Shown here: positions 1 to 64,000 of the stretch, piece by piece
Numbering within the stretch: the first letter of the stretch is position 1
Layout: each line of letters starts with the position of its first letter
Assembly (NCBI GenBank): GCA_012840345.1
Contig: DULO01000031.1
Coordinates: 26,421 to 90,420 of the forward strand
Source of the DNA: Candidatus Fermentithermobacillaceae bacterium
GTDB lineage: Bacteria; Bacillota; Sulfobacillia; Fermentithermobacillales; Fermentithermobacillaceae
Direction: 5' to 3'
Length of the DNA stretch: 64,000 bases
The notes under the pieces: generated by a model
Databases searched by the model: none
What the model saw: the letters and a program-made list of their open reading frames with translations, nothing else
What the model was told of the DNA's origin: nothing
Translations under genes and position numbers: made by a program

Positions 1-865
1 CAGAACCCTTTTGAGCCAGCCTTCTGCCTAAGGCTTTCCTTGCCGCGTGCACGTTTTGCCCGTAGATGTCCGAATCCGGCCTGGCGAAGTAGATAAACTC
101 AAATACGCACAATGTTTGGGGTTTGGGCGGAAGGGCCCTGGAATACTCCAGAGCACACGAAGTTATCTTGCCTTCGGCATCCCTTTCGATCCTGGCGAAA
201 GCCATTTCCCCCGCGTCCATTTCTCGCAAAAACTTGGCGCCTACCGCGTCGAGGCCGCAAGTCTCGGACGAGAAGATATAGGCGCCGTCGAGTTCGCCCA
301 CACACAAGGGCCTAAAGCCGCGGGCGTCCTTGGCGGCCAAGACTCCCTCGGGCGTTACCAAAGCCAGGGCGTAGGCTCCTTCGAGCTTTTCCAGCACTTC
401 CTTGAAAGCGGCGACTATGTTGGCCTCTTTAGACCGGGCAAGCAGGTGGGCCACTACCTCGCTGTCTGAGGTTGCGTGGAATATGGAGCCCTCTCTCTCC
501 AGGGACTCCCTAAGCTCCGTGGCGTTTACCAAGTTTCCGTTATGGGCCAGAGAACACTGGCCGCGCCACATGTTCACGGTTATGGGCTGGGCGTTTTCTA
601 TGCGGCTTTCTCCCGCGGTTGAGTAACGCACGTGGCCTACGGCAACGTCCCCGGCCATGTGTTTTACGTCCTCCCCGCTCAGGACATCTGAAACCAGGCC
701 CATACCCTTCTTTGTCTTCAGCTTACCGCCGGTCCCGTAAGCGATGCCCGCGGACTCCTGGCCCCTATGCTGGAGCGCGTATAGCCCGTAGTAACAGAGT
801 TCAGCCGCGCGCGGATGGCCGGCCACGGCGAAAATACCGCATTCTTCATGTATCTCGTCGATCAT
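1..865 (-). CDS. purF: Amidophosphoribosyltransferase, N-terminal part (gene runs off window start)
   Basis: Minus-strand translation from the ATG at 865 gives MIDEIHEECGIFAV...HRGQESAGIAY...SLAHNGNL. This is a class-II glutamine amidotransferase N-terminus with the Cys after Met, typical of PurF. No stop occurs before position 1. Confidence 0.85.
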   Translation of the reverse strand, partial: MIDEIHEECGIFAVAGHPRAAELCYYGLYALQHRGQESAGIAYGTGGKLKTKKGMGLVSDVLSGEDVKHMAGDVAVGHVRYSTAGESRIENAQPITVNMWRGQCSLAHNGNLVNATELRESLEREGSIFHATSDSEVVAHLLARSKEANIVAAFKEVLEKLEGAYALALVTPEGVLAAKDARGFRPLCVGELDGAYIFSSETCGLDAVGAKFLREMDAGEMAFARIERDAEGKITSCALEYSRALPPKPQTLCVFEFIYFARPDSDIYGQNVHAARKALGRRLAQKGS

Positions 866-917
866 AGAGTTCACTCCCCGGCGGTAATGTGCCTTTGGCG
901 TGCTGCTTCTGAGAAGT

Positions 918-1460
918 CTAGGTCCTCCGCCACTGGGGCAAGCCTTTGGCGCTCACCAGATCGCCCTTCTTGAGGGTGTCCTCGGCTTGGCTTTGGCGAT
1001 AGCGCTCCAGTTTTTCCGAGATAGACGGGTCATAAGCGCCCAATATGCGGACTGCAAGGAGCGCCGCGTTCTTGGCGCCATCGATCCCTACAGTGCCTAC
1101 AGGCACTCCGGGAGGCATCTGGGCCATGGCCAACAGGGCGTCAACCCCTCTTAAGGGGCCGGCTTCAACGGGAAGACCTATGACAGGGAGGTCAACCAGC
1201 GCCGCGACAGCCCCGGGCAGGGCCGCGGACAGTCCCGCGGCGGCGATGATGACTTTAATGCCCCGCTCCTTGGCGGCGCTTGCGTACTCTGAAAGCAAAT
1301 CAGGGGTCCTATGGGCAGAGATGACCGCTACCTCATAGGGGACGCCAAAATCTTGAAGGGTTTGAAAGGCGGGCGAAACCCGGTCCAGGTCAGACGCGCT
1401 CCCTAAGAGCACCGACACCTCGGGTCGTCCTTTGGAGGTATTATCTTCCAAGCCTTGCAC
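918..1460 (-). CDS. purE: N5-carboxyaminoimidazole ribonucleotide mutase
   Basis: 180-aa ORF with VLLGSASDL...AHRTP...AAAGLSAALPG, the canonical PurE motifs. It sits immediately upstream of purF in the same orientation. Confidence 0.85.
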   Translation of the reverse strand: MQGLEDNTSKGRPEVSVLLGSASDLDRVSPAFQTLQDFGVPYEVAVISAHRTPDLLSEYASAAKERGIKVIIAAAGLSAALPGAVAALVDLPVIGLPVEAGPLRGVDALLAMAQMPPGVPVGTVGIDGAKNAALLAVRILGAYDPSISEKLERYRQSQAEDTLKKGDLVSAKGLPQWRRT

Positions 1461-1487
1461 CTCGCCTTCTGTGGTAGTCTCGCCGGT

Positions 1488-2036
1488 TTAGTCGGTCTGC
1501 TCGTCTAGCTCCTCAAGCACTCCAACGAAAGGCAAGCCCCGGTATTTCTCCGCGTAATCCAGGCCGTAGCCTACAACAAAAGCGTTGGGGATTATGAAGC
1601 CGTAATAATCAATGGCTACTCTGACCTGACGGCGGGCGGGCTTGTCCAAGAGCGTGCATACTCGAACGCTTGCCGGCTGTCTCGCCTTAAGGGCATCCAC
1701 AAGGTACCGGAGCGTGAGTCCGGTATCCACAATGTCTTCCACCAGCAATACGTGGCGGCCGGCCAAGTTCTGTTCCAGGTCTTTCGTTATTCTTACTTCT
1801 CCCGATGACTTGGTCGAGGCGCCGTAGCTGGAAATACCCATGAAGTCGACGCAGACGTGATAATCCAGGTGACGGATCAGATCAGCCAGGAAGATAAAGC
1901 TGCCCTTTAGGACCCCGATGATGATAAGGTCCAATCCGGCGTAATCGCGGGATATCTGCGCGGCCAATTCTTTGATGCGCTTATCCAGCTCTTCTTTGCT
2001 TATAAGAGTGCTTATCCTTTCCTTCGGACGGTCCAT
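1488..2036 (-). CDS. hpt: Hypoxanthine(-guanine) phosphoribosyltransferase
   Basis: 182-aa ORF with the PRPP-binding motif VLLVEDIVDTGLTL and typical Hpt length. Confidence 0.85.
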   Translation of the reverse strand: MDRPKERISTLISKEELDKRIKELAAQISRDYAGLDLIIIGVLKGSFIFLADLIRHLDYHVCVDFMGISSYGASTKSSGEVRITKDLEQNLAGRHVLLVEDIVDTGLTLRYLVDALKARQPASVRVCTLLDKPARRQVRVAIDYYGFIIPNAFVVGYGLDYAEKYRGLPFVGVLEELDEQTD

Positions 2037-2252
2037 TCTCTCACCCCACAGTCTTTAAACCAAACTTAACACTCAAACCCGGGTTTCGCAAGAAGTATTA
2101 CGACAGATGTAAAGTTGTAAAACAATTCGGCCCGCGACGGATACTCCCTCTGTGAGGGCACACTATTTGGCGAAGTGTGTTACCCCGGACGCGTCAAGAC
2201 GTACTAAAAGAGTGCTTGCGCAAGAATAGAACCCGAGAGAGCAGGTGCTGTA

Positions 2253-2447
2253 ATGAAGAGGCTTTACCGGTCGACTACCAGGCGCATGGTGGCGGGAGTC
2301 TGCGGAGGACTGGCCGAGTACTTCAACATAGATGAGACCATCGTACGCCTCGGAGTAGCGCTGATGACGGTAGTGACGGGCTTTGTCCCGGGCTTGGTGT
2401 TCTACTTCCTCGCCGCGATCATAATGCCCGAAACCCCAAACGGATAG
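2253..2447 (+). CDS. PspC-domain small membrane protein
   Basis: 64 aa, RRMVAGVCGGLAEYFNIDETIVRLGVAL followed by a hydrophobic helix. This matches the PspC-domain signature. Confidence 0.7.
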   Translation: MKRLYRSTTRRMVAGVCGGLAEYFNIDETIVRLGVALMTVVTGFVPGLVFYFLAAIIMPETPNG

Positions 2448-2478
2448 GAAAGGCTAAGCCGTGTTTCGCTGACAGGCG

Positions 2479-2519
2479 GGAAGGCGACGGGAGGCGGGTT
2501 CCCCCTCCTATCGCCTTCC
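2479..2519. terminator. Long imperfect hairpin between convergent genes (putative bidirectional terminator)
   Basis: GGAAGGCGACGGGAGG-cgggttccc-CCTCCTATCGCCTTCC, a 16-bp stem with 2 mismatches. It lies between the pspC-domain gene (+) and the barrel-protein gene (-), with a T-rich stretch downstream on the plus strand. Confidence 0.4.
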
Positions 2520-2524
2520 GGCCT

Positions 2525-3937
2525 TTATGCTTGCTCCCGGAATACCTCGAGGTTGGCCTCGGGGATGACCACGGTCTCCCCTGAGCCATCCAGCCGTACC
2601 ACGGCCACTTCCATCGGGCTTTCAGATTCCATGACCTTAAGTTCGGACGGAAGCTCTTCCACCGTCCCCCAAAGTCCGAAATAGGGCTCGCGGACACAGC
2701 GGACCTTGTCTCCCACTGTGAGGGAGACCGTCTCGTGCAAAGACACCTCAAAGGGCTCACCGAAGACGGGTTCTTGAGGAACGTCATCTCGCGGCGGCCC
2801 GCCTTCGCTAAACAGGATTTGGGGACGTATGGCCCCGGCGCGTATGTGGGTCGTTCCGTCCAGGGAAGCGACACGTCCGGCGTGAGAAGCCAGGAGCTCC
2901 CAAGCTCTCGGGCTCATAGGCAGCTCTCCAAACCCCTCTGTCACCACCACCGTGAGTCCGGGCTGTTCTTGCCCTGTCAACCCCACGTTTATCTCGTAAC
3001 CCAGGAACTGCACCAGGTCCAGGTTGTTGATCCCACCGACGACAAGGCCGGCGGCCCCGACGTCTCTCGCCTTGCGGAGCGCCTCCAGGCTCACCGAGCT
3101 TCCCGCCAAAAGGACGCTGCCCTTGTGGTTCTTGTCGATCCCGGCATCGCCGAGCGGTTCTGAGGGTCCGCCGCAAACCATGACAAGTTCCCCGTGCTTC
3201 TCGCCCCCTATGCCGAACACGCCCTCTAGGTACGCGCCCTGGGACTCCACGACGGCGCCGTAGTCAGGCAGGATCTCGGTCACTACCCCGGCGATATGGG
3301 CCAGAACCCTGGAAGGCTTGATCGGCCTAACAACCGTGATTGTGCCGGTCTTGGTGCATATCTTCTCGACCACGCCGCCCATGGGCGTGTAGACGTAGTC
3401 CACTCCCGCCTCGCCGATGAGGGGATTTACGACTGCCGAAGCCAACGCCTGCCCTTCGTACACCGTGTCGCCTTCCTTGACGTTGGTGTACATCCGGATC
3501 ATGGACGGCCATACCTTGAGTTTCTCCGCCACGTTCATTACGACAACCGGCTTGGACGACCTCGGGTCCTCCCTGATGACGACCCTGCCTTGGATCCTCG
3601 ATATCATCTCCACGATCCCGTCGCACGGGGCCTTGACATCAAAGATTTCCGACCAGAACCTCTTCTGGTGCCTGGCGATGGCCTGACCTTTGGTTACTTT
3701 GTCGCCAACTTTGACCAGCAGGACTTCATCCACCAGTTGAGGGGTGAGCCGCATGCGAAGTTCCGAGTTGAGGTCGATCACCCTGGGACTGCCCCGCACA
3801 AACTCGGTCTTGGCGATAACCGTCTCCGGGGTAACCAAGTCTCCCGGCTTAACCAGCACGTCCCCCGGCATGTTCAGCCTGCGCGCCTTTCTGAGCCTGG
3901 CGCGCGGCACTATTTTCGTGTTACAGGCGACGGCCAT
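2525..3937 (-). CDS. Hypothetical cytosolic protein with biotinyl/lipoyl-like hybrid-barrel motifs (paralog A); partner of GlmL-like ASKHA protein
   Basis: 470 aa. It carries VKVGDKVTKGQAIA...VKAPCDGIV and VKEGDTVYEGQALA hybrid-motif repeats but no biotinyl-lysine AMKM motif. It is clearly paralogous to the 11248..12405 product (shared APCDG-V, VVTEGFG/VVTEGYG and C-terminal KVG/LGDRV...GTV..EL blocks). No transmembrane segment. Confidence 0.6.
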   Translation of the reverse strand: MAVACNTKIVPRARLRKARRLNMPGDVLVKPGDLVTPETVIAKTEFVRGSPRVIDLNSELRMRLTPQLVDEVLLVKVGDKVTKGQAIARHQKRFWSEIFDVKAPCDGIVEMISRIQGRVVIREDPRSSKPVVVMNVAEKLKVWPSMIRMYTNVKEGDTVYEGQALASAVVNPLIGEAGVDYVYTPMGGVVEKICTKTGTITVVRPIKPSRVLAHIAGVVTEILPDYGAVVESQGAYLEGVFGIGGEKHGELVMVCGGPSEPLGDAGIDKNHKGSVLLAGSSVSLEALRKARDVGAAGLVVGGINNLDLVQFLGYEINVGLTGQEQPGLTVVVTEGFGELPMSPRAWELLASHAGRVASLDGTTHIRAGAIRPQILFSEGGPPRDDVPQEPVFGEPFEVSLHETVSLTVGDKVRCVREPYFGLWGTVEELPSELKVMESESPMEVAVVRLDGSGETVVIPEANLEVFREQA

Positions 3938-3953
3938 GTCACAAAACCTCCTC

Positions 3954-5750
3954 TCACGAAAGGCTGTCCGCGAACATGCTTTCAGGGTAGGCGTCCATCG
4001 CCTTGGCCCACCTCTTTAAGGCCATAACTCTCCTGCGGTTATCCTCTGGCAAGGATAACGGCCTCCCTCTCCCGTCGAGGATAAGGCCTACGATTCCTCC
4101 GGAAACGTTCGCCGTAACCGGTCTGCCCGGCCCGTTTCCGACATCGAAACCTCTCTTCGGGACGACCGTAACCGGAGCGGTGGTCTTGGGAGGAAGCGGT
4201 ATGACGCGAATCTCACCCGCCTCTATCGCGTAGGACGATTCCTCCATCTCAACCCTGGCGATGGACGAACCGGGCTGGGATGAATGGCCTGAAGGGGCGA
4301 TAACCGTTCCAAGCTCCACCAGCGCTTCAGCGGACATGAGCTCGTTAACGGTCTCAGGTTCGGAATCCATGAGGACGCCCAAATGCGGGAGGAGAAACTG
4401 GCTGTCCACCGCCAGTTCCGTGATGCCTAATGGTTGTAGGGCGTCCATCATCATTAGTGCCGCTTGTGCCCGTCTAGGAGCGTAACTCAACACGCCGCCC
4501 GAACCGATGATGAGCCCGGTCTTCATGAGGTCCACGAGGGTCGCTCCCGTGCCCAGCTGGTTGAAGACGTCCCCTACTTCTCTTTTCTGCTGGATGCCCT
4601 TTAGGTCTCTTATCAGGGAACAGTGGTGGTCCAAAGAAAGGCGCAAAGCTTCTCTGGCCACGGCCTGCTCAAATACCAGGTCTCTCATGGTCTGAGGCAA
4701 AGTGGTGGGCCTGATCATCTTGTTAAAACCCCAGTTGCGTACCGAGTTTTCGTCAGTCTCCCACGGAATCCACCTCAAGACCGACTCCACTTTTGCCTCC
4801 GCCAAGACGTTAGCCAAGCTGTAGGACATTCCCAAGTTGGCCGAGACTGTCCTGAAGAACTGGCCGGATATCACCGAAAATACGTCGGTGGTAGCCCCGC
4901 CAACGTCTACCCCCAAGACGTCGAGGCCGCGGGCCTTTGCCAGGCGGGTCAAGACATCTCCCACCGCGACCGGCGTCGGCTTGATCTTGCCGCCGGTCCA
5001 GGAAGCCAGGGTCTTGTACCCCGGAGCGCGCATCATGACGTGCTCCAGAAACAACCGGTGAATCTCTTCCCTTGCCGGCCCCAGCACCTCCGTCTCCAAG
5101 CTTGGGCGTATGTTGTCTGTCACGCTAAGGTCCAGCGCGTCGCCTATGGCCTCCTCAACGTATCCCCTGGCGTCGAGGTTTCCGGCGTAGATGACGGGGA
5201 TCTTGAAGTCCTTTCCGAACCTGGCTTCGGGGTTGGCCATTGCGATGTATTCAGCCATGGCGGCGACGTCAGAGATGTTGCCTCCGTCGGTACCGCCGGT
5301 CACCAGAATCATGTCCGGACGCACTTTCCGGATGATGTCTATCCGCTCCATGAGCACCCTGTTGTCGTCCAGAGACAGGATATCGGACACAATGGCTCCC
5401 GCCCCCAAGGCCGCCCTGTGGGCGGATTCGGCGGTCATGGTTTTAACCAGCCCGGTAACCAGCATCTGGAGCCCGCCGCCCGCGGAAGATGTCGCCACAA
5501 AAACATCGGTGCCGTCTTCATGGTGGGAAGGAAGGATCAGCCTGGACCCGTCCAAAAGTCTCCTGCCGGTCCTCCTCTCAAGCTTTGCCAAGGCGTTCCT
5601 AAGGCCTATCATGACGTCCAGGTCCGGAGCCTCGACGGTGGTGGGCGCGACGGCCTTCCCAAGGACGCGCCAGCCTTCTTTCCCTCTCTCAAAGAGAACC
5701 GCCTTGGTCGTAGTGCTGCCGACGTCCGCCGCGATGATCCGGTTCCTCAT
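3954..5750 (-). CDS. GlmL/MutL-family (EutA-like) ASKHA-fold protein, paralog A
   Basis: 598 aa. The N-terminal IIAADVGSTTTKAVLF and internal LGVDVGGATTDVFSV phosphate-binding motifs are characteristic of the glutamate-mutase-L / EutA reactivase-like family. It lies 17 nt upstream of barrel protein A on the same strand. Confidence 0.65.
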   Translation of the reverse strand: MRNRIIAADVGSTTTKAVLFERGKEGWRVLGKAVAPTTVEAPDLDVMIGLRNALAKLERRTGRRLLDGSRLILPSHHEDGTDVFVATSSAGGGLQMLVTGLVKTMTAESAHRAALGAGAIVSDILSLDDNRVLMERIDIIRKVRPDMILVTGGTDGGNISDVAAMAEYIAMANPEARFGKDFKIPVIYAGNLDARGYVEEAIGDALDLSVTDNIRPSLETEVLGPAREEIHRLFLEHVMMRAPGYKTLASWTGGKIKPTPVAVGDVLTRLAKARGLDVLGVDVGGATTDVFSVISGQFFRTVSANLGMSYSLANVLAEAKVESVLRWIPWETDENSVRNWGFNKMIRPTTLPQTMRDLVFEQAVAREALRLSLDHHCSLIRDLKGIQQKREVGDVFNQLGTGATLVDLMKTGLIIGSGGVLSYAPRRAQAALMMMDALQPLGITELAVDSQFLLPHLGVLMDSEPETVNELMSAEALVELGTVIAPSGHSSQPGSSIARVEMEESSYAIEAGEIRVIPLPPKTTAPVTVVPKRGFDVGNGPGRPVTANVSGGIVGLILDGRGRPLSLPEDNRRRVMALKRWAKAMDAYPESMFADSLS

Positions 5751-5767
5751 CTCTCACACCTCCGTCG

Positions 5768-6916
5768 CTAAAAACCTCCACAAAGTCCGCATTGAGCGCA
5801 GGATGGGTTGGAAAACGCGTATATGGCCTTGTTGTTCAAGAGTTGGTCGCAGGTCGCGTTTCTCGTGAGTCTCAAGGGAAGGAGCGCGCCTCCGGCCAAC
5901 GCCAGCGCTCCCATAACCGCCGACGCGGGAAAAGCCGCGGCCGGAACCGGCGCGGAAAGCCCGAGCTTGCACAGGGCAAACCCAATGACGAGCCCAACCG
6001 GGATCCCCGCGTACCCCAGGTACCAGCATTCAGCCAGGACGAGCCTCCTCAAGTCCGGCCGTGTGGCGCCAATCACTTTTAAGATACCCAACGCGCGTTT
6101 TCGTCCCAGGAAGGATACGGCTAGCACGCACGACACCGCGGACGCCGCCGTAAGGGCTACCATGACCGACACCGCCTGCCAGGGCAGATATGCTCTTAGC
6201 GCTGCCTTTCTGACGATGTGCCGGGTAAAACCATCCATGAACACCTTGGCTCCGGGATAGCTTCTGGACAGTTTGATGACCCGGGACAGGACGACGCTCG
6301 GGTCTCCCGTAACGTCAAAGGCGATCCCCGAAAGGTTTTCATGGCCTAGCGAGTCCGTCGATACCCATGCCCACCCCTCCGGATACTCACCTTCCGGCAG
6401 GTATTCACCGGTAGACCGGACCGTCCAGGTGCCTAACAAGCTCCCAGTGTCCGCGTCCCACACCTCAAGGCTTGAGCCCTCGCCGGCTTCTTTGGCCAAC
6501 GCCGGGCCGCACAGGAGGGTCCCCCTTTCCACCGAATCCAGGGCTCCGAGTACGAACAACGGCCCCAGCCGGGTGTCGGCGTTTACCCAAGGAAACCTCC
6601 TCAAGTTCGCGATGCCTTCGAAGCCCTCGGCTTCTTCCAGGGCCGAGACCGCTTCCTCGGCTGAGTCAAATATGATAATGGCTCCGGCAGGCAAGGACGG
6701 GGTAGCGACCTCTCTAGCCGCCGCGTCGCCGTTTTGAGAGACCATACAGACTACGGCCATGGAAGCCGCCACAGTAAGCGCCACTGACAAAGCCACAACA
6801 GCCGCCGCGCCGATCTCCCGCCTCAAGCGCCTCTTAGACATCAGCCTGGCCATCGACCAAGACAGCGCGGGCCGCAACCTCTCAGCCTGGGGGAGAAGCG
6901 CTCTACTTTTTGGCAT
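5768..6916 (-). CDS. ABC transporter permease, FtsX/MacB-like (4TM + extracytoplasmic domain)
   Basis: 382 aa with an N-terminal TM, a ~220-aa extracytoplasmic domain and C-terminal LKVIGATRPDLRRLVLAECWYLGYAG...TM helices, typical of FtsX-type permeases. Its start overlaps the ATPase gene stop. Confidence 0.7.
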   Translation of the reverse strand: MPKSRALLPQAERLRPALSWSMARLMSKRRLRREIGAAAVVALSVALTVAASMAVVCMVSQNGDAAAREVATPSLPAGAIIIFDSAEEAVSALEEAEGFEGIANLRRFPWVNADTRLGPLFVLGALDSVERGTLLCGPALAKEAGEGSSLEVWDADTGSLLGTWTVRSTGEYLPEGEYPEGWAWVSTDSLGHENLSGIAFDVTGDPSVVLSRVIKLSRSYPGAKVFMDGFTRHIVRKAALRAYLPWQAVSVMVALTAASAVSCVLAVSFLGRKRALGILKVIGATRPDLRRLVLAECWYLGYAGIPVGLVIGFALCKLGLSAPVPAAAFPASAVMGALALAGGALLPLRLTRNATCDQLLNNKAIYAFSNPSCAQCGLCGGF

Positions 6917-7610
6917 TCAGGACCTTCCTCTCGACGATCTCGCCGTCGGACAGGCGGATAAGCGTATCCGCGTAGTCCAAAAAACCGTCCTCGTGGGTAA
7001 CCACCACAAAGGTCTGTCCTTCCTCTTGGTTGAAGCGCTTAAACAGCTTCATTATCTCCTGGGACATCTTTGAATCCAGGTTTCCGGTAGGTTCGTCGGC
7101 CAGCACGATGGAAGGCCTGGGAGCCAGCGCCCGGGCTATGGCGACTCTCTGCTGCTCACCGCCGCTAAGCTCCACCGGGTAATGGTTCGCCCGGGCCGTC
7201 AACCCGGTAACCTCAAGAAGATGCATGACCCGGGACATGATGTCCCGCTCGTCCATCCGGGCTAGCCTCATGGGCATTCCGATGTTCTCGGCCGCGGTAA
7301 GTTCGGGCAAGAGGTTGAAGAACTGGAACACGATCCCCAACTCGCGGCGCCTCATCACCGCCAGGTCGTCCTCGCTCATTCTGGAGTACTTTCGGCCGTT
7401 TAGGAGGACCTCCCCGTGGGTGGGCCGGTCTATTCCGCCGAGTATGTTCAAGAGAGTGCTCTTGCCTGACCCGGACGGACCCATGATGACGACGAACTGT
7501 CCCCTCTCCACCTCAAGCTCTACGTTGGACAAGGCGAACAAGCCGTCGCCTACTGCATAGAACTTCGAGAGTTCGTGGCACGCGAGGATGGGTCCATGCC
7601 ATTCATTCAC
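6903..7610 (-). CDS. ABC transporter ATP-binding protein (MacB/LolD-type)
   Basis: 235 aa with Walker A GPSGSGKST, the LSGGEQQRVAIARAL signature and Walker B IVLADEPTGNLD. Confidence 0.85.
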   Translation of the reverse strand: MNEWHGPILACHELSKFYAVGDGLFALSNVELEVERGQFVVIMGPSGSGKSTLLNILGGIDRPTHGEVLLNGRKYSRMSEDDLAVMRRRELGIVFQFFNLLPELTAAENIGMPMRLARMDERDIMSRVMHLLEVTGLTARANHYPVELSGGEQQRVAIARALAPRPSIVLADEPTGNLDSKMSQEIMKLFKRFNQEEGQTFVVVTHEDGFLDYADTLIRLSDGEIVERKVLNAKK

Positions 7611-9069
7611 GCTTCAACACCTCCGCGCTGGGAACCCGCGCCGCCCACAGACCTACCGCCGTACCCAGGGCCAACGATATTCCCAAAGACATGCCGAAGA
7701 CCGAGATGAAGTCTATGAACGTAAGTTTGATCCACTCGGCGGCCGTAATCTCTGAGGCCAAGAGCGACCACAACGAAAGGACTTTTGCCGCTAAGAACCC
7801 TATGGCTGCTCCCGCGGCCGCGACGTATCCGACAATAGTCAGCACGTAGACCACGACATCTTTGCCTGTGGCGCCAATAACCCGTAAGAGGCCTATCTTT
7901 CTCTTCTGCTGGACCAGCATGATGTAGGAACTCCCGGCCACGATAACGCCGGAAAGCATAAAACCCTGAACCTGAAGAAGCCCGCCGGCGTCGAGCCCTT
8001 GGAACCTAAGAGCTGACCCCGATACCTGGAGTTTCTTGAGTTCAGGCACGGGGCAGACCTGAAAACCTTCTCCCAACTTCTCTTGAATCCCGGACGCTAT
8101 CGCCTTTGCCTCGGACATGCGGTCAACCGATATCAGGAGCTCATAGGTAGGCAGTTGGTTCAAATCCACAGCCGCCTGGGTTTGAGCCAGGATCTCCTGA
8201 AACGTCTCTTTGGTAACGAAAACCTCCGGCCTATCCCAAAAGCGCGCCTCTTCGCCGGGTGCCGGGAACTCGGGCAAAGCGGTGGCATCAGGTTCCAGTA
8301 CCTGGTTGGTGTTCACCCGGTACTTGCCGGATACTTCAAGCACAACCGAAGCCCCGTTGTCCCAATCCAGCCCGAGCCCGAAAGCACCCCCAACAAGTCG
8401 CGCGGGGTCTTTGGAAGAAGGCGCGGGGTTCACGACCAACCGCGGCACTCGAACCGGAACAGACGAGCCTACGAGGTTGTACTCAAGTCCTCCGAAGTTA
8501 GGGAAGAGAGCCTCCATTCCGGAGCCGGCCGCAGGCCCAGGATACTCGCCTTCCACGATGAAGCGGGCCATAGAAAGGGGAAAGCTCTCAGCATCCAAAG
8601 CGTCTCTCGCTCTTAGAATGGCCTGGACCGAACCCACCAAGCACGGCAAGGATACATAAGGTTCGACACGGGTTACGCCGGGGACGTCTTTGATCAGGTC
8701 CATTACTTCGCGTGGGTCAAAGGCGCGCCAACCTAAAGACCCTTCCGATATATAGCCTTCTTGAGAAAGCCGGTGAAAGTAGTAGAGCGCGTGGGACTGC
8801 CAATCCCGTCCCTCCCACGGTTTCACAGTGAGGTTTGCGCCGTTTCGGGACTCTACCCGGCTTGACAGTGGCAAGACGACCAGGTCGCCTCCGATAAACG
8901 CCCTTTCCGCCTGGCCAACGCCCCACGGATAACCCCGGGGGATCATGTGGGACACAACAAGCATCCACGCGGCAAGAGCGGTCGCGGCCAAAGCGACGCC
9001 GGTCCTGGTCCAGTTTCGCTTTATCTCGTTTCTGCCGAGGCGGATTAGGTCCAAAGCCCCACCCTCCAA
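7603..9069 (-). CDS. ABC transporter permease, FtsX/MacB-like with large extracytoplasmic domain
   Basis: 488 aa. TTG start. N-terminal TM, a ~300-aa extracytoplasmic domain and C-terminal LLRVIGATGKDVVVYVLTIVGYV...FtsX-type helices. Confidence 0.7.
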   Translation of the reverse strand: MEGGALDLIRLGRNEIKRNWTRTGVALAATALAAWMLVVSHMIPRGYPWGVGQAERAFIGGDLVVLPLSSRVESRNGANLTVKPWEGRDWQSHALYYFHRLSQEGYISEGSLGWRAFDPREVMDLIKDVPGVTRVEPYVSLPCLVGSVQAILRARDALDAESFPLSMARFIVEGEYPGPAAGSGMEALFPNFGGLEYNLVGSSVPVRVPRLVVNPAPSSKDPARLVGGAFGLGLDWDNGASVVLEVSGKYRVNTNQVLEPDATALPEFPAPGEEARFWDRPEVFVTKETFQEILAQTQAAVDLNQLPTYELLISVDRMSEAKAIASGIQEKLGEGFQVCPVPELKKLQVSGSALRFQGLDAGGLLQVQGFMLSGVIVAGSSYIMLVQQKRKIGLLRVIGATGKDVVVYVLTIVGYVAAAGAAIGFLAAKVLSLWSLLASEITAAEWIKLTFIDFISVFGMSLGISLALGTAVGLWAARVPSAEVLKRE

Positions 9070-9236
9070 TCACACCAATTCCGTATTCTTGGAGGATCTC
9101 CTTCTCGACAATTGCTGACATTGACATTCTACGAGTTTACAAGGGAAAAGGTGCCCACAGAGACTTGCTCGCAGCAATGCGCGGGGTGTCTTGAGGCACA
9201 ATGCCTCGGCTCCGTTTACGCCAGCAATCTTGCGAG

Positions 9237-9265
9237 GTAATACTGTACTGCTACGTAAACGTCAA
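9237..9265 (-). promoter_or_regulatory. Putative sigma-A-type promoter for the FtsX-ATPase-FtsX-GlmL-barrel operon
   Basis: Minus strand: TTGACG (9265..9260), a 17-nt spacer, then TATTAC (9242..9237). A GAGGCA-caat-TGCCTC hairpin sits in the predicted leader (9193..9209). The element lies between the XRE-TPR gene stop and the permease start. Confidence 0.3.
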
Positions 9266-9279
9266 GCGTTGGTGACAGG

Positions 9280-11247
9280 CTATGTTATCTTGGAGCGGGC
9301 CCACCGGCCCCTCTCGAGCATCACGCCGGCAAGGTCGTCTCCTTGGGAGTACAGGTGCTCTCCATAGGCCTCACAAGCGAGGCCCTCCAGGAAGGGATCG
9401 GAAAACAAACGGGAATCCCTGATAGCTTCCGCGAAATGGCGGTTGGCGGCGACAACGCTTCCGAAACGAGCCTCGGCCTCCCCCAAAGCCACGGAGGACA
9501 CTACTCTGCCTTCTTCATCGCCCAGGGCGTGAAGCGACGTCCACGCCGCGCGCGCCCTTTCCAGAAGGTCCTCTCCATTCTCTTGAAGCCTTAGCGCGCA
9601 CCTTACGGCCCACGCCTCGGCCAAGCACTCTCGCTCTCTATCGCTAAGTCCCCGGGAAAACGCCTTCACAAGCTCCAGTTGCCGCAGGGCTTCGGCGTAC
9701 GCTCCTTCACGGAACCTGACCTTGGCGATTTGCAGCCTCGTCCACGCCTCGGTGGAAGTGTCCCTACCTTCCGAAAGAGCCAGAGCCCTGTTCAGCGAAG
9801 TGACGCTCCTGCCAAGTTCGCCTTTTCGGTAAAAGGCGCGCCCGAGCCCCAATAGAGCGTGAGCCATTAGCGACTGATCTCTTAGTTTTGTAGCTTCGCT
9901 TAGGGCTTCCTCGAACTCCGCCTGGGCGTTTGTGAGCTGCCCTTTCTTAAGGAGTAAGTACGCGAGATCTATACGGGCCCGGGCGGTAAGGCCCGTGTCT
10001 CCCTCTGAAGCTCTAAGGGCTTTCTCCAGGGCTTCTTGGGCTTTTTCAGGCATTCCGAGCCTGGAGTAGAGGCCGCCGGCCACCGACAACCCCATGACAA
10101 GGTCCCTTCGCTTGGAGGTCCTTTCCCAATACGACAGGTTTCGTTCCTGGTATACCAGAGCCTCCTCTAAGTCTCCCAAGTTCGAGCATACGGTGACCAT
10201 CATTTGATACGCTACGGACCTTTGGTCGGGATCTGTCCTTAGGACGGCGTCCAGCGAAAGGACTACCTTCAACCTTTCTTTGGCTACTCTCCACCATCCG
10301 AGGCTCAAAGACTTCTCCGCCGACGCTCTGTACCAGGTCCTCGCCTTGGACAAGTCCTGGGCATCCAAATACAGCTGGGCCAAGATATCCGGGTCCGTAT
10401 CGGGGTACTTCTCCTCAAGGTACCGGGCCAGCGAACAAAGAGCCTCACGACGCGGTTCCAGCGGCACCCACGTCTTTAGGACTGAAGCCGGCACCCTTTC
10501 CGAGAGGCGGACGACCCCGTCCCCCGAAGACGTGGGGACGAGGGAAGCTATCCCTGCCGTGGACAGAGATTCCAACGCCCTAAGCACGCACTGGACGGGC
10601 AAGGCCGTGGCCGCCTCAAGGTACTCCAAAGGCACCTCCCGAAATATGCCTGCCAAACTGCCGAGAACCGCTCCCACGCGCCTTTCGGGAACTCCCAATT
10701 GGTGCTCGGGAATAAGAGCGCGGCCCTCCTGTTCCATCGTCTCGCCTTTAGCGGCCGCCTTGGACGCTTGCCACCGCGCGATAGTGTTCCGCAAGACGCT
10801 GCCCAGGCGGCGTACCTCGGCGTCAGTGAGGGTGTTGACCTCACGGTAAAAAGCGGCGACTAGATAGGGGTCGGTAAGATTCAGGGAGTTCAGGAAGTCT
10901 TCAAATGCCCCTGTATCCCGGACGTCCACGGGCTCTTGAAGCCCGTGCGTCTCCCGCGACCCGACATGCCCCGCCTCTTGGGGCTCAGGAGCGGTCGTGA
11001 CGTCTGAAACCTCCTCGTCCAAAGGCATGTAGAGGCTGGACACCGACACGTCAAGCGCCAAAGCCAGAGCGTCCTTGTGATGATCGCTCAGGTTTTCCCT
11101 CTCGCCCGAAAGGATCAATGAAAAATACGAGGGACTCAGGCCGGCCATCTCGGCCAGCTCCTTTACTTTCAATCCCCGTTCTTTCATGAGCCTCTTTATG
11201 TTGTTGCGGAAAAGCTCGCTTGACTTCATCGGCATCGCCGGCATCAC
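9280..11247 (-). CDS. XRE-family HTH + TPR-repeat transcriptional regulator
   Basis: 655 aa. The N-terminal LKVKELAEMAGLSPSYFSLILSGER is an HTH_XRE motif, and the C-terminal half holds multiple Ala/Leu-rich TPR-like repeats. The true start may be the internal MKSSELF at ~11229. Confidence 0.7.
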   Translation of the reverse strand: MMPAMPMKSSELFRNNIKRLMKERGLKVKELAEMAGLSPSYFSLILSGERENLSDHHKDALALALDVSVSSLYMPLDEEVSDVTTAPEPQEAGHVGSRETHGLQEPVDVRDTGAFEDFLNSLNLTDPYLVAAFYREVNTLTDAEVRRLGSVLRNTIARWQASKAAAKGETMEQEGRALIPEHQLGVPERRVGAVLGSLAGIFREVPLEYLEAATALPVQCVLRALESLSTAGIASLVPTSSGDGVVRLSERVPASVLKTWVPLEPRREALCSLARYLEEKYPDTDPDILAQLYLDAQDLSKARTWYRASAEKSLSLGWWRVAKERLKVVLSLDAVLRTDPDQRSVAYQMMVTVCSNLGDLEEALVYQERNLSYWERTSKRRDLVMGLSVAGGLYSRLGMPEKAQEALEKALRASEGDTGLTARARIDLAYLLLKKGQLTNAQAEFEEALSEATKLRDQSLMAHALLGLGRAFYRKGELGRSVTSLNRALALSEGRDTSTEAWTRLQIAKVRFREGAYAEALRQLELVKAFSRGLSDRERECLAEAWAVRCALRLQENGEDLLERARAAWTSLHALGDEEGRVVSSVALGEAEARFGSVVAANRHFAEAIRDSRLFSDPFLEGLACEAYGEHLYSQGDDLAGVMLERGRWARSKIT

Positions 11248-12405
11248 CTAACCCCGGTCTCTCAGAAGGATATTTGATACGGGAACCAAGAGCGTCTCAC
11301 CGGTTTCCGTCGCCACCTTAGCCCCCGGTAACAGGAGGTCGTTTTCGAGCTTCAACTCAGGCAGGATCTCCACCACCGTGCCTTCTTTCACGGCGGTTGT
11401 GAGGCCTAGGACGCTGACCCTGTCCCCAAGTCCGAGCTCTCCCAGGCGGCATACGGGTTTTTCGGCCTCCTTGGCGACGGCTCCGCCGTTCAGCGGGATG
11501 ACGACCGCGGGCTCATCCGACCCGTTTCCGCCTCCGTCTATGTAGACCGGGTTGCCCTCGCTCTCGGCCAAAAGGGCGAACGCTTCGCCGCCCATGGGCG
11601 AGTCTCCATAGCCCTCGGTTACCACCAATGCCGGTACAATCTCGCTGGGAGAAGGCTCCAAATCCCGGTTCTTGGCGTCCCTTGCCCAATATCTGGCCAG
11701 GAACTCGTCCCAGTCCAAAGACCCTGCAAGGTCCGAGTACCACTCAAATAACCCGCGGCTCACGCTGCCCGCGATGATGCCGGAAACCCTGAACCTTAGG
11801 CAAGCTTCTAGGACTTCTTTGGACACGGAACGGCCGGCAACTATCACTTTCCCCGCGTCGTCCGCCGTGAAGTCCCTGGCGCTTAACTTGTCCGACGGAG
11901 TCTTCGCCTTCATGGAAAGCACCCCCGCCCGACCGTAGCCGGCACCAACAGAAGCCTTAACCAGGTTGCCGTACGTTCTGACCCACACTCCCCTGGCTTC
12001 GTCGGTTTTCTCGACGATTCCGGGAAGGCGGCAATACAAGCTCACCGGCGCTTCCTTGATGGCAATCGAGCCTATGGAAGGAATGAGGGCTACCACTTCC
12101 CCATCACAAGGCGCTGTGTACTCGGTGTATCCCAGCCCAAAGAAGTATGAGTAGTACGCCAGCACCTCGCCGCGCTTTACCTTTTGGCCTTCTTGGACCA
12201 GAACCGTCGCCGAAAAACCTTCTCCCGACGATTCCACCCTGACTTGCCTGAGCCTTCTCCGAGAAGCGTACGTGCCTGCTAGTGTATCCCACGTGACCTC
12301 CGACCCGACGTCTACTTGGGGCTCGCCGATGGAACCAAAGGCCCTTAAGCGCACAATTGGGGTATTGCGGGCAACTCGGGGTTCGTTGAGGGCGTAAAGC
12401 GTCAT
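11248..12405 (-). CDS. Hypothetical cytosolic hybrid-barrel protein (paralog B of 2525..3937)
   Basis: 385 aa with VKRGEVLAYY...YTAPCDGEVVALI, ALVVTEGYGDSPMGGEAFALLAE and C-terminal LGDRVSVLGL...GTVVEILPEL. These blocks are colinear with paralog A. Its start overlaps the stop of the upstream GlmL-like gene (ATGA), and its stop abuts the XRE-TPR start. Confidence 0.6.
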   Translation of the reverse strand: MTLYALNEPRVARNTPIVRLRAFGSIGEPQVDVGSEVTWDTLAGTYASRRRLRQVRVESSGEGFSATVLVQEGQKVKRGEVLAYYSYFFGLGYTEYTAPCDGEVVALIPSIGSIAIKEAPVSLYCRLPGIVEKTDEARGVWVRTYGNLVKASVGAGYGRAGVLSMKAKTPSDKLSARDFTADDAGKVIVAGRSVSKEVLEACLRFRVSGIIAGSVSRGLFEWYSDLAGSLDWDEFLARYWARDAKNRDLEPSPSEIVPALVVTEGYGDSPMGGEAFALLAESEGNPVYIDGGGNGSDEPAVVIPLNGGAVAKEAEKPVCRLGELGLGDRVSVLGLTTAVKEGTVVEILPELKLENDLLLPGAKVATETGETLLVPVSNILLRDRG

Positions 12406-14132
12406 TGACCTCTCCCCCTCTCCCAGCCTGATAGAACTTGCTCGGGGAAGACGCCAAGGTTCCTGTACCAGCCTATGATTTCACGGGGAGAGATTCTCTC
12501 CAGGGTTCTAAGCTGCGGCCTGGGGCGTCCGTCCACATAAATCCGGGAAAAGCCGGGCGGAAGATCCCGCACGGTCTTTCGTCCGGGTCCCTCGCCCAAG
12601 TCTTCTTGGCGTGAAGGGTCCAACGTGATTTCCACGGCGGAACCATTTGCGATGGGAACTAACGTTATCTCGCCCATACTCACGGGCAGCTGCTCGTACG
12701 TCCCGTCCAATCTCGCCGAGGCCCATCCCGCGCCGACGCGGTCTCTGTCTTCGCCGGGGGCGACCAGGACGGCCAGAGGCAAGAGACTCTCCAGTATGTT
12801 TGCGCTTCCGGAAGGAAGCAGGCCGGCTACCTGCAGCGCGTTGCAAGTATCAAGGTAGACGCCCACGCCTCCCGCGACCTGCGCGCCGTCCATAACCAAA
12901 GACAGGACCGCTTCCCGGGAAAGGACCCGGGACAGGACGCCGGTCACGACTATCCGCCTCAAGGTAGGCATCTTCAAGAGCGTATCCCCGCCCGAGACTT
13001 CCACTTGGAAAGTCTCCCCTACCTGTCTTTGCCGGTGCACGCCGCGAAGTTCTATGGCGGTGGCCTTATGCTCGGCGATACCTTCCCTTATGGCTTCTTT
13101 CCAAACCGCGAGAAAGACCGATAACTCGTTCCAAGTGGTGGGCAAAACGTGCGGCCGGAGTACCAGGTTGCCTATGAAATCGCCCAGGTTTTCCGCCATT
13201 TGAGGGTGAGGAAGCCATTTGGCCACTTTGTTGGGGTTTACCTTGGCGACCGGGGTCACGGTTCTGGTGAACACTCCCTTGATGCCGGAGAAGACCTGCA
13301 CCGCGTCGCCGTCCAGGGACAGGCCCAAGACGTTCTCGCCCGTTTCCTCGTAGAGCCCCTCGAAAGCAAGGCCCGCCGCGTACCCCGACGGGAAGACTTC
13401 CGGCAAACCCAGCTTGCCTAGACCTTGGAACTTAGGGTCAGAGCGCACGTTTTCCGAAAACGAGCCTACGACCGCGTCGCGCGCTGAAGCTAAGTGCTCT
13501 TCCTCGAGCTTTGCCCTAACGTTGTCGGCCCAGATTATCTCGATATCCCCCAGGATCCTGGCCACTTCCTCCCGGGCTTCTTGAGAACCCGCGTAGACCA
13601 GGGGAATCCTGTCATCGCTCCATCCTTTCTTGGGCAACCCTTTGGCTAGGACTCTGGCGATGTTGAGGATCTGATGGGTTCCGGACTCCATAATTTCCTC
13701 GTCTACCCCGCCGGCCATGACGGCGACGGACACATCCTGGCGGCGCAAGTCCGAAATCCTCTCGAAATCCTGGCGGCCGTCATCGACGCAAACCAGATCG
13801 GTCACAGTGGCGCCGGCCAACAAAGCGGCTCTCTTGGCGGATTCCCCCGAGATGCCCTTGACTACTCCCGCGCATACCGCCTTGGGTTCCCCGCCTGCGC
13901 TAAGGGTCACCATGACGCCTTCATTCTCGTAAGAGGACTTGTCCTCTGACATTCGGGATCCGATGACGTCCAGTACCTCGCCCAACCCCAAAGTTCGTTC
14001 ATCTTTGCTCGCCGGCGGCGGAGTGGGACAGGAAACGCGCTCTAGCTGGACAATCCTGCCGCCCTCGATAGCCAGGGCGCGGGCTTCGGTAACCGTACTG
14101 CCTACGTCTATATGAAAGATACTCTTGGTCAT
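12402..14132 (-). CDS. GlmL/MutL-family (EutA-like) ASKHA-fold protein, paralog B
   Basis: The start is ATG MTKSIFHIDVGSTVTEARALA at 14132. This was chosen over the listed longer ORF because the ATG sits 1 nt after the upstream ATPase stop. ~576 aa, same family motifs as paralog A. Confidence 0.65.
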   Translation of the reverse strand: MTKSIFHIDVGSTVTEARALAIEGGRIVQLERVSCPTPPPASKDERTLGLGEVLDVIGSRMSEDKSSYENEGVMVTLSAGGEPKAVCAGVVKGISGESAKRAALLAGATVTDLVCVDDGRQDFERISDLRRQDVSVAVMAGGVDEEIMESGTHQILNIARVLAKGLPKKGWSDDRIPLVYAGSQEAREEVARILGDIEIIWADNVRAKLEEEHLASARDAVVGSFSENVRSDPKFQGLGKLGLPEVFPSGYAAGLAFEGLYEETGENVLGLSLDGDAVQVFSGIKGVFTRTVTPVAKVNPNKVAKWLPHPQMAENLGDFIGNLVLRPHVLPTTWNELSVFLAVWKEAIREGIAEHKATAIELRGVHRQRQVGETFQVEVSGGDTLLKMPTLRRIVVTGVLSRVLSREAVLSLVMDGAQVAGGVGVYLDTCNALQVAGLLPSGSANILESLLPLAVLVAPGEDRDRVGAGWASARLDGTYEQLPVSMGEITLVPIANGSAVEITLDPSRQEDLGEGPGRKTVRDLPPGFSRIYVDGRPRPQLRTLERISPREIIGWYRNLGVFPEQVLSGWERGRGQ

Positions 14133-14133
14133 C

Positions 14134-14838
14134 TCAGCCCTCCCGTGCCATTCCTCCGTCGTATACGCGGGTGATGCGCCCGTCGAGCATCTCCACAACC
14201 CGGTGCGCCCACCTGGTGATCGAAGGATCATGTGAAACCACGACAAAGGTCTGGCCTCTTTCTACATTGAGTCTGTGGAAGATCTCGCCGATCTCCGACG
14301 AAGTCTTGGAGTCCAGATTCCCGGTTGGCTCGTCGGCCAGCACTATCGCGGGTTGGTTGGCCAAGGCCCTGGCGATAGCCACTCGCTGCTGCTCCCCTCC
14401 GGATAGCTCTAAAGGCTTGTGATCTTGCCTTTGGCCTAGGCCTACTTGAACCAAGAGCTCTCTCGCCCGTTCAGTCATGGCCTTCTTGCTCATTCCGCCA
14501 AACCTCATGGGCAACATCACGTTCTCGAGCGCTGTGAAGTGGGCTATGAGGTTAAAGAACTGGAACACGAACCCGACCTTGTTCCGCCTGATCCGGGCCA
14601 GACCGCTTTCGGAAAGCTGGGAGTATCTCTGGCCGTCCAGGATGACATCCCCGCTCTGGGGCCTGTCTAACCCTCCCAAGAGCCCAAGGAGCGTGCTCTT
14701 GCCGCTGCCCGAGGGGCCCATCAAAACGATGAATTCGCCGCGGTCCACTACCAGGTTCACGTCGTTGACCGCGTAGATTGTCTGTCCCAAGTGAAAGGAT
14801 TTCTTGAGGTTCACTGTCCTCAGGATAGGCTCATCCAA
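14134..14838 (-). CDS. ABC transporter ATP-binding protein (MacB/LolD-type), second copy
   Basis: 234 aa with GPSGSGKST, LSGGEQQRVAIARAL and IVLADEPTGNLD. It is a paralog of 6903..7610. Confidence 0.85.
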   Translation of the reverse strand: MDEPILRTVNLKKSFHLGQTIYAVNDVNLVVDRGEFIVLMGPSGSGKSTLLGLLGGLDRPQSGDVILDGQRYSQLSESGLARIRRNKVGFVFQFFNLIAHFTALENVMLPMRFGGMSKKAMTERARELLVQVGLGQRQDHKPLELSGGEQQRVAIARALANQPAIVLADEPTGNLDSKTSSEIGEIFHRLNVERGQTFVVVSHDPSITRWAHRVVEMLDGRITRVYDGGMAREG

Positions 14839-14902
14839 TGGGAATACCCCCGCGTGGTTACTAAGTGACGCTTTTCACTATCCCGGTAGTTACTTCTTCG
14901 CA

Positions 14903-14986
14903 GGACACCCATATCCTTTCCGAGAATGCTTCGGGAACAGTAGGATCCCCTGGATAAAGGAGGTTCCCGGCAGGATACGGGTGTCC
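14903..14986. promoter_or_regulatory. Nested inverted-repeat (structured) element in the M20-ABC intergenic region
   Basis: Outer 14-bp arms GGACACCCATATCC (14903..14916) and GGATACGGGTGTCC (14973..14986) are reverse complements with 1 mismatch. Inner 7-bp arms are CGGGAAC (14932..14938) and GTTCCCG (14963..14969). The element lies in the leader of the ABC-ATPase/GlmL operon, or acts as a terminator of the M20 gene. Confidence 0.3.
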
Positions 14987-14998
14987 TCGTTCCCGTAC

Positions 14999-16204
14999 TT
15001 ATCCTTGGACTTTCTTTCTCAGGTACTCCTTGGCTTCGGCCAACAACTCGGGCTCCAGCAGGAGGTCCACGGCGCACAATGACAAGACCGAAGCGGCGTC
15101 CACGGTGGCGTCGATACCCTGGTCCGTGACGGTAGCGTCGGCCATGTCGGTCGAGTGGCCCCTGGCGTCGCCGATCCTGAAGCCGATTTGAATGGACGGA
15201 GTAACCCACGTTACGTTGCCGACATCGGTAACTCCGCCTCCGCCTCCGGTCTCCTGATTAAGCTCGTGCCCTATGTACTCAAAGTTCTTGCGGGCCAGTT
15301 CTTTCAGCACAGGGTGTTCCAGAGTGTCCCGGAATAGGTTTTCGTGATGCCGGAACTCCACGGTGGTTCCATTGGCCAACGCGGCGCCCTCCGCGCATCT
15401 CTTCACCCTGGGAATGATCACGTCCTCGAGGTAGCGCCAATCGGTGCAGCGCAAGGTGAACCTCATGACCGCCTTATCGGGGATGATGTTCTGAGCGTCT
15501 CCGCCGTGGGTGATGATGCCCGCGATCCTTACATCGTCTCTCAGGCTATGCCGGAGGTTGCGGATGGCGATGTAAGCTTGAACGCAGGCGTCTAGGGCGT
15601 TTATGCCGCCTTGAGGGTTGCCGCCCGCGTGGGCCGAGCGCCCGTGAAACGTGATCTCTATGGGGTGGGAAGCCCACGCCACGCCGCCGCCCACCGAGTC
15701 ACGCTGGCCGGGATGGGCGATAAACGCGGCGTCTATATCGTCAAAGACTCCCTGCTCGGACATGATTACTTTGCCTCCGACAGTCTCCTCGGCCGGCGTG
15801 CCCAACACTATCCATGACGGGCCGCCATCAGAAAGGCTTCCGGCAGGAATGACGGAACTGCAGGCGATGCCGGCCGCGACCGCGCAGGCCGCCATCAAGT
15901 TGTGACCGCACCCGTGTCCTATGGCCGGGAGCGCGTCGTACTCCGCCATGAACGCTATGGCAGGTTTGCCTGTTCCCTTGCGCGCGAAGAATGAGGTGGG
16001 TAGCCCCGCCAATCCCCGTTCCACCTGAAAGCCGTTCTCTTCAAGGATCCCGACAAGTTTGTCAGCCGCGAAGTACTCGTTGAGCCCCGTCTCAGGATGC
16101 TCGTAGAGGGACACCGCGATGTCAGAAACAAGAGGCCTAAGTACTTTTGCCGTCTCGACAATCTGCTTCCGAATCCGGTCTCTGTCACACGCTTCTTTTT
16201 TCAA
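14999..16204 (-). CDS. M20-family amidohydrolase / peptidase (aminoacylase-hippuricase-like)
   Basis: 401 aa with AIGHGCGHN metal-binding motif and the ArgE/DapE/ACY1/CPG2/YscS-type M20 dimerisation-domain layout. Confidence 0.75.
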   Translation of the reverse strand: MKKEACDRDRIRKQIVETAKVLRPLVSDIAVSLYEHPETGLNEYFAADKLVGILEENGFQVERGLAGLPTSFFARKGTGKPAIAFMAEYDALPAIGHGCGHNLMAACAVAAGIACSSVIPAGSLSDGGPSWIVLGTPAEETVGGKVIMSEQGVFDDIDAAFIAHPGQRDSVGGGVAWASHPIEITFHGRSAHAGGNPQGGINALDACVQAYIAIRNLRHSLRDDVRIAGIITHGGDAQNIIPDKAVMRFTLRCTDWRYLEDVIIPRVKRCAEGAALANGTTVEFRHHENLFRDTLEHPVLKELARKNFEYIGHELNQETGGGGGVTDVGNVTWVTPSIQIGFRIGDARGHSTDMADATVTDQGIDATVDAASVLSLCAVDLLLEPELLAEAKEYLRKKVQG

Positions 16205-16250
16205 TTATTTACCTCCTCCGGTCTCCGGGTCGAATGTCGGTCCCTAGGGC

Positions 16251-17597
16251 TTACACTCCCAAAAAAGTGGCCGCCAGGAGCCAAATCGCTTCTCCCCGGG
16301 TGACGCCGGTATCGCCGGCTTCTCGGGAACGCTTTAGAACCAAGGCTTTTCTTCTCGCGCATTCCTCCTCGTTTATGCTGAGATTGGAGATCACGTCCAA
16401 GCAAGCCTCCATGATGTCTTTCCTATCTACTCTCTTCGACTCACCGGAAAACCTTCCCGCCCGGCCCTTGGCAGCCATCCGCTGAGAGATGACTTGGAAC
16501 AGGCCGCGGTCGGAAGCGTCTTCGAGTTTCGAGTTTCTTTGGGCGGCGTACGGGACTCCGGCCGGAACGGACATCAGGTTTAGCTCACGGACCGTAATCG
16601 GCTTCGAGGGGCGGACCCGGTTGTCCGCGTAGGTCACTATGTATCCGGCGCGCAAGAGGGCTTCCGCCGCGGGATACAGGGGATCGTCAGGGGGCAAGTC
16701 GGTGAACTGGGACATTTTAAGAAGCTCGGAGACGGTAACGACCTCGTAGCCGTAGGCCTTCAACACCGCCAGCTGCCGCTTAAGCCCAAAAGGCGCGGGC
16801 GCTTCCGAGGACATGTTGTAACCGTCTTTGTGAAAGATTATGGAACCGTTAAGGCAGTCCGGATCGTTGGATAGAGCTTCTTCCAACGGTCGGACCATGT
16901 TTTCCACGTCTCTTTGGAAGTCGCCTGTGGAAGCCTGCCACCCGCCTCCGTCAAAGCTGGCTCCCAAGTACATGTAGCCCAGAGCACGGTACGCGTCGTA
17001 GGCGTCGTAGCCTCCCAAGATCCGGTCGATATAGTGGGGCGGCCTGCCCAGCTCCATTTTCACGCCGCAAAGGGACAAGACGAAGTCATCCAGCGCCCTA
17101 AGGTCCTCTACCACCGCGTCGAAACTTGGGAGAAACCCGCGGAACGCGTAAGGGTACTTGTTGGGGCCAAAGGCGGCGTGGCTGAACCCGTGGTTGGAAA
17201 GCTGGTGGCCCTCGGCGACTATGCGTTTCACGAGGTCAGGCTGGTTTACGGCGCCTCCAAGGTGGTCTTGCCCAAACTCAGGATAGTGGTCGTACCTTAC
17301 CCCATTCCAGTACGGGCCGCCGTTCTTCCCTTTCGTGTCCGGATACTTGAACTTGGTGGAGCCGATAATGTCAAAAGTGCCCTTAGCGCCAGCTTCCTTA
17401 AGCGTCTCAAGGATGGATAAAGTGAGAGGTTCGGGCCCCGGCCGGGCGGGGCCCGCGCAAGGCCCGTCGTCAAAGGTTATGGCCACTACCCTCCGCCCGG
17501 GCACGGGAGCCACCCGGTCTATCCTTCTCACCGGGCCGATTTTCTGCGACAGGCGGTAGTTCTTCAGTTTTCTGTATATTTCTCTAGGCCCTTGCAT
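16251..17597 (-). CDS. Polysaccharide deacetylase (NodB/CE4 domain) protein with C-terminal SLH-like segment
   Basis: 448 aa. AITFDDGP...TFDIIG is a NodB motif. A C-terminal FTDLPPDDPLYPAAEALLRAGYIVTYADNRVRPSKPITVRE resembles an S-layer-homology motif. Confidence 0.65.
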   Translation of the reverse strand: MQGPREIYRKLKNYRLSQKIGPVRRIDRVAPVPGRRVVAITFDDGPCAGPARPGPEPLTLSILETLKEAGAKGTFDIIGSTKFKYPDTKGKNGGPYWNGVRYDHYPEFGQDHLGGAVNQPDLVKRIVAEGHQLSNHGFSHAAFGPNKYPYAFRGFLPSFDAVVEDLRALDDFVLSLCGVKMELGRPPHYIDRILGGYDAYDAYRALGYMYLGASFDGGGWQASTGDFQRDVENMVRPLEEALSNDPDCLNGSIIFHKDGYNMSSEAPAPFGLKRQLAVLKAYGYEVVTVSELLKMSQFTDLPPDDPLYPAAEALLRAGYIVTYADNRVRPSKPITVRELNLMSVPAGVPYAAQRNSKLEDASDRGLFQVISQRMAAKGRAGRFSGESKRVDRKDIMEACLDVISNLSINEEECARRKALVLKRSREAGDTGVTRGEAIWLLAATFLGV

Positions 17598-18786
17598 GTC
17601 TTCTGAAAACTCCTCCCGTCAAGTGGATAAGTCCCGGCATTGGGTCCGAGAGGCTAAAGAGGCCGTCTCTTGGACGGTACTTGAGGAGGTCCCAAAGCCC
17701 CTTAGCGATGTAGCCGGCTCCGTTTCCGGGTAGACGCGAGTATTCGAACAGAGAGACGAAGTCGCCGGGGAAAAACCGCACCCTTACGCCGTCTTTCTGC
17801 CGCAAGGGAGCAATATCCTCCCCAAGGCAAGCGCGGTAATACAGAAGAGGAAAATCCACGCCTGCTTCAACAGCCAAAGCCAGGCTGCCCCAAAACCGCG
17901 GGTTCACCTCGAGAAAGCGGAACTTGCCGTCGAGGCCCCTCCTAAAGTCCAGCATGGCCATACCTCGCCAGTTGAGAGCCGAAAGCAAACGGTGGCTGTA
18001 GTCCACCAGCTCGGGGCAGTCCTCTGACACGCAATACACTGTGGGGCCAGCTCCCCTGGGCCTTTCACGTATGCTCCGGTAGGTAAACGAGGCAACCGGC
18101 CTTCCGTCCTTGTCGTAGAGGAGCGCGGCGCCGTAATCCTCGCCTGCCACGTATTCTTGGGCGATTGGAGCGGTTTGAACCGTTTCCATCTGACGGTACG
18201 CTTCCAATACTTCTTCCGGCGATGAGCACATTCGGTAACGTAAAGACGCGGGCAGCCCCGCGTCCTCGCCTGACCTGTATTTCAACATGACGGGGTAAGG
18301 AAGGTCTTGCGCCCACTTGAGCATGGCGGAGGCATCCCGGATGTCTACCCCGTTTTCCGCGGGCGAACTTGTTCGTGGGACCGGCACGCCCAGGCTTCGC
18401 GCCAGCTTTGTGCACCTCGCCTTGTCGTGGGCTTCTTCCAGGGCTGACGGTGTGGGGACCAGCGTTTTGGCCCGCCTCGCGATCTTAGGCTCGTCCCAAG
18501 ACATTTTAAACACGGCCGGGGTAAAGACGGGCACGAGCACTCCCCCTTCTCCCGCCGCCTCCAGCAGGGTTTCGACATCGGCGTCGGAGAGAGCGGTTTT
18601 GGCGCCGCGGCCGAGATTGACACTAGACTTGACATACTTGGAATGGAAGGCAAGCGGCCTGGGGGTGTCAGCCGCCTCGGCGGCGACAACATGTATCCCA
18701 GCCCGGCCCAGGGACCGGGCGATAGTAACCGCTATGCGAAGCCTCGCGTCGGTCACCACTGCCTTGGGTTTCTCGTAAACCGCCAT
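17584..18786 (-). CDS. ATP-grasp domain carboxylate-amine ligase
   Basis: 400 aa with an ATP-grasp core (PVMLKYRSGEDAG...EYVAG...MLDFR...FLEVNPRF). It overlaps the deacetylase start by 14 nt, as in an operon. Confidence 0.65.
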   Translation of the reverse strand: MAVYEKPKAVVTDARLRIAVTIARSLGRAGIHVVAAEAADTPRPLAFHSKYVKSSVNLGRGAKTALSDADVETLLEAAGEGGVLVPVFTPAVFKMSWDEPKIARRAKTLVPTPSALEEAHDKARCTKLARSLGVPVPRTSSPAENGVDIRDASAMLKWAQDLPYPVMLKYRSGEDAGLPASLRYRMCSSPEEVLEAYRQMETVQTAPIAQEYVAGEDYGAALLYDKDGRPVASFTYRSIRERPRGAGPTVYCVSEDCPELVDYSHRLLSALNWRGMAMLDFRRGLDGKFRFLEVNPRFWGSLALAVEAGVDFPLLYYRACLGEDIAPLRQKDGVRVRFFPGDFVSLFEYSRLPGNGAGYIAKGLWDLLKYRPRDGLFSLSDPMPGLIHLTGGVFRRHARA

Positions 18787-18900
18787 GCTCCACTCCCTTT
18801 AGTTGATTCTACCGATACCGGATGCCCCAGTCCACCAAAGCCAATTGGCACTACAATTGGGTCGTTGACACTCAATTATTCCGGTGTTAAACTCCATTAA

Positions 18901-20376
<1,476 letters not shown>

Positions 20377-20442
20377 ACGGTAGAAAGCGGAGCATGGCGC
20401 GGCCACGCGGTTCCGTACGTTAGGTTAACATAAAACCACGCT

Positions 20443-20489
20443 GGATACCTCCCGCGTATGTTGCGTTGGCACGTACGCGAGGAGGTATC
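20443..20489. terminator. Hairpin between guaB and the convergent YcaQ-like gene
   Basis: GGATACCTCCCGCGTA-15-nt loop-TACGCGAGGAGGTATC, a 15/16-bp stem, then TCTTTAT on the plus strand. Confidence 0.4.
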
Positions 20490-20515
20490 TTTATGAGTGA
20501 GAGCGGGGCGCGTGT

Positions 20516-21277
20516 CTATTTCAGCCATCCCAAAGCGCCGGAAGCGGCTCTCTCGTCCCCGCGCACGGACTCGCACCCCAGGAATCTCCTGAACTCGTCC
20601 AGGCAAGAAATGATGGCGGATCGCATATCCTGGTCGTCCGGGTCAACAGGCACGCGGCCATCCTGCCCTGTCTCCCACCACCAGTTGCGGATGACCAGTT
20701 CCTTTCTCTTTCGGTCCCGGACCGGCTCGCATCTGGCAATGAACCGGTCCCCGTACAAGACCGGCAGCACGTAGTACCCGTACCGCCGCTTGGACGGAGT
20801 CACGTAGACTTCCCAGGTATAGTCGAACTTGAAAAGCGTGGAGACAAGCCACCGGTCCCAAAGGAGATTGTCCAAGGGAGCTATGAAAGCGGCTTTCGGA
20901 GCGGAAGATTCCTCCTCGGCTTCGCGACTGAGCACAGCCTCGAGGGTAGGCTCGTCCTGGGCGCGCATGTACATAGGATGCGGGATGCCCTCCACGCTCA
21001 CTTGCTTAAGCTCCCTTTTCGCCAGGAGACGGGCGATGGACTCGGCTCTCCTGGAGCTGTTCGTGCCCTCAATTCCCAGCCATGCTTCGACGCCCCTGTT
21101 GGCAAGCAAACCCACGCTGCCGATTCTCCTGTGCACGTGCCAGTCGTGGTACTCCTCGTCGGTCGGGTTGGGCTCCGGAGCATTTAGCAGTTCAGGCGGA
21201 ATATGCCTTTCGGTCAGATCGTACGTTTTCCTGACTCCCGACTTGCTGTGGACGATCAGTTCACCCCAGAAGTACAT
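20516..21277 (-). CDS. YcaQ/AlkZ-like (DUF1006) winged-helix protein, apparently N-terminally short
   Basis: The C-terminal YGYYVLPVLYGDRFIARCEPVRDRKRKELVI block matches the YcaQ/AlkZ interstrand-crosslink glycosylase family. The listed ORF extends to 21457, but that extension is low-complexity (RIANRNPTPNARTRNPKT) and overlaps the start of the divergent FMN-binding gene. The start is therefore placed at MYFWGEL (21277). Confidence 0.5.
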   Translation of the reverse strand: MYFWGELIVHSKSGVRKTYDLTERHIPPELLNAPEPNPTDEEYHDWHVHRRIGSVGLLANRGVEAWLGIEGTNSSRRAESIARLLAKRELKQVSVEGIPHPMYMRAQDEPTLEAVLSREAEEESSAPKAAFIAPLDNLLWDRWLVSTLFKFDYTWEVYVTPSKRRYGYYVLPVLYGDRFIARCEPVRDRKRKELVIRNWWWETGQDGRVPVDPDDQDMRSAIISCLDEFRRFLGCESVRGDERAASGALGWLK

Positions 21278-21314
21278 GCCTTCCAAGGTCGCCCTGGCAT
21301 CAAAGGAGGGCAAC

Positions 21315-21740
21315 ATGAGGAGAATGTGGTGGTTATACGTTTTGGGGTTCCTGGTCCTCGCGTTGGGTGTGGGGTTCCTGTTTGCTATCCGGGGCCTGAA
21401 AGAAACTTTGGGACTTAAGATCAACCATGTCGACTTAAGCGGCGTCTCTGACGGCACGTATCAGGGAGAGTACGAGGCCGGACGTTTCAAGCTCACAGTC
21501 CAGGTTACCGTGAAGAACGGCTCCATAGCCAAAGTTGACATCATGGACTTCGACAAGTCCGGAGATGTCGGAAAGAAGATCTGGGAATCCGTTTATGGGC
21601 CGACGATAGACAGAATAGTCGAGTCCCAATCGCCCAACGTGGACATCATGTCTGGCGCGACCGCTACAACGAAGGCGCTGCTTAAGGCCGTAGAAAACGC
21701 GCTGGTGGAAGCGGGCGGAGAGATCTCGTCTTCCCGGTAA
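21315..21740 (+). CDS. FMN-binding domain membrane-anchored protein
   Basis: An AGGAGGG RBS precedes ATG 21315. The protein has an N-terminal TM helix (WWLYVLGFLVLALGVGFLFA) and the FMN_bind motif MSGATATTKAL. Confidence 0.7.
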   Translation: MRRMWWLYVLGFLVLALGVGFLFAIRGLKETLGLKINHVDLSGVSDGTYQGEYEAGRFKLTVQVTVKNGSIAKVDIMDFDKSGDVGKKIWESVYGPTIDRIVESQSPNVDIMSGATATTKALLKAVENALVEAGGEISSSR

Positions 21741-21804
21741 ACCTTCTCAGACGATACGGGGGCAGGCGGGCCTTAGGCCCTCATGCCCCCTGAAAAGACC
21801 AACT

Positions 21805-23181
21805 CTACTCCGCCGGAGGCACGTAGTTCACACCGTCCGTGTAGATGTTGGACGGGTTCCAAAGCATGAAAGTATAGATTCCGCGCTCGAACAGGGCGTT
21901 AATCTGCCCCTGCACTTCAGCTGGGCCGTACTTGATCCTCATAGAGAAGTCCTGCAGCCAAGGTCTGTTCTTCGCTCTGAGTCCCGCGGTCCTCTCTGCT
22001 GCCTCGTCCGCGGACTTCCCCACGACCTCGTACGGGTGAGCCTCGGGGACTTCGAAACCGTAGATCCCGGCGTTGTAGTAGTGAGACGGGTACACCATGG
22101 GAGATATGAAATCGACACAGTCGGCCACCTGTTCCAGCTTTTGGCCAATTCCCATGTCGTCCACGGCGATAGTGGTAAAGCCGAAAATGTCCGCGCTCAG
22201 TATGGCTTTGTCCTTTAGAGCATCGGACATGTAGTTGAGAAACGCCACGATGGCATCGCCCCGGCTCTCGTACTTCTCTCGCCCCGGCATCACAGTGGTG
22301 TTTTCTATCCCGGCTGCGCTGTCAGGGAAACGGACGTAGTCAAGCTGGATCTCGTGGAAACCCATCTCCACAGCCCACAAGGCTGTGGTCTTGATGTGCT
22401 CCCAGTTTCTTTCGTCGCACGGATTTAGCCACAATCGCCCGTCGCGGTCCCGCCACGGCGTGCCAGAAGGGGTGCGTATGGCCAGTTCGGGATAATTGGA
22501 CGCGATATAGGGGTCCTGGAAACACACGATGCGGGCGATAAGGTAGTACCCTTCCCGGCTTAGTTCCTTCACCAACGCGGGGTAGTGTTTGTAACCCGCC
22601 GAACGGGACGGCACTCCCTCAGGCGGATCGCACGGGACCATGCCGCTGTTGTCCCTCACGTCCATGACCAGAGCGTTAAGCCCTTCGTGTTTCCGCACAA
22701 AGGTGATGATGGAAGACATCTTTGAGACCGTCCCCGCCGCGGGGATTGTAACGTATACGGCGCGCGCTTCCTGCGCACGTTCCATTAGTGTGGGCCCCGG
22801 CGGTTCGATCTCTTCAGGGTCTTCTGTGTCGACCGGCACAGGATCGCCGGCGGGGCCCCAAGGCCCGGATATGCCGCTAAGGAATTCGACGCTCCCGTCA
22901 AATGGATAGGTGCCCGTCGCCCACAAAGCAACCGCCGCGCAAACGATCATCGCAAGACTGACCCAGACAAGTACCCCCGGACTTCCCCTCCGTCTGCGAC
23001 TCCTTCGTGAAGCGACAACAACCGCGCGCAAGTCCTCATTACCGGCATTCCCCGCCATCAAGGCTCCCCCGTCTCTCCTGAGATTCCCAGCCCAAGCTCC
23101 TCGGACATACTCCGACAGGCTTCTACAAGGGCTTCTACAGGGACGAACACAAACCTTCTTTTGTTCCAGCGTTTTGGGCAC
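21805..23181 (-). CDS. Putative glycoside-hydrolase-like (GHL/DUF4015-type TIM-barrel) membrane-anchored protein
   Basis: 458 aa with an N-terminal TM (VLVWVSLAMIVCAAVALWA) followed by HEIQLDYVRFP and TIAVDDMGIGQ motifs. These are seen in uncharacterised glycosyl-hydrolase-like families. Confidence 0.55.
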   Translation of the reverse strand: MPKTLEQKKVCVRPCRSPCRSLSEYVRGAWAGNLRRDGGALMAGNAGNEDLRAVVVASRRSRRRRGSPGVLVWVSLAMIVCAAVALWATGTYPFDGSVEFLSGISGPWGPAGDPVPVDTEDPEEIEPPGPTLMERAQEARAVYVTIPAAGTVSKMSSIITFVRKHEGLNALVMDVRDNSGMVPCDPPEGVPSRSAGYKHYPALVKELSREGYYLIARIVCFQDPYIASNYPELAIRTPSGTPWRDRDGRLWLNPCDERNWEHIKTTALWAVEMGFHEIQLDYVRFPDSAAGIENTTVMPGREKYESRGDAIVAFLNYMSDALKDKAILSADIFGFTTIAVDDMGIGQKLEQVADCVDFISPMVYPSHYYNAGIYGFEVPEAHPYEVVGKSADEAAERTAGLRAKNRPWLQDFSMRIKYGPAEVQGQINALFERGIYTFMLWNPSNIYTDGVNYVPPAE

Positions 23182-23258
23182 AGCCGGTTTGAGGTCAGGC
23201 CTAATGGTTGGTTAACGCCATGTGATTAGAATTGGGACAGGTAGCGGCTTCTCAGACT

Positions 23259-23747
23259 CTATTTCTTCGAGAGATACCTGAGCGCCACTGAAATCCCCAT
23301 GAATCCGACAGACAGTTCCAGAGGAATCACCAATCTTTGGATGTCCACCGTAGAAATTACGACACCTTTCCCGGCAATAACGGTCGGAGGCGTCAAATTA
23401 CACTGGAATCCGTAATCCTCGAGGCCGGCAGCGGCCTGCGCGGTGATGATGTTCCCCATCTCAGCGATAGCCGACTCGGCCAGTTGTCCAAAAACCGGGA
23501 CGGGTTCCCCTATGAGGATGGAGGCGATTTGCTTAGCGGTCTTCTCCGACATGCTGTAGAGGACGGTGCCCTCGGCCTCTCCGGCCACCCCGATGGCCAC
23601 GTTAACCTCTCCCGAAGTAGCCTTGGAGGACTCCAGCCTCAACTGGCCCCTGGTTACTTCCACTCTCAACTCCTCCTGCAGGAACCGGTAGGCAGACTCA
23701 ACGAACGGAATGACCAGGCCTGCCTTCATCATGGAAATCCCCTCCAA
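23259..23747 (-). CDS. cheX: CheX/CheC-family chemotaxis phosphatase
   Basis: 162 aa with CheC-like fold motifs (GEAEGTVLYSMSE...AEMGNIITAQAA). It lies in the che operon directly downstream of cheR. Confidence 0.6.
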   Translation of the reverse strand: MEGISMMKAGLVIPFVESAYRFLQEELRVEVTRGQLRLESSKATSGEVNVAIGVAGEAEGTVLYSMSEKTAKQIASILIGEPVPVFGQLAESAIAEMGNIITAQAAAGLEDYGFQCNLTPPTVIAGKGVVISTVDIQRLVIPLELSVGFMGISVALRYLSKK

Positions 23748-23756
23748 ACGGCAAAT

Positions 23757-24644
23757 TCACATAGCTTGATAGAAAAACGGCATTATCTGAGTAAGCCCGT
23801 ATTTGTTCGCGTCCACAATCGCTTCGGTAGAACCGGCGAAAAACACACCTTCAGGAACCAAAGACTTACTTAAGTTTCGAAGCACATGGTCTTTGCCGGC
23901 GGCGGTGAAGTAGATCATGACGTTTCGGCACAAGACAAGGCCGACTCCTGACGGGTAGGGGTCCGACAGCAGGTTGTGGCGCTCGAATGTAACCAGGCGT
24001 CTAAGCGAAGGCTTGACGGTGTACGCGGCGCCGTCCCTGCTGAAGTACGCGTTCAGAATCTCCGGAGGTATCCCCTGAACTTCGTCCTCGGAATATCGCC
24101 CTGAGGACGCCTTATCCAGACTTGGCCGGTGGATGTCGGTACCCAGCACGCGGAACCGTCTCCCCATATGCCGGTCCAGCGCCATAGCCACGGAGTAGGC
24201 CTCTTGGCCGCCTGACGAGCCCGCGCTCCAAACGAATACCTCCCGGTTTCGGTCCGCCAACTTCCGGAGAATGGGCACGATCCGGCGGACCAACCCCTCC
24301 CATTGCTCCGTGTCTCGGAAAAACCCGGAGACGTTGATGGTTATGTAGTCCAGAAGACTCCCTAGGCTCTCGCGGTCTCTTTCCAGCGAGGACGCCAGGG
24401 CGTAGAAACTGGGAAAACCCTGCCTCTGGCGGTACGCGTTGAGCCTCCTGTGCATCTGCTGGCCTTTGTACCTGGAAAGATCGATCCCGGTCCGCTCCAG
24501 TATTATTTTGCACACGCAGGAATAACCGGGTCCGTAGACCCGAGCGTCATCACCACACAAAGCGCCGGGGTTCACCTGAACCGGACCGGAACGCCGGACC
24601 TGTTGGTGAGGAAGATACGGGGTCTCGAGGTTCACCCCTGACAC
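23757..24644 (-). CDS. cheR: Chemotaxis protein methyltransferase
   Basis: 295 aa with the CheR N-terminal helical domain and SAM-binding VWSAGSSGGQEAYSVAM. Confidence 0.8.
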   Translation of the reverse strand: MSGVNLETPYLPHQQVRRSGPVQVNPGALCGDDARVYGPGYSCVCKIILERTGIDLSRYKGQQMHRRLNAYRQRQGFPSFYALASSLERDRESLGSLLDYITINVSGFFRDTEQWEGLVRRIVPILRKLADRNREVFVWSAGSSGGQEAYSVAMALDRHMGRRFRVLGTDIHRPSLDKASSGRYSEDEVQGIPPEILNAYFSRDGAAYTVKPSLRRLVTFERHNLLSDPYPSGVGLVLCRNVMIYFTAAGKDHVLRNLSKSLVPEGVFFAGSTEAIVDANKYGLTQIMPFFYQAM

Positions 24645-25000
24645 TGCTTTCGCACCGCTTCCAAGAGCTTATCGGGCTCGAAGGGTTTTATCACGAAGTC
24701 CCTGGCCCCCGCCCTAATCGCCTCAAGGACCATGCTCCTTTGGCTGATCGCGGTAACCATAATCACCTTGGCTTCCGGGTCTTTTTCCCTTATGGCTTTG
24801 ACCGCTTCTATTCCTCCCATAACTGGCATGGTGATGTCCATGAGGACCACGTCCGGCTTCACGTCGAAGTACTTGTCCACGGCGTCGGCACCGTTAACCG
24901 CCTCGTAGATTTCGTACCCTTGACCCGCGAGAAGCCTCGCCGCTTTAGTTCTCATGAACAAAGCGTCGTCAACGCATAAGACCTTAGCCACGGCCACCAA
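24632..25000 (-). CDS. cheY: Chemotaxis response regulator
   Basis: 122 aa single REC domain (VLCVDDALFMR...DVVLMDITMP...K...). It lies between cheA and cheR. Confidence 0.85.
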   Translation of the reverse strand: MVAVAKVLCVDDALFMRTKAARLLAGQGYEIYEAVNGADAVDKYFDVKPDVVLMDITMPVMGGIEAVKAIREKDPEAKVIMVTAISQRSMVLEAIRAGARDFVIKPFEPDKLLEAVRKQCQG

Positions 25001-25037
25001 CTCCCCTCATCTTGTCCTGGCCGATCGTCTGAAACTC

Positions 25038-27050
25038 TCACAGAATCCGGTTGATGTCCAAGATTACCGCCGGGTCACCTTCAGCGAGTATGGTCGCCCC
25101 GGCTACTCCCCTGACGCGCGAAAGGAGGCCTCTCAATTCTTTGACCACGATCTCCTCCTCGCCCAGCAATTCTTCTACTCCAAGCGCCACGGGCTGAGCC
25201 TGGGTCCTGGTAAGGAGCGCGTAACGGCTTCCGTCGCGCTGCCAGGGCGAGTCGCTCAAGACTCCTTTGAGGGAGACAAGCGGGACTATCCTGTCTCTCA
25301 CTTTCATGGCCTGCTTGCCCCGCACGCTCCCTATGGACTGGTCCTTAAGGGAGAAGATTTCCTCAACCGAGGAGGTCGGTATGGCGTAAACCTCGTCTGC
25401 GCATTTCACCAACAGGGCCCGCATGATGGAAAGTGTAAGGGGCAGCCTGAGGGTCACTTGAGTACCTTCGCCCGGGCGGGTCCAAAGCTCGATCCGGCCG
25501 TTCACTCGTTCAAGGTTTTGGCGGGCCACGTCCATGCCCACTCCCCGCCCCGACACTTCGGTCGTCTCGGACGCGGTCGAAAGACCGGGGAGAAAAACCA
25601 GTTCGCAGATTTCCTGTTCCGAAAGCTTGCGGCTGGCCTCTTCCGTAATAAGCCCCTTCTTCACGGCAGTTCTACGAATCCTTTCAGGATCCATGCCCGC
25701 CCCGTCGTCCTCAACCCTTACGAGGATCTGGTTGTCTTCATACCAGGCCGAAAGGCGGATGTTCCCCGCCTTGGGTTTCCCAAGCCTCTCCCGTTCATCA
25801 GGCATTTCGATACCGTGATCAACCGCGTTCCTCAAGAGGTGGATCAGGGGATCGTCAATAGCTTCAAGAACCGTGCGGTCCATCTCGGTTGACTCTCCGG
25901 TCATGCTGAATACAGTCTCTTTGCCGCAGCGCCGCGAAAGGTCCCTGACCATTCTTGGGAATTTGCCGACTATGCTCTTTAGCGGGAGCAGCCTTGCCCG
26001 CATGAGTCCGTCTTGAAGCTCCGAACTGGTCCTTTGGAGGTGGGATGCCAGAGAGCTTATTTCGCTGCCCACTGCCGCCGTTTCGCTGTTGGACATGAGC
26101 CTTGCCGCTATCTGGCTGAGCCTGGTCCTGTCTATCACCAGTTCTCCTACCATGTTCATTAGAGAGTCCAGAAGGGCCACATCGACGCGAACGGTCTTCC
26201 CCAGCGCGGTCTTTTCCACTCTTATTTCCGGCTTTTTGTCAGGCGAAGACGCGCCGGCGATGGTGGTGTTTACCGTATACCTTCGCACAGACACTTCCAC
26301 TACATCCTGAACCGTGGCAGCTATCCTTTGGGCTTGTTCCGACTCCTTTTCTCCCACGACGTACAAAGTCAGAGCGTCGCTGGCCTTGTCGTTTTCGATG
26401 TCCTCCAACGACGGCGAGGAGCCGGCCACTTCCGCCACTTCTTCCACCAGCGTCAGCACTTGAAAGCACCTTACTGAGAGCAGGGGAGCGTCCGTTCTGA
26501 ACCTGACCGTTAGTACGTAGACAGGGTTGCCTTGAGATACAAGCGCCTCCAAAGAAGCGGTCAAGGCGCCGGCCGCGCCCTTGGCGGGAAGCTTCTCGCA
26601 CGTTTCAGGCCATTTCAGGGGGACATTACTCTGGGGACCTTCCGACGGTGACGGGCATATCTGGAGGGCTTCAACAACCGGGAGTATCCCGGACGCCGGA
26701 GGGCCTTCCGCGCCTTCCCCGATGGCGTTACGCCAGTCCTTAAGCCAGTCTAAGACCTTGAACAGGCCGTTCATCATCTCGGAAGTGACGGAACGCTGGC
26801 CGGTCCTCACCTCGTCCAATACGGTCTCCATCCCGTGGCAAACGGAAACGGCTTCTTCCAGACCTAGGGTCGCCGCGCCGCCTTTCAATGTGTGCATCGC
26901 CCTGAACAGTTCCTGAAGCAGGGCGCTGTCAGATGGCGCTTTCTCAAGCAGTACAAGGTTCTGCTCGGTGTTGGCCAGGATCTCGTCGGTTTCGGCAAGC
27001 AAAACCTCGAGGTCTTTCGCGTACTCCTTCGCTTCCGCTTCTCTGATCAT
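25038..27050 (-). CDS. cheA: Chemotaxis histidine kinase
   Basis: 670 aa with an HPt domain (AMHTLKGGAATLGL), dimerisation and HATPase domains (HLLRNAVDHG...GRGVGMDV) and a C-terminal CheW-like domain. Confidence 0.9.
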   Translation of the reverse strand: MIREAEAKEYAKDLEVLLAETDEILANTEQNLVLLEKAPSDSALLQELFRAMHTLKGGAATLGLEEAVSVCHGMETVLDEVRTGQRSVTSEMMNGLFKVLDWLKDWRNAIGEGAEGPPASGILPVVEALQICPSPSEGPQSNVPLKWPETCEKLPAKGAAGALTASLEALVSQGNPVYVLTVRFRTDAPLLSVRCFQVLTLVEEVAEVAGSSPSLEDIENDKASDALTLYVVGEKESEQAQRIAATVQDVVEVSVRRYTVNTTIAGASSPDKKPEIRVEKTALGKTVRVDVALLDSLMNMVGELVIDRTRLSQIAARLMSNSETAAVGSEISSLASHLQRTSSELQDGLMRARLLPLKSIVGKFPRMVRDLSRRCGKETVFSMTGESTEMDRTVLEAIDDPLIHLLRNAVDHGIEMPDERERLGKPKAGNIRLSAWYEDNQILVRVEDDGAGMDPERIRRTAVKKGLITEEASRKLSEQEICELVFLPGLSTASETTEVSGRGVGMDVARQNLERVNGRIELWTRPGEGTQVTLRLPLTLSIMRALLVKCADEVYAIPTSSVEEIFSLKDQSIGSVRGKQAMKVRDRIVPLVSLKGVLSDSPWQRDGSRYALLTRTQAQPVALGVEELLGEEEIVVKELRGLLSRVRGVAGATILAEGDPAVILDINRIL

Positions 27051-27068
27051 TTCTTCCTCACTAGAAAA

Positions 27069-27620
27069 CTAAGGGTTTTTAGCCTCTTTGAGCGTCCTCT
27101 TCTCGGCGTCCGAGATGATCTTGGTCAGGTCTACAAGGACGATTAGATCATCGTCAACCTTGGCGATGCCTTCTATGTACTCGACATCGGGACCCACGAT
27201 CACTTGAGCCGGGGGCTCGATAGAGTCCACGGGAATCTGCATGACGGAAGACACCGCGTCAACGACTACCCCTATGCTGTCATACTCGTCCTCAACCAAA
27301 ATGATCCGCTGGTCTTCAGCCGATTGGGAGCGTGGGAGGCCGAAGTGCTTTCTTAGGTCCAGAACGGGGATAACCCGTCCCCGCAAGTTTATGATGCCTT
27401 CCACAAACTCGGGCGCCCTGGGCACCCGAACGATCTTCTGGCTGGGAATGATCTCCCGGACCTTGGAGATATCCACTCCGTAAAGCTCCGAGCCCAAAGA
27501 AAAGGCGACGATTTGCCGTTCCGCGCTTATTTGAACAGGTGGCCCTGACAATTGTGTAGCCAAAAGAAAAACCCCCTCCCGAGGGTTTATCGAAACCTGC
27601 GAGGGGGAATTAACTGACAA
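27069..27620 (-). CDS. cheW: Chemotaxis coupling protein
   Basis: 183 aa CheW domain (IVAFSLGSELYGVDISKVREI). Confidence 0.8.
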   Translation of the reverse strand: MSVNSPSQVSINPREGVFLLATQLSGPPVQISAERQIVAFSLGSELYGVDISKVREIIPSQKIVRVPRAPEFVEGIINLRGRVIPVLDLRKHFGLPRSQSAEDQRIILVEDEYDSIGVVVDAVSSVMQIPVDSIEPPAQVIVGPDVEYIEGIAKVDDDLIVLVDLTKIISDAEKRTLKEAKNP

Positions 27621-27623
27621 GAG

Positions 27624-29303
27624 TTACTTTACATATTCGTCTATGACATCCCAAACGTCCAGGGTCTCGAAACCCCGTCTCCAAGCCGCCACGCCCGCCA
27701 GTCCGTACTTGTCAGCCAGTTCCAGCCTGGCCTTTATTGAATCCTTGTCCTCTATCCATACCTTGTAGTTGTCCTGGCCGATCTTCTTCTCGGCGTACCT
27801 CACGCCGGTTTCGGGGTCAAACACAGGGGTCACCCCGTTCCTGGACAACCAGTTGTTTAACCCGTTCATGCTGTAGGCCTCTTGAGAAACCTTTATCGCG
27901 CCGCCCGACTCCGTCTCCCGCCACAACCTGGTGTAGAACGGAATGCCCAAGACCAGCTTCTCGGCCGGAACTTCCTCCAGAGTCCTCTGGATGGTCCATT
28001 CCGCCCAGGGAATGGCCGACACCGGTCCCGCCACAGGTGAGCTGGCCCAATACTGGTCGTAAGCCATTAGCATCATGTAGTCGACCGATTCCGCCAAACG
28101 GTCCCGCTCGTAACACAAAGACCAGTTCTCGCTTTGGGAACGGACGGTCACGTCCATTGACACCGTAAGCCCCTGCTGGTGCAACAGCGGGGTGAGTTCC
28201 CGCACGAACTGGGTGAGATATGGGGCGTCGGCCATGTATACGTTCTCAAAGTCCAGGTTGATGCCGTCCAGAGAGTAGATCTCGGCCAAAATCAGTATTT
28301 GAGAGGCGACTTTGTCGCGAAGCGAAGAATTCCTAAGCACGGCGCGGGTCAAGTCCGGGTCGAAGGAGTTTGAGAACAAAGCCCACACCTGGTACCCGTT
28401 ATCGTGGGCCCAGTCAACGTAACGCATATCGGCGAGGTTGACGATTTCCCCCGGAGTCGGCCCCAGGTGGAACCAAGTCGGAGACACTACGTTTAGGCCT
28501 TTCATCTTGGGAAGGGTCGCGGGGTCCGGGTTCTTGTTTATCACATGTTCCCATACAAGGCTTACTTTACGGCCAGGGATCGGCTTAGGCGTGTAGGGCT
28601 TTCCTTCCGGCGCTCTAGGGGGCTTGGCCTCTATGCCGTAGACATCCCTCGCTCTAAGGTAGCCGAACAGCCCGTCCGAAGACTCGACCCTAAGCCAGTC
28701 GCCGTCGGTGTGAAACACTTCCACCTCGTCGCCAACGTCCAAATTACCGCGCCTCCTCGCGAGGGACGAGGGCTTTTCCCTCAAAATGGCCAATTGCTTG
28801 ACGGTGCCCCTCATCACCCAAGCGTCATTCCTCTTGAGCTGCACCGTCCCTGCTTCCGGGGAATGAAACAAGTTCAGTGAGTATACGGTTTCAAGGACGG
28901 CCGCGGGAATATACGGCTCGTTGCCCTCAAGTATTACAGGCAGTCTTAGTTCTACCGGGTTTTGATTGACGTAGGCGGTCAGAGAGTCGGTCTTAAGTTT
29001 CACGACTTTATCTTTTGTGGTGATGATCACTTCTCCTCCATCCCACACAGCATCCGGGTCCACGATCTCCTTAACGAAAGTGAAAGGGATGTAGGCCTCT
29101 TCGCTTTGCGCGACCACGGGAAAACCCTGGACTACCCCTTGGTACACCAGATAGGGGCGGGAATCGGGCGGCTTTGGGATATAAGTGAAGGAAGGAGCCA
29201 GCAAAGTCACGGCGCCGCCAAGGAGCAACAAGACGGGCAGCCACCACCACATCTGGGAAGGCGCCCGACGCCTCACAGCTCTCGGGGGAATAGACATAAT
29301 CAT
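27624..29303 (-). CDS. GH18-family glycosyl hydrolase with SH3-like domain (YaaH/SleL/YdhD-like spore peptidoglycan hydrolase-like)
   Basis: 559 aa with a signal-anchor, an SH3b-like segment (GDEVEVFHTDGDWLRVESSDGLFGYL) and GH18 catalytic motif DGINLDFE. Confidence 0.65.
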   Translation of the reverse strand: MIMSIPPRAVRRRAPSQMWWWLPVLLLLGGAVTLLAPSFTYIPKPPDSRPYLVYQGVVQGFPVVAQSEEAYIPFTFVKEIVDPDAVWDGGEVIITTKDKVVKLKTDSLTAYVNQNPVELRLPVILEGNEPYIPAAVLETVYSLNLFHSPEAGTVQLKRNDAWVMRGTVKQLAILREKPSSLARRRGNLDVGDEVEVFHTDGDWLRVESSDGLFGYLRARDVYGIEAKPPRAPEGKPYTPKPIPGRKVSLVWEHVINKNPDPATLPKMKGLNVVSPTWFHLGPTPGEIVNLADMRYVDWAHDNGYQVWALFSNSFDPDLTRAVLRNSSLRDKVASQILILAEIYSLDGINLDFENVYMADAPYLTQFVRELTPLLHQQGLTVSMDVTVRSQSENWSLCYERDRLAESVDYMMLMAYDQYWASSPVAGPVSAIPWAEWTIQRTLEEVPAEKLVLGIPFYTRLWRETESGGAIKVSQEAYSMNGLNNWLSRNGVTPVFDPETGVRYAEKKIGQDNYKVWIEDKDSIKARLELADKYGLAGVAAWRRGFETLDVWDVIDEYVK

Positions 29304-29441
29304 ACCTCCGGTCGTTATGGGCTACCTTAGATAATGACCTTCGTTGCTAATCCTGGCAAAGCCCTTTTTGTGGATCCCTGAAGGATTGGTCGCCCTGGTA
29401 AAGAAAGTATCTCTGTTGATTGTTAACTCACTGGAAGGGAC

Positions 29442-30284
29442 GTGTTTACCTTGCCAAACGACACTGCCCTAGACATCCTGTGGAACACCATGGAACAAGA
29501 CCTTAACCGGCGGTGCTCTTCGGTGGGCGCCGGAGTCATGGGCTACTCTTTGTGCGATTTGACGACAGGAAAAACGGCCAAGTTCCAAGAACAGGTAGTC
29601 TTTCCGACAGCAAGCACCATAAAGATAGCCATCCTGTTGGCGGTGGCCACCAAAGTCCACGCCGGCCAGCTGGACTGGCAGAGCCGCTACAACACGGCCG
29701 GACTCCCCAAGGTAGGCGGCAGCGGGATCTTGTCGCTCCTTCGAGATCCGGTTGAGTTGTCCCTCTGGGATCTATCATCGTTGATGATAGCCCTATCCGA
29801 TAACGATGCCACAAACGCGTGTATTGACCTGGCTGGAATGGATTACGTCAACTCCCTTCTGTCCTCCTTGGGCCTGAAAAAGACCCTTTTGCGCCGGAAG
29901 ATGATGGACGGGGAAGCCGTCTTGAGAGGGGACGAAAACGTCTCGACTCCTGAGGAACTCATGAAGCTGGTCTCGATGATAGAGAAACGAGACGGAATCC
30001 CGGACGCCGTCTGCAAAGATGTCCTGACCATCTTGAGCCTAGAAAAAGACGGGGCCTTCACCCAAGGGCTGCCTCCCCACGTCAAGAGGGCCAACAAACC
30101 GGGAGGGCTGGACCACGTGGCGGTGGACGCGGGCTTAATCTACCTTAGGGACCGGACCGTGGCGTTGGGGGTCATGGCCTGTTTCGTGGAAGAGAAGCCT
30201 ACCGAGACCGTCGCGGATCTGATCCGAACAGCGTACCGCTACCTAAACCTCATATCCGAGTGCACCGAGTACGGAAGGGCTTAG
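29442..30284 (+). CDS. Class A beta-lactamase-like serine hydrolase (no obvious signal peptide)
   Basis: 280 aa with STIK (SxxK) and SDND (SDN) motifs. Confidence 0.6.
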   Translation: MFTLPNDTALDILWNTMEQDLNRRCSSVGAGVMGYSLCDLTTGKTAKFQEQVVFPTASTIKIAILLAVATKVHAGQLDWQSRYNTAGLPKVGGSGILSLLRDPVELSLWDLSSLMIALSDNDATNACIDLAGMDYVNSLLSSLGLKKTLLRRKMMDGEAVLRGDENVSTPEELMKLVSMIEKRDGIPDAVCKDVLTILSLEKDGAFTQGLPPHVKRANKPGGLDHVAVDAGLIYLRDRTVALGVMACFVEEKPTETVADLIRTAYRYLNLISECTEYGRA

Positions 30285-30389
30285 GGCGCGCGTAGATCAC
30301 TTGTACAACAAGACCGGACATTTCTTCCGGCACGGAGAAGCGGGTGACGGGAGAAACGTCCGGTCGTTTTCTTGTCGCCGGGAACGCTC

Positions 30390-31391
30390 CTAGCCGATTA
30401 CCTCACGGTACACCCTAAGCCAGTTGCCTCCAAGAACCTTCTTGACCTCTTCCTCGGTGTATCCCCTGGACAGAAGCTCGGCCGTCAACGCGGGCAACTC
30501 GCTCACGTCCTTCATCACAACAGGTTTGCCGGGAACGGGGGTATATCCGTCAAAGTCAGAACCTAAAGCCACACAGTCGATGCCGCCGATGCTCTTGATG
30601 TGATCTATGTGATCGCAAAGCCTCGCGAGGGAGACGTTGTCCGGGTTATCGTCCACGAAACCGGGCGCGAAAACCACGCCGATAACTCCGCCTTTCTTGG
30701 CCAAGGCTTCTATTTGCTGATCGGTCAGGTTTCTCCGGTGAGAGGCAAGCGCCCTGGCGTTGGAGTGAGAAGCGATGTACGGCCTTTCCGCGACCTTGTC
30801 CAGAGACCAGAAGCTGGCGTCTGACAGGTGGGATACGTCCACCAACATGCCGAGGCGCTCCATCTCCTTGACCACTGACACTCCGAAGTCGGTCAAACCC
30901 GACCCGCCCGATCTCTCTCCTACACCGTCAGCTATGTCATTGCGCTGGTTCCAGGTGAGCCCCATGGCGCGGACGCCGAGCTTATAGAACCCGCGCAAGA
31001 GCGCGAGGCTCCCTTCCACCGCTTCCCCTCCTTCAATGCTCAGGAGAAAAGCTACCTTGTCCGCCGCCTTCGCCGCCTCGATGTCCGCCGCCCGGGTCGC
31101 GAGCATGAGTTCCTCTGAGCTTTCCACCAGAGCGTGGAGCGCGTCAAGCAACTCGAGAGCCCGCCTGGCGGAGCGAGCGGGTTTGTAGTGGTCCTCTATG
31201 TAAGCCGCCATTACCTGGCAGGTCACGCCGCCTTCCTTGAGTCTCGGGAGGTCGATCATGCCGGTGTCTCCGCGGGCGAAGAAATCCCTGGGCCTTTGCC
31301 CCATGAAGCCCCGGCCCGTGACCGTCAAAATGGTGTCGCAGTGGCCGTCGATGATAATCGCTTCTTTATGGAGTCTCTCGGCGTCTTCCAC
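30390..31391 (-). CDS. Membrane dipeptidase (peptidase M19)
   Basis: 333 aa with IIDGHCDT...HLSD..., the renal-dipeptidase family signature. Confidence 0.8.
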   Translation of the reverse strand: MEDAERLHKEAIIIDGHCDTILTVTGRGFMGQRPRDFFARGDTGMIDLPRLKEGGVTCQVMAAYIEDHYKPARSARRALELLDALHALVESSEELMLATRAADIEAAKAADKVAFLLSIEGGEAVEGSLALLRGFYKLGVRAMGLTWNQRNDIADGVGERSGGSGLTDFGVSVVKEMERLGMLVDVSHLSDASFWSLDKVAERPYIASHSNARALASHRRNLTDQQIEALAKKGGVIGVVFAPGFVDDNPDNVSLARLCDHIDHIKSIGGIDCVALGSDFDGYTPVPGKPVVMKDVSELPALTAELLSRGYTEEEVKKVLGGNWLRVYREVIG

Positions 31392-31498
31392 TTGGAACCC
31401 CTCCTGTACTTGAATGCCAGGTCCGGGTATTCCGGCCTGGCATTCATTTAGACTGCTTTTAGACTGCTGTGACTTCTGGCACCGTACCGCAGAATGCC

Positions 31499-31717
<219 letters not shown>

Positions 31718-31750
31718 TTACTTCATGTCTGGATTATAACACAGGCAAGG

Positions 31751-33193
31751 CTAGAGGGACGTGCTAGTTGGGGAACTTACTGGAAGGGTAAAGAAAAAAC
31801 TGGAGCCTTGTCCCAGAACGCTTTCGGCCCAGATCCTTCCGCCGTGCCGCTCCACAACCTTCTTGGCTATCGCCAAGCCCAATCCCGAGCCGCCCGTGGC
31901 CCGCGCCCTTGATTTATCGCCCCTGAAAAACCGCTCAAACACCCTGGGCAAGTCTTCGGGAGCTATTCCTTCCCCGGTGTCGGTCACCTCGAAGGTCACA
32001 AAGGGTTCCGTTTCTTTATCATGATCGCTCCCGTACCCTTTATAAGCGCGAATGGTGATGGTCCCGCCTGAAGGCGTATACCTGAAGGCATTGGACAAGA
32101 GGTTTGAGAACACCTGGCTCACCGCGTCCAAGTCCGCTTGAACCGGCGGAAGGCCTTCTTCCACCCGCTGCTCTACGGCGATGCCCTTACCGGATGAAAG
32201 GCCTTGTACAGACGCCGCGGCCCTTGAGACTAGCTCGGAAGGAAGAACGGGCACTGTTTTGAGGGCAGGCGATGCCTGAACCATATCCAACTGGTCCAGG
32301 TTGGCCAAGAGTCCCTCCAGACGGGTCACCTCGTTGGACATAGCGTTGATGGTATCTTCGTCGGGCTCTGAGATGCCCAGGGAAATGGCCTCCAGGTTCC
32401 CTTTGATTATGGTGAGAGGCGTCCGGACTTCATGGGCCACGTCCGATAGAAACTCCCTCTTGTTTTGCTCTTGGGCTTTGAGCTCCCTCGACATGTAGTT
32501 AAAAGACCTTACGAGCTCTCGCATATCCATTGGCGCCCCGGGCACGTCGGCTACCTGGTGGCCGAAATCGCCTTGAGCCACTTTTGAAGAAGCGTCGCGA
32601 AGGGCCTCGAGGGGGCTGGAAATACCTTTCGACAGCCTGACGGCCAAGAACAAAGCCACCGCCATGGACACCGCGCCCGTGGCCAAGGACGCGCGCCTGA
32701 CGCGCGACAGGAAGGCCTGCTCCAAGAACCCCAGGTCCCCGGACGCCGATAGCGCCGTGACCAGGACGTATCCAACCCTGTTTCCTCTCACGGTGATGGC
32801 CGCCGCGTGTTGCAAAGCCTCCGCGTTTAGCGGCAATATGCCGGCGGCCGAGTCGTAGACCAAATAACCGCGGGCATCAAGGAGAATGATCCTCTCGTAA
32901 TCCTGGCATTCGCTCTGAACGCCCCAGCGGTCCGCCCAACCCGGGTTGAAAGTAATGGAAGGCATCCGCAGGATGAGGCCGACGCCTTCCCACCCTCCCG
33001 TCAACTCATAAAACTGGGACAAGACCGGCACAAGAGATGCCGTGCGAAGGGCGTATTGGTCCTGCACATATCCGTGAAAGGTATCTCCGGTGGCCCACAT
33101 GGCGCCAAGCCAGACCAGCGCCACCCCGATGGCTGATACTAAGAGGAACTGGATGATGAGACGGCCCCTGACGTTGGACATGTCACTTACCAC
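31751..33193 (-). CDS. Sensor histidine kinase (periplasmic sensor-HAMP-HisKA-HATPase)
   Basis: 480 aa with two TMs, H-box LSDVAHEVRTPL and G-boxes. It overlaps the response-regulator stop. Confidence 0.85.
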   Translation of the reverse strand: MVSDMSNVRGRLIIQFLLVSAIGVALVWLGAMWATGDTFHGYVQDQYALRTASLVPVLSQFYELTGGWEGVGLILRMPSITFNPGWADRWGVQSECQDYERIILLDARGYLVYDSAAGILPLNAEALQHAAAITVRGNRVGYVLVTALSASGDLGFLEQAFLSRVRRASLATGAVSMAVALFLAVRLSKGISSPLEALRDASSKVAQGDFGHQVADVPGAPMDMRELVRSFNYMSRELKAQEQNKREFLSDVAHEVRTPLTIIKGNLEAISLGISEPDEDTINAMSNEVTRLEGLLANLDQLDMVQASPALKTVPVLPSELVSRAAASVQGLSSGKGIAVEQRVEEGLPPVQADLDAVSQVFSNLLSNAFRYTPSGGTITIRAYKGYGSDHDKETEPFVTFEVTDTGEGIAPEDLPRVFERFFRGDKSRARATGGSGLGLAIAKKVVERHGGRIWAESVLGQGSSFFFTLPVSSPTSTSL

Positions 33194-33860
33194 TCTTGTA
33201 GCCGACGCCGAACACCGTCAGCACGTATTGAGGTTTTGACGGGTCGGGCTCGATTTTCTTTCTGAGGCTCCAGATATGGGTGTCAATGGTCCTTTCGTAG
33301 CTCTCGTAGATGTCCCCCGCTACGGCGTTCAACAGTTCTTCCCTGGTGAACACCTTTCCGGGCCTGGAGTAAAGGGTCTTAAGAAGCTGAAACTCAGTCC
33401 TGGTTAAGTCTACCTTCTTGCCCGCTATGCTGACTTCCATCTTTTCAGGGTCCAATACCAGGTCCCCAAAGACCATGGGCTTTTGATAAACTTGCCCTGC
33501 CGTCCGCCTCATAATGGCGCGTATCCTAAGGCTAAGCTCCCTGAGGCTGAAAGGCTTGGTCACGTAGTCGTCTGCGCCTAAGCCCAAACCGGCGATCTTG
33601 TCTTCTTCCAGAGACCTCGCCGTAAGAAGCAATACGGGTACCTGGCTGTCTTCGCGAAGGCGCTTAAGGACCTCCCACCCGTTTAGCCTCGGGAGCATGA
33701 TATCCAGCACCACGATATCGGGCTGCTCCTTTTTGAAGACTTCCAGGGCGGAAACCCCGTCGTACGCCAAAGCGACGGAAAAGCCGTCCTTCTCGAGGAA
33801 CTTCCGTATCATCTGGACGATTCCCGGCTCGTCGTCAACGACCAAGACCTTTGGGCTCAA
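33183..33860 (-). CDS. OmpR-family response regulator
   Basis: 225 aa with REC (VLVVDDEP...VVLDIMLP) and a winged-helix trans_reg_C domain. Confidence 0.9.
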   Translation of the reverse strand: MSPKVLVVDDEPGIVQMIRKFLEKDGFSVALAYDGVSALEVFKKEQPDIVVLDIMLPRLNGWEVLKRLREDSQVPVLLLTARSLEEDKIAGLGLGADDYVTKPFSLRELSLRIRAIMRRTAGQVYQKPMVFGDLVLDPEKMEVSIAGKKVDLTRTEFQLLKTLYSRPGKVFTREELLNAVAGDIYESYERTIDTHIWSLRKKIEPDPSKPQYVLTVFGVGYKSGK

Positions 33861-33916
33861 GGCTATCCCCTCCCCAAAGTATTACCTACCGGATGTCAAG
33901 ATGGCGTCAAGGAGCG

Positions 33917-34630
33917 TTACCTTACCCTCGCTTTGGCCAGCGCGTCGCTGACCGCCTCGATCCATCCGGTAGAGCTCCTGGTCGCTCCGGCAAAGGCATC
34001 CACACCGGCCTCTCCTTTGGCCACAAAAGCCTTCTCCATGGCGTCCTTGGCTTCCAGCGCCTTTGTGTAGGTGTAGGTGATCCAGTCTCTGAACTGGCCG
34101 TCTTTGGAAACTTCGTTAAGTATTACCTCGGTTATTCTGTCTTCCTTAATCGTCACCCACGCCACCTGATAACCCTCTTCCGTGCCACGGGAGATACCGT
34201 AAAACACCCCGTCGAAGTATGTCGAGGTGACTGTGGGGGTCATTCTCGCTTTCTCAAGGGCCCATCCCACGGCCTCTTTGTACTTTCGAGAGGACTTAGT
34301 GGCGCCCGCGTAGGCGTCAACGGCGGCGTCCTGCCTGCCCAAAAACCGCTTAGCCATTTCAGCGTTGGCTTCTTTCGCTGGCTCGTACTCGTACGTGTCC
34401 AGGTCCTTCTCCCGTCCGTACCGGTCAAACTCGGTTAGTTCCACAGAAACGATCTTGTCTTTCTCGACCGACACCTCCGCCAAGACGTACCCGGTATCGT
34501 CAGCGGAAGAATAAGCCCTGTAAGTGCCGTCGTTGTACACTTTGGGCCCACAAGCGGCAAGAACTACCGAAACCGCCAACGCCAAAAAGCAAAGCACCGC
34601 CGCCTTGGAACAATAACGCGCCCTGTTCAT
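33917..34630 (-). CDS. Lipoprotein with two FMN-binding-like domains
   Basis: 237 aa with a lipobox LAACG and two repeats ending AYAGATKSS / AFAGATRSS (FMN_bind-type). Confidence 0.6.
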   Translation of the reverse strand: MNRARYCSKAAVLCFLALAVSVVLAACGPKVYNDGTYRAYSSADDTGYVLAEVSVEKDKIVSVELTEFDRYGREKDLDTYEYEPAKEANAEMAKRFLGRQDAAVDAYAGATKSSRKYKEAVGWALEKARMTPTVTSTYFDGVFYGISRGTEEGYQVAWVTIKEDRITEVILNEVSKDGQFRDWITYTYTKALEAKDAMEKAFVAKGEAGVDAFAGATRSSTGWIEAVSDALAKARVR

Positions 34631-35227
34631 CCAGAAGACCTCCCGCCCCGCAGGACTTTCTAAGTGTTTGTGTAGAAGGATGGCTTATTCGGAGACTGTT
34701 GACGATTCTTGTCCAACGCACGAAAGCCAGCCAGTCTCAGTGTCGCTCCCCGAAACCCCGGCTGTCAAGGACAAGAAAGTACGCGCACGCTGTCGGTAAG
34801 CGTCGAACGATTCTTTCTTGTCCACAAGGGTATCCACAAAGATGCCTTCGAACTCTATGCATCCCAAAGACCGTGACGCGGTGAATCTACGGGAGGCGGT
34901 AATAGTCAATGAGCAACACGGTAAAGGAAACGTCCAGGTCCTTCGTGGATGGGGAACGAGAGTTCTTTTTGACTTACAGGCTCTCTGCCCAGACAACCGG
35001 TGACGGCCGGGACCAAAGGCACTCCATAACAGCTTTTTCGGTGGAAAAAAGCAAAGCGAGCACACAAAAAGAGTCAACGTGCTCGGTTCACATAATGAAC
35101 CTGTCCGCGGAAACCAGCCTCAGGCTATTTGAGCTCATAGCCCAAGCGGAGAGCCCTGTCTTCCCATGTCACCTGGCCGACATCGTACGGGACCAGATCC
35201 ACGGTATGAGCTTTTGCGAAGTCACCC

Positions 35228-35851
35228 CTAGCGCTGCGAAGGTATGACCCTCGATATCTGAGGCAAAAGGTCGTAGAGCTCGATGAACTCGTCGGCGGCG
35301 TCGACAAGTTCGTCGGCAGCCTTGAAGTTGCACCGGGCGTAGGCGTCGGGATGCTGTGTGGATAACACCTGTATCCTGACGCCTCTCTGGGCGACGGCCT
35401 TTATGAGCGGGACAAAGTCCCCGTCCCCCGACACAAGCACGTACTTGTCGCACCGGTCGACCAGGGACAACATATCGATGGCAAGCTCGAGATCTAAGTC
35501 CGCCTTAATGGAACCTCCGGCGAACACCTTGAGGGGCTTTCTGACCACCATGTAACCGTTTCTGTTGAGGAACCGGTGGAACGACTGGGACCGTCTTCTC
35601 TGGGCGTCCAGCTCTTCTCTTACGGCCTGGGGATCAGGGGAATTTGTCAGCTTAACGTATTGCTCAATGCTGTCGGTAGTCCATTCGCCAGTGTAGTAGT
35701 AAGCTCTGATTAAAATGCTGTCTTTGCTAAGGATCTCAAGGAGTTTTACGAAGTCGACGTGGATTCCAAAGGAGTCATAGGTAGCGTACTTGAAGTTCCA
35801 ACCGTCGACAAAAAAAGCTAGGCGCGATGCGGGAGTAGTGACGTTTTTCAT
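35228..35851 (-). CDS. NYN-domain (LabA-like) protein
   Basis: The start at 35851 is preceded by a GGAGGA RBS. FFVDGWN...VLVSGDGDF are LabA/NYN motifs. A GAGCAC...GTGCTC hairpin plus T-tract ~130 nt downstream of the stop (35055..35090) is a plausible terminator. Confidence 0.75.
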   Translation of the reverse strand: MKNVTTPASRLAFFVDGWNFKYATYDSFGIHVDFVKLLEILSKDSILIRAYYYTGEWTTDSIEQYVKLTNSPDPQAVREELDAQRRRSQSFHRFLNRNGYMVVRKPLKVFAGGSIKADLDLELAIDMLSLVDRCDKYVLVSGDGDFVPLIKAVAQRGVRIQVLSTQHPDAYARCNFKAADELVDAADEFIELYDLLPQISRVIPSQR

Positions 35852-35908
35852 TTGAATCCTCCAGGATACGCACGCGGGGCCAAAGCTACCGTGCGTGGTG
35901 GCGGAAGT

Positions 35909-35985
35909 TGGTGCGCCCGGCGCGATTCGAACGCGCAACCTCTGGCTCCGGAGGCCAACACTCTATCCGATTGAGCTACGGGCGC
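35909..35985 (-). tRNA. tRNA-Arg (anticodon CCG)
   Basis: The reverse complement folds as a cloverleaf: acceptor GCGCCCG/CGGGCGC, D-arm, anticodon stem TTGGC/GCCAG with loop CTCCGGA (anticodon CCG), T-arm GCGCG-TTCGAAT-CGCGC, discriminator A and encoded CCA. Confidence 0.85.
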
Positions 35986-36010
35986 ACACCACATCACCCA
36001 TTATACAGTC

Positions 36011-36346
36011 CTAAATGCGACCTAACAATATCAGGGCGCCTATTACCAGGAACCCGCCTCCTGCGACCGTCTTGATGATACTCTGGGGAACGACCCTGTA
36101 AAGGGTGTCTCCTACCAGTACGCCGATTAGCGAAGACAGGACCAACGCGACCGCGGAACCCAGGAACACGCTCAGAGGAGCCTTCTTGGACGAAGCCAGC
36201 ATCATGGTGGACAACTGGGTCTTGTCTCCCAGTTCGGCGAAAAACACCGCTATGAACGTAGAAAACACTACTTGCCAGTTCAATATGTACGAGCCTCCGG
36301 CTCGTCCCTCCTCCCTGGTTGCCGTAGTTAGAGAGAACGCCGCCAA
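36011..36346 (-). CDS. UPF0016 / GDT1(TMEM165)-like small membrane protein
   Basis: 111 aa with the ELGDKTQL signature motif of UPF0016 cation-transporter halves. Confidence 0.6.
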   Translation of the reverse strand: MAAFSLTTATREEGRAGGSYILNWQVVFSTFIAVFFAELGDKTQLSTMMLASSKKAPLSVFLGSAVALVLSSLIGVLVGDTLYRVVPQSIIKTVAGGGFLVIGALILLGRI

Positions 36347-36399
36347 AATACTATATTAACCCGCAAGAACTGTCCAGAAACGGTTTGAGCGGGAAGGTC

Positions 36400-37734
36400 C
36401 TACGACAGCCCCAATGACTTCGCTTTCTCGTCAATAGCGTCTTGAAGCGTAGGCCGGCCGATCTCCTGAAGTTCGTAGCGGACCCTGGTCCAGGGTTTGT
36501 CTATTTTGGCTATCCTGCTCAAGTCTATGGGCGTGGCCACTACTACCCCATCGCAAGGCGTCTTCCGGATCGTCTCTTCCAGGTCCCTCACTTGCCCCTC
36601 TCCGTATCCCATAGCAGGCAGCAAAGTGCCGATCCTGGGATAAGTCCGGTATGTTTCCAAGATGCTCTTTACGGCGTACTCCCTGGGATCCACCAGTGAT
36701 TCCGCTCTGTAACGTTTGGCGGCGACCACACCCGCGCCAAAGGTCATCTCCCCGTGGGTAAGCGTTGGCCCGTCCTCAATGACCAGCACTTTCTTTCCTC
36801 TGATAACCTCGGGGTTATCCACGAAAATGGGCGAAGCGGCTTCTACCACGATGGCGTCGGGATTAAGGGAATCGATGCTTTCCCTGACTCTCTCCACCCC
36901 GTCGGGCGACGCGGTGTCGACCTTGTTTATTACGATGATGTCAGCCATGCGCAGGTTAGTCTCGCCCGGATGGTAACGCTCCTCGTGTCCCGGGCGGTGA
37001 GGATCGACCAGTACGATGTGAATGTCGGGACGGTAGAACGGTATGTCGTTGTTGCCGCCGTCCCACAAGATGATATCGGACTCAGCTTCCACTCCCCGGA
37101 GTATCCGCTCGTAGTCGACTCCCGCCCATACGACCAGCCCCCGGTCAACTATGGGTTCGTACTCCTCTCGTTCCTCGATGGTGCACTTGTGGATGTCCAT
37201 GTCTTCATAGGTGGCGAATCTCTCCGCGGCTTGAGCCAGAAGGTCCCCGTAAGGCATAGGATGGCGGACGACCCCCACCTTACGGTTCTTGGAGACCAGG
37301 ATATCGGCGACCCTCCGGGTGGTCTGGCTTTTGCCAACACCGGTTCTCACGGCGGTCACCGCGATGACCGGCTTAGTCGACTTCAGCATGGTAGTCTTCG
37401 GGCCCATGATGCGGAAGTCGGCGCCGGCTGCCGCGCACATTGAAGCCTTGTGCATCACGTACTCGTGGGGTACGTCGCTGTACGCGAAGACTACCTCGTC
37501 AACATCATGGGAAGCGATTAGCCGGGGGAGGTCCGCTTCCGGGTAAATGGGAATGCCGTCCTCGTAACCGGGACCCGCCAGTTCCGGAGGGTACCTGCGC
37601 CCCGCTATGTCCGGGATTTGGGCCGCCGTGAAAAACAACACCCTGTAGTCAGGGTTCCCGCGGAAATACACGTTGAAGTTGTGGAAGTCCCTGCCTGCCG
37701 CCCCCATGATCGCGACCTTTTTGGGGTTCCCCAC
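36400..37734 (-). CDS. Cyclic 2,3-diphosphoglycerate synthetase-like (BioD/CobQ-like deviant-Walker-A ATPase) protein, paralog 1
   Basis: 444 aa. GTG start 7 nt after GGAGGA. Deviant P-loop AVTAVRTGVGKSQTT and ILWDGGNND motifs. ~70% identical to the 39917..41239 product. Confidence 0.6.
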   Translation of the reverse strand: MGNPKKVAIMGAAGRDFHNFNVYFRGNPDYRVLFFTAAQIPDIAGRRYPPELAGPGYEDGIPIYPEADLPRLIASHDVDEVVFAYSDVPHEYVMHKASMCAAAGADFRIMGPKTTMLKSTKPVIAVTAVRTGVGKSQTTRRVADILVSKNRKVGVVRHPMPYGDLLAQAAERFATYEDMDIHKCTIEEREEYEPIVDRGLVVWAGVDYERILRGVEAESDIILWDGGNNDIPFYRPDIHIVLVDPHRPGHEERYHPGETNLRMADIIVINKVDTASPDGVERVRESIDSLNPDAIVVEAASPIFVDNPEVIRGKKVLVIEDGPTLTHGEMTFGAGVVAAKRYRAESLVDPREYAVKSILETYRTYPRIGTLLPAMGYGEGQVRDLEETIRKTPCDGVVVATPIDLSRIAKIDKPWTRVRYELQEIGRPTLQDAIDEKAKSLGLS

Positions 37735-37759
37735 TTTTCATTCCTCCTTGAAATCGGCT

Positions 37760-39748
37760 CTAACTGACCGCCCTCGTCTCTTCTGTCCTCGGGGTCTTGA
37801 CCCAGGCCTTGGGTTCTTTCCCCATAGACTTCAACACCAGCGCGCTGGTATATGGCACAGGGAACATGAACGCCGCCAAAGGCAAAAGGAACAATCCCAT
37901 GTAGACACAGAACCTGCCCAACCAGGAGTTGGGACAGCAGCTGTTGTCAAGATGAGCGCTGTACCTGCGAAACGCGTAGAAAGTGAACCCGAGATAGATG
38001 GCGGAAAACCCGCTCAGCATCCACTGTCCCGCCGCCGGCACAAGAGTGGCGTCCATAAGGTCCTGGTGGTGCAACACCATGGCTATTGGCGGCACAAAGG
38101 TGGCCAGTTGGTACAGGACCCACTCCAGCTGGCCCTTGATAATGAGACTCAGGCGCAGCCGTCGTTGGGCTGATCTCTCCACATCCTTATAGGTTAGGAC
38201 CTTGTCGACCACCTGAAGATGTCCGGTGCCCCACCTAAGCCTCTGGCGAAAGAAGGCTTTAAAAGTCGGAGGTGTCTGCTCTGATGACGAATAAGGAAGG
38301 TATTCGGGCCAGGCTCCTCTCAAGAGATAAGCTCTCGTCCCGAACTCAAGGTCTTCTGTGAGTACGTGACAGTCCCACCCTCCTACCTCTCTTAAGAGGT
38401 CGTGAGCTATGAAGACGTTGGTCCCGCCGACAAAAGGCAAGGTGCGGAACAGCCAAGGAAGGTACCAATCGTGGGCGACGGCCTGATACAGGGCGGCAAT
38501 GCGGCAGAAGGGCGTCATCTGGTAGAAGTTCCTTACCTGGAACACGGGGCCTTGCAAGACTCTTGACTTCTCGGGGTCCATCATTCTCCTGTAGCCCACA
38601 TATAGAAGGACATCCTTATGAGGCCTGCTCTCCGCGTCGTAGAACCCGACGACTTCGGTCCTGGGGTCCAGGTAGTTGATTCCCCAGTTCAAAGCCCTAC
38701 CCTTGGTGGACGGTACCGGTCTTCCCGTCTTTTTTCCGTTGAGAGCGCCGTCAAAGTCGTAGGGCACGACCACGTGCCTCACGGCCGGAACGCCTGGTTT
38801 TTGGGCGGCTTCCGAGGCGACTCTGTCCACCACTTCTTGGGTGGTAGGGTATAGATCCAAGAGAGCGTGGCGTATCTTATCCCGTATTTCGCCCGTCCTA
38901 GACGCCTTGCGGACGGCTTGGCACACCCGTTTGGCTATCAAGTCGGTCATCCGCCGGATGATGTCTTGAGTCAGGTCATGGTTCGCCTTGATTGTGTGCT
39001 GAATGGTCCTCCTTAAGATCTTCCGGCTCGATTCGTCGCAGATCTCGGAGTACGCCGCTATGACCGGCACGGCTACCGCCAAGCAAGCGGGATACAGCCT
39101 CTCGATGTCCAGTTCGGAAAGCCACGGACAAGTCTTTTTCAGTATGCCCTTGAGCCTCCCCGCCTGAGGGGCCCCGTGAGAAGCGAGTATGGCGATGCTG
39201 ATGCCTCTCACCACGGCGTGGCGTTCGAGCCCGGGAAGCAGATAGAGCTCGGACGCTCCCGACGGGTAGTCTTTTTGAAAGCCTTTGGACAGGTATTCCC
39301 TCAACGCGTACTCGGAGAGGCAGGATACTATAACGGCCCGGAGTTCCACCTCGTGTCTTGACCGGACTCCTTCCCTTTCCCCCGACAAGATCTCCACGGC
39401 CAAAGCCTCCAAGGCTTTACGGTCTTCTTGAGCCGCCAGGATCTCTTTTTCGTCGGTCACCACCATGACTTCGTAACGGCCTTGCGGGTACCGCAAGGAA
39501 AGCAAATGGTTGATTGTGTTTTCAATGACCAGGGATTCGTTTCGGGCCGGGACCATGATGCTGATAAAAGGAACGGGCCTACCCAGTGAAGCCGCCGTCT
39601 CTTCTATGAAGGCGGGCTTTAGAGTCGGCTTCCTATTCCAGTACTTTCGTTCGCTGTAGTGCTTCCAGACCAGAAACCTGGCAAATAACAAAAAGAACAC
39701 AAGATAAACCGCGTACGCGACGAGGTACAGAGTCTGGGCGGGCGTCAT
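37760..39748 (-). CDS. Processive family-2 glycosyltransferase (membrane, QxxRW type) with large insertion
   Basis: N-terminal TM, SIMVPARNES GT-A motif, DAE(D) motifs, QRLRWGTG and C-terminal TM helices. The start is placed at ATG MTPAQTLY (39748), because the listed TTG at 39844 lies inside the upstream terminator's U-tract. Confidence 0.75.
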   Translation of the reverse strand: MTPAQTLYLVAYAVYLVFFLLFARFLVWKHYSERKYWNRKPTLKPAFIEETAASLGRPVPFISIMVPARNESLVIENTINHLLSLRYPQGRYEVMVVTDEKEILAAQEDRKALEALAVEILSGEREGVRSRHEVELRAVIVSCLSEYALREYLSKGFQKDYPSGASELYLLPGLERHAVVRGISIAILASHGAPQAGRLKGILKKTCPWLSELDIERLYPACLAVAVPVIAAYSEICDESSRKILRRTIQHTIKANHDLTQDIIRRMTDLIAKRVCQAVRKASRTGEIRDKIRHALLDLYPTTQEVVDRVASEAAQKPGVPAVRHVVVPYDFDGALNGKKTGRPVPSTKGRALNWGINYLDPRTEVVGFYDAESRPHKDVLLYVGYRRMMDPEKSRVLQGPVFQVRNFYQMTPFCRIAALYQAVAHDWYLPWLFRTLPFVGGTNVFIAHDLLREVGGWDCHVLTEDLEFGTRAYLLRGAWPEYLPYSSSEQTPPTFKAFFRQRLRWGTGHLQVVDKVLTYKDVERSAQRRLRLSLIIKGQLEWVLYQLATFVPPIAMVLHHQDLMDATLVPAAGQWMLSGFSAIYLGFTFYAFRRYSAHLDNSCCPNSWLGRFCVYMGLFLLPLAAFMFPVPYTSALVLKSMGKEPKAWVKTPRTEETRAVS

Positions 39749-39839
39749 GATGTCGGCTTCCACTCCCTTGTCGGTTAACGCTTTCTGTGCCCAACCAGTA
39801 TTGTTGCGCTTGCCGGATGGGGCTATGCGCCAGCGTAAC

Positions 39840-39873
39840 CTCAAAAGGAAAGCGGTCCCTGTTCGGGACCGCT
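39840..39873 (-). terminator. Rho-independent terminator downstream of cpgS-like paralog 2
   Basis: Minus strand: GCGGTCCC-gaaca-GGGACCGC, a perfect 8-bp stem, followed by TTTCCTTTTGAGG. Confidence 0.6.
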
Positions 39874-39916
39874 CCCAAAAGCCCTCTCAATATCCTTTCT
39901 GGAAGCCTACCGCCTC

Positions 39917-41239
39917 TTAGAGGACGCCTCCCACCGCTTCTATGGCTTCTTTGAGCGTAGGAGTCCCCACCTCTTGAAGTTCATACCGCACGCGCATTGA
40001 CGGCTTGTCGATCTTCATGATCCGCCGCAAGTCTATTGGGGTTGCCACAAGCACTAGGTCACACGGGGTGCGCGCCACCGTCTCTTCCAGTTCCGACACC
40101 TGTTTGGGTGAGTACCCCATTGCCGGAAGCACGGGTCCCAGGTGGCTGTACTTCTCGAAAGTGCGGGCAATGCTGCCTACGCTGTACGGCCGCGGGTCAA
40201 CCAGTTCCAGCGCTCCCCACTTCCGCGCTGCCATAACGCCGGCCCCGTAAGCCATCTCGCCGTGGGTGAGAGTCGGGCCGTCTTCTATGACCAGCACCCG
40301 CTTGCCTGTGATTTCCTGTCCCCTCTCAGGGAACACGGGGGAAGCGGCTTCGACTATTATGGCCTTGGGATTAAGTTTCCTGACGTTGTCCCTGACCGCG
40401 TCCACATTGGCCTTGTCCGCCGTGTCTATCTTGTTGATCACCACTATGTCGGCCATGCGAAGGTTGGTCTCACCGGGATGGTACGAAACCTCGTGCCCGG
40501 GCCTGTGCGGGTCAACCAACACTATGTGACAGTCTGACTTATAGAACGGGATGTCGTTGTTGCCGCCATCCCAGAGGATCACCTGGGATTCTTCCTCCGC
40601 ACGCTTTAGTATTTCGCCGTAGTCAACCCCGGCGTACACAATAATCCCGCGGTCGATGTGGGGTTCGTATTCTTCCCGCTCTTCGATGGTGCACTCGTGA
40701 AGATCCAGGTCCGCGTAGGTTTCGAACCGCTGGCAAGCCTGCTTAGCCAAGTCTCCGTAGGGCATTGGGTGGCGAATAGCGGCCACTTTTTTCCCTGAAG
40801 CGCGCAGGAGCTCCGCGACTTTCCTGGTGGTCTGGCTCTTACCCACGCCCGTTCGCACGGCGCAGACCGAAATCACCGGGTTCCTCGATTTTATGGCGGT
40901 CGCGTTGTACCCGATGAGTTTGAAATCGGCTCCCGCGGAAAGAACTATGGACGCTTTGTGCATAACGTCCACGTGGCTTATGTCGCTGTAGGAAAAGACA
41001 ACTTCATCGACCTTGTGCTTTACTATGAGGTCCGGCAGTTCTTCCTCCGGGTAAATGGGGATGCCGTCTGGGTACCGCTCTCCCGCCAATTCGGGAGGAT
41101 AGCGCCTTCCCTCAATGTTAGGTATTTGCGTGGCGGTGAAGCAGACGACTTCGCTTTGGGGATCGTTCCTGTAAACCGTGTTGAAGTTGTGGAAATCCCT
41201 GCCCGCTGCCCCCATAATGATGACCTTCTTGGCACACAT
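39917..41239 (-). CDS. Cyclic 2,3-diphosphoglycerate synthetase-like protein, paralog 2
   Basis: The start is ATG MCAKKVIIMGAAG at 41239 with a GGAGGAGGAG RBS, colinear with paralog 1. Same P-loop and DGGNND motifs. Confidence 0.6.
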   Translation of the reverse strand: MCAKKVIIMGAAGRDFHNFNTVYRNDPQSEVVCFTATQIPNIEGRRYPPELAGERYPDGIPIYPEEELPDLIVKHKVDEVVFSYSDISHVDVMHKASIVLSAGADFKLIGYNATAIKSRNPVISVCAVRTGVGKSQTTRKVAELLRASGKKVAAIRHPMPYGDLAKQACQRFETYADLDLHECTIEEREEYEPHIDRGIIVYAGVDYGEILKRAEEESQVILWDGGNNDIPFYKSDCHIVLVDPHRPGHEVSYHPGETNLRMADIVVINKIDTADKANVDAVRDNVRKLNPKAIIVEAASPVFPERGQEITGKRVLVIEDGPTLTHGEMAYGAGVMAARKWGALELVDPRPYSVGSIARTFEKYSHLGPVLPAMGYSPKQVSELEETVARTPCDLVLVATPIDLRRIMKIDKPSMRVRYELQEVGTPTLKEAIEAVGGVL

Positions 41240-41277
41240 GAGAAACGCTCCTCCTCCGGTTATACTGGTCTTTTCTC

Positions 41278-42309
41278 CTATCGCGCCCAAACCTCTCCCA
41301 CTATTTCAAGAGGTCTCCGGCACTTGGGACACGCCTTACCGTCCAGGTAAGATGCTTCCAGCTCCATTCCTCCCCGTTCCAGCAAGAGTTCTCCGCATTT
41401 CGGGCACCTCGTGTCCGCGTAACCTGTTTTCCAAGCGTTGCCTATGTAAACATAGTGAAGGTTTCTAAGAGCCACTTCCCTAAGCCTCTCCAAAGTCTCC
41501 GTGGGCGTCACCTGCTCTCGCGACTTGTAGGCGGGAAAGTATCTAGATAGGTGCAAGGGTATGGCGGGGCTCAGGGAACCAAGCCAGCCGGACAGGCCCT
41601 CCATGTCTTCGTCTCTATCGTTCTGGCCGGGTATGACCAGACACGTTACCTCCACCCAAGCACCGTACCTGACGGCGCGTTCCACGGTCTTCTTCACGGG
41701 CTCTAAGCGGCCTCCCGCCAGATCGCGGTAGAAATCCTCATCCCAAGCCTTCACGTCTATGTTGAAGGCGCCTACAAGCGGCAGGACCTCTTCCAGAGCC
41801 TTTGGGGAAATGAACCCGTTGGTTACCATGACGTTCAGAAGCCCCTGTTCGTTTGCCAAACGGGCGGAATCAAGAACAAACTCCAGCCCAACCGTGGGTT
41901 CGTTGTAGGTGTAGGCTATCCCCACCACCCGCCGGTCCGCCTGCCTCCTTTGGGACGCGCAAAGCACGATTTCCTCAGGCTCAAACACCTCACAGTAAGG
42001 CCGGGCCTGGGATATCTGCCAGTTTTGACAAAACTCGCACCGGAAGTTGCACCCGAAAGACCCTACCGATAGCAGCATCCCCCCGGGATGGACGTGAAAG
42101 AGGGGTTTTTTCTCTACCGGGTCTAAGGCCAGCGACGTAACCGCCCCGTAATTCCGGCTTACCAGCTTCCCGTCCAGGTTTTGCCTGACCCTGCAAATGC
42201 CGTACTTGCCGGGCGGGATTACGCAGCCGTGGGGGCAAAGCTCGCAGGCCACCTTGCCTCCCTCTTGGCTCCGGTAAAACCTGGCCTCAGTCGACGGCAA
42301 GCTATCCAT
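41278..42309 (-). CDS. AmmeMemoRadiSam-system-type radical SAM enzyme (PFL-activase-like)
   Basis: 343 aa with CNFRCEFC (CxxxCxxC) radical-SAM cluster motif, an N-terminal CELCPHGC and a C-terminal CPKCG...CPKC zinc-ribbon. Confidence 0.8.
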   Translation of the reverse strand: MDSLPSTEARFYRSQEGGKVACELCPHGCVIPPGKYGICRVRQNLDGKLVSRNYGAVTSLALDPVEKKPLFHVHPGGMLLSVGSFGCNFRCEFCQNWQISQARPYCEVFEPEEIVLCASQRRQADRRVVGIAYTYNEPTVGLEFVLDSARLANEQGLLNVMVTNGFISPKALEEVLPLVGAFNIDVKAWDEDFYRDLAGGRLEPVKKTVERAVRYGAWVEVTCLVIPGQNDRDEDMEGLSGWLGSLSPAIPLHLSRYFPAYKSREQVTPTETLERLREVALRNLHYVYIGNAWKTGYADTRCPKCGELLLERGGMELEASYLDGKACPKCRRPLEIVGEVWAR

Positions 42310-42322
42310 GGCGCAACGCCTC

Positions 42323-43735
42323 TCAATGGTATCTGGTTACTTTGAAACGATACAGCCTTACGTCCTTCTCCCTCTCACCTATGCCGGCCTTGCGCTTGGC
42401 GATGGAGACTTGTTCCTCCACCGTGTTGACGCCTGGCAAGTCGGGCAGCAGCAGGCCTCTGCGCCGTCCCTTTTCACAGATAACCCCATATACCTTAGGG
42501 TCAAGGTCCGAGAGAGACTCGACGGGCTCGGAAGGCGAAAGAACGTCCACAGAGTAGTCCAGGTAGTCCAACTCGGAAGAGTCTACCGGTTCGAACCTCG
42601 GGTCCCTCGCGGCCGCGCTGACGGCGTTGGATATGATCTCCGCCGCCAAGCTGGACGTGGTGGCCTCCGTGGTCCCAATGCACCCTCGAAGGTCTCCCTC
42701 TTTATGGATGGATACGAAGACCCCGCCCCGCTCCAGGAACTCAGCGGGCACATCCTTGGGAACTCCTATGATCCTGCCCGTCTTTACGTACTCCTCCACC
42801 GCCTTTCTCGCCAGGGAGACGGGATAGGACTCGCCGCTCCGGATGGAGTTCATACGTTCCTGGCGCTTGCGGTTGATCTCATCCAAACGGGGGGCCTTGA
42901 GTTCTCCCTTTGGAGTAAACAGGGCCACCGAGTACCCTACCCCGAAAGGTCCTTCGTAAGACAGGACCTGGGACGAAACCTCCACGCGGTCCAAGATGCC
43001 CAGCATGAGGGCGATGGGCCTGAGCCCGCATTCGCCCGCCTCTTCTATCAGGTCTTTGGGCAGCGTCAGTATCTTGGAAGGCTCGAAGTCTCTTAGCAGG
43101 TTTATCAGTTCCCGGTCGAAGACCTCGCCCTTGGGGCTGTACCCCGCGGGAGCATCACGAGTAAGCCTGTGGGACAGATCGCCTGAGCACAACACGGCCA
43201 CCCGGCGTCCCAAGCTCCGGCATGCCCGCTCCACGGCTATGCCCGCTCTGTAAAGGTCCAGAAGGGAAAGGAACCCGATGTTGAGCACTACCATACGCCC
43301 GGCAAAGCCCTTTCGCGCAAGGAAACTCACGGGCACGACGACCCCGTGGTCGAGACGGTCGCCTATCATGTACCGGGAGCGTGTATTCCTGTCCAACAGG
43401 ACGGCCGGGGTGCTAGGGTCTTTGGAGAGCTCCCGAACTAACGCGGAAGCCAGGTCGGAGTCGTTTAGGTAGCGTACGCGGACTTCGGGGGCTCCGAACC
43501 CCGACAGGTCCCCGATAAGCTCCGCTTCATCCCTCACCGACAGGGCATCTCTGAATACCGGGCCGTGGGGGGTGATGACCAACAGGGTTTCAGGTCCGGC
43601 GTCTATGAAGGCGGAAGCGAGCCGGTCCATTGCCCGTCGCGTAGCCAGAACCTTTCTCTCTTCGCCGCGCCCCACCTCGGGGAGCAATATCGCCGGATGC
43701 GGGGCCAGTCCGCACAAGACCACGCTTGTCGTCAC
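42323..43735 (-). CDS. Fusion protein: class-III extradiol-dioxygenase-like (Memo/LigB superfamily) domain + AMMECR1 domain (AmmeMemoRadiSam proteins B+A)
   Basis: A GTG start 2 nt after the racemase stop, with an AAGGTGG RBS. N-terminal CGLAPHPAILLPE...ITPHGPVF...SGDLSHRL (LigB/Memo-like). C-terminal RGCIGT...DPRF (AMMECR1). Confidence 0.7.
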   Translation of the reverse strand: MTTSVVLCGLAPHPAILLPEVGRGEERKVLATRRAMDRLASAFIDAGPETLLVITPHGPVFRDALSVRDEAELIGDLSGFGAPEVRVRYLNDSDLASALVRELSKDPSTPAVLLDRNTRSRYMIGDRLDHGVVVPVSFLARKGFAGRMVVLNIGFLSLLDLYRAGIAVERACRSLGRRVAVLCSGDLSHRLTRDAPAGYSPKGEVFDRELINLLRDFEPSKILTLPKDLIEEAGECGLRPIALMLGILDRVEVSSQVLSYEGPFGVGYSVALFTPKGELKAPRLDEINRKRQERMNSIRSGESYPVSLARKAVEEYVKTGRIIGVPKDVPAEFLERGGVFVSIHKEGDLRGCIGTTEATTSSLAAEIISNAVSAAARDPRFEPVDSSELDYLDYSVDVLSPSEPVESLSDLDPKVYGVICEKGRRRGLLLPDLPGVNTVEEQVSIAKRKAGIGEREKDVRLYRFKVTRYH

Positions 43736-43736
43736 G

Positions 43737-44801
43737 TCAGCGCACCACCTTTTCCACAAATGGAGACGTCGCCGCCTGCAAAAGGGAACTGTAAGCGGGG
43801 ATGAACCGCAGCATTGAGCCAACCTTCACATCCCCCGCGTCCTGAACGTCCAAAATGAGATGGTCTGAAGACGCTCCTAATACCTGCACTCCCGGTTCCA
43901 GAGGGGTCAGCCCGTCAGGATCTATGTCCTGCCGTCCCGCGGCACAGATGGCTCTCTTGCGGATTCCCCGGTCTGGAAAAGTAACCACGAGACCGAAAGC
44001 GTTTTGCCCGACCTGTCCTTCCGGTTTTGAGGGCTTGGTTTGGACTTCTATGACTTCCGCGACTATGGTAAAGGCGTCTGGGTAACACCCGGGGACAGGA
44101 GACCTATGGACCGCTTCCGTCCCCAAAAGCACGCTTTCGCCTATGCGGAGTTCGGTTATCCCCGCGGGCATCTCCTTGTTCATCACCAGGGGCATGTTGG
44201 CCGAATTGCCGCCTGACACGGTTTCCAGCTTTAGTCCTAGGCTCGACTCGATATCGTCCCTTACTTTGAGCAATGCCTCCATCTTCTCCCGGGTCGGGAT
44301 TACCCCGCCGTAGCAAGCCAGGTTCACCCCGATACCCGCCAGCTTCACGCCGTCTTCTGAGCTCATGGCTTTGGCGGTTTCCACTGCCTTGTGGACGGGA
44401 ACTCCCTCCCGGAGGTCTCCCAGGTCCACCATGAGTACCACCTTGTGGGTCCTGTTTGCCTTCCTCGCCGCCTTGGCCAGCATCCTGACGACTTCCACTT
44501 CAGAGTTTAGGCTCACGTCGGCGACCGCTACCGCTTCGTCCACTCGGCTGGGCGCCGGGGACCTCAGGAGCACCGTTTCCCCCGCGTATCCGCCCTCTCT
44601 TGCCCTGGCGAGGTTCTCAACCCGGGAATCAGCTATAGCGGCGGCACCGCCCTCAACCATGGCCTTCACAACCGCGGGGTGACCCAGTACGGACTTGGGA
44701 ACGCCGACCAGCCTCATGCCCAACTCGCCCAGCATAGACGACACCACGCGGGTGTTGTGCCTGATTTTGGCCGTGTCGATAACCAATGCAGGTAGCTTCA
44801 T
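43737..44801 (-). CDS. PLP-dependent alanine-racemase-fold protein (ornithine racemase / YhfX-like)
   Basis: 354 aa, N-terminal TIM-barrel PLP domain (VLGHPAVVKAMVEGGAAAIADSRVENL...VVLMVDLGDLREG) and a C-terminal beta domain. Confidence 0.7.
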   Translation of the reverse strand: MKLPALVIDTAKIRHNTRVVSSMLGELGMRLVGVPKSVLGHPAVVKAMVEGGAAAIADSRVENLARAREGGYAGETVLLRSPAPSRVDEAVAVADVSLNSEVEVVRMLAKAARKANRTHKVVLMVDLGDLREGVPVHKAVETAKAMSSEDGVKLAGIGVNLACYGGVIPTREKMEALLKVRDDIESSLGLKLETVSGGNSANMPLVMNKEMPAGITELRIGESVLLGTEAVHRSPVPGCYPDAFTIVAEVIEVQTKPSKPEGQVGQNAFGLVVTFPDRGIRKRAICAAGRQDIDPDGLTPLEPGVQVLGASSDHLILDVQDAGDVKVGSMLRFIPAYSSLLQAATSPFVEKVVR

Positions 44802-46144
44802 TAGACCAACCCCAGACTTGTCTTTAGAATTGTCATGGCCTCACTCGGCTTTTCTCTGGAAAGCACGCCGCATGCCGCCATGATGTAGTCCTTGTCTATA
44901 AGGATGCGGGCGTCTTTCGGGTAAAGCTCCCTTCCGGCGCCCTGCCCGATCAGTCTCTTCAGTATCTCTTCCCCGCCTGGAAGCCTGGTTAGGGCCCCGC
45001 CTGTTCCGATGATCGTTCCTACGCTAGATAGGTCTTTCCCGCTTGCGACGGCCTGTCTGCCCGACGGCCCGTAAAGATACCGGATTCTGCCGGCGTGCCG
45101 CGAAAACGCGATCTCGCAGGCGGCCTTGGTAAGATACGACACCAAGCGGGATTCACGATCCGAGGGTATCACGCTGAGTTTGTCCAAAAGAGGCTCGGGA
45201 TCAAAGCCAAGCTCAAGAACTGCTCTATCCTTCACTTCTTCATAGACGTTCTTGGCGTTGATGAACACTCCCAAGTCCCCTTCAACGGTCCGTTTGGCCA
45301 AGGGCTCAGGGTTCTCCAGGATGGCCTGGATTTCGGGGCTCCCTTTTGCCACCGAGTGAACGTCGGTCGTGGCGCCGCCCACGTCGAGAGCGCACAAGTC
45401 TCCCAAATCCTCCCACAAGACCTTACACGCTTCCATAACGGCGCCGGGCGTCGGCATTATGGGCCCGTCCACCATTTCCCTGATAGTATCCATCCCCGGG
45501 GCTTTGGTAATGTGCTCCTCAAACGCCGCCTGTATCACCTTTCTGGCGGGCTCCACCACCAGTTCGTCAACTCGCGGAAATACGTTTTCAACAAAGTACA
45601 CCTTGCCCCCGTGGTCCTTGAGGATGTCCGCCACTTCCTGCCTGGCGGCTATATTGCCGGCGTAGATGATTGGGACATCGGGCAGAACTTCGTGAAGCAC
45701 CCTCGCGTTATGCAAGGCGGTAGATTTCTCGCCGTAATCCACCCCTCCGGCCAAGAGCGCTATCTTGGGCTTCACCTTCTGAAGACGCAGAGCGTCGGAC
45801 GAGGTCATCTCGCCGGCGGTTATGAATCTAATCACCGCTCCCGCTCCCAACGCCGCTTCCTTGGCGGCCCTGACGGTCATGTCGTATACCAGGCCGTGGA
45901 CGCTCATGGAAAGCCCTCCGGCCGCGCTGGAAACCGCCATCATGCGGTCGTAGTCCAGCGAACCGGCGCCAAGGGACTCCTTTAGCCGGTCCAAAGCCTT
46001 GCGCAGCCCTAGAGTGACGTCTCCTTGGGCGACAGTGGTCTCCGACACCCCCTGCCCAAGAAACCGCGGGTCTTTCGAAAGGTCAAAAGCGTTCACTACT
46101 GTGGTTGTGCTGCCGATCTCGGCGACCAATGCATGGACTTTCAT
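44801..46144 (-). CDS. Glutamate mutase L (GlmL/MutL)-family ASKHA protein, paralog C
   Basis: 447 aa with N-terminal ALVAEIGSTTTVVNAF and ALDVGGATTDVHSV, the length and motifs of the GlmL family. The preceding RBS is AAGGAGAGG. Confidence 0.75.
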   Translation of the reverse strand: MKVHALVAEIGSTTTVVNAFDLSKDPRFLGQGVSETTVAQGDVTLGLRKALDRLKESLGAGSLDYDRMMAVSSAAGGLSMSVHGLVYDMTVRAAKEAALGAGAVIRFITAGEMTSSDALRLQKVKPKIALLAGGVDYGEKSTALHNARVLHEVLPDVPIIYAGNIAARQEVADILKDHGGKVYFVENVFPRVDELVVEPARKVIQAAFEEHITKAPGMDTIREMVDGPIMPTPGAVMEACKVLWEDLGDLCALDVGGATTDVHSVAKGSPEIQAILENPEPLAKRTVEGDLGVFINAKNVYEEVKDRAVLELGFDPEPLLDKLSVIPSDRESRLVSYLTKAACEIAFSRHAGRIRYLYGPSGRQAVASGKDLSSVGTIIGTGGALTRLPGGEEILKRLIGQGAGRELYPKDARILIDKDYIMAACGVLSREKPSEAMTILKTSLGLV

Positions 46145-46310
46145 TATCGCGACTCCCGCCTCTCCTTAAGCCGCTATTAGCATCAAAACCTCCACCCTCA
46201 TGCATTCTTGCATGAGAGGTGAATTCCTGCCAAAATAAGGGCTCTTAAGGCGTCGCGGGGTTTTCGCGGGTTCGTGGGGTAACCGGACGTTGGGTTAACA
46301 TGGCTCTATA

Positions 46311-47057
46311 CTAGCTGGACGAGTGGACGAAAGAAATGACGGCTTGCCTTATGCATTCCGCAAGCTTCTGTTGGTAAGCGGGCGAACCCAGAAGGGCCTC
46401 CTCCTCAGGGTTTGATAGAAATCCCAGTTCCACGGTGGCCGCGGGGACGTTCCCATAGTTCAACATGAAATGGTCGAGGCGGGCCGAGTGTTCCCTGTCG
46501 GTATCCGTCTCTTTTCTGAGGATTTCTTGGATTAGCCTTGCCAGCTTCTCGGAGTCAGGGTGCTTCTTGGCGTTGTAGAACGTCTGTGCCCCTCTTTCCC
46601 TCGGATCGGTGAACGCGTTGCAGTGGAGAGACAGCACTATGGTGGCCCCTGAGGAGTCGATAAGGCGCTGCCTGGCGGTAACGTCGTCGATTTCGTCGGA
46701 TTCCAGGTCGTAATCTCCCGTGCGGGAGTATACGACCTTGGCCCCGCTCTTCTCCAGCCTGACCCCCAGGTACAAAGCCACGTTCAGGGCTATGTCTTTC
46801 TCGAGGTACCGGCTTCCGCAGGCCCCGGGATCGATCCCGCCGTGGCCGGGGTCTATGTATATAACCTGACCCTCCAGGGGTTTGGTGGTATCCGCCGGCT
46901 CTCCGGCCGAGATCACTCCCCGTTCAATGAGAAACGGGCGTGAAGCGGCGTAGGCGACCAACGCCAGCGCCAGAGACACGGCCACGGACAGTACAGTGTT
47001 CTTATGGACAATAACAAAAAGGGGCCGGCCGGTTTGCCTGCCCCTTCTTCTCGCCAT
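46311..47057 (-). CDS. cwlD: N-acetylmuramoyl-L-alanine amidase, CwlD-like (germination-specific)
   Basis: 248 aa with a signal anchor and Amidase_3 motifs (IYIDPGHGG...LSLHCNA...E). Its position after rplM-rpsI matches Bacillus. Confidence 0.8.
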   Translation of the reverse strand: MARRRGRQTGRPLFVIVHKNTVLSVAVSLALALVAYAASRPFLIERGVISAGEPADTTKPLEGQVIYIDPGHGGIDPGACGSRYLEKDIALNVALYLGVRLEKSGAKVVYSRTGDYDLESDEIDDVTARQRLIDSSGATIVLSLHCNAFTDPRERGAQTFYNAKKHPDSEKLARLIQEILRKETDTDREHSARLDHFMLNYGNVPAATVELGFLSNPEEEALLGSPAYQQKLAECIRQAVISFVHSSS

Positions 47058-47154
47058 ACAAAATCCCCCGCGTGTTGCTTAAGTTACTCCAAAAGATATA
47101 CGGTCGGGCAAGGAAAAATGACAGACCCAACGCCTGTCAGATCCTTCCCAAAGG

Positions 47155-47544
47155 TTAACGCTTGGAGAACTGCGGAGCCTTCCTAGCCTTTTTCAGACCG
47201 TACTTGCGGCGCTCCTTCATGCGCGGGTCCCTGGTCAGGTAACCGGCTTTCTTCAGAGGAGTATGGAAGTTCTCGTCCACTTGGAGTAGAGCGCGGGCTA
47301 CTCCGTGCCTGCACGCTCCCGCCTGGCCGCTTAGGCCTCCGCCGATGACGTTTACCACGAGATCGAACTTGCCCTCGGTCTCCGTCACTCTGAAAGGCGC
47401 GATTACTTCCTGCTCCAAGCTGGGATTCATGAAGTAGCTCGATAGGTCCTTGCCGTTTATCGAGATATTGCCCGAACCCGGGGCAATCCTAACCCTGGCC
47501 ACAGCGTTTTTCCGGCGACCGGTCGCGGAAATGGTCTCTGCCAC
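47155..47544 (-). CDS. rpsI: 30S ribosomal protein S9
   Basis: A GTG start overlaps the rplM stop (TAGTG), with an AGGAGGAG RBS. TGRRK...[10 protein letters not shown]...[16 protein letters not shown]. Confidence 0.85.
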
Positions 47545-47984
47545 TACAATTCTCCTCCTTGCCACACCGAAGGCTTCTGCGACTCGTGGGGATGAGTGCC
47601 GCCTCTGTAAACAAACAACCGTTTCATGAGTTTCCGTGAAAGGCGCGTGTGAGGGAGCATCCCCTTAACGGCCGTCTCAATCACCCTCTCAGGGTGCTTC
47701 TTGATCATGAACTTGTAAGGAGTAAGGCGGGCGCCTCCTGGATAGCCGGAGTGGGTGAAGAACATCTTCTGCTCCATTTTCTTGCCGGTCAGCTTGACCT
47801 TCGAAGCGTTCAATATGATAACACTATCCCCCATGTCAACCGAGGGTGTATAGGTTGGCTTGTGTTTGCCTCGGAGTATTGTCGAAACCAAGGTCGCGAG
47901 CCTTCCCAAGGGCTTTCCCTCTGCGTCAATAACCCACCATTTCCTCTGGTCAGGACTGGGTTTCGCCATGTACGTCTCGCCCAA
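47544..47984 (-). CDS. rplM: 50S ribosomal protein L13
   Basis: TTG start. [30 protein letters not shown] is colinear with the B. subtilis L13 N-terminus. Confidence 0.9.
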
Positions 47985-48051
47985 TCTAATGAAACCTCCT
48001 TAGTGCCGCCCTAGCAAGCACCATACATTCTAACTTCGTGACCTATCCCGG

Positions 48052-48810
48052 TCAAGAGAAGGCCACCTCTTCGAGGCATAAGCCTTTCCCGGGAAGGCAC
48101 ATGCCCCTCTCTACGCTCTCTCCCAAAAGCACTCTCTTGACTTGCCCCGGAGGCAACCGCCCCCTACCTACATCAACTAGCGTTCCAACAATGAGGCGCA
48201 CCATCTTGTACAGAAAGCCGTCGGCCGTTATGAAAAACTCCCACAGTTCGCCCTGAGAGCATTCCCTACGCGCCCACCTTGCCTTAAAGACCTCTCTCAC
48301 GGTAGTCACAGCGGACGACCCTTCCGCCCTAAAGCCCCTAAAATCGTGTTTCCCCACTAGTTCCGCCGTCTCGGCCACCATCAGGTCCCAGTCCAAGACC
48401 CCCCGGTAAGGGTAGGAGAACCTGGACCAAAACACGTCCTCAAAAGGTCCCCTCCAGATCCGGTAACAATACGTCTTGCTGACGGCGTCCCTTAAGGGAT
48501 CGAAAGACGCCGGGACTTCCTCGCACCGGTCTACCAGCACATCCGGAGGAAGCGCACCGCTGAGCGCCTCCGGCAACCTTTGGGCCGGGATGGGGTTGTG
48601 GGTAAGGAACGATACCACCTGACCCCTGGCGTGCACTCCCGCGTCGGTGCGCCCCGCGCCCCTCACGGTCACTTGATGCCCCAAGAGAGACCCGAGGCAC
48701 TCTTCCAGAACTCCTTGCACGGTTCTAGCCGATTTTTGACGCTGGAAACCGGAAAAGCAGGTGCCGTCGTACTGGACTCTGGCCTTAAGGCGACGCGTGC
48801 GGTCTTCCAG
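48052..48810 (-). CDS. truA: tRNA pseudouridine(38-40) synthase
   Basis: The listed ORF starts MQGVLEE, but the conserved N-terminus (LKARVQYDGTCFSGFQRQ) continues in-frame upstream with no ATG/GTG/TTG. The only start-like codon after the ecfT stop is CTG at 48810, which has a GGGAGG RBS 9 nt upstream. Confidence 0.7.
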   Translation of the reverse strand: MEDRTRRLKARVQYDGTCFSGFQRQKSARTVQGVLEECLGSLLGHQVTVRGAGRTDAGVHARGQVVSFLTHNPIPAQRLPEALSGALPPDVLVDRCEEVPASFDPLRDAVSKTYCYRIWRGPFEDVFWSRFSYPYRGVLDWDLMVAETAELVGKHDFRGFRAEGSSAVTTVREVFKARWARRECSQGELWEFFITADGFLYKMVRLIVGTLVDVGRGRLPPGQVKRVLLGESVERGMCLPGKGLCLEEVAFS

Positions 48811-48822
48811 AAGGCTACCTCC

Positions 48823-49650
48823 CTAGAGAGGCCTGGTAATAACCGGGCCAAACTTGATCCTTACGTAAATCACCAGCGCTGTTACCACACCGAGATACAC
48901 GAACGCAAGGTAATCCCTTAGGGCCAAATGGAACTCCCGCATCCTCGTGCGGCCTTCCCCGCCCCTATAGCCCCTGGCCTCCATCGCCATGGCAAGATCG
49001 TCGGCTCTCCGGAAAGCGCTCACGAACAAGGGCACAAGCAGCGGCACAAGGCTTTTCGCTCTTTTCACAATGTTGCCCGACTCAAAGTCGGCTCCCCTGG
49101 CCATCTGGGCTTTCATGATTCTCTCAGCTTCCTCGAGAAGCGTCGGGATGAACCTCAAGGCGATGGTCATCATCATCGCAAGCTCGTGGGCCGGCACACC
49201 CAGCCTGGCAAAAGGCTTCAAAATATCCTCAAGGCCGTCGGTGAGCTCGATGGGCGAGGTGGTGAGAGTCAGAAGCGATGTGAACATAATAAGAATCACC
49301 AGCCTAAGCCCAACGAACAAGCCCTGCACCAACCCTGCCCAGGTGGCCTTCGCGGGCCCTATCTGGAAAATGACCGGGCCGGGCGTAAGGAACAGGTGCA
49401 AAACCAGGGTGAAGAGCAGTATGAATAAGACCGGCCTTAGCCCCCTGACCAGCAACCTGATAGGAACCCTGGACAAGTAGATCGCGAGAGCGGCGAAAGC
49501 GCCCATAACAAGGAAAGCCCAGAAGTTGTTGCCGATGAACAAAACGACCATGAAAACAACCGCGATAATTATCTTGGCACGAGGGTCCATGGAGTGGACC
49601 GGTGACAAGACGGGGTAGTATTGCCCCATTATCGCCCCGCCGCCTATCAT
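48823..49650 (-). CDS. ecfT: ECF transporter transmembrane (T) component
   Basis: 275 aa multi-TM protein with a CbiQ/EcfT-type ARG signature region (AMAMEARGY). Confidence 0.8.
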   Translation of the reverse strand: MIGGGAIMGQYYPVLSPVHSMDPRAKIIIAVVFMVVLFIGNNFWAFLVMGAFAALAIYLSRVPIRLLVRGLRPVLFILLFTLVLHLFLTPGPVIFQIGPAKATWAGLVQGLFVGLRLVILIMFTSLLTLTTSPIELTDGLEDILKPFARLGVPAHELAMMMTIALRFIPTLLEEAERIMKAQMARGADFESGNIVKRAKSLVPLLVPLFVSAFRRADDLAMAMEARGYRGGEGRTRMREFHLALRDYLAFVYLGVVTALVIYVRIKFGPVITRPL

Positions 49651-50507
49651 CGCGCCTCTTTCCTCCTGCCCAGTTCCTTCATTATCTCAGCGAACGCTTC
49701 CTCCACGTTCACTACGTCGACCCTAACGTCCCAGCCGCGGTTCCTGAGCCCTTCCATGAGCGCCACCACTTCGGGCGGCCTTAGCCCTATCTCTTTCACA
49801 AACTCCAACCTGCTGAAAATGTCCCGAGGAACGCCGTCGGCCACCAAACGGCCTTCGTTAAGGACTAAGAGCCTCTGGCAGAGTCTTGCCACGTCCTCCA
49901 TGTTGTGGGAAACCAGAATCACGGTCATTCCCATCCGGTGCATCTTGGAAACGTTCATGAGCACGTCGTCCCGACCGCGAGGGTCAAGCCCCGCGGCGGG
50001 TTCGTCCAGAACCAATACCTTGGGTCTCATGGAGACGACGCCCGCTATGGCTACTCTCCTAAGCTGCCCGCCTGACAACTCAAACGGGGACCTGTCCAAG
50101 AGGTCCTCGGAGAGACCTACCATCCCGCACGCCTCTCTCACCCGCCGGTCTATCTCCTCAGGGCTCAGTCCGAGGTTTTTCGGGCCGAACGCGATGTCCT
50201 CGCGAACCGTCTCCTCAAACACTTGTTGTTCGGGGAACTGGAAAACCAGCCCGACCTTTTGCCTGAGCGTTCGAAGGCTCATCCCCTTCTGCCAAATGTC
50301 CACACCGTCAACCAGCACTTGCCCGGAACTGGGCTTAAGGAGCCCGTTAAGGTGCTGGATGAGGGTGGACTTGCCCGATCCCGTGGGACCTATGAGGCCC
50401 ACAAACTCACCGTCTTCGATACGGAAAGAAACGCCCGACAGGGCGCGAGATTCAGATGTGCTGCCCTTGTTGTATATATGGGTTAAGTCCCTGACTTCAA
50501 TCGGCAT
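49647..50507 (-). CDS. ecfA2: ECF transporter ATPase component A2
   Basis: 286 aa with [23 protein letters not shown] and [11 protein letters not shown]. Confidence 0.85.
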
Positions 50508-51337
50508 AGTTCATCCACCAGTTCGTCAACTGAAAGGGCGTCAGGTCTTACGTTGACTCCGGCCGCGGCCAGCATAGCCGAGAGTTTGCCCAACTGGGGA
50601 ACGTCAAGCCCCAAAGACAAGAGCTCGTCTCTCTTCTGAAATACCTCTCTAGGCGGCCCTTCCATAATCACTTTTCCTCGGTCCATGACCAGAACTCTAT
50701 CGGCGAACAGCGCCTCGTCCATGTAGTGGGTAATGTGGATCACAGTGAGCCCGTGTTCCTTGTTGATCTGGCGGACCGCGTTCATCACTTCGACCCTTCC
50801 GCGGGGATCCAGCATGGCCGTAGGCTCGTCCAAAATCACGCACATAGGCTCCATGGCAAGTACGCCCGCTATGGCAACCCTTTGCTTCTGTCCTCCCGAC
50901 AACAGGTGTGGAGCATGACGACGGTAAGACAGCATTCCGACAAAGCCTAGGCATTTTTCGACCCTCTGCCTGATCTCAGCCGGCTTGACCCCAAGGTTCT
51001 CCGGGCCAAAGGCCACGTCTTCCTCGACCACTGTCGCCACTATCTGGTTGTCGGGGTTTTGAAACACCATTCCCGCGTTCTTGCGGATTTCCCAGGTGTG
51101 GGCCGGGTCTTTGGTGTTCATGCCGAAGACCACGACGTCTCCCTGGTCTGGAAGCAATAGGGCGTTAAAATGCTTGGCCAGGGTAGACTTGCCCGACCCG
51201 TTGGGCCCGATAATCACGAGGAATTCTCCTCGCGATACCTTGATATCCACCCCGGCCAGCGCTATTACCTGTTGAGCCTCGCCTACTTCGTACTTGTGGT
51301 AAAGCCCTGTGGTTTCGATTCCGGTCTCCTCAACCAT
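50483..51337 (-). CDS. ecfA1: ECF transporter ATPase component A1
   Basis: 284 aa with [25 protein letters not shown] and [10 protein letters not shown]. Confidence 0.85.
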
Positions 51338-51350
51338 TTCGGCTTGCCAC

Positions 51351-51701
51351 TTACTTCTCCGGCTTTACCAGTTCAACTATGGCCATGGGCGCTCCGTCCC
51401 CGCGCCTCTGGCGGGTTTCCAGAATCCTGGTGTAACCACCTTGACGGTGGGCATACCGCGGGCCAAGGGTTTCAAAGAGCTTCTTTACCACGTCCTCGTC
51501 GTAAAGGTAGGCTAGAGCTCTCCGGCGCGCTGCCAGGTTGTCCTGTTTGGCCAGACTTATCATTTTTTCGGACAGGGTCTGAGCGGCTTTTGCCTTGGTC
51601 AGAGTCGTCTCAACCCGCTCCGTTTTCAACAGCGATGTAACCAACCCGCGCAATAGGGCCTTGCGCTGGGCAGTGGAACGATCAAAACGCGAGTAACCCA
51701 A
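51351..51701 (-). CDS. rplQ: 50S ribosomal protein L17
   Basis: A TTG start ([18 protein letters not shown]) follows an AAGGGGGAAG RBS, giving 116 aa. The listed longer ORF has an atypical N-extension. Confidence 0.8.
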
Positions 51702-51714
51702 ATCTACTTCCCCC

Positions 51715-52698
51715 TTACTCTTCCTCAGGGCGGAAAGCCAATCCCATCTCGGCAAGCTTGTTCTTGACTTCCTCTAGGGATTTCTTGCCCATGTTCCTTA
51801 CCTTGGAGATCTCTTCTTCGGTCTTCTGAATGAGTTCTCCGACAGTGTTGATGCCCGCTCTCTTTAGGCAGTTGAAAGACCGCATGGAGAGTTCCAGTTC
51901 CTCAATGGGCATCTCCAGCACTTTCTCGACTTCGGACTTCTCGACGTACTCCTCGTCACCCCTGTCTTCCTTGACACGGGCCGAGAGGTCTATAAACATG
52001 CGGAAGTGGCCTATGAGAATGTCGGCAGCCCTCTCCAACGCCTCGTCGGGGCGAATGCTTCCGTCGGTCCAGATCTCCAGCGTCAGCTTGTCAAAGTCCG
52101 TCCTCTGCCCTACACGAGTATTCTCTATCGTATAGTTCACCTTAGTGACGGGGGTAAAACGGGAGTCAATGGCGATCATCCCGATGGGCTGGTTGGGGAT
52201 CTTGTTGGCCTCCGCCGTCACGTAACCCCTGCCTTCTTCGATGGTAAGCTCAATGAAGAGCCTCCCGCCCACGTCGATCTCGGCTATGTGAAGGTCGGGG
52301 TTGATTATCTCGACGTCGGGGTCACAGATGATGTCCCTGCCCGTAACCTCTGCCGGCCCTTCTTTCTCTATCCTGGCCACTTTTGGTCCTGGGCTGTGAA
52401 GCTGGACCACAAGTTCCTTGAGGTTAAGGATGATATCTGTTACGTCCTCTTTGACAGCGGGAATAGTCGAAAACTCGTGCAACACACCGTCAATGCTTAG
52501 CCTGGTGACCGCTGCCCCGGGGAGCGACGACAGGAGTACTCGCCGCAAGGAATTGCCCACAGTGACTCCGTAGCCGGGCTCCAACGGCTCGACGACGAAT
52601 CGACCGTACCGCTTGTCCGGCGCTATTTCCTCGCACTCCACTCTCGCCTCTATCAAATCTAACACTCTGGCAGTGCCCCCTTCAATTTCAAGGCTCAA
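51715..52698 (-). CDS. rpoA: DNA-directed RNA polymerase alpha subunit
   Basis: 327 aa with NTD motifs and a C-terminal [20 protein letters not shown]-like helix-hairpin-helix. Confidence 0.9.
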
Positions 52699-52709
52699 TC
52701 GGGGTGAGC

Positions 52710-53330
52710 TTACTTAGAGTAGAGCTCAACGATCAAACGCTCGTCTACCGGCGCGTCTACTTCATCCCGTTCCGGCAACCGGAGGATGGTGCACTTCCAG
52801 TTCTGCGCGTCCAAAGACATCCAAGCCGGAACGTTGTGCCCCTGAAGCCCTTCCGCCATGGCCTTGAACTTGTCGGATTTCAGAGCGCGTGGACGAACGG
52901 CAATCACATCGCCCGGAGAGACCAGGTACGAAGGAATGTCGACCTTGTGGCCGTTGACCTCCAAGTGCCCGTGTCCGATAAGCTGCCTGGCTTCCTTTCT
53001 GGACTGCGCGAAACCGGCGCGGTAGACCACGTTATCCAACCTTCGCTCCAACAAGATCATGAGGGTCTCGCCGGTGACGCCGCGAGTCCTGGTGGCGCGG
53101 GCGAAATAGTTTCTAAACTGTCTCTCCCCGACCCCGTAAAACCTTCTGGCCTTCTGCTTCTCGCGAAGCTGAGTGCCGTACTCGCTCGGTCGTCTTACTC
53201 TTCCGTGGACACCGGGAGGAGTCGACCTCTTCTCGAAGGTGCACTTGGTGAAGCACTTCTCGCCCTTCAAGTAAAGTTTCTGACTCTCGCGCCTGCATAG
53301 CCTGCAGGAAGGTCCTGTATACCTGGACAT
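52710..53330 (-). CDS. rpsD: 30S ribosomal protein S4
   Basis: 206 aa beginning [15 protein letters not shown]. Confidence 0.9.
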
Positions 53331-53341
53331 ATTGTGCCTCC

Positions 53342-53731
53342 TTACACCCTTCGTCTCTTAGGCGGCCGGCATCCGTTGTGGGGAACCGGGGTAACGTCCT
53401 TGATCATCGTTACCTCGAGACCCGCGGCTTGCAGCGCTCGGATGGCGGCTTCTCTGCCCGCTCCAGGGCCTTTGACCATGACTTCAACTTCCCTCATGCC
53501 CTGGTCAATAGCGGCTTTGGCCGCGGATTCGGCCGCGAGCTGAGCGGCAAAAGGCGTGCTCTTCCTGGAGCCCTTAAAACCCTGCTTGCCCGCGGTCGAC
53601 CATGAGACGGTCCCGCCCTGGGTATCGGTAATGCTGACTATGGTGTTGTTAAAAGTCGATTTGATGTGGGCTACGCCCTTTTCCACGACCCTGCGTTCTC
53701 TTCTTCTGGGCCGCTGTTCCCTCTTAGCCAA
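53342..53731 (-). CDS. rpsK: 30S ribosomal protein S11
   Basis: 129 aa with [18 protein letters not shown]. Confidence 0.9.
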
Positions 53732-53752
53732 CTCTATCGCGCCTCCCTACCG

Positions 53753-54124
53753 TTACTTCTTCCGCCTGACCCCAACCGTCTTCTTGGGACCTTTACGAGT
53801 TCTCGCGTTGGTTTGGGTCCTTTGGCCTCTGACGGGAAGGCCTCTGCGGTGACGCAGACCCCTGTAGGTGCCTAGGTCGATCAACCTCTTTATGTTGAGC
53901 TGAGTCTCGGTACGGAGGTCTCCCTCGACCTTAAAGTTGTTGTCGATGTACTCCCTGATACGCGCTATTTCCTCTTCAGTGAGGTCACGCACGCGAGTGT
54001 CCGGGCTCACCCCGGTCTTGGTCAAAATCTCTTTCGCCCTGGTAGGTCCTATTCCATAAATATACGGTAGGGCGGCTTCCACCCTCTTGTCTCTCGGCAA
54101 GTCCACTCCGGCTATACGAGCCAT
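53753..54124 (-). CDS. rpsM: 30S ribosomal protein S13
   Basis: 123 aa beginning [16 protein letters not shown]. Confidence 0.9.
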
Positions 54125-54139
54125 TACCTCACCCCCTGC

Positions 54140-54253
54140 TTAACCCTGTTTCTGCTTGTGCTTCGGATTGGAGCACAAGACCATTATCCTACCGTGCCGT
54201 TTGATGATGCGGCACTTCTCGCATATCCTCTTAACCGAAGGTCTAACCTTCAC
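54140..54253 (-). CDS. rpmJ: 50S ribosomal protein L36
   Basis: Not in the ORF track. Manual translation from a GTG start gives [37 protein letters not shown] (37 aa, zinc-ribbon CxxC...C). Confidence 0.8.
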
Positions 54254-54294
54254 GATTGAACCCCCCTCTTTGAAAGGACACTCCCGCGAATGTC

Positions 54295-54513
54295 CTATCT
54301 CATCCGCCGGACAATCCTGCCGCGGGTGAGATCGTACGGGCTAAGCTCTAGGAGAACCCTGTCTCCGGGAAGGATCTTGATGAAGTTAATCCTCATCTTG
54401 CCCGAAATGTGGGCCAGGACCTTGTGCCCTCCCTCAATCTCCACCCGAAACATGGCATTGGGTAGCGGCTCTACGACTCTGCCTTCGACCTCAATGCTGT
54501 CTTGCTTCGGCAT
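54295..54513 (-). CDS. infA: Translation initiation factor IF-1
   Basis: [41 protein letters not shown]..., 72 aa. The listed 107-aa ORF carries a spurious 5' extension into map. Confidence 0.9.
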
Positions 54514-54562
54514 GTTATTCCCCCTCGTATCCCTAAGGAAAGTCTGTCCACGCGCTGGGAAC

Positions 54563-55306
54563 TTATACCAAAGTAAGGCACCTCGGGCCGTCGGATGTGA
54601 CAGCCACCGTGTGCTCAAAGTGCGCCGACAAAGACCCGTCGCGGGTCACGACCCGCATATTGGGATAAGTCACTACTTCCCAGGTGCCTACGTTGACCAT
54701 GGGTTCTATGGCGATTACCATGCCCCTTCTAAGACGGGGCCCCATCCCGGGTATCCCGAAGTTGGGGACGCTCGGCTCCTCGTGCATGTCCCTGCCTACG
54801 CCGTGTCCGGCGTAGTCGCGGACGACGCTAAAGCCGTACTTCCTTACATGCTGGCTAATCGCGTAACCGATGTCGCCTATGAACCCGTTCTCTCTGACTT
54901 GAGCAATGCCAAGGGCTAAAGCTTCGCTCGTAGCCTTCAACAGTCTAGAGGCTTCCGGAGAGATCTTCCCTACCGGGAAAGTCATGGCGGTGTCACCGAC
55001 AAAACCGCCGTAAGTCGCCCCTACGTCTATTGAGACAATGTCGCCTTCTTTTAGCCGGGTATCGTCAGGAGTCCCGTGGACGACTACCTCATTTACGGAC
55101 GCGCAGATGGTAGCGGGAAACCCTTGGTAACCCTTGAAAGTGGGTATCGCGCCGTGTTTCCTGATAAATGCTTCAGCGGCCGCGTCGAGTTCCCGGGTGG
55201 TTATGCCCGGCTCGATCATTGACCCCACCATCTGGAGGCACAGCCCGGCGATTCGGCCTGCCTGAGCCATAACCTCTATTTCGCTATCGCTCTTAAGAAA
55301 TATCAT
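54563..55306 (-). CDS. map: Methionine aminopeptidase type I
   Basis: 247 aa with the pita-bread metal ligands (D..D..H..E..E context) and an FRGHGVG-type motif (YAGHGVG). Confidence 0.9.
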
Positions 55307-55331
55307 TTGTGCATCTCATCTCGGTCTTTGT

Positions 55332-55994
55332 TCACGGTTTCACCGCTTGACGTTTCAAAACGGCCGAGACCACCGCCGAAGTCACTTCCGCGGGAGGCCG
55401 GCACCCGTCCACAGTCACGAGTTCTCCTTTGTTGGCGTAGTACTCGACCAACGGTTCGGAGTACTTGTGATAGACCCGGCACCTTTCAATAACCGTTTCT
55501 TCCGCGTCGTCTGCCCTGGCGACAAGTTCGCCGCCGCACCGATCACATTTCCCGGCTACCGCCGGGGGATGCGACGCCAGGTTGTAGGGGGCGCCGCATA
55601 CGGAACACACCCTTCTATTCCTGGCCCGCTCTAAGATGGCCTCTTCCGTCACCTCAAGATTCACAGCGCAGTCCAGCCTCTTACCCAGCTTAGCGAGGAT
55701 CTCATCCAACGCTTCGGCCTGGGCTAGGTTCCTGGGGAACCCATCCAACACGAATCCCGAGTCGCACTCTTTGGACGACAGGCTCTTTTCCATGAGCTTT
55801 ATTGTCACGCTGTCGTCCACCAGCTCGCCTTTGGCCATGGCGGTCTCAACCAGACGCCCTAATTCGGTACCGGCCTTTACCTCCCGTCGAAACATGTCTC
55901 CGGGAGATATATGCGCGATCCCAAACCTCTCGGCCAACGCCTTGGCTTGGGTGCCCTTCCCGGAACCCGGCGGGCCCAACAGCACTAGATTCAC
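55332..55994 (-). CDS. adk: Adenylate kinase (zinc-lid type)
   Basis: 220 aa with GPPGSGKGTQ and a Cys4 lid (CSVCG...CDRCG). Confidence 0.9.
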   Translation of the reverse strand: MNLVLLGPPGSGKGTQAKALAERFGIAHISPGDMFRREVKAGTELGRLVETAMAKGELVDDSVTIKLMEKSLSSKECDSGFVLDGFPRNLAQAEALDEILAKLGKRLDCAVNLEVTEEAILERARNRRVCSVCGAPYNLASHPPAVAGKCDRCGGELVARADDAEETVIERCRVYHKYSEPLVEYYANKGELVTVDGCRPPAEVTSAVVSAVLKRQAVKP

Positions 55995-56006
55995 AACGAT
56001 CGCCTC

Positions 56007-57269
56007 TTACTTCAGGAACCCTTGATAGTTCCTCATGACCAGCTGGGCTTCGATCTGTTTCATAACATCCAAAGCCACGCCCACCACGATTAGGAGAGCT
56101 GTCCCGCCTAGAGCGTGAAATCCCGGAAGACCCGTAAGCTGGATCATGAAGTTCGGCAGAATCGCCACTAAGGCTAAGAACAAGCCTCCGACTACGGTGA
56201 TTCTGGTCACAACCCTTGAAAGCGCGTCCGCGGTGGGCCTGCCCGGTCTTATGCCGGGGATAAACCCGCCGTACTTCCTCATGTTGTCCGCGATGTCAAA
56301 CGGGTTGAAGATCATGCCCGTGTAGAAAAAGGTGAAACCGAATATCAACAGGGCATACAACGCAGTATACCACGGCTGAGTATAGTCGAAAATCTCTCCC
56401 AGCTTTTGCGCCCACGGCGCCTTAACGAACGACGCGATGGTGGCCGGGAACGACAAGAGGGACGAAGCGAAGATGACCGGGATGACTCCCGCCTGGTTGA
56501 TCTTGATAGGAATGTGGGTGGAGTAGCCCCCCATCATCTTCCTTCCTACTACCCTCTTAGAATACTGAACCGGGATCCTTCTCTCGCCCTCCGTAATCCA
56601 GATGACCAAGAAAATGGTGAGCACTGAGATTACGAGCATGGCCAATACGTTGTACCACGCGGTCTGACCCGCCTTAAGCAGGGTGTAAATCTGGTACAAC
56701 TCCGCGGGCATCTCCGTGATGATACCTCCGAATATGAACAGGGAGATGCCGTTGCCGATGCCCTTCTCGGTGATGAGTTCGCCAAGCCACATAAGAAACG
56801 CGGTGCCTGCCACGAGGCTCAACATAGCTTCTATCGCCAGCCATACGGACTGGGAAACAAGAGCGCCTCTCGCCCGAATGGCCCACGTCATGCCAAACGC
56901 CTGGATAGACGCCAGTATGACGGTCGCGTACCTCGTATAACCCTGAAGCGTCTTGCGCCCGTCCTCGTCCTTGGACATCTCTTCCCACTTGGGGATAACC
57001 ATCTGGAGGAGCTGCATAATAATCGAGGCGTTGATGTAGGGATAAATCCCCATGGCAAACACCGAATAGTTGCTGAGCGCTCCGCCAGAGAAGAGGTCCA
57101 TGAACGCGAATAAGGTTCCCTCTCCAAAAAGGGTCGCAATGACCCCAGGCACTATTCCCGGAACGGGAACGGCGACTCCTGCCCTGTACACTATGAGCAT
57201 GCCGACAGTAACCAGGATCCTCTTTCGAAGATCTGGGACGCGCCACGCGTTGCGCAGGGTGGCGAACAT
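56007..57269 (-). CDS. secY: Preprotein translocase subunit SecY
   Basis: 420 aa, 10-TM SecY signature. Confidence 0.9.
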   Translation of the reverse strand: MFATLRNAWRVPDLRKRILVTVGMLIVYRAGVAVPVPGIVPGVIATLFGEGTLFAFMDLFSGGALSNYSVFAMGIYPYINASIIMQLLQMVIPKWEEMSKDEDGRKTLQGYTRYATVILASIQAFGMTWAIRARGALVSQSVWLAIEAMLSLVAGTAFLMWLGELITEKGIGNGISLFIFGGIITEMPAELYQIYTLLKAGQTAWYNVLAMLVISVLTIFLVIWITEGERRIPVQYSKRVVGRKMMGGYSTHIPIKINQAGVIPVIFASSLLSFPATIASFVKAPWAQKLGEIFDYTQPWYTALYALLIFGFTFFYTGMIFNPFDIADNMRKYGGFIPGIRPGRPTADALSRVVTRITVVGGLFLALVAILPNFMIQLTGLPGFHALGGTALLIVVGVALDVMKQIEAQLVMRNYQGFLK

Positions 57270-57710
57270 CTATATCACCTCGACCTTGCCGCCAGCGGTC
57301 TCGATTTTCTCCTTTGCCGACTGTGAGAAGGCATGGGCCTTGACGGTAAGGGCCTTGTCCAAAGAGCCTTCTCCCAAGACTTTAAGGAAGGAAGCGTTTC
57401 TTCTCATGAGGCCCGCGGCCTTAAGCTCCTCGGGACCAACCTCAGCGCCTTCGTCGAACCTCGTGAGAGAGCCCACGTTAACCAGGTCGTAGACCACGGC
57501 GAACTTGTTGTGGAACCCGCGCTTGGGGAGCCTCATGGTGAGCCTCATCTGGCCGCCTTCAAAGCCGGGACCCTTGGTGCCGCCCGAACGCGACTTTTGG
57601 CCTTTGTGGCCGCGTCCCGCGGTCTTTCCGTTACCGGATCCAAGCCCTTGTCCCTTGCGCTTGGCCTTCTTTACGGAACCCGGGATTGGTTTAAGATCAT
57701 GCAGTTCCAT
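57270..57710 (-). CDS. rplO: 50S ribosomal protein L15
   Basis: The start is placed at [30 protein letters not shown] (57710). The listed ORF carries a 5' extension overlapping rpsE. Confidence 0.85.
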
Positions 57711-58302
57711 TGGAAGTGACCTCCGCTTCCCCACCCGTTTGCGCCTTTGCCTGCTTGCCGCGAAGCTCAAACACCTTCTGGGCGCTTCTTAGCTCTTTTA
57801 GAGCCTGGATGGTAGCATAAACCACGTTGTACGGGTTCTCGGAACCCAACGACTTCGCCAAGACGTCCTGAATCCCCGCAAGCTCCATGAGGGGGCGCAC
57901 ACCGCGTCCGGCGATGATGCCGGTACCGGGCGACGCGGGCTTCAACAAAACCATGCCGGCGCCGAACTGGCCCAAGACTTCGTGGGGGATGGTATTCTCA
58001 TGCCTGGGAACCTCAATCAGGTTCTTCTTGGCGTCTTCAATTCCTTTTCTTATAGCGTCGGTAAGGTCGAGAGCTTTACCGAGGCCGGCTCCTACCTTTC
58101 CGTTCCCGTTCCCGACGACTACCAGGGCGCGGAAGCTGCGCCTGCGGCCGCCCTTGACGGTCTTGGAGACGGGGCCTACTGAAACGACCTCATCCCTAAA
58201 TTCGTCGCCCTGGCGATCCACGGGACCCTCTTTAGGGGGGTTCTCGTTACGACCTCTGCCTTTTGGACGTGACGGATTATCCACCAAGTAATCACCCCGC
58301 AT
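57697..58302 (-). CDS. rpsE: 30S ribosomal protein S5 (with Arg/Gly-rich N-terminal extension)
   Basis: The core [28 protein letters not shown] matches S5. The ATG immediately follows the rplR TAA, and an alternative GTG start lies ~27 codons in. The gene runs directly into rplO with no rpmD between. Confidence 0.85.
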
Positions 58303-58668
58303 TTAAAAATCCAGCCCGCCTTCACGAGCGGCATCTGCCAACGCTTTCACTCTTCCGTGATAGAGGTAGCCGCCCCGGTCGAAGACTACCTGCTTAATGC
58401 CTTTATCTAGGGCTCTCTGGGCAATCATCTTTCCGACCGCCTGAGCCGCGGCGATGTTCCCGCCGCTCTTGTGGGTCTCTCTGAAAGCCGGTTCGTTTGA
58501 GGACGCGAAGGCCAAAGTTACCCGAGCGGTGTCGTCCACAACCTGAGCGTATATATGGTTCAGGCTTCGAAACACGCACAGCCTAGGCCTCTCGGGCGTT
58601 CCCACGACTTTCTTTCGCACCCTAAGGTGGCGCCTGACCCTCTTTTCTTCCTTTCCTTTCACAGCCAT
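58303..58668 (-). CDS. rplR: 50S ribosomal protein L18
   Basis: 121 aa. Confidence 0.9.
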
Positions 58669-58697
58669 AGAAGGTCTATCCTCCCTGCTCTTTCCCG

Positions 58698-59234
58698 CTA
58701 CTTAGCGCTCTTCGCGGCCTTGCGTCGTATCTTCTCGCCGACGTACTTAACACCCGTGCCCTGGTACGGCTCGGGCGGCCTTAGTCTCCTGATGTTGGCC
58801 GCGATCTGCCCCACTACTTCCTTGTCGATACCGCGAATGGTAACGCTGGTCGGGGTCGGGACGTCTATTTCGACGTCCTTGGGCGGGACGATCTCCACAG
58901 GTCTGATGAACCCAAGGTTTAGGACCAACTTGTCTCCTTGCTTCTGCGCGCGGTAACCCATACCCGAAATCTCTAGGCCCTTGGAGTAGCCTTCGGTTAC
59001 TCCGGTGATCATGTTGGCCAGGAGAGTGCGGGTAAGCCCGTGCATTGCCCTGTGAGTCTTGTCGTCGCTGGGCCTCTCGACCGTGGCGGTATTGCCCTCG
59101 ACGGTAATCTTCATGTCCGGATGAAAACGCCTAGTAAGGGTCCCCTTAGGTCCCTTGACCGTGACCTCTCCATCCTTCTGGGTCACGACGACCCCTGACG
59201 GGATCGGTATTGGTTTGCTGCCTATTCGAGACAC
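58698..59234 (-). CDS. rplF: 50S ribosomal protein L6
   Basis: 178 aa. Confidence 0.9.
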
Positions 59235-59256
59235 GTCAAAGACCTCCCGAGGATTC

Positions 59257-59652
59257 TTACCATACGTAGCAGATTACTTCTCCGCCCAATCCGCGCGCCC
59301 GGGCCTCTTTGTCCGTCATAATCCCCTGGGAAGTGGAGACCACGGCTATGCCGAGACCTCCCAATACCCTCGGGATTTCGTCCTTTCGGGCGTAAACGCG
59401 GAGTCCGGGCTTTGAGATCTGCTTAATGCCGGTAATCGCTCTGGTCCTGCCCGCGCCGTACTTCAGGTAAATCTTCAGCTTAGCCACGGGCTTTTCCGGG
59501 ATTACCTCGTAATCTCTTATATAACCCTCCGCCTTGAGAACGCTCGCGATCCTCTCTTTGAGCTTGGAGGTGGGAAACTCCAGCTTCTCATGCCTGGCCA
59601 TGCCGGCGTTGCGGAGCCTCGTCAGCATATCCCCAACAGGGTCGTGTGTCAC
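59257..59652 (-). CDS. rpsH: 30S ribosomal protein S8
   Basis: 131 aa beginning [16 protein letters not shown]. Confidence 0.9.
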
Positions 59653-59665
59653 GGTGATCCCCCTC

Positions 59666-59851
59666 CTACCAACTGGCCTTGGTTACGCCAGGAATCTCTC
59701 CACGGTGAGCCAACACCCTGAAGCAGTGCCTGCAGAGCCCAAACTTGCGCATTACCGAGTGGGAGCGTCCGCAGATCTGGCACCTGTTGACTCTCTGAGT
59801 CCGGTATTTTGGCTCCTTTTTTGCCTTGTTGATTTTGGCTATAGACGCCAA
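59666..59851 (-). CDS. rpsZ: 30S ribosomal protein S14 type Z (zinc-binding)
   Basis: 61 aa with [10 protein letters not shown]...CRHCFR. Confidence 0.9.
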
Positions 59852-59863
59852 GTAATCTCCTCC

Positions 59864-60415
59864 TTACTGCCTAAACGGCATTCCTAGGGCCTTAAGAAGG
59901 AACAAGCCCTCTTCATCGGTCCTGGCGGTTGTCGTAAGGGTGATGTTCATTCCCCGGATCTTGCTGACCTTGTCGTACTCGATCTCAGGGAAGATGATCT
60001 GTTCTCTGAGCCCAAGGGAGAAGTTGCCTCTCCCGTCAAAACCGTCAGTCGAAATTCCTCTAAAGTCCCTGATACGGGGCATGACCACATTGAAAAGCTT
60101 CTCAAGGAAGTCGTACATGCGGTCCCCGCGCAAGGTTACCTTGCAGCCTACGTTCATTCCCGCCCTCACTTTGAACGCGGAGATGGAACGTTTGGCCTTG
60201 GTAATGACCGGCTTCTGGCCGGCAATCTTCATGAGGTCCGAAACCGCGCCCTCAATCGCGTCGGCGTTCTGGGTGGCTTCACCCACTCCCATGTTGATGG
60301 TGACCTTGGTTATCTTGGGCACCTGCATTTCGTTCCGGTACCCAAAGGCCTTCATCATCGCTGGGACGACCTCTTTACGGTATAGTTCCTTTAGGGCCAC
60401 GTCACTCGACCTCAC
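59864..60415 (-). CDS. rplE: 50S ribosomal protein L5
   Basis: 183 aa. Confidence 0.9.
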
Positions 60416-60738
60416 TTGTCAATGGCTTCTCCACATTTGTGGCAGACACGGACTTTCTTGTCTGGGCCTACCCTGAATCCTAGCCTCGTGGGCTTGGAGC
60501 ACTTCGGGCATACCAGCATTACGTTTGACCTGTGGATTGGCCCTTCGCTTTCTATAATGCCGCCCTGCTGAACGTCCTTGGTCGGCCGCTGGTGCTTTTT
60601 CCTGATGTTGACGCCCTCAACTATCAGGTAACCCTTAGCGGGCATGGCCCTCATGACCTTGCCCTTCTTGCCCTTGTACTTACCGGTGATAACCAGGACC
60701 GTATCGTCCTTGCGAATATCCATAAGACACTGCACCAC
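60412..60738 (-). CDS. rplX: 50S ribosomal protein L24
   Basis: 108 aa KOW-domain protein with a C-terminal CxxC...CxxC extension. Confidence 0.85.
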
Positions 60739-60747
60739 CCTTCCGTC

Positions 60748-61116
60748 CTATATGACTTCGGGGGCCAAAGAGATAATCTTGGTGTACCTCTTATCCCTGA
60801 GCTCCCTGGCCACGGGCCCAAAAATGCGCGTCCCCTGTGGCTCCTTCTCATCACGAAGGATGACGGCGGCGTTGTCGTCAAATTTGATGTAGGTACCGTC
60901 GGGCCTTCTCACATTCTTCGTGGTCCTGACCACGACCGCCCTCACTACCTGACCCTTCTTGACAACGCCTCCGGGAGTGGCCTCTTTAACGGTGCAGACG
61001 ATAATGTCGCCGAGACCCGCGTAACGGCGGTGGGCGCCGCCCAAGACCTTGATGCACATAACCTTCTTGGCTCCCGTGTTGTCGGCCACGTTCAACCTGG
61101 TTTGAACCTGAATCAC
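60748..61116 (-). CDS. rplN: 50S ribosomal protein L14
   Basis: 122 aa beginning [17 protein letters not shown]. Confidence 0.9.
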
Positions 61117-61400
61117 GAGGCGTCACCTCCGACGGGAGTTCCATCGCGGTCGGTGAGAATCTCGGCTATTCGCCATCTCTTTTGCGCCGAAAGGGGCCTT
61201 GTCTCAACCAGACGCACTTTGTCGCCGACTTTCGCGGCGTTGTTCTCATCATGAGCCTTCACCCTGTGCGTGGAGAGCACTCTCTTGCGGTAGATGGGAC
61301 TGACCTTCCATGACTCGATGCGGACCACACGGGTCTTATCCATCTTGTCGCTCACTACCACGCCGGTGACTTCCTTGCGCTTCGCGCGTTCCATGATCAA
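61113..61400 (-). CDS. rpsQ: 30S ribosomal protein S17
   Basis: 95 aa. Confidence 0.9.
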
Positions 61401-61612
61401 CCCTCCTGAGGGAGCTTCGCGAGTTCCCGCTGGCGCTGAATGGTCTTCACCCTGGCGATGGACCGCTTGACCTCCCGAATGCGCATTACGTCGTCAAGCT
61501 GCCCTGTGGTCATCTGAAAACGCAGGTTGAAGAGCTCCTCCTGAAGGTCCAAAAGCCTCTTTTCCAGATCCGCGTCACTTAGACTCCTAATCTCCTGCGC
61601 CTTCATTCTCAT
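61397..61612 (-). CDS. rpmC: 50S ribosomal protein L29
   Basis: 71 aa. Confidence 0.85.
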
Positions 61613-62051
61613 TCACCGCCTTCTCAAGCGTCTCTCCGGTCACTTCGCGCCGCGCCTGAAACTTAGTTCGGATGGGGAGCTTAGTGCCGGCAAGCCGCAA
61701 GGCTTCCCTTGCGTCGGCCTCTGGCACCCCGGCTATCTCAAACAGAATGCGTCCGGGCTTGACCACAGCCACCCAGTATTCGGGGTTACCCTTTCCGCCG
61801 CCCATACGAGTTTCCGCAGGCTTCTTGGTCACAGGCTTGTCGGGGAAGATCCTGATCCAAACCTTGCCGCCTCTCCTGATGTAACGGGTGAGAGCCACCC
61901 TAGCGGCCTCAATCTGCCTGTCGGTAATCCAGGCGGGGTCCAAAGCCTGCAAACCGTACTCCCCGTAAAACACTTCGTTGCCGCGCTTGGCCTCACCGTG
62001 CATCTTGCCGCGGTGTTGCTTGCGCCACTTAAATCTCTTGGGCATCAACAT
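61587..62051 (-). CDS. rplP: 50S ribosomal protein L16
   Basis: 154 aa beginning [15 protein letters not shown]. Confidence 0.9.
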
Positions 62052-62054
62052 GGC

Positions 62055-62717
62055 TTAGTTCCCTCCCTCTGTCGCGACGGGTCTCTGCTTAGCGGGAAGG
62101 ATGTCGCCCTTGTAGATCCACACTTTGATGCCGATCCGTCCGTAAGTCGTGTGGGCTTCGGAAAACCCGTAGTCGACATCGGCGCGGAGCGTATGAAGGG
62201 GAACGGTCCCCTCGCCGGCGCGCTCGCTGCGCGCGATTTCGGCTCCCTGCAACCTTCCGGAAATCCTAATCCTAATACCCTTCGCTCCCGCTCTCATGGC
62301 CCTCAGCATCGCCTGCCGCATTGCCCTGCGGTAAGACACTCGTCTCTCGATGGATTCCGCGATGTTATCGGCCACAAGCTGAGCGTCCATCTCAGGGTTC
62401 TTCACCTCGACGGCGTGAAGGATGACCCTCTTCTTGGTAAGTTCCGCCAGCTCTTTGCGGACGGTCTCAATGCCGGTGCCGCCTCGGCCGATAACGATGC
62501 CGGGCTTGGCGGCATGGATCGTGACCGTAACTTCTTGAGGCTTTCTCTCAATGACGACCCGTGAGATGCCGGCCAAAGGCAAACGCTTCTTGATGAAGTC
62601 CCTGATTTTCTTGTCTTCCAGCAAGAGTTCTGAGAAGTCTTTGCGGGCAAACCACCGGGAGTCCCAGTCGTAGATAACCCCGACTCTAAACCCTTTCGGA
62701 TGAACCTTCTGTCCCAA
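62055..62717 (-). CDS. rpsC: 30S ribosomal protein S3
   Basis: 220 aa beginning [13 protein letters not shown]. Confidence 0.9.
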
Positions 62718-62719
62718 GG

Positions 62720-63061
62720 TTAGCCCTCCCCTCTTTCTCTGACGACCACAGTAATGTGGGACGTCTTTTTCAAAATCGGAAACGCTTGACCTCTCTGGCG
62801 CGGGTGGAACCTCTTGAGCGTAGGCCCTTGGTCCACGTAAATCTCGGACACCACGAGAGAATCCCTGTCCATCTCCATGTTGTTCTCAGCGTTGGCCGCC
62901 GCCGAAGTGATGACCTTCTCCAACCAGCGACTGGCACGCTTCGGCGTGTATTTCAATATGGCCAGCGCGTCCTTGACGGGCTTTCCCCGAACGAGATCCG
63001 CTACGATTCGTACTTTCGAAGGGGAAATCCTCAAGTGCTTCAAATAAGCTCTGGCTTCCAT
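62720..63061 (-). CDS. rplV: 50S ribosomal protein L22
   Basis: 113 aa. Confidence 0.9.
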
Positions 63062-63079
63062 GATTGCCGGATTACCCCC

Positions 63080-63364
63080 CTACTTGAGCGCGGTCGAACG
63101 CTCTGTGTGATGACCGTGACCTCTAAATGTACGAGTGGGAGCGAATTCGCCAAGCTTGTGACCTACCGCGTCTTCGGTGATATACACAGGAACGTGCTTT
63201 CTACCGTCATGAACCGCGATGGTGTGCCCCAGCATCTCAGGCACTATGGTGCAATCCCGTGCCCAGGTCCGTATCACTCGCTTCTCGTTCTTCCTGTTCA
63301 TCTCCCGGATTTTCTCAATCAATTTGGGATCGACATACGGTCCCTTCTTGGTTGACCGGCTCAC
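63080..63364 (-). CDS. rpsS: 30S ribosomal protein S19
   Basis: 94 aa beginning [15 protein letters not shown]. Confidence 0.9.
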
Positions 63365-63388
63365 AATCGCCCCCTCCTTCCCCTTGTG

Positions 63389-64000
63389 TTATTTCCTGCG
63401 CTTAACGATCAACTTGTCAGATGCCTTGTTCTTCTTCCTTGTCTTGTATCCAAGGGCAGGCTTACCCCAAGGAGTTAGAGGCCCGGGATGCCCGATGGGC
63501 GACTTGCCCTCGCCTCCGCCGTGGGGGTGATCCACCGGGTTCATAACCACACCGCGAACGGTCGGTCTCCAACCCATGTGACGCCTGATTCCAGCCTTGC
63601 CCAATGAGATGTTCTCATGCTCGACGTTGCCAACTTGGCCCACGGTCGCCTTGCACATTACAGGCACTTTCCTCTGCTCTCCAGAGGGAAGCCTCAGGAG
63701 GGCGAACCCGCCTTCCTTGGCCATCAACTGGGCCTGCTGTCCGGCGCTTCGCACCAGCTGAGCTCCCTTGCCGGGAACCAGCTCGATGTTGTGGACCATT
63801 GTGCCGGTGGGGATGCTGTCCAGCGGCAAGGCGTTACCCACCTTTATGTCGGCGTCGGGGCCCGAGCGGACCACGTCGTTAACCGCGAGTCCCGCGGGGG
63901 CCAAAATGTAACGCTTCTCGCCGTCTGCGTACACGAGCAGAGCCAACCTGGCGGTCCTGCCGGGATCGTACTCAATGGCGGCCACTCTGGCAGGAATGCC
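63389..64000 (-). CDS. rplB: 50S ribosomal protein L2, C-terminal part (gene continues past window end)
   Basis: [24 protein letters not shown]-terminus. The ORF has no start within the window. Confidence 0.9.

Follow-up and report, generated by a model that had tools for sequence, protein, structure and literature searches.

Paralogous genes flanking a membrane glycosyltransferase gene in a Bacillota genome probably encode ArcE-type arginine synthetases

Within the 64-kb stretch of DNA analysed here (the window), a gene for a QxxRW-containing GT2 glycosyltransferase is bracketed by two paralogous genes, as a first-pass annotation had described; both are full-length, intact and located on the minus strand (Table 1). 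This arrangement raises the question of what the flanking proteins do, and whether they act together with the glycosyltransferase. In the source records, genes of this kind are named either ‘GTPase’ or ‘cyclic 2,3-diphosphoglycerate synthase’, and the first-pass annotation regarded them as cpgS-like ligases of the BioD-fold or SIMIBI type that might phospho-modify a sugar polymer. Our analyses point instead to the arginine synthetase family ArcE, an assignment to which we give a probability of roughly 80%, with the enzymatic activity in this bacterium predicted from homology. The two genes are called arcE-A and arcE-B below.

Table 1. Positions of the genes and candidate regulatory elements of the locus within the window.
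Feature	Position	Strand	Details
or-4, GlmL-related ornithine-degradation protein	44801..46144	-	NCBIfam NF040744, 632 bits vs cut-off 600; Pfam MutL, E=4e-156
Orr-like PLP racemase (ornithine racemase family)	43737..44801	-	NCBIfam NF040742, 396 bits, under cut-off 480; Pfam Ala_racemase_N
LigB/Memo-like + AMMECR1 fusion (AmmeMemoRadiSam B and A)	42323..43735	-	Pfam LigB, AMMECR1; TIGR04335, 143 bits
AmmeMemoRadiSam system radical SAM enzyme	41278..42309	-	TIGR04337, 292.6 bits vs cut-off 220
arcE-A (putative arginine synthetase / ATP-forming arginine deiminase homolog)	39917..41239	-	440 aa; last gene of the upstream operon
Intrinsic-terminator-like hairpin + T-tract	39843..39876	-	between arcE-A and GT2
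Promoter-like motif, SigF-like	39799..39828	-	GCATA-N15-CGCAACAATA; upstream of GT2
Membrane-embedded processive-type GT2 (predicted)	37760..39748	-	662 aa; Pfam Glyco_trans_2_3; start moved to the ATG of homologs
arcE-B (second putative arginine synthetase homolog)	36400..37734	-	444 aa
Single-domain GDT1/UPF0016 cation transporter	36011..36283	-	90 aa; Pfam GDT1, E=3e-23
tRNA-Arg (CCG)	35909..35985	-	ARAGORN; Rfam tRNA, 66 bits; end of gene block

The biochemistry of ArcE has so far come from one archaeon only (PMC11032458), in which the enzyme is TK2200 of Thermococcus kodakarensis (Michimori, Yokooji and Atomi, PNAS 2024; PMC11032458; PMC13260591), and the earlier view that these homologs have no characterised function is outdated by that work. 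ArcE uses a P-loop scaffold to catalyse the reaction L-arginine + ADP + Pi <-> L-citrulline + NH3 + ATP, and its homologs, which carry annotations such as hypothetical protein or putative GTPase, have an LpxK-like fold and bear little similarity to the cDPG synthetase cDPGS (PMC11032458). The corresponding genes lie near arcB and arcC and are widely distributed across Bacillota, Chloroflexi and further phyla (PMC11032458). This published description fits both copies and thereby supports their assignment to ArcE.

The link to the characterised enzyme runs via close Thermococcus relatives of TK2200, which are recognised by their primer-encoded termini. A metagenome scan that used a degenerate DNA pattern for MAEKKKKRVLI, the peptide of the published TK2200 forward primer, yielded Thermococcus-type ORFs of 449 amino acids that start with MAEKKKKRVLILGAAGRDFHNFN and end in ..KNCEKLKKE. 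Their N-termini match the primer peptide at 11 of 11 residues and the contigs match the forward primer itself at 31-32 of 33 nucleotides, while the KNCEKLKK encoded by the reverse primer (KNCEKLKK*) is present at the C-terminus. The arcE-A product is 63% identical to such ORFs over 431 amino acids, and that of arcE-B is 64% identical to one of them over 436 amino acids, in both cases with no gaps. Approximate length (440-449 amino acids), the N-terminal GAAGRDFHNFN block, the presence of OTC and carbamate kinase genes in the family neighbourhood, and a P-loop fold whose closest structures are LpxK and cDPGS are likewise shared with TK2200. The genes examined here differ in being bacterial and in occurring as two old paralogous copies, of which arcE-A shares an operon with genes of the ornithine-racemase/GlmL-like kind and with an AmmeMemoRadiSam system, and arcE-B lies downstream of a GT2 gene. 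Pfam and NCBIfam scans returned no model for the ArcE family, only partial and misleading matches to cobW/HypB. The ‘arcE’ of a Saccharibacteria paper (PMC12815258) is a name collision, and denotes an unrelated arginine/ornithine antiporter.

Comparison with cDPGS (CpgS) of Methanothermus fervidus (PDB 8ORK/8ORU; PMC10690619) indicates that this enzyme is a remote relative only and that the two copies are not cpgS orthologs. A two-domain P-loop architecture with alignable Walker A and Walker B regions is common to both families; Walker A reads RTGVGKS in both copies, and the fold resembles LpxK and, distantly, cDPGS. The AF2 model of arcE-B has a pLDDT of 89.9, and Foldseek searches with a model of this type rank cDPGS as the best PDB match (E=1e-16, TM 0.45-0.49), followed by LpxK (E=9e-9) and then by HypB and MeaB. 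Structural comparison thus upholds the first-pass annotation in so far as these are P-loop proteins with cDPGS as the nearest solved structure, whereas its reading of them as cpgS-like, BioD-type ligases is not supported. Identity to cDPGS in the structural alignment is 14%, and sequence similarity (phmmer E=2.6e-5 and 2e-3, profile E=7e-8) covers about 110 residues each rather than the full length. Residues K145/R146, which bind 2,3-DPG in the cDPGS P-loop (PMC10690619), lie in GTGKRIGKT and align to the T and G of RTGVGKS, although the profile alignment is weak there and the mapping approximate. Moreover, the ADLVIIT of cDPGS is ADIVVINKID in the ArcE-type copies. cDPGS is confined to hyperthermophilic methanogens and is treated as an outgroup by the authors of the ArcE studies. 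The BioD/SIMIBI reading finds no better footing, with Pfam CbiA matching at E=0.009 and reaching 16 of the 25 bits that its cut-off requires, no BioD in the Foldseek top 50, and cobyrinic acid a,c-diamide synthase appearing only at E ~2e-3. Membership in a different P-loop family, an outcome that the first-pass annotation had itself named as contrary to its proposal, is in effect what these comparisons indicate, and that family is probably ArcE.

The two copies share 66% amino-acid identity over 431 gap-free residues (BLASTP), so the paralogy recognised earlier stands, with its estimate of about 70% slightly high. The copies are thus no closer to each other than to archaeal orthologs (62-69% identity), and a recent tandem duplication was rejected on these grounds. 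An assembly or binning artefact is ruled out as an explanation for the pair, even though the source is a metagenome-assembled genome (nothing else speaks in its favour): the copies are far from near-identical, differing at one-third of their residues, the same gene layout is found in four independent metagenome assemblies, and the distant relative L092 also carries two copies. The listed arcE-A ORF reaches a TTG at 41290, whereas its homologs begin at the ATG at 41239. Both copies look functional, a prediction based on their retention of the motifs GAAGRDFHNFN, RTGVGKS, RHPMPYG, EEREEYEP, WDGGNND, NKxD, EDGPTLTHGEM and PAMGY. The family-wide retention of NKxD sits uneasily with ArcE, given that TK2200 favours ADP over GDP. 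Of the 150 columns with 95% or higher conservation across the family, 148 are kept by arcE-A, which groups with Fermentithermobacillaceae-type orthologs in a neighbour-joining tree.

Upstream of arcE-A lie four genes, beginning with or-4 and continuing with an Orr-like racemase gene that overlaps it by 1 nt, the Memo/AMMECR1 fusion (470 amino acids as called in public contigs) and the radical SAM enzyme gene, and arcE-A closes this tightly packed operon. A hairpin with the sequence AGCGGTCCC-GAACA-GGGACCGCT is located 41 nt past the arcE-A stop codon and is followed by the 3ʹ tail TTCCTTTT. Its stem comprises 9 perfect base pairs, or 12 when G.U pairs are included (dG -22.3 kcal/mol), consistent with the strong GC hairpin and U-tract reported between these genes by the first reading. 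A scan of both strands of the 64 kb, which required 9 or more perfect pairs, 6 or more G-C pairs, a loop of 3-8 nt and no fewer than 6 T among the 10 nt that follow, returned this as the sole site of its class, compared with a mean of 0.1 in shuffled sequences. A standard terminator scan overlooked the hairpin because such a scan lengthens the stem via G.U pairs into the T-tract. Hairpins of different sequence but with T-rich tails occupy the same position in the related loci L088, L089, L091 and L049, and L090 carries a strong hairpin there whose 3ʹ tail is not T-rich.

The promoter-like motif that lies next, upstream of GT2, fits the SigF consensus GYATA / GGnnAnAHTR (bioRxiv 10.1101/2023.12.01.569620), a consensus match only; it occurs once in the window against an expectation of 0.02, and the block is invariant across five aligned orthologous leaders. 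Because the terminator position is conserved in relatives and is followed by this conserved motif, GT2 and arcE-B probably form a transcription unit separate from the arcE-A operon, with both actual termination and the sigma factor predicted from sequence. Of the two options raised by the first-pass annotation, that of two transcription units agrees with this pattern. The other, attenuation, is unsupported as far as known RNA families are concerned, since an Rfam search at a permissive threshold across positions 34000-47500 detected only a tRNA, and no riboswitch or leader in the arcE-A/GT2 or arcE-B/GDT1 spacers. A sigma-70-like site is located at 36376-36348, ahead of GDT1.

The glycosyltransferase itself is predicted, from its motifs and AF2 fold, to be a processive, membrane-integrated polysaccharide synthase, and the processive type proposed earlier accords with both the catalytic motifs and the membrane-embedded fold. 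Across 57 homologs, the motifs D100, DAE372-374, TED465-467 and QRLRW503-507 show no variation, and the AF2 model (pLDDT 90.3) has one N-terminal helix and 5-6 C-terminal helices. Its top Foldseek matches are Chlorella virus HAS, BcsA, PcManGT, Chs1 and CesA. Like BcsA, Chlorella virus and vertebrate HAS, chitin synthase and PcManGT, the protein combines D, DxD, TED and QxxRW motifs with a GT-A domain that packs against a helix bundle made up of transmembrane and interface helices. In contrast to these enzymes, it carries an all-helical insertion of about 215 amino acids (residues ~101-316) after the second strand of the GT-A fold, and it lacks a PilZ domain. In sequence, the protein is only marginally similar to BcsA (E ~0.007), and its family is narrow, with 498 matches that are mostly from Bacillota.

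Gene neighbourhoods of the family were surveyed at 80 arcE loci from 80 genomes. Carbamate kinase is encoded on the same strand within 3 kb of arcE at 17 loci (within 300 bp at 13 of them) and OTC within 3 kb at 8 loci, whereas arginyl-tRNA synthetase is encoded on the same strand no more than 600 bp upstream at 18 loci (16 within 300 bp), an ArgRS-arcE neighbourhood that is found in Chloroflexota. A GT2 gene is near arcE at one locus, and the other 79, from diverse phyla, lack one. The association between GT2 and arc genes was encountered in one Bacillota lineage only, at 8 of the 10 loci sampled, and here OTC or carbamate kinase (CK) sometimes replaces copy A. The gene orders include rSAM-OTC-GT2-ArcE (L087), rSAM-CK-GT2-ArcE (L049), rSAM-OTC-ArcE..GT2-ArcE (L092) and oraE-or4-..-rSAM-ArcE-GT2 (L088 and L089), while L017 reads or4-orr-CK-OTC-ArcE. 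The AmmeMemoRadiSam system precedes OTC, CK or ArcE at eight related loci; a speculative and rather unlikely reading is that this system acts in arginine/ornithine metabolism. An arc gene flanks GT2 on one or both sides even where the GT2 proteins are only 46-48% identical, and this persistence hints at more than accidental synteny. Nevertheless, the presence of GT2 among arc genes is best described as synteny specific to one Bacillota lineage, with no family-wide functional link.

These data bear on several other explanations for the locus. If the flanking proteins were cpgS/BioD-type ATP-dependent ligases that work with GT2, for instance by phosphorylating or cyclising a phospho-sugar or by modifying either the polymer or its acceptor, the rank of cDPGS as best structural match and the arcE-like or arc genes flanking GT2 in the window, L049, L087, L088-L091 and L092 would be readily accommodated. 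We consider this proposal highly improbable, since the identity to ArcE-type ORFs far exceeds the 14% to cDPGS, the substrate-binding K145/R146 pair is replaced, and a terminator sits between arcE-A and GT2. The partners of the family are carbamate kinase, OTC and arginyl-tRNA synthetase rather than glycosyltransferases, and no arcE or arc gene adjoins the GT2 orthologs of Dethiobacter and Symbiobacteriaceae, so that the sugar-polymer modification envisaged by the first-pass annotation loses its basis. Equally improbable is the idea that the flanking proteins are GTPase metallochaperones of the G3E type (CobW/HypB/UreG/MeaB-like) and supply GT2 with a metal such as Mn2+, GDT1 being the corresponding cation transporter. 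The Pfam cobW match exceeds its cut-off (27.7 vs 20.7 bits), NKxD is conserved, and HypB and MeaB are among the weaker fold matches; GDT1 follows GT2 or arcE-B at seven related loci, L087 has FUR between ArcE and GDT1, and L085 has a CsoR-type repressor after GT2. However, the cobW match is confined to about 65 residues at the profile's end (positions 112-179), neither a CxCC nor a His-rich metal motif occurs among the conserved columns, the genomic context across the family is one of arginine metabolism, and the characterised member prefers ADP, with GDP giving 8.4% of activity (PMC11032458).

Functional divergence between the copies is somewhat easier to entertain, yet still unlikely: arcE-A would be the catabolic ArcE, and arcE-B would have been neofunctionalised for another ureido or guanidino substrate, or for the anabolic direction, and coupled to GT2-GDT1, possibly in the forespore. 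A copy directly downstream of GT2 recurs in L049, L087 and L092 despite the divergence of their GT2 proteins, the L049 copy is the sister of arcE-B in the tree, arcE-B starts 25 nt past the GT2 stop codon, a conserved SigF-like motif lies ahead of GT2, and arcE-B departs from the consensus at 7 of the 150 highly conserved columns (143 kept, against 2 deviations in arcE-A), including G150N, G343R and P352E. Conversely, all of its signature motifs are intact, its identity to the Thermococcus ortholog is as high as that of arcE-A, and the star-like topology of the tree gives poor resolution. In L088-L091, the closest relatives, GT2-GDT1 has been kept but the downstream arcE copy is lost, indicating that GT2 can do without arcE-B. 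Equally speculative, and in our judgement improbable, is a module of spore-forming Bacillota in which GT2, arcE-B and GDT1 are expressed from a SigF/SigG-type forespore promoter and insulated by the terminator from the vegetative arginine/ornithine operon. Such a module would couple arginine-derived ATP, or arginine made from citrulline, to spore polysaccharide synthesis or to the energy supply of the forespore or germinating spore.

Under the ArcE assignment that we favour, membership of arcE-A in an operon with ornithine-catabolism genes ties it to the fermentation of arginine to ornithine. OTC and carbamate kinase would necessarily be encoded outside the 64-kb window, which contains no gene for either enzyme, for ArgRS or for an arginine transporter; together with arcE-A they would obtain two ATP from arginine, and the ornithine produced would enter the racemase and aminomutase route, if flux runs in this direction. 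The step from arginine to citrulline and NH3, feeding OTC and carbamate kinase, is the same as in the arginine deiminase pathway (ArcA-ArcB-ArcC), and the operon partners in related genomes are of the same kind. ArcA, however, is a hydrolase with no relation to ArcE and conserves none of the energy, whereas the ArcE step is reversible and coupled to ADP phosphorylation. Transcription of the arcE-A operon would stop at the strong intrinsic terminator, and GT2 with arcE-B, perhaps together with GDT1, would form the second unit behind its own SigF-resembling motif. Because every family motif is kept, arcE-B, an old and slightly more diverged paralog, most likely catalyses the same reaction under different regulation.

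The arrangement of arcE with GT2 reveals no new kind of system or sugar-modifying chemistry. Rather, recognition of the family corrects the misannotation of what would be thousands of bacterial arcE genes that carry the names ‘GTPase’ or ‘cyclic 2,3-diphosphoglycerate synthase’, and places ArcE beside genes for ornithine degradation. In peptide-fermenting Bacillota of biogas communities, the predicted energy gain from fermenting one arginine would thereby rise from one ATP to two. The two-copy arrangement offers a natural pair for comparing the direction or regulation of ArcE paralogs. The AmmeMemoRadiSam-arc, GT2-arcE-GDT1 and ArgRS-arcE neighbourhoods provide leads on the physiology of bacterial ArcE, and the first of these may also offer a lead on the function of the AmmeMemoRadiSam system.

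The first-pass annotation took the two paralogs on either side of the membrane-embedded glycosyltransferase (GT2) to be cpgS-like enzymes that might modify a sugar polymer, an interpretation that is largely superseded because they appear to belong to a published enzyme family, ArcE. The characterized member of this family, TK2200 (ArcE, 2024) of Thermococcus kodakarensis, is an arginine synthetase, or ATP-forming arginine deiminase, with the reaction Arg + ADP + Pi <-> citrulline + NH3 + ATP. Proteins homologous to it are described as 'hypothetical/putative GTPase' proteins encoded near arcB/arcC, with an LpxK-like fold and distant similarity to cDPG synthetase (cDPGS), and are common across bacterial phyla, Bacillota and Chloroflexi among them (PMC11032458; PMC13260591). 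The primers that the 2026 paper gives for the two termini of the TK2200 coding region correspond to the peptides MAEKKKKRVLI (N-terminal) and KNCEKLKK* (C-terminal). Six metagenome contigs matched a degenerate DNA pattern for the first of these peptides; on them, complete ORFs of 449 aa begin with MAEKKKKRVLILGAAGRDFHNFN and end in ..KNCEKLKKE, and the TK2200 forward primer matches these contigs at 31-32 of 33 nt. The primer-encoded termini and the primer match thus mark the ORFs as close Thermococcus relatives of TK2200, and it is with these relatives, rather than with TK2200 itself, that the upstream copy (arcE-A, copy A) and the downstream copy (arcE-B, copy B) share 63% and 64% identity, respectively (431-436 residues, ungapped). 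Every signature block is retained in both copies, and of the 150 columns (among ~440) that are conserved at >=95% in the family, copy A keeps 148 and copy B 143. Moreover, cDPGS binds 2,3-DPG with K145/R146 (PMC10690619), whereas the aligned positions in the paralogs are T/G. Given this identity, the retained blocks and columns, and the T/G replacement, we conclude from sequence comparison that both genes encode putative arginine synthetases of the ArcE family.

The observation of a paralog pair is upheld, with copies A and B 66% identical over 431 residues without gaps. Assembly duplication was excluded as its origin. Identities between the window protein and homologs from Chloroflexota, Acidobacteriota, Bathyarchaeia, Thermoplasmata and Heimdallarchaeota are 62-69%, so that A and B resemble archaeal orthologs as much as they resemble each other. 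A neighbour-joining tree, though poorly resolved, places A with the copies that lie upstream in close relatives, and B with the one that lies downstream in comparison locus L049. The family is large (at least 8000 matches; 715 clusters at 50% identity and E<1e-30), and its core clade, as sampled in loci L005-L084 and L095-L098, is unusually conserved, with identities of 62-69% among members from Bacillota, Chloroflexota, Bathyarchaeia, Heimdallarchaeota and Thermococcus. Pfam and NCBIfam return only partial cobW/HypB-type matches for the paralogs, and no close relative was found in the PDB. The label 'cpgS-like' holds as a remote fold resemblance, since cDPGS is the best Foldseek match (E=1e-16, TM ~0.49) of the copy B AF2 model (pLDDT 89.9), ahead of LpxK, HypB and MeaB. 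It does not extend further, as identity in that match is 14% and the sequence match to cDPG synthetase spans only ~110 residues (E=2.6e-5; profile E=7e-8). The NKxD motif is retained across the family although TK2200 favours ADP over GDP. The public names 'GTPase' and 'cyclic 2,3-diphosphoglycerate synthase' are misleading for these proteins, and the symbol arcE has also been given to an unrelated arginine/ornithine antiporter in Saccharibacteria (PMC12815258).

Features of the arcE-GT2 region and related genes in the window
Feature	Coordinates	Strand	Remark
cwlD-like amidase	46311-47057		after rpsI
or-4/GlmL-like	46144-44801	-	GlmL/MutL-family (ASKHA)
Orr-like racemase	44801-43737	-	
LigB/Memo + AMMECR1 fusion	43735-42323	-	
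AmmeMemoRadiSam radical SAM (rSAM) enzyme	42309-41278	-	with fusion, 41278-43735
Paralog A (arcE-A)	41239-39917	-	
Spacer, arcE-A to GT2			168 nt
Promoter-like motif GCATA-N15-CGCAACAATA	39799-39828	-	window form, upstream of GT2
GT2	39748-37760	-	
Paralog B (arcE-B)	37734-36400	-	
GDT1/UPF0016	36283-36011	-	90 aa, single-domain
tRNA-Arg(CCG)	35985-35909	-	end of arcE-GT2-arcE-GDT1 block
GlmL/MutL-family (ASKHA) paralog	12402-14246	-	
GlmL/MutL-family (ASKHA) paralog	3954-5750	-	

The entire block, from or-4 to tRNA-Arg(CCG) in order of transcription, lies on one strand in a biogas-reactor MAG of Candidatus Fermentithermobacillaceae, and an identical layout is present in four independent assemblies. 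Gaps of only -1 to 38 nt separate the genes from or-4 through arcE-A, which therefore read as one operon. Three GlmL/MutL-family paralogs are found within the 64-kb window. The AmmeMemoRadiSam genes are directly 5' of ArcE, ornithine carbamoyltransferase (OTC) or carbamate kinase (CK) genes in the window and in seven Bacillota loci (L087-L092 and L049, the contig of the last taking in only the rSAM gene); in the other phyla that were sampled, arcE has no such neighbours.

A strong hairpin with a T-tract between copy A and GT2, noticed earlier, is confirmed: AGCGGTCCC-GAACA-GGGACCGCT, 41 nt past the arcE-A stop, precedes TTCCTTTT and has a stem of 9 perfect bp (12 bp with G.U pairs) and a dG of -22.3 kcal/mol. 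No other hairpin of comparable strength with a T-rich tail occurs on either strand of the window (0.1 in shuffles). In L088, L089, L090, L091 and L049, the upstream gene is likewise followed by a hairpin at the equivalent position; the stem sequences are unrelated, and all but that of L090 have a T-rich tail. Five loci share an invariant block, G[AC]ATA-N15-CGnnAnAnTA, between the hairpin and the GT2 start codon; a similar block precedes GT2 in L092, giving the broader pattern G[ACT]AT[AG]-N15-(C)GnnAnAnTA over L088-L092. Used as a pattern, the block has one match in the window, where 0.02 would be expected. As a consensus match only, it agrees with the promoter consensus of Bacillus subtilis SigF, GYATA / GGnnAnAHTR, of which GAATA is a known variant (Wang et al. 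2006, as excerpted in bioRxiv 10.1101/2023.12.01.569620). A cwlD-like amidase encoded in the same region makes it probable that the organism forms spores. GDT1 has its own sigma-70-like site. The proposal of two transcription units thus gains from positionally conserved hairpins and the promoter-like motif. No known RNA family was found in the arcE-A/GT2 spacer. Most likely, transcription would terminate after arcE-A, and GT2 and arcE-B would form a separate unit that is possibly controlled by sporulation.

Classification of GT2 as a processive-type enzyme is supported by invariant catalytic motifs (D100, DAE372-374, TED465-467 and QRLRW503-507) and by its AF2 model (pLDDT 90.3), whose best predicted fold matches are hyaluronan synthase (HAS), BcsA, PcManGT, chitin synthase and CesA. 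At the sequence level, the resemblance to BcsA is marginal. The VVTDEKE strand of its GT-A fold leads directly into an all-helical insertion of ~215 residues (~101-316) that is confidently modelled and poorly conserved in sequence, and no counterpart was seen among the HAS/BcsA matches.

The GT2 family is narrow (498 matches, mostly Bacillota), and only one of 80 ArcE-family loci has a GT2 neighbour. Proteins 56-71% identical to the window GT2 are encoded in L088-L091, in the arrangement (oraE-or4-orr)-Memo/AMMECR1-rSAM-ArcE-GT2-GDT1-NYN without a downstream ArcE copy. At 46-48% identity are those of L087 (rSAM-OTC-GT2-ArcE-FUR-GDT1), L049 (rSAM-CK-GT2-ArcE..GDT1) and L092 (rSAM-OTC-ArcE-(two opposite-strand genes)-GT2-ArcE-GDT1), the last having two ArcE copies, as in the window. 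L017 carries or4-orr-CK-OTC-ArcE without GT2, and the orthologs of L085 (Dethiobacter, 44%) and L086 (Symbiobacteriaceae, 47%) lack arc neighbours. Only a single lineage places GT2 among genes of the arginine synthetase pathway, and its interchangeable neighbours there (ArcE, OTC or CK) argue for shared location or regulation and against a shared reaction. The second, full-length arcE of L092 (9009-10307, 3' of GT2) is absent from public gene calls, which leave a 1.5-kb gap, and was seen only by tblastn. The half-size GDT1 is in every case found behind the GT2 block. In L087 (11497-12217) GDT1 is preceded by a FUR-family regulator, and in L085 (10055-10351) a CsoR-type repressor lies 3' of GT2, a hint that the GT2 module is under metal-linked control.

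Across 80 genomes, carbamate kinase lies within 3 kb of arcE on the same strand at 17 loci (within 300 bp at 13), and OTC within 3 kb at eight. Eighteen genomes, mostly Chloroflexota (L007, L010, L011, L013, L016, L018, L027, L032, L033, L043, L050, L057, L060, L061, L064, L074, L079 and L081), have a same-strand gene for arginyl-tRNA synthetase (ArgRS) no more than 600 bp upstream of arcE; in 16 of them the distance is within 300 bp. This neighbourhood pointed to ArcE, the 2024 discovery. Where ArcE adjoins ArgRS, it may serve arginine supply, working in the anabolic direction rather than in catabolism.

In the window, arcE-A would be co-expressed with the ornithine racemase and GlmL-like genes, and its product would form ATP as it converts arginine to citrulline. 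Neither OTC nor carbamate kinase is encoded in the 64-kb window; supplied from elsewhere in the genome, they would complete a route yielding 2 ATP per arginine. Ornithine would then enter a racemase and aminomutase branch, as in L088 and L089. In those two loci oraS/oraE precede or-4, and the window or-4/orr pair is without them. The arcE-B product most likely would perform the same chemistry under other regulation. Judged by its sequences, the pair is a bacterial, duplicated addition to the already known ArcE family, and its neighbourhood offers a few leads of modest interest.

What the first reader, a model, noticed from the sequence alone, without database searches (positions are those of the whole stretch)
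42323..43735. Single-polypeptide fusion of AmmeMemoRadiSam proteins B (Memo/LigB-like) and A (AMMECR1), translationally coupled to a racemase-fold gene
The N-terminal half has class-III extradiol-dioxygenase-like motifs (HPAILLPE, TPHGPVF, SGDLSHRL) and the C-terminal half has the AMMECR1 RGCIGT motif. The dedicated radical SAM partner lies immediately downstream. A GTG start sits 2 nt after the racemase stop, which indicates coupled translation with a PLP enzyme. This points to an amino-acid-derived substrate for a system whose function is still unknown.
Basis: partly seen in the sequence, partly recalled or inferred. Interest (0 to 1): 0.6.

Follow-up and report, generated by a model that had tools for sequence, protein, structure and literature searches.

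The report
Common LigB–AMMECR1 fusion beside ornithine-operon remnant
This gene is a real, widespread and already annotated fusion of an iron-enzyme-like domain with an AMMECR1 domain that pairs with a radical SAM enzyme of unknown function. The racemase in front of it is the last gene of a partly deleted ornithine-fermentation operon, so it is not a reliable clue to what the system acts on.

Summary
The gene lies on the minus strand at 42323-43735 and encodes one 470-aa protein. Residues 10-270 match Pfam LigB (123.7 bits) and residues 306-468 match AMMECR1 (158.3 bits). A TIGR04337 radical SAM gene follows after 13 nt. The GTG start lies 1 nt after the racemase stop and has a good Shine-Dalgarno sequence.

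The fusion is not new. All 120 best database hits have the same two-domain architecture at about 465-475 aa, including cultured Thermincola, Orenia and Thermosediminibacter. NCBI names them 'AmmeMemoRadiSam system protein A'.

The N-terminal half is not canonical protein B (Memo). It scores 19.1 bits on TIGR04336, below the cutoff of 26. Its fold is closest to TK2203 and class III extradiol dioxygenases, and Memo1 is more distant. It keeps a full His-His-Glu site, a catalytic His and an invariant Cys.

The conserved unit is the fusion plus the radical SAM gene, adjacent in 51 of 64 loci with enough flanking sequence.

The racemase is Orr. In sister genomes the complete operon ord-ortA-ortB-oraS-oraE-or4-orr sits between cwlD and the fusion. 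Here only or-4 and orr remain. The link occurs in one Bacillota clade only (0 of 80 more distant loci). It therefore reflects inherited gene order and says little about the substrate. The function of the system remains unknown.

The parts
42323..43735 (-). Fusion gene, 470 aa, GTG start, stop at 42323-42325. This is the long form of 'AmmeMemoRadiSam system protein A'.
   Evidence: ORF. An identical 470-aa protein, P0001, is in the database. TIGR04335 scores 143.3 bits against a cutoff of 99. The AlphaFold2 model has pLDDT 93.2 and pTM 0.85.
42926..43708 (-). N-terminal LigB/TK2203-type metal-site domain (aa 10-270). Conserved residues are H13, H57, D129-H130, D186, H189, R190, E235, C236, R239, Y260 and Y268.
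   Evidence: Pfam PF02900 scores 123.7 bits. H13, H57, H189 and E235 align with His13, His62, His195 and Glu251 of aminophenol dioxygenase beta (3VSG_B). The best fold match is 5HEE, with TM 0.87.
42836..42889 (-). Linker helix between the two domains (aa 283-300).
   Evidence: DSSP on the model gives a helix at H283-300. Sequence conservation is low in alignment A1.
42332..42820 (-). C-terminal AMMECR1 domain (aa 306-468).
   Evidence: Pfam PF01871 scores 158.3 bits. PDB 1VAJ (PH0010) matches at E 7e-22 by sequence and 3.6e-17 by fold.
42671..42688 (-). RGCIGT motif (aa 350-355), the AMMECR1 signature with its invariant Cys.
   Evidence: Read directly from the sequence (CGA GGG TGC ATT GGG ACC on the minus strand). 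Invariant in 36 of 36 sequences.
43733..43751 (-). Shine-Dalgarno sequence AAGGTGGTG (43751-43743), racemase stop TGA (43739-43737), 1-nt spacer, and the fusion's GTG start (43735-43733).
41278..42309 (-). AmmeMemoRadiSam radical SAM enzyme, 343 aa. It carries CNFRCEFC (CX3CX2C), an N-terminal CxxCxxxC..C group and a C-terminal CxxC..CxxC ribbon.
   Evidence: TIGR04337 scores 292.6 bits against a cutoff of 220. The next-best families are glycyl-radical-enzyme activases at 69 bits or less. It is adjacent to the fusion in 51 of 64 loci.
43737..44801 (-). Orr-type PLP racemase, 354 aa. It is the last gene of the eroded ornithine-degradation operon.
   Evidence: NF040742 scores 395.6 bits, below the cutoff of 480. 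Racemases that end complete ord..orr operons score the same, 390.3 bits. It is 60-66% identical to the Orr of the complete operons in L097, L098 and L100. dN/dS against L001 is 0.09.
44801..46144 (-). Or-4, the GlmL-related ornithine-degradation protein, 447 aa. Its end overlaps the orr start by 1 nt.
   Evidence: NF040744 scores 632.1 bits against a cutoff of 600. It is 72% identical to the Or-4 of the complete operon in L098.
46311..47057 (-). cwlD-like amidase. It is the synteny anchor at the end of the ribosomal-protein region. A 166-nt gap separates it from or-4 and contains a promoter-like site at 46233-46204.
   Evidence: TIGR02883 scores 170.6 bits, below its curated cutoff of 221.55, and Pfam Amidase_3 scores 152.5 bits. 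It lies upstream of the fusion in 16 loci and in Thermincola potens. The promoter scan is.
39917..41239 (-). GTPase-like protein of 440 aa, distantly similar to cyclic 2,3-diphosphoglycerate synthetase. It is a clade-level downstream neighbour and probably not part of the module.
   Evidence: Pfam cobW scores 27.9 bits. PDB 9SXB matches at E 2e-5. It lies downstream of the radical SAM gene in L001-L005 and L097-L101. When an OTCase is present, it sits directly upstream of this gene.

Best explanation
**What it is.** The gene encodes the common 'long form' of AmmeMemoRadiSam system protein A. A LigB/TK2203-type metal-binding domain has an intact 2-His-1-Glu site, a catalytic His and an invariant neighbouring Cys. 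It is fused through one helix to an AMMECR1 domain. Together with the radical SAM gene directly downstream, this forms a two-gene version of the three-gene AMMECR1/Memo/radical-SAM system. The LigB-type domain occupies the place that Memo (protein B) holds elsewhere.

**Likely mechanism (inferred, not shown).** The PflA-like radical SAM enzyme starts the chemistry by abstracting a hydrogen atom with a 5'-deoxyadenosyl radical. The substrate is held in the AMMECR1 cleft (the LRGCIG cysteine). The Fe(II)-type site of the N-terminal domain then carries out an oxygen-independent follow-up step. The hosts are anaerobes and the partner enzyme is oxygen-labile, so dioxygenase chemistry is unlikely. 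The substrate is most likely a housekeeping molecule. The published proposal is a nucleotide or RNA base, or an isoprenoid. A free amino acid is less likely.

**The racemase.** It is Orr, the terminal gene of an ornithine-fermentation operon. That operon was inserted once, in an ancestor of this Bacillota clade, between cwlD and the pre-existing fusion/radical-SAM pair. In this genome it has since been cut down to or-4 plus orr. The tight junction makes the pair the distal end of that transcription unit. It does not define the pair's substrate.
For: **Identity**
- All 120 best homologs share the LigB+AMMECR1 architecture, and many are named protein A by NCBI or JGI.
- The AlphaFold2 model is confident (pLDDT 93.2, pTM 0.85).
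- The fold ranking is TK2203, then extradiol dioxygenases, then Memo1.
- The metal ligands align with those of 3VSG_B.

**Module**
- The radical SAM gene is adjacent in 51 of 64 loci that have at least 1.1 kb on both sides.
- No other neighbour family is common, and there is no standalone Memo cluster.
- In a CPR genome the same three domains occur as three separate genes: radical SAM, a 261-aa LigB-like protein and a 170-aa AMMECR1 protein.

**Housekeeping position**
- Thermincola potens has S13-S11-S4-rpoA-L17-ecfAA'T-truA-L13-S9-..-cwlD-fusion-rSAM, the same backbone as the window.

**Racemase**
- Complete ord-ortA-ortB-oraS-oraE-or4-orr operons sit directly upstream of the fusion in L097-L100, and L102 has at least oraE-or4-orr.
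- The window has no ord, ortAB, oraSE or OTCase anywhere in its 64 kb.
- All orr-linked loci fall in one clade of the fusion tree.
- None of 80 more distant metagenome loci has it.

**Pathway roles**
- The roles of orr, oraSE, ord and ortAB are taken from PMC8803604.

**Substrate hints**
- rtcA and rtcR lie next to fusion-rSAM in one Gram-negative lineage.
- A standalone AMMECR1 gene overlaps a polyprenyl-diphosphate synthase gene in L008.
- Aravind's group refers to 'Memo-Ammecr1 systems' with a related radical SAM domain (PMC7159879).
- From my memory of the abstract of Burroughs et al. 2019 (J Biol Chem 294:10211; I could not read the paper here), they link these systems to nucleotide-base and isoprenoid modification.
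Against: - No experiment or direct computation addresses the chemistry. The order of steps and the substrate class are inference.
- I could not inspect model coordinates, so the distance between Cys352 and the metal site is unknown.
- orr is kept intact under purifying selection (dN/dS about 0.09). It stays translationally coupled to the fusion in two independent lineages that lost the rest of the operon at this locus (L001 and L101). Pure synteny does not fully explain this.
- 13 of 64 loci have no radical SAM gene within 10 kb.
- The rtcR and polyprenyl contexts are each a single lineage.
Confidence: 0.7

Rival explanations
1. The racemase is a functional partner: it supplies a D-amino-acid or ornithine-derived substrate to the fusion/radical-SAM module, at least in this clade.
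For: - The orr-fusion junction is tight in every clade member examined, from a 4-nt overlap to a 3-nt gap.
- 23 of the 64 closest fusion clusters share a contig with a racemase homolog. This is inferred from matching contig lengths; six cases were checked directly and all six are adjacent.
- orr is retained alone next to the fusion in two independent reductions of the operon (L001, L101), with dN/dS 0.09.
- An OTCase follows the radical SAM gene in L001, L097 and L100, so ornithine genes flank the pair on both sides.
Against: - The association maps to a single clade and so to a single insertion event.
- It is absent from 80 more distant loci and from Thermincola and Thermosediminibacter.
- It is also absent from sister Fermentithermobacillaceae genomes, which keep the fusion and radical SAM genes (L002-L005).
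- The racemase is the ortholog of the Orr that completes a self-sufficient, characterised pathway.
- The OTCase always pairs with the GTPase gene, not with the radical SAM gene.
- The missing ornithine genes may simply lie elsewhere in this genome.
Confidence: 0.1
2. The radical SAM enzyme is a protein activase, like pyruvate formate-lyase activase. It installs a radical or a covalent modification on the fusion protein itself, for example at the invariant Gly/Cys of LRGCIG. The fusion would then be a new radical enzyme whose metal domain completes catalysis.
For: - Apart from TIGR04337 itself, the radical SAM protein's best family matches are all glycyl-radical-enzyme activases (YjjW-type 69 bits, PflA 59.6 bits, and others).
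- The AMMECR1 motif has invariant Gly351, Cys352 and Gly354.
- The two genes are almost always adjacent.
Against: - The matches to activases are far below their cutoffs (69 against 250 bits).
- LRGCIG does not resemble the RVxG glycyl-radical motif (from my own knowledge).
- No glycyl-radical-enzyme fold is present: the fold hits are only AMMECR1 and LigB types.
- This idea is untested here.
Confidence: 0.15
3. The N-terminal domain is a genuine O2-dependent extradiol ring-cleavage dioxygenase for aromatic catabolism. Its fusion to AMMECR1 would then be incidental.
For: - It has the full 2-His-1-Glu triad and catalytic His, aligned to aminophenol dioxygenase.
- The Pfam LigB score is 123.7 bits.
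Against: - There are no aromatic-catabolic neighbours in about 100 loci.
- The partner is an oxygen-labile radical SAM enzyme.
- The cultured hosts named (Thermincola, Thermosediminibacter, Orenia, Halanaerocella) are strict anaerobes (from my own knowledge).
- The NCBIfam dioxygenase equivalogs score 25-26 bits against cutoffs above 300.
- The fusion is kept over thousands of sequences.
Confidence: 0.03
4. The fusion is an artefact: two genes joined by a sequencing or assembly frameshift.
For: In a CPR genome (L006) the two domains are separate genes.
Against: - The ORF is continuous.
- An identical protein was recovered independently (P0001, on a Logan contig).
- All 120 best hits are collinear fusions of mostly 445-478 aa.
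- The AlphaFold2 model is confident across the junction.
Confidence: 0.01

Closest known systems
AmmeMemoRadiSam three-gene system (NCBIfam/TIGRFAM TIGR04335 protein A, TIGR04336 protein B, TIGR04337 radical SAM enzyme)
   Same: The C-terminal domain passes the protein A model and the neighbouring gene passes the radical SAM model, and the two are adjacent. NCBI already names this protein family 'protein A'.
   Different: There are two genes, not three. No standalone Memo-type B is present. The fused N-terminal domain fails the B model cutoff and is LigB-type.
TK2203 of Thermococcus kodakarensis (PDB 5HEE), a standalone LigB-fold protein deposited as a putative uncharacterized protein
   Same: It is the best sequence match (89.7-91.7 bits with the family profile) and the best fold match (TM 0.87, 24% identity) to the N-terminal domain.
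   Different: TK2203 is a standalone protein of 262 aa. At the position of the conserved AGECG loop it has ALPDS, so it lacks the Glu/Cys pair. At SGDLSH it has SADHGH.
Class III extradiol dioxygenases (LigB, DesB, HpaD/DHPAO, 2-aminophenol 1,6-dioxygenase, DODA/YgiD; Pfam PF02900)
   Same: The fold is shared (TM 0.70-0.79). The His/His/Glu metal ligands and the catalytic His are at homologous positions.
   Different: There is an extra invariant Cys next to the Glu. The domain is fused to AMMECR1 and partnered with a radical SAM enzyme in anaerobes. There is no aromatic-degradation context.
Memo/MEMO1 (PDB 3BCZ, 7KQ8, 7L5C; Pfam PF01875) and the 'Memo-Ammecr1 systems' of Burroughs et al. 2019
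   Same: Memo belongs to the same superfamily, has the same kind of partners (AMMECR1 and a radical SAM enzyme), and its biochemical function is likewise unknown.
   Different: Memo1 is the most distant of the fold matches (TM about 0.57, 11-12% identity). Profile searches give no sequence-level hit. Only 16 of 36 family members touch Pfam Memo, and only weakly.
Ornithine oxidative-degradation (Stickland) gene cluster ord-ortA-ortB-oraS-oraE-or4-orr (Fonknechten et al. 2009, as cited in PMC8803604)
   Same: The window's or-4 and orr are orthologs of the last two genes of this cluster. The cluster is intact, in the same place and in the same order, in sister genomes.
   Different: Here the cluster is truncated to its last two genes. 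Ord, OrtAB and OraSE are not found anywhere in the 64 kb.

Membership tests
AmmeMemoRadiSam system protein A (TIGR04335 / Pfam AMMECR1) | Score at or above the curated HMM cutoff | tested here: met
   TIGR04335 scores 143.3 bits against a cutoff of 99. PF01871 scores 158.3 bits against 25.
AmmeMemoRadiSam system protein A (TIGR04335 / Pfam AMMECR1) | LRGCIG signature with an invariant Cys | tested here: met
   LRGCIGT lies at aa 349-355 and is invariant in 36 of 36 relatives.
AmmeMemoRadiSam system protein A (TIGR04335 / Pfam AMMECR1) | Genomic association with the TIGR04337 radical SAM enzyme | tested here: met
   The radical SAM gene lies 13 nt downstream and scores 292.6 bits against a cutoff of 220. 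It is adjacent in 51 of 64 related loci.
AmmeMemoRadiSam system protein B / Memo (TIGR04336, PF01875) | Score at or above the curated HMM cutoff | tested here: not met
   TIGR04336 scores 19.1 bits against a cutoff of 26. PF01875 is not reported for this protein at E<=0.01. Some relatives pass: the L006 standalone protein scores 38.2 bits and the L007 fusion 29.8 bits.
AmmeMemoRadiSam system protein B / Memo (TIGR04336, PF01875) | Fold closer to Memo than to other branches of the superfamily | tested here: not met
   Foldseek gives Memo1 a TM of about 0.57 (E about 1e-9). TK2203 gets 0.87 and the extradiol dioxygenases 0.70-0.79.
AmmeMemoRadiSam system protein B / Memo (TIGR04336, PF01875) | Memo-type His/His/Cys site (human Memo H49, H81, C244, with D189/H192) | not tested
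   H13, H57, D186, H189 and C236 are invariant here. Their equivalence to the Memo residues rests on my memory of the Memo sequence (ICGRHPI against ECGLRPI) and not on an alignment made here.
AmmeMemoRadiSam system protein B / Memo (TIGR04336, PF01875) | Fills the third-component slot next to protein A and the radical SAM enzyme | tested here: met
   No separate Memo-family gene lies beside the fusion and radical SAM pair in about 100 loci. In L006 the domains are split into three genes in the order radical SAM, LigB-like, AMMECR1. Whole genomes could not be searched.
Class III extradiol dioxygenase (LigB, PF02900) | Score at or above the Pfam gathering threshold | tested here: met
   123.7 bits against 26.3. 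All 36 relatives match.
Class III extradiol dioxygenase (LigB, PF02900) | 2-His-1-carboxylate Fe(II) ligands plus a catalytic His | tested here: met
   H13, H57 and E235 align with His13, His62 and Glu251 of 3VSG_B, and H189 aligns with His195. The ligand roles in 3VSG_B are from my memory of the literature. E235 is at least 90% conserved and the histidines are invariant.
Class III extradiol dioxygenase (LigB, PF02900) | O2-dependent aromatic ring-cleavage activity and an aromatic-catabolic gene context | tested here: not met
   The context part was tested: no aromatic-catabolic neighbours appear in the census, and the dioxygenase equivalog models score 25-26 bits against cutoffs above 300. 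The activity itself cannot be tested with these tools.
Ornithine racemase Orr (NF040742) | Score at or above the curated HMM cutoff | tested here: not met
   395.6 bits against a cutoff of 480. NCBI names it 'alanine/ornithine racemase family PLP-dependent enzyme'.
Ornithine racemase Orr (NF040742) | Terminal gene of an ord-ortAB-oraSE-or4-orr cluster | tested here: inconclusive
   Orthologs at 60-66% identity end complete clusters in L097-L100 and score the same 390 bits. In the window itself only or-4 precedes it.

The most novel reading that the evidence does not exclude
In one Bacillota clade the AMMECR1/LigB-type/radical-SAM pair was captured as the distal end of the ornithine-fermentation operon. 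Orr has since been kept next to it, intact and translationally coupled, even where the aminomutase, dehydrogenase and thiolase genes were lost from the locus. If that retention reflects function and not just expression constraints, the module would act on ornithine or on a D-amino-acid-derived metabolite. That would be the first substrate clue for the AMMECR1/Memo system, which is universal and disease-linked but still uncharacterised.
Probability: 0.1. Interest if true: 0.7.

Novelty: already known. Interest (0 to 1): 0.25.

Why it matters
AMMECR1 and Memo are conserved from archaea to humans and are linked to human disease, yet neither has a known biochemical activity. Any solid substrate clue would therefore matter. 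This locus does not provide one. The fusion is the ordinary, already annotated bacterial form. The racemase neighbour is explained by an eroded ornithine-fermentation operon.

Three points may still be useful:
- The 'B' slot in thousands of bacterial systems is filled by a LigB/TK2203-type domain with an intact Fe(II) triad plus an invariant Cys, not by canonical Memo. This may guide biochemical work in anaerobes.
- Current HMM cutoffs split this domain family arbitrarily: some members pass TIGR04336 and this one does not.
- The clade-wide orr-fusion coupling gives a cheap, testable side hypothesis.

Tried and rejected
- **Early wrong conclusion, corrected.** My first census used 11 genome loci and 80 metagenome loci. 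It suggested that the racemase link was unique to this organism and one relative. That was a sampling artefact, because the loci were either one family without the operon or relatives at 51% identity or less. The racemase homolog search and six targeted look-ups showed that the link is clade-wide and revealed the complete ornithine operon.
- **Literature.**
  - Burroughs et al. 2019 (PMC6664185) and Fonknechten et al. 2009 (PMC2681807) are not held.
  - 'AmmeMemoRadiSam' appears only in passing in six papers.
  - None of the 25 AMMECR1 papers listed for 2019 onward (116 matched) addresses its biochemistry.
  - One search was wasted because 'memo' matched 'memory', and another gave nothing.
- **Other ornithine-pathway genes in the window.** None were found.
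- **Canonical Memo in the PDB.** A family profile found none at E<=10.
- **Frameshift or two-gene artefact.** Rejected.
- **Aromatic-catabolism role.** Rejected on context.
- **Not possible with these tools.** I could not run a multimer prediction of the fusion with the radical SAM enzyme. I could not inspect model coordinates to measure the distance from Cys352 to the metal site. I could not search whole genomes for a separate Memo gene or for relocated oraSE genes.
Full report
**1. What is there**

The feature lies on the minus strand. The ORF from GTG at 43735 to the stop at 42323-42325 encodes 470 aa. The longest possible ORF, from TTG at 43822, would run 86 nt into the upstream gene. Three observations support the GTG start.
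- An identical 470-aa protein (P0001) exists in the public collection.
- The N-termini of 35 relatives align with it.
- A Shine-Dalgarno sequence, AAGGTGGTG, ends 7 nt upstream.

The junction with the racemase gene reads TGA-C-GTG, which is a 1-nt spacer. The junction with the downstream radical SAM gene is TGA, then 13 nt, then ATG.

**2. Domain identity**

Pfam places LigB (PF02900) on aa 10-270 at 123.7 bits and AMMECR1 (PF01871) on aa 306-468 at 158.3 bits. NCBIfam gives three relevant results.
- TIGR04335 (protein A) scores 143.3 bits, above its cutoff of 99.
- TIGR04336 (protein B, the Memo type) scores only 19.1 bits, below its cutoff of 26.
- The downstream gene scores 292.6 bits on TIGR04337, above its cutoff of 220.

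An AlphaFold2 model built from a 36-sequence alignment is confident throughout (pLDDT 93.2, pTM 0.85). It shows one helix (aa 283-300) linking the two domains.

Foldseek against the PDB ranks the N-terminal domain's matches as follows.
- TK2203 (5HEE) is closest, with TM 0.87 and E 1e-21.
- Next come aminophenol dioxygenase, HpaD, DOPA dioxygenase, DesB and LigB, with TM 0.70-0.79.
- Memo1 follows, with TM about 0.57 and E about 1e-9.
- Nucleoside phosphorylases appear faintly at the bottom of the list.

The C-terminal domain matches PH0010 (1VAJ). A family profile finds no Memo chain in the PDB even at E<=10. Among 36 family members, all 36 match Pfam LigB and only 16 match Pfam Memo, weakly.

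In the profile alignment to aminophenol dioxygenase beta (3VSG_B), four residues line up.
- H13 aligns with His13.
- H57 aligns with His62.
- E235 aligns with Glu251.
- H189 aligns with His195.

These are the 2-His-1-carboxylate iron ligands and the catalytic base of that enzyme class; I assign those roles from my memory of the literature. Next to E235 sits an invariant Cys236, in the loop AGECGxRP. TK2203 lacks both residues.

The N-terminal half is therefore a LigB/TK2203-type member of the LigB-Memo superfamily. It is not a canonical protein B.

**3. The fusion is ordinary**

The homolog search returned 7790 proteins at E<=1e-5. All 120 listed hits carry both domains; most are 445-478 aa and a few are 419-492 aa. 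They include proteins from cultured Thermincola potens, Orenia marismortui, Thermosediminibacter oceani and Halanaerocella petrolearia. NCBI calls them 'AmmeMemoRadiSam system protein A', and JGI sometimes calls them 'A/B'.

The neighbouring genes of this very locus are already in GenBank, from a Candidatus Fermentithermobacillaceae MAG (HHW26159-26164).

**4. The conserved unit**

I made a census of 96 loci.
- **Radical SAM gene.** Of 64 fusion loci with at least 1.1 kb on both sides, 51 have it adjacent: 49 directly downstream and 2 upstream.
- **Other neighbours.** The only other recurrent neighbour is a cwlD-like amidase upstream, in 16 loci.
- **Memo.** No cluster of standalone Memo-like genes appears.

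Thermincola potens shows S13-S11-S4-rpoA-L17-ecfA-ecfA'-ecfT-truA-L13-S9-..-cwlD-fusion-rSAM. This is the same backbone as the window, where L13, S9 and cwlD lie at 46311-47984. The pair therefore sits at the end of the most conserved housekeeping region of Bacillota chromosomes.

In a CPR genome (L006) the three domains are three separate genes: radical SAM, a 261-aa LigB-like protein and a 170-aa AMMECR1 protein. This shows that the N-terminal domain family also exists unfused in the same system.

**5. The racemase**

My first census suggested that the racemase link was nearly unique to this organism. That was wrong and came from sampling.

All six that I looked up directly show adjacency.

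Four loci (L097-L100) carry the complete ornithine oxidative-degradation operon. The gene order is cwlD, then ord-ortA-ortB-oraS-oraE-or4-orr, then fusion-rSAM, sometimes an OTCase, then GTPase-GT2-GTPase-GDT1-NYN. NCBIfam confirms three of these assignments in the related loci.
- Ord scores 507 bits against a cutoff of 400.
- The OraE fragment in L102 scores 475 bits over the part of the gene that is on the contig.
- Or-4 scores 596 bits.

The Orr of these complete operons scores 390 bits on NF040742, the same as the window's 395.6. The window's racemase is therefore their ortholog, and the sub-cutoff score is a property of the clade.

The pathway runs as follows (PMC8803604).
- Orr racemises L-ornithine.
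- OraSE moves the amino group.
- Ord oxidises the product.
- OrtAB cleaves it to acetyl-CoA and alanine.

The window has or-4 (632 bits, cutoff 600) and orr. It has no ord, ortA, ortB, oraS, oraE or OTCase anywhere in its 64 kb.

A neighbour-joining tree of the fusion proteins puts every orr-linked locus in one clade. The full operon is the likely ancestral state of that clade, and there were at least three reductions.
- L101 kept only orr.
- The window kept or4+orr, and its sister L001 kept only orr.
- L002-L004 lost everything.

Outside the clade the link is absent. None of the 80 metagenome loci has it, and neither do Thermincola or Thermosediminibacter.

The simplest reading is one insertion of a catabolic operon directly upstream of a pre-existing housekeeping pair, followed by erosion from the operon's 5' end.

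**6. What stays unexplained**

orr is intact and under purifying selection. Between the window and L001, dN/dS is 0.09, the same as for the fusion itself; dS is 1.35, close to saturation. In two independent reductions orr is the one gene kept, always tightly joined to the fusion. There are three possible reasons.
- The other pathway genes lie elsewhere in these genomes.
- orr carries the promoter or ribosome-binding context that the fusion now depends on.
- There is a real functional link.

I rate the third at about 0.1.

**7. Mechanism**

Nothing here measures chemistry, so this section is inference.
- The radical SAM protein has the CX3CX2C motif, an extra N-terminal Cys group and a C-terminal CxxC..CxxC ribbon. 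Outside its own family it resembles glycyl-radical-enzyme activases most closely, but only weakly.
- The hosts are anaerobes and the partner enzyme is oxygen-labile. Dioxygenase chemistry at the intact Fe-type site is therefore unlikely.
- I favour a single-substrate module. In it, radical SAM chemistry initiates the reaction, and the AMMECR1 cleft and the metal site bind and finish it, acting on a housekeeping molecule.

Two contexts are in line with the nucleotide-base or isoprenoid proposal of Burroughs et al. 2019. I know that proposal only from memory of the abstract; its existence is confirmed by the citation in PMC7159879. Each context comes from a single lineage.
- rtcA and rtcR lie next to fusion-rSAM in one Gram-negative lineage.
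- A standalone AMMECR1 gene overlaps a polyprenyl-diphosphate synthase gene in L008.

An activase model, with a radical or modification installed on the fusion itself, remains possible (about 0.15).

**8. Verdict**
- The fusion is already known and annotated.
- The 'B' label fails the curated test.
- The racemase is an operon remnant and not a substrate clue.
- Interest is low (0.25), with a small residual chance that the clade-wide orr coupling is functional.

Noticed in passing
window 44801-46144 (-) and 43737-44801 (-): The ornithine-fermentation operon is truncated: only or-4 and orr remain between cwlD and the fusion. Sister genomes (L097-L100) have the full ord-ortA-ortB-oraS-oraE-or4-orr operon at the same spot. 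Both remaining genes look intact, and dN/dS is about 0.09 for each (orr against L001, or-4 against L102).
   Followed up: yes
window 44801-46144 (-): NCBI names this Or-4/GlmL-family protein (HHW26164.1) 'DNA mismatch repair protein MutL'. This looks like a mis-annotation caused by the Pfam name 'MutL' (PF13941), which refers to the glutamate-mutase accessory protein family.
   Followed up: partly
window 3954-5750 (-), 12402-14246 (-), 44801-46144 (-): The 64 kb hold three paralogues of the GlmL/MutL family (PF13941), of 598, 614 and 447 aa. I found no B12-dependent mutase gene near them. The two long ones sit among FtsX/ABC-transporter genes, a gene with an RnfC_N-like domain, and TPR/HTH genes.
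   Followed up: partly
window 36400-37734 (-), 37760-39844 (-), 39917-41239 (-): Two paralogous GTPase-like proteins, 66% identical to each other and distantly similar to cyclic 2,3-diphosphoglycerate synthetase, flank a 694-aa membrane GT2 glycosyltransferase. The trio is conserved in L001 and L097 (GTPase-GT2-GTPase) and partly in L098-L102. When an ornithine carbamoyltransferase is present, it always sits directly upstream of the first GTPase (L001, L048, L061, L097, L100).
   Followed up: partly
L033 5906-10787 (also L034, L035, L038, L041): In one Gram-negative lineage, the fusion-rSAM pair lies directly downstream of rtcR, the sigma-54 activator of the RNA-repair rtc operon, and in the same direction. 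rtcA is divergent from rtcR. In L041 an IS605-family insertion sits between rtcR and the fusion. This may hint at an RNA-related role.
   Followed up: partly
L008 8994-10498: In a Nitrospirae MAG a standalone AMMECR1 gene (170 aa) overlaps the end of a polyprenyl-diphosphate synthase gene by 4 nt. A methylthioribose-1-phosphate isomerase gene lies upstream. No radical SAM or Memo gene lies directly beside it.
   Followed up: partly
L006 7468-9938: In a Candidatus Moraniibacteriota (CPR) contig the same system is split into three genes in the order radical SAM, LigB-like (261 aa) and AMMECR1 (170 aa). This standalone LigB-like protein passes the TIGR04336 cutoff (38.2 bits), but it scores higher on a dioxygenase model (66.4 bits).
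   Followed up: yes
L099 131-1708 (-): A sigma-54-dependent activator with a PAS domain lies divergent from the complete ornithine operon. The operon, and the fusion-rSAM pair coupled to its end, may therefore be inducible in that genome.
   Followed up: no
window 23757-27050 (-) and 31751-33860 (-): Chemotaxis genes (cheA and cheR-like) and an OmpR/PhoB-type two-component pair lie downstream of the locus. They appear unrelated to the finding.
   Followed up: no

Follow-up and report, generated by a model that had tools for sequence, protein, structure and literature searches.

The window, i.e. the whole 64-kb stretch of DNA that was analysed, carries on its minus strand two open reading frames that encode a 447-aa protein of the GlmL/MutL family and a 354-aa protein of the alanine-racemase fold and that overlap by 1 nt, the shared base lying in TAATG. 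The first, or4 (44801..46144), encodes a GlmL/MutL-family protein with a predicted ASKHA-fold ATPase, and the second, orr (43737..44801), a predicted PLP-dependent ornithine racemase. Such an overlapping pair had been proposed by a sequence-only reading of this DNA, and Pfam, NCBIfam and the ORF coordinates confirm both identifications. Upstream, the site is bounded by a cwlD-like gene for an N-acetylmuramoyl-L-alanine amidase (46311..47057, minus strand; Pfam Amidase_3, 152 bits; NCBIfam spore_cwlD, 170 bits, which is under that model's cut-off), itself preceded by rplM-rpsI as in all relatives by synteny. The spacer from cwlD to or4 measures 166 nt and ends in the leader and ribosome-binding site of or4 (46145..46190, minus strand); a scan for intrinsic terminators found no terminator-like site for cwlD. 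Downstream, tblastn places the start of a gene for a LigB/Memo-AMMECR1 fusion protein (42323..43735, minus strand; Pfam LigB and AMMECR1, TIGR04335) at 43735, 1 nt past the orr stop codon. In all relatives within the clade, this Memo/AMMECR1 gene likewise lies directly 3' of orr; in the window, it is probably part of the same transcript. The next member of the co-directional block encodes a radical SAM enzyme of the AmmeMemoRadiSam system (41278..42309, minus strand; TIGR04337, 292 bits versus a cut-off of 220).

Or-4 matches Pfam PF13941 (MutL) with 520 bits and, over residues 4-444, the NCBIfam model NF040744 ('GlmL-related ornithine degradation protein Or-4') with 632.1 bits, which passes the cut-off of 600. 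All 132 of the 132 columns that are at least 97% conserved in 115 homologs are matched, and the motifs E9-I-G-S-T-T-T15, D254-x-G-G-A-T-x-D261 and G380-T-G-G383 are conserved. An AlphaFold2 model of the protein (pLDDT 86, pTM 0.84) retrieved ASKHA ATPases without exception in Foldseek and indicates an ASKHA ATPase fold with intact phosphate-binding motifs; the likeness is to the general ASKHA class only, and none specific to reactivases was found by this search. From annotation, Or-4 of intact operons is presumed to assist the B12/PLP aminomutase OraSE as an ATP-dependent accessory protein or chaperone. To our knowledge, reactivase activity has never been demonstrated for any Or-4 or GlmL, nor accessory activity on D-ornithine aminomutase for any Or-4. 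The protein is 68-73% identical to the or4 products of full operons (best match in the metagenome scan, 69%); among 5.8 billion proteins searched, there were no homologs of 73% to 100% identity, and the strain variants of the species are only 3 SNPs apart. Its rate shows no acceleration relative to the flanking genes (Fisher p = 0.13-0.69). As judged from its sequence, the or4 gene is fully intact, so that either a deletion at this site was very recent or Or-4 still partners genes elsewhere in the genome. Two distant GlmL/MutL-family paralogs are also present in the window in non-B12 contexts, and the superfamily thus reaches beyond B12 mutases.

Orr matches Pfam PF01168 (Ala_racemase_N), and its top NCBIfam model is NF040742 ('ornithine racemase Orr'), with 395.6 bits under a cut-off of 480. 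Since the racemases within complete seven-gene clusters score 381-418 bits on this model, the cut-off leaves out the whole clade. The protein carries the catalytic K36 (in VPKS) and C163-Y164 (in NLACYGG), Lys36, which forms the Schiff base with PLP, and Cys163 being the catalytic pair described for ornithine racemase (PMC13397332). The K36 and C163 columns are each at least 97% conserved in 116 homologs, and Orr agrees with 70 of the 70 conserved columns. It is 59-66% identical to the racemases of loci L003, L012 and L014-L018, which likewise lie between or4 and Memo/AMMECR1 (66% was also the best match in the genome scan), and it groups in the tree with the racemases of complete clusters. 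By orthology, the racemase is a canonical Orr, with ornithine racemisation as its predicted activity. The sequence-only reading had named a canonical Orr, together with aminomutase genes just outside the window or elsewhere in a regulon, as what would refute it, and the orthology and the 381-418-bit clusters bear out the racemase half of this. Among the three lineages that have no oraSE at the site, Orr shows pN of 0.115-0.162 versus pS of 0.62-0.78 (L001 vs L010: 0.162 and 0.776), synonymous sites being saturated in all other comparisons. These values show strong purifying selection on Orr even without a local aminomutase.

The order ord-ortA-ortB-oraS-oraE-or4-orr is that of the well-known seven-gene ornithine fermentation operon. 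Directly upstream of or4, where oraE would be expected, the window has cwlD instead. The Ord, OrtA, OrtB, OraS and OraE proteins of a relative gave no tblastn match at E<=1e-3 in the entire 64-kb window, no B12-mutase domain was found in the 40 large ORFs scanned from 0.9 to 48.7 kb, and the scanned ORFs included no protein with a Met_asp_mut_E or B12-binding domain. For glmS/glmE, absence is based on Pfam scans and on synteny, by which the part from 48 to 64 kb is a ribosomal-protein/ecf cluster. The earlier statement that the window holds no B12 aminomutase genes is thus upheld by tblastn and domain scans alike. With five of the seven genes missing at the site, the locus by itself cannot support the pathway.

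The clade considered here comprises Candidatus Fermentithermobacillaceae and unclassified Bacillota relatives from anaerobic digesters. Every relative with enough sequence has, at the site between cwlD and Memo/AMMECR1, either the full seven-gene operon or an orr-only derivative. The complete arrangement, cwlD-...-ord-ortA-ortB-oraS-oraE-or4-orr-Memo/AMMECR1-rSAM-p440-GT2, occurs in L003/L019, L012, L014, L015, L016, L017, L018, L027 and L028; the same seven-gene order is found in Propionibacteriaceae. The flanks of the window are those of the full-operon relatives (57-85% protein identity), with only or4-orr between them. In the orr-only loci, L001/L002 (Orr 81% identical to that of the window) and L010/L011 (76%), cwlD is followed by orr, and the last ~20 nt of or4 are still visible just before the orr ATG. 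In neighbour-joining trees, the window groups with L001 and L010 in a clade whose sister is the full-operon L012; the two trees differ on the branching order within that clade. Outside the window, all 14 genome loci and all 72 evaluable metagenome loci have oraE directly upstream of or4 (86/86; oraE frameshifted in L070), so that or4 without oraE is confined to the window species among evaluable loci. A relative of L003, L111, has ortB-oraS-oraE followed by a terminator-like hairpin with a T-run and an unrelated gene, and neither or4 nor orr, which indicates that the operon can occur in pieces. An unusual stand-alone reactivase-racemase pairing, as implied by the sequence-only reading, is not supported by this comparison: lying at the exact site of the canonical ord-ortAB-oraSE-or4-orr operon, or4-orr is in our judgement probably the 3' remnant of this operon for the oxidative degradation of L-ornithine, from which five genes were removed.

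The region 5' of or4 can be aligned to the sequence that precedes ord in L003 and L012, and the aligned part includes the element AGGAWTT-N14-GAAT and a palindrome. In the window, this element is a predicted SigH-type promoter (46204..46228, minus strand) made up of AGGAATT (-35), 14 nt and GAAT (-10), and the pattern has one match in 64 kb versus 0.06 expected. The SigH motif has been given as AGGA-17/18 nt-GAAT (PMC12456013). All 12 of the 12 aligned elements have AGGA or AGGG at -35, and 11 of the 12 have GAAT at -10 (GAAC in L014); a sigma-70 scan also calls TTGGCA-18-AAGAAT at the promoter site. By alignment, the element 5' of or4 is homologous to that upstream of ord in full-operon relatives. 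The leaders 3' of the palindrome are too diverged for the breakpoint to be placed to the base (shuffle p 0.08-0.67, the best local alignment, that of the window leader with the L012 ord leader, giving p=0.08), and the alignments put the deletion junction within 46145..46190 or at the or4 start codon. A sigma-54 promoter was considered in the window and rejected, TGGCAG-N..-CACC being without the -12 GC.

The palindrome can be drawn as a hairpin (46191..46223) of 14 pairs with one bulge (-20.2 kcal/mol), whose core is the inverted repeat CTCATGCA-TTCT-TGCATGAG (46197..46216). The repeat had been reported with 7-bp arms ~55 nt upstream of the first gene; it does exist, with perfect 8-bp arms and 52 nt from the or4 ATG. 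It is the sole match in the window at <=2 mismatches (0.01 expected), and no Rfam family matched 45900..46600 at E<=1. The -10 GAAT falls within the loop and right arm. Of the six inner pairs, five or six are kept in full-operon relatives versus two in orr-only relatives. Among the former, the arms change symmetrically (ATGCA/TGCAT vs ATTCA/TGAAT), a covariation that is only suggestive given about 7 independent lineages. An ArgR box was rejected on inspection, as the half-sites are everted (ATTCA-N4-TGAAT, not TGAAT-N4-ATTCA) and the G/T variation is at odds with such a box.

The sequence-only reading had taken the palindrome for an operator. A role as operator for a repressor or activator that responds to ornithine would agree with its conservation upstream of ord in relatives, with the symmetric changes of its arms (G..C vs T..A, C..G vs T..A), with its overlap with the -10 region and with its degradation where orr alone remains. 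However, it is the SigH-type -35 and -10 boxes that are invariant and not the palindrome arms, and no regulator gene adjoins the candidate. Moreover, in L016, L017 and L028 the same element precedes a non-ornithine gene, the cobW-like p440, while ord has its own sigma-54 promoter (TGGCACGGAATATGCTT) and a PAS-sigma54 activator, found in these loci only; this counts against an ornithine-specific operator. We therefore consider such an operator rather doubtful: the earlier claim has partial support in a conserved element with co-varying arms, and the SigH-type core of this element and the gene that it fronts in these three loci speak against specificity for ornithine.

The locus probably represents gene loss caught half-way and not a new system. 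In the lineage of the window, ~5.4 kb with ord, ortA, ortB, oraS and oraE would have been removed from the site, and the operon promoter region, with the SigH-type promoter inside the palindrome, would now be fused directly to or4. Transcription might then start at the retained promoter and extend over or4, orr, Memo/AMMECR1 and the radical SAM gene into what follows, and such read-through would explain why the promoter is kept in every deletion derivative. Orr may still be a functional ornithine racemase with a role independent of a local aminomutase, as suggested by purifying selection in lineages that have neither oraSE nor or4 at the site. As for Or-4, we lean slightly towards an idle leftover of a recent deletion that has not yet decayed.

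It is possible, and less likely than an idle leftover, that Or-4 still serves an aminomutase encoded elsewhere. The operon would then be a split one, in which ord-ortAB-oraSE moved to another locus and Or-4 and Orr serve ornithine fermentation in trans. This scenario, which we regard as unlikely on the whole, draws on the intact Or-4 (132/132 conserved positions, rate without acceleration), on a palindrome that is perfect in the window and degraded in orr-only relatives, and on the separated halves seen in the family, as in L111. An intact Or-4 and a perfect palindrome are equally compatible with continued use and with recent deletion. Nevertheless, the nearest relatives are without or4 altogether, suggesting that this subclade is giving up the pathway, and or4 adjoins oraE in all 86 other loci. 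Furthermore, no OraE could be tied to the species: a search with L012 OraE, with three matches of unclear context followed up, gave none from the samples in which the species occurs, which is a weak negative. OraE, 79-85% identical across the family, is too conserved to assign matches to a lineage.

It is improbable that Or-4 has been kept for an aminomutase-independent job, e.g. to serve Orr or the adjacent Memo/AMMECR1-radical SAM system as an ATP-dependent chaperone or activase. In this explanation, the function of Or-4, acquired or ancestral, would make the pair an autonomous module; in an equally improbable version, or4-orr, possibly with the Memo and radical SAM genes, would be a SigH-driven stationary-phase unit in which Or-4 acts on Orr or on Memo/AMMECR1-radical SAM. 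The intact Or-4, the tight packing of four genes behind one promoter and the two paralogs in non-B12 contexts are in its favor. Sister lineages, however, retain orr-Memo/AMMECR1-rSAM without or4, and thus none of these genes needs Or-4; the Or-4 subfamily otherwise always adjoins oraE, and the constraint on Or-4 shows no change. If true, or4-orr-Memo/AMMECR1-rSAM would form a unit centred on D-ornithine and controlled by SigH in stationary phase or sporulation, and it would give a first functional handle on the AmmeMemoRadiSam system as well as on the GlmL/Or-4 family. Finally, an assembly artefact or chimeric contig joining cwlD to or4 can practically be dismissed, since the same cwlD-or4-orr junction occurs on contigs from three metagenome assemblies (ENA ERZ795102, ENA ERZ27245374 and JGI 3300010267) at 99.9% DNA identity and GC content is even across it. 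Exact matches to the proteins were confined to metagenome contigs of 2.6-3.1 kb, and the species also occurs in SRR33282639.

Read as an operon remnant, the locus explains an apparent 'orphan B12 reactivase' as a cut-down copy of a textbook amino-acid fermentation operon, and the clade offers a natural deletion series from the full operon through or4 and orr to orr alone. The maintenance of the racemase under purifying selection after loss of the pathway points to a second use of D-ornithine or of the racemase. In addition, an or4 that is intact yet orphaned offers a natural way of testing whether Or-4/GlmL proteins have any function apart from their mutase, and the upstream region is a compact example of promoter replacement, in which the SigH-type promoter within the palindrome is conserved in the clade and one sub-lineage has switched to sigma-54.

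Among known systems, the closest is the cluster of Clostridium sticklandii and Clostridioides difficile, which, as cited in PMC13397332, consists of orr, oraS, oraE, ord, ortA and ortB (Fonknechten et al. 2009, pmid 19251850); the oxidative degradation pathway of L-ornithine is described in PMC8803604. The or4 and orr of the window are orthologous to the last two genes of this cluster, whereas five of the seven genes, among them those for the two aminomutase subunits, the dehydrogenase and the thiolase, are absent from the site. A stand-alone OrnR without aminomutase, partnered by a D-ornithine/D-lysine decarboxylase, is known from Salmonella (STM2358; Phillips et al. 2025, PMC13397332). Like this OrnR and C. 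sticklandii Orr, the window Orr is a fold-type III PLP enzyme with Lys36, and Cys-Tyr at 163-164 replaces the Tyr acid/base of alanine racemase. In contrast to Salmonella OrnR, it has no decarboxylase or transporter partner and is followed by the Memo/AMMECR1 and radical SAM genes; with its whole clade, it also differs from NCBIfam Orr in scoring under the cut-off, its substrate specificity being a prediction. Or-4 shares PF13941, the predicted ASKHA fold and a length of about 450 aa with GlmL (MutL), the accessory protein of glutamate mutase (NF040745/TIGR01319), but it reaches 391.5 bits on NF040745 against a cut-off of 475 and passes the Or-4 model instead, and glmS/glmE, present at GlmL loci, were not detected in the window by Pfam scans. 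DdrA, the large subunit of the diol/glycerol dehydratase reactivase, acts on a B12 enzyme and is likewise an ATPase of the ASKHA type. In the fold search with Or-4, DdrA (PDB 2d0o) appeared at rank 44, and DnaK, FtsA, PilM and the acetone carboxylase beta subunit matched at least as well (TM 0.2-0.43). Lastly, the palindrome around the window element is not part of the SigH consensus, and SigH use is here predicted from the promoter motif; the AGGA, 17-18 nt, GAAT pattern of SigH (Spo0H) promoters of Bacillota (PMC12456013) is kept in the 12 homologous elements.

The or4-orr gene pair is a shortened version of a known operon, that of L-ornithine oxidative degradation (ord-ortA-ortB-oraS-oraE-or4-orr, with oraSE the B12 aminomutase). 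The two ORFs, or4 (46144..44801, minus strand, 447 aa) and orr (44801..43737, minus strand, 354 aa), share a single base in TAATG, and Pfam and NCBIfam matches agree with the sequence-only reading, which had described an overlapping pair of a GlmL/MutL-type gene and a racemase gene. Indeed, the or4 product matches PF13941 'MutL' (Pfam, 520 bits) and exceeds the NCBIfam equivalog cut-off for 'GlmL-related ornithine degradation protein Or-4' (632 bits vs 600), and it does not pass the NCBIfam GlmL model (391 bits vs a cut-off of 475). The orr product carries an alanine-racemase N-terminal domain (Pfam), its top NCBIfam match being 'ornithine racemase Orr' at 395.6 bits, under the cut-off of 480. 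All genes in the neighbourhood lie on the minus strand: ecf transporter genes, truA, rplM, rpsI and a cwlD-like amidase gene 5' of the pair and, 3' of it, genes for a LigB(Memo)-AMMECR1 fusion (Memo/AMMECR1), whose start is 1 nt past the racemase stop, an AmmeMemoRadiSam radical SAM enzyme, a cobW-like protein, a family-2 glycosyltransferase, a second cobW-like protein and an NYN-domain protein. The GC content across the or4-orr region is even. As had been noted from the sequence alone, oraS and oraE are absent: Pfam scans of 40 large ORFs (0.9-48.7 kb of the window) revealed no B12-mutase domain, and a relative's Ord, OrtA, OrtB, OraS and OraE, used as tblastn queries, had no counterpart in the 64 kb.

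Homologs of the racemase number in the thousands, and the loci of relatives show a fuller gene set at this site. L003, a Bacillota MAG whose racemase is 66% identical, has these flanks on either side of seven genes in the order ord, ortA, ortB, oraS, oraE, MutL/Or-4 gene, racemase gene. The same seven genes lie between cwlD and Memo/AMMECR1 in L012 and in all the clade species representatives found by the genome scan (L014-L019, L027, L028), several of which are labelled Candidatus Fermentithermobacillaceae; L013 begins within oraE and continues into or4-orr. Propionibacteriaceae have the identical seven-gene order in another neighbourhood. Thus, an unusual stand-alone reactivase-racemase pairing, as implied by the sequence-only reading, is not supported. 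Between the window and L003, flanking proteins are 57-85% identical, Or-4 68% and Orr 65%. Moreover, the 166-nt cwlD-or4 spacer aligns with the region 5' of ord in full operons (window GGCAGGAATTCACCTCTCATGCAAGAATGCATGAGG; L003 GCAGGATTTTCCTTTATATGCAAGAATGCATAAGG; L012 GGAAGGAATTATCCTCCTATGCAAGAATGTATAAC), and so the 5' control region of the operon was kept and now lies directly before or4; the leaders are too diverged for the deletion breakpoint to be placed to the base. In L003, the 579-nt spacer 5' of ord also holds two tandem-repeat sets (~2690..3040), of CACTGACTCACTGC-like units and of about six copies of a ~33-nt unit (GATGATGAAAGCTACCAATCC...).

The arrangement is real: cwlD-or4-orr recurs in contigs of three metagenome assemblies with 99.9% identity, and the same three SNPs set each of them apart from the window. 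The racemases nearest to that of the window, in L001/L002 (81%) and L010/L011 (76%), lie in loci reduced to cwlD-orr-Memo/AMMECR1, where a trace of the or4 3' end, some 20 nt long, can still be made out before the orr start codon (GTCTGGGGTTGGTTTCATG, against GTCTGGGGTTGGTCTAATG in the window). Trees built by neighbour joining, for flanking proteins and for Orr, group the window with L001 and L010 in a clade whose sister is the full-operon L012; the branching order within this clade differs from tree to tree. From these comparisons we infer that the window is a deletion derivative of the full operon, and removal of five genes (ord to oraE) from the site would account for the missing aminomutase. 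It is also conceivable that these genes moved elsewhere in the genome instead of being lost. This we consider doubtful, and it is kept alive by L111 (Logan DRR066659, 1..4289), a relative of L003 with OraE 90% identical, which shows that separated operon halves exist: ortB-oraS-oraE are followed there by a terminator-like hairpin with a T-run and an unrelated membrane-protein gene, with neither or4 nor orr, the mirror image of the truncation in the window. No match of an OraE search could be tied to the species of the window. Of the two, loss of the five genes seems the likelier.

An or4 without an adjacent oraE is rare. The genome scan found oraE directly 5' of or4 in 14 of 14 loci with or4, and a metagenome scan with the window's Or-4 found it in 71 of 80, eight others being too short to tell. 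The single apparent exception, L070 (JMBV01001621.1; 19..892, 2410..3385), has oraE and orr seemingly broken by frameshifts beside an intact or4, which points either to a contig of low quality or to a further copy of the operon in decay. Since oraE adjoins or4 in all other loci long enough to judge, and the protein collection searched had no Or-4 with an identity between 73% and 100%, the orphan state is confined to this species. Nevertheless, Or-4 matches 132 of 132 conserved columns, has not gathered more lineage-specific changes than the flanking genes (Tajima-type counts, Fisher p 0.13-0.69), and has a pN of 0.204 to L012 and 0.223 to L003, similar to the 0.223 between two full-operon relatives. 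We estimate from the 132 untouched near-invariant positions that a neutrally drifting or4 could have accumulated at most ~2% amino-acid change, which leaves two options, a very recent deletion or continuing selection on or4. Fold matches of the structure model (pLDDT 86) do not go beyond the general ASKHA ATPase class (acetone carboxylase beta/hydantoinase, DnaK, PilM, FtsA), with DdrA at rank 44 (TM 0.2-0.43), so that the label 'reactivase' comes from gene context. Two further PF13941 proteins of the window (3954..5750, minus strand, 598 aa, 389 bits; 12402..14246, minus strand, 614 aa, 130 bits), far under the GlmL and Or-4 cut-offs, provide a non-B12 context for the MutL/GlmL family: each gene is followed by one for a barrel-sandwich-hybrid (biotin-lipoyl/RnfC_N-like) protein and flanked by ABC ATPase genes (neighbours at 2525..3937, 5768..9069, 11248..12405 and 14134..14838), with FtsX-type permease genes (5768..6916, 7603..9069) between the two sets.

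Racemases inside complete clusters likewise score under the Orr cut-off (381-418 bits), so the low score does not speak against orthology; the enzyme is a canonical Orr, which the sequence-only reading had named, together with an aminomutase outside the window, as counting against its proposal. It matches 70 of 70 columns that are at least 97% conserved among 116 homologs, and has Lys36 (VPKS) and Cys163-Tyr164 (NLACYGG), Lys and Cys being the acid-base pair of ornithine racemase (PMC13397332). Among the window, L001 and L010, pN is 0.115-0.162 and pS 0.62-0.78, with synonymous sites saturated. Since these low values include L001 against L010, both without oraSE and or4 at the locus, the racemase is maintained by selection without a neighbouring aminomutase. 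The locus thus offers a natural deletion series at one site, a selectively retained racemase and, with its intact orphan or4, a test case for the putative function of the family.

The genes downstream of orr are conserved as well. The Memo/AMMECR1 and radical SAM genes (41278..43735, minus strand) follow it with almost no spacer, and do so in every clade relative, orr-only loci included. The cobW-like paralogs (39917..41290 and 36400..37734, minus strand; ~440-457 aa, with a faint cobW/HypB GTPase match and ~64-65% identity to each other's orthologs) bracket the glycosyltransferase gene (37760..39844, 694 aa), an arrangement conserved in the clade. A second ornithine-related gene, for ornithine carbamoyltransferase, is variably present: it lies between the radical SAM gene and p440, a cobW-like gene of this block, in L001 (13631..14473), L003 (13635..14564) and L014 (13547..14473), and is absent from the window (between 41290 and 41278), L012, L013, L018 and L027.

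The inverted repeat upstream of or4, CTCATGCA-TTCT-TGCATGAG (46197..46216), is present as described, with arms of 8 bp rather than 7, and is unique in the window (0.01 expected). Neither a terminator-like site nor an Rfam family turned up in the cwlD-or4 spacer. Among 12 homologous elements, the most constant parts are AGGAWTT, 14-15 nt and GAAT, with AGGGTTT in L015 and AGGATGT in L016-type loci on the -35 side; AGGAWTT-N14-GAAT occurs once in 64 kb, at this site (0.06 expected), its GAAT spanning the loop and right arm of the palindrome. Full-operon loci keep 5-6 of 6 inner arm pairs, with symmetric substitutions (ATGCA/TGCAT vs ATTCA/TGAAT; outer T..A vs C..G in the window), and the palindrome is longest in the window (14 pairs, one bulge, -20.2 kcal/mol). 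Orr-only loci keep both promoter boxes, having lost the left arm (2 of 6 pairs). The conserved arms and their symmetric changes, in a small number of independent lineages, would fit an operator overlapping the -10 region. To this extent the operator reading stands; the core, however, is of SigH type, and in L016, L017 and L028 the same element precedes p440, past an inserted minus-strand M20 peptidase gene. In this sub-lineage (L016: 1201..2793, minus strand, and ~2900..2970; likewise in L017 and L028), a sigma-54 promoter (TGGCACGGAATATGCTT) precedes ord, accompanied by a divergent activator of PAS-Sigma54_activat-HTH_8 architecture. Given its position before p440, we read the element as the promoter of a long co-directional block rather than an operator specific to ornithine. 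This would also account for its survival in both kinds of deletion, since Memo/AMMECR1, the radical SAM gene and the following genes probably depend on it. The SigH promoter motif reported for Bacillota consists of AGGA, 17-18 nt and GAAT (PMC12456013), and the window-type element has this same layout.
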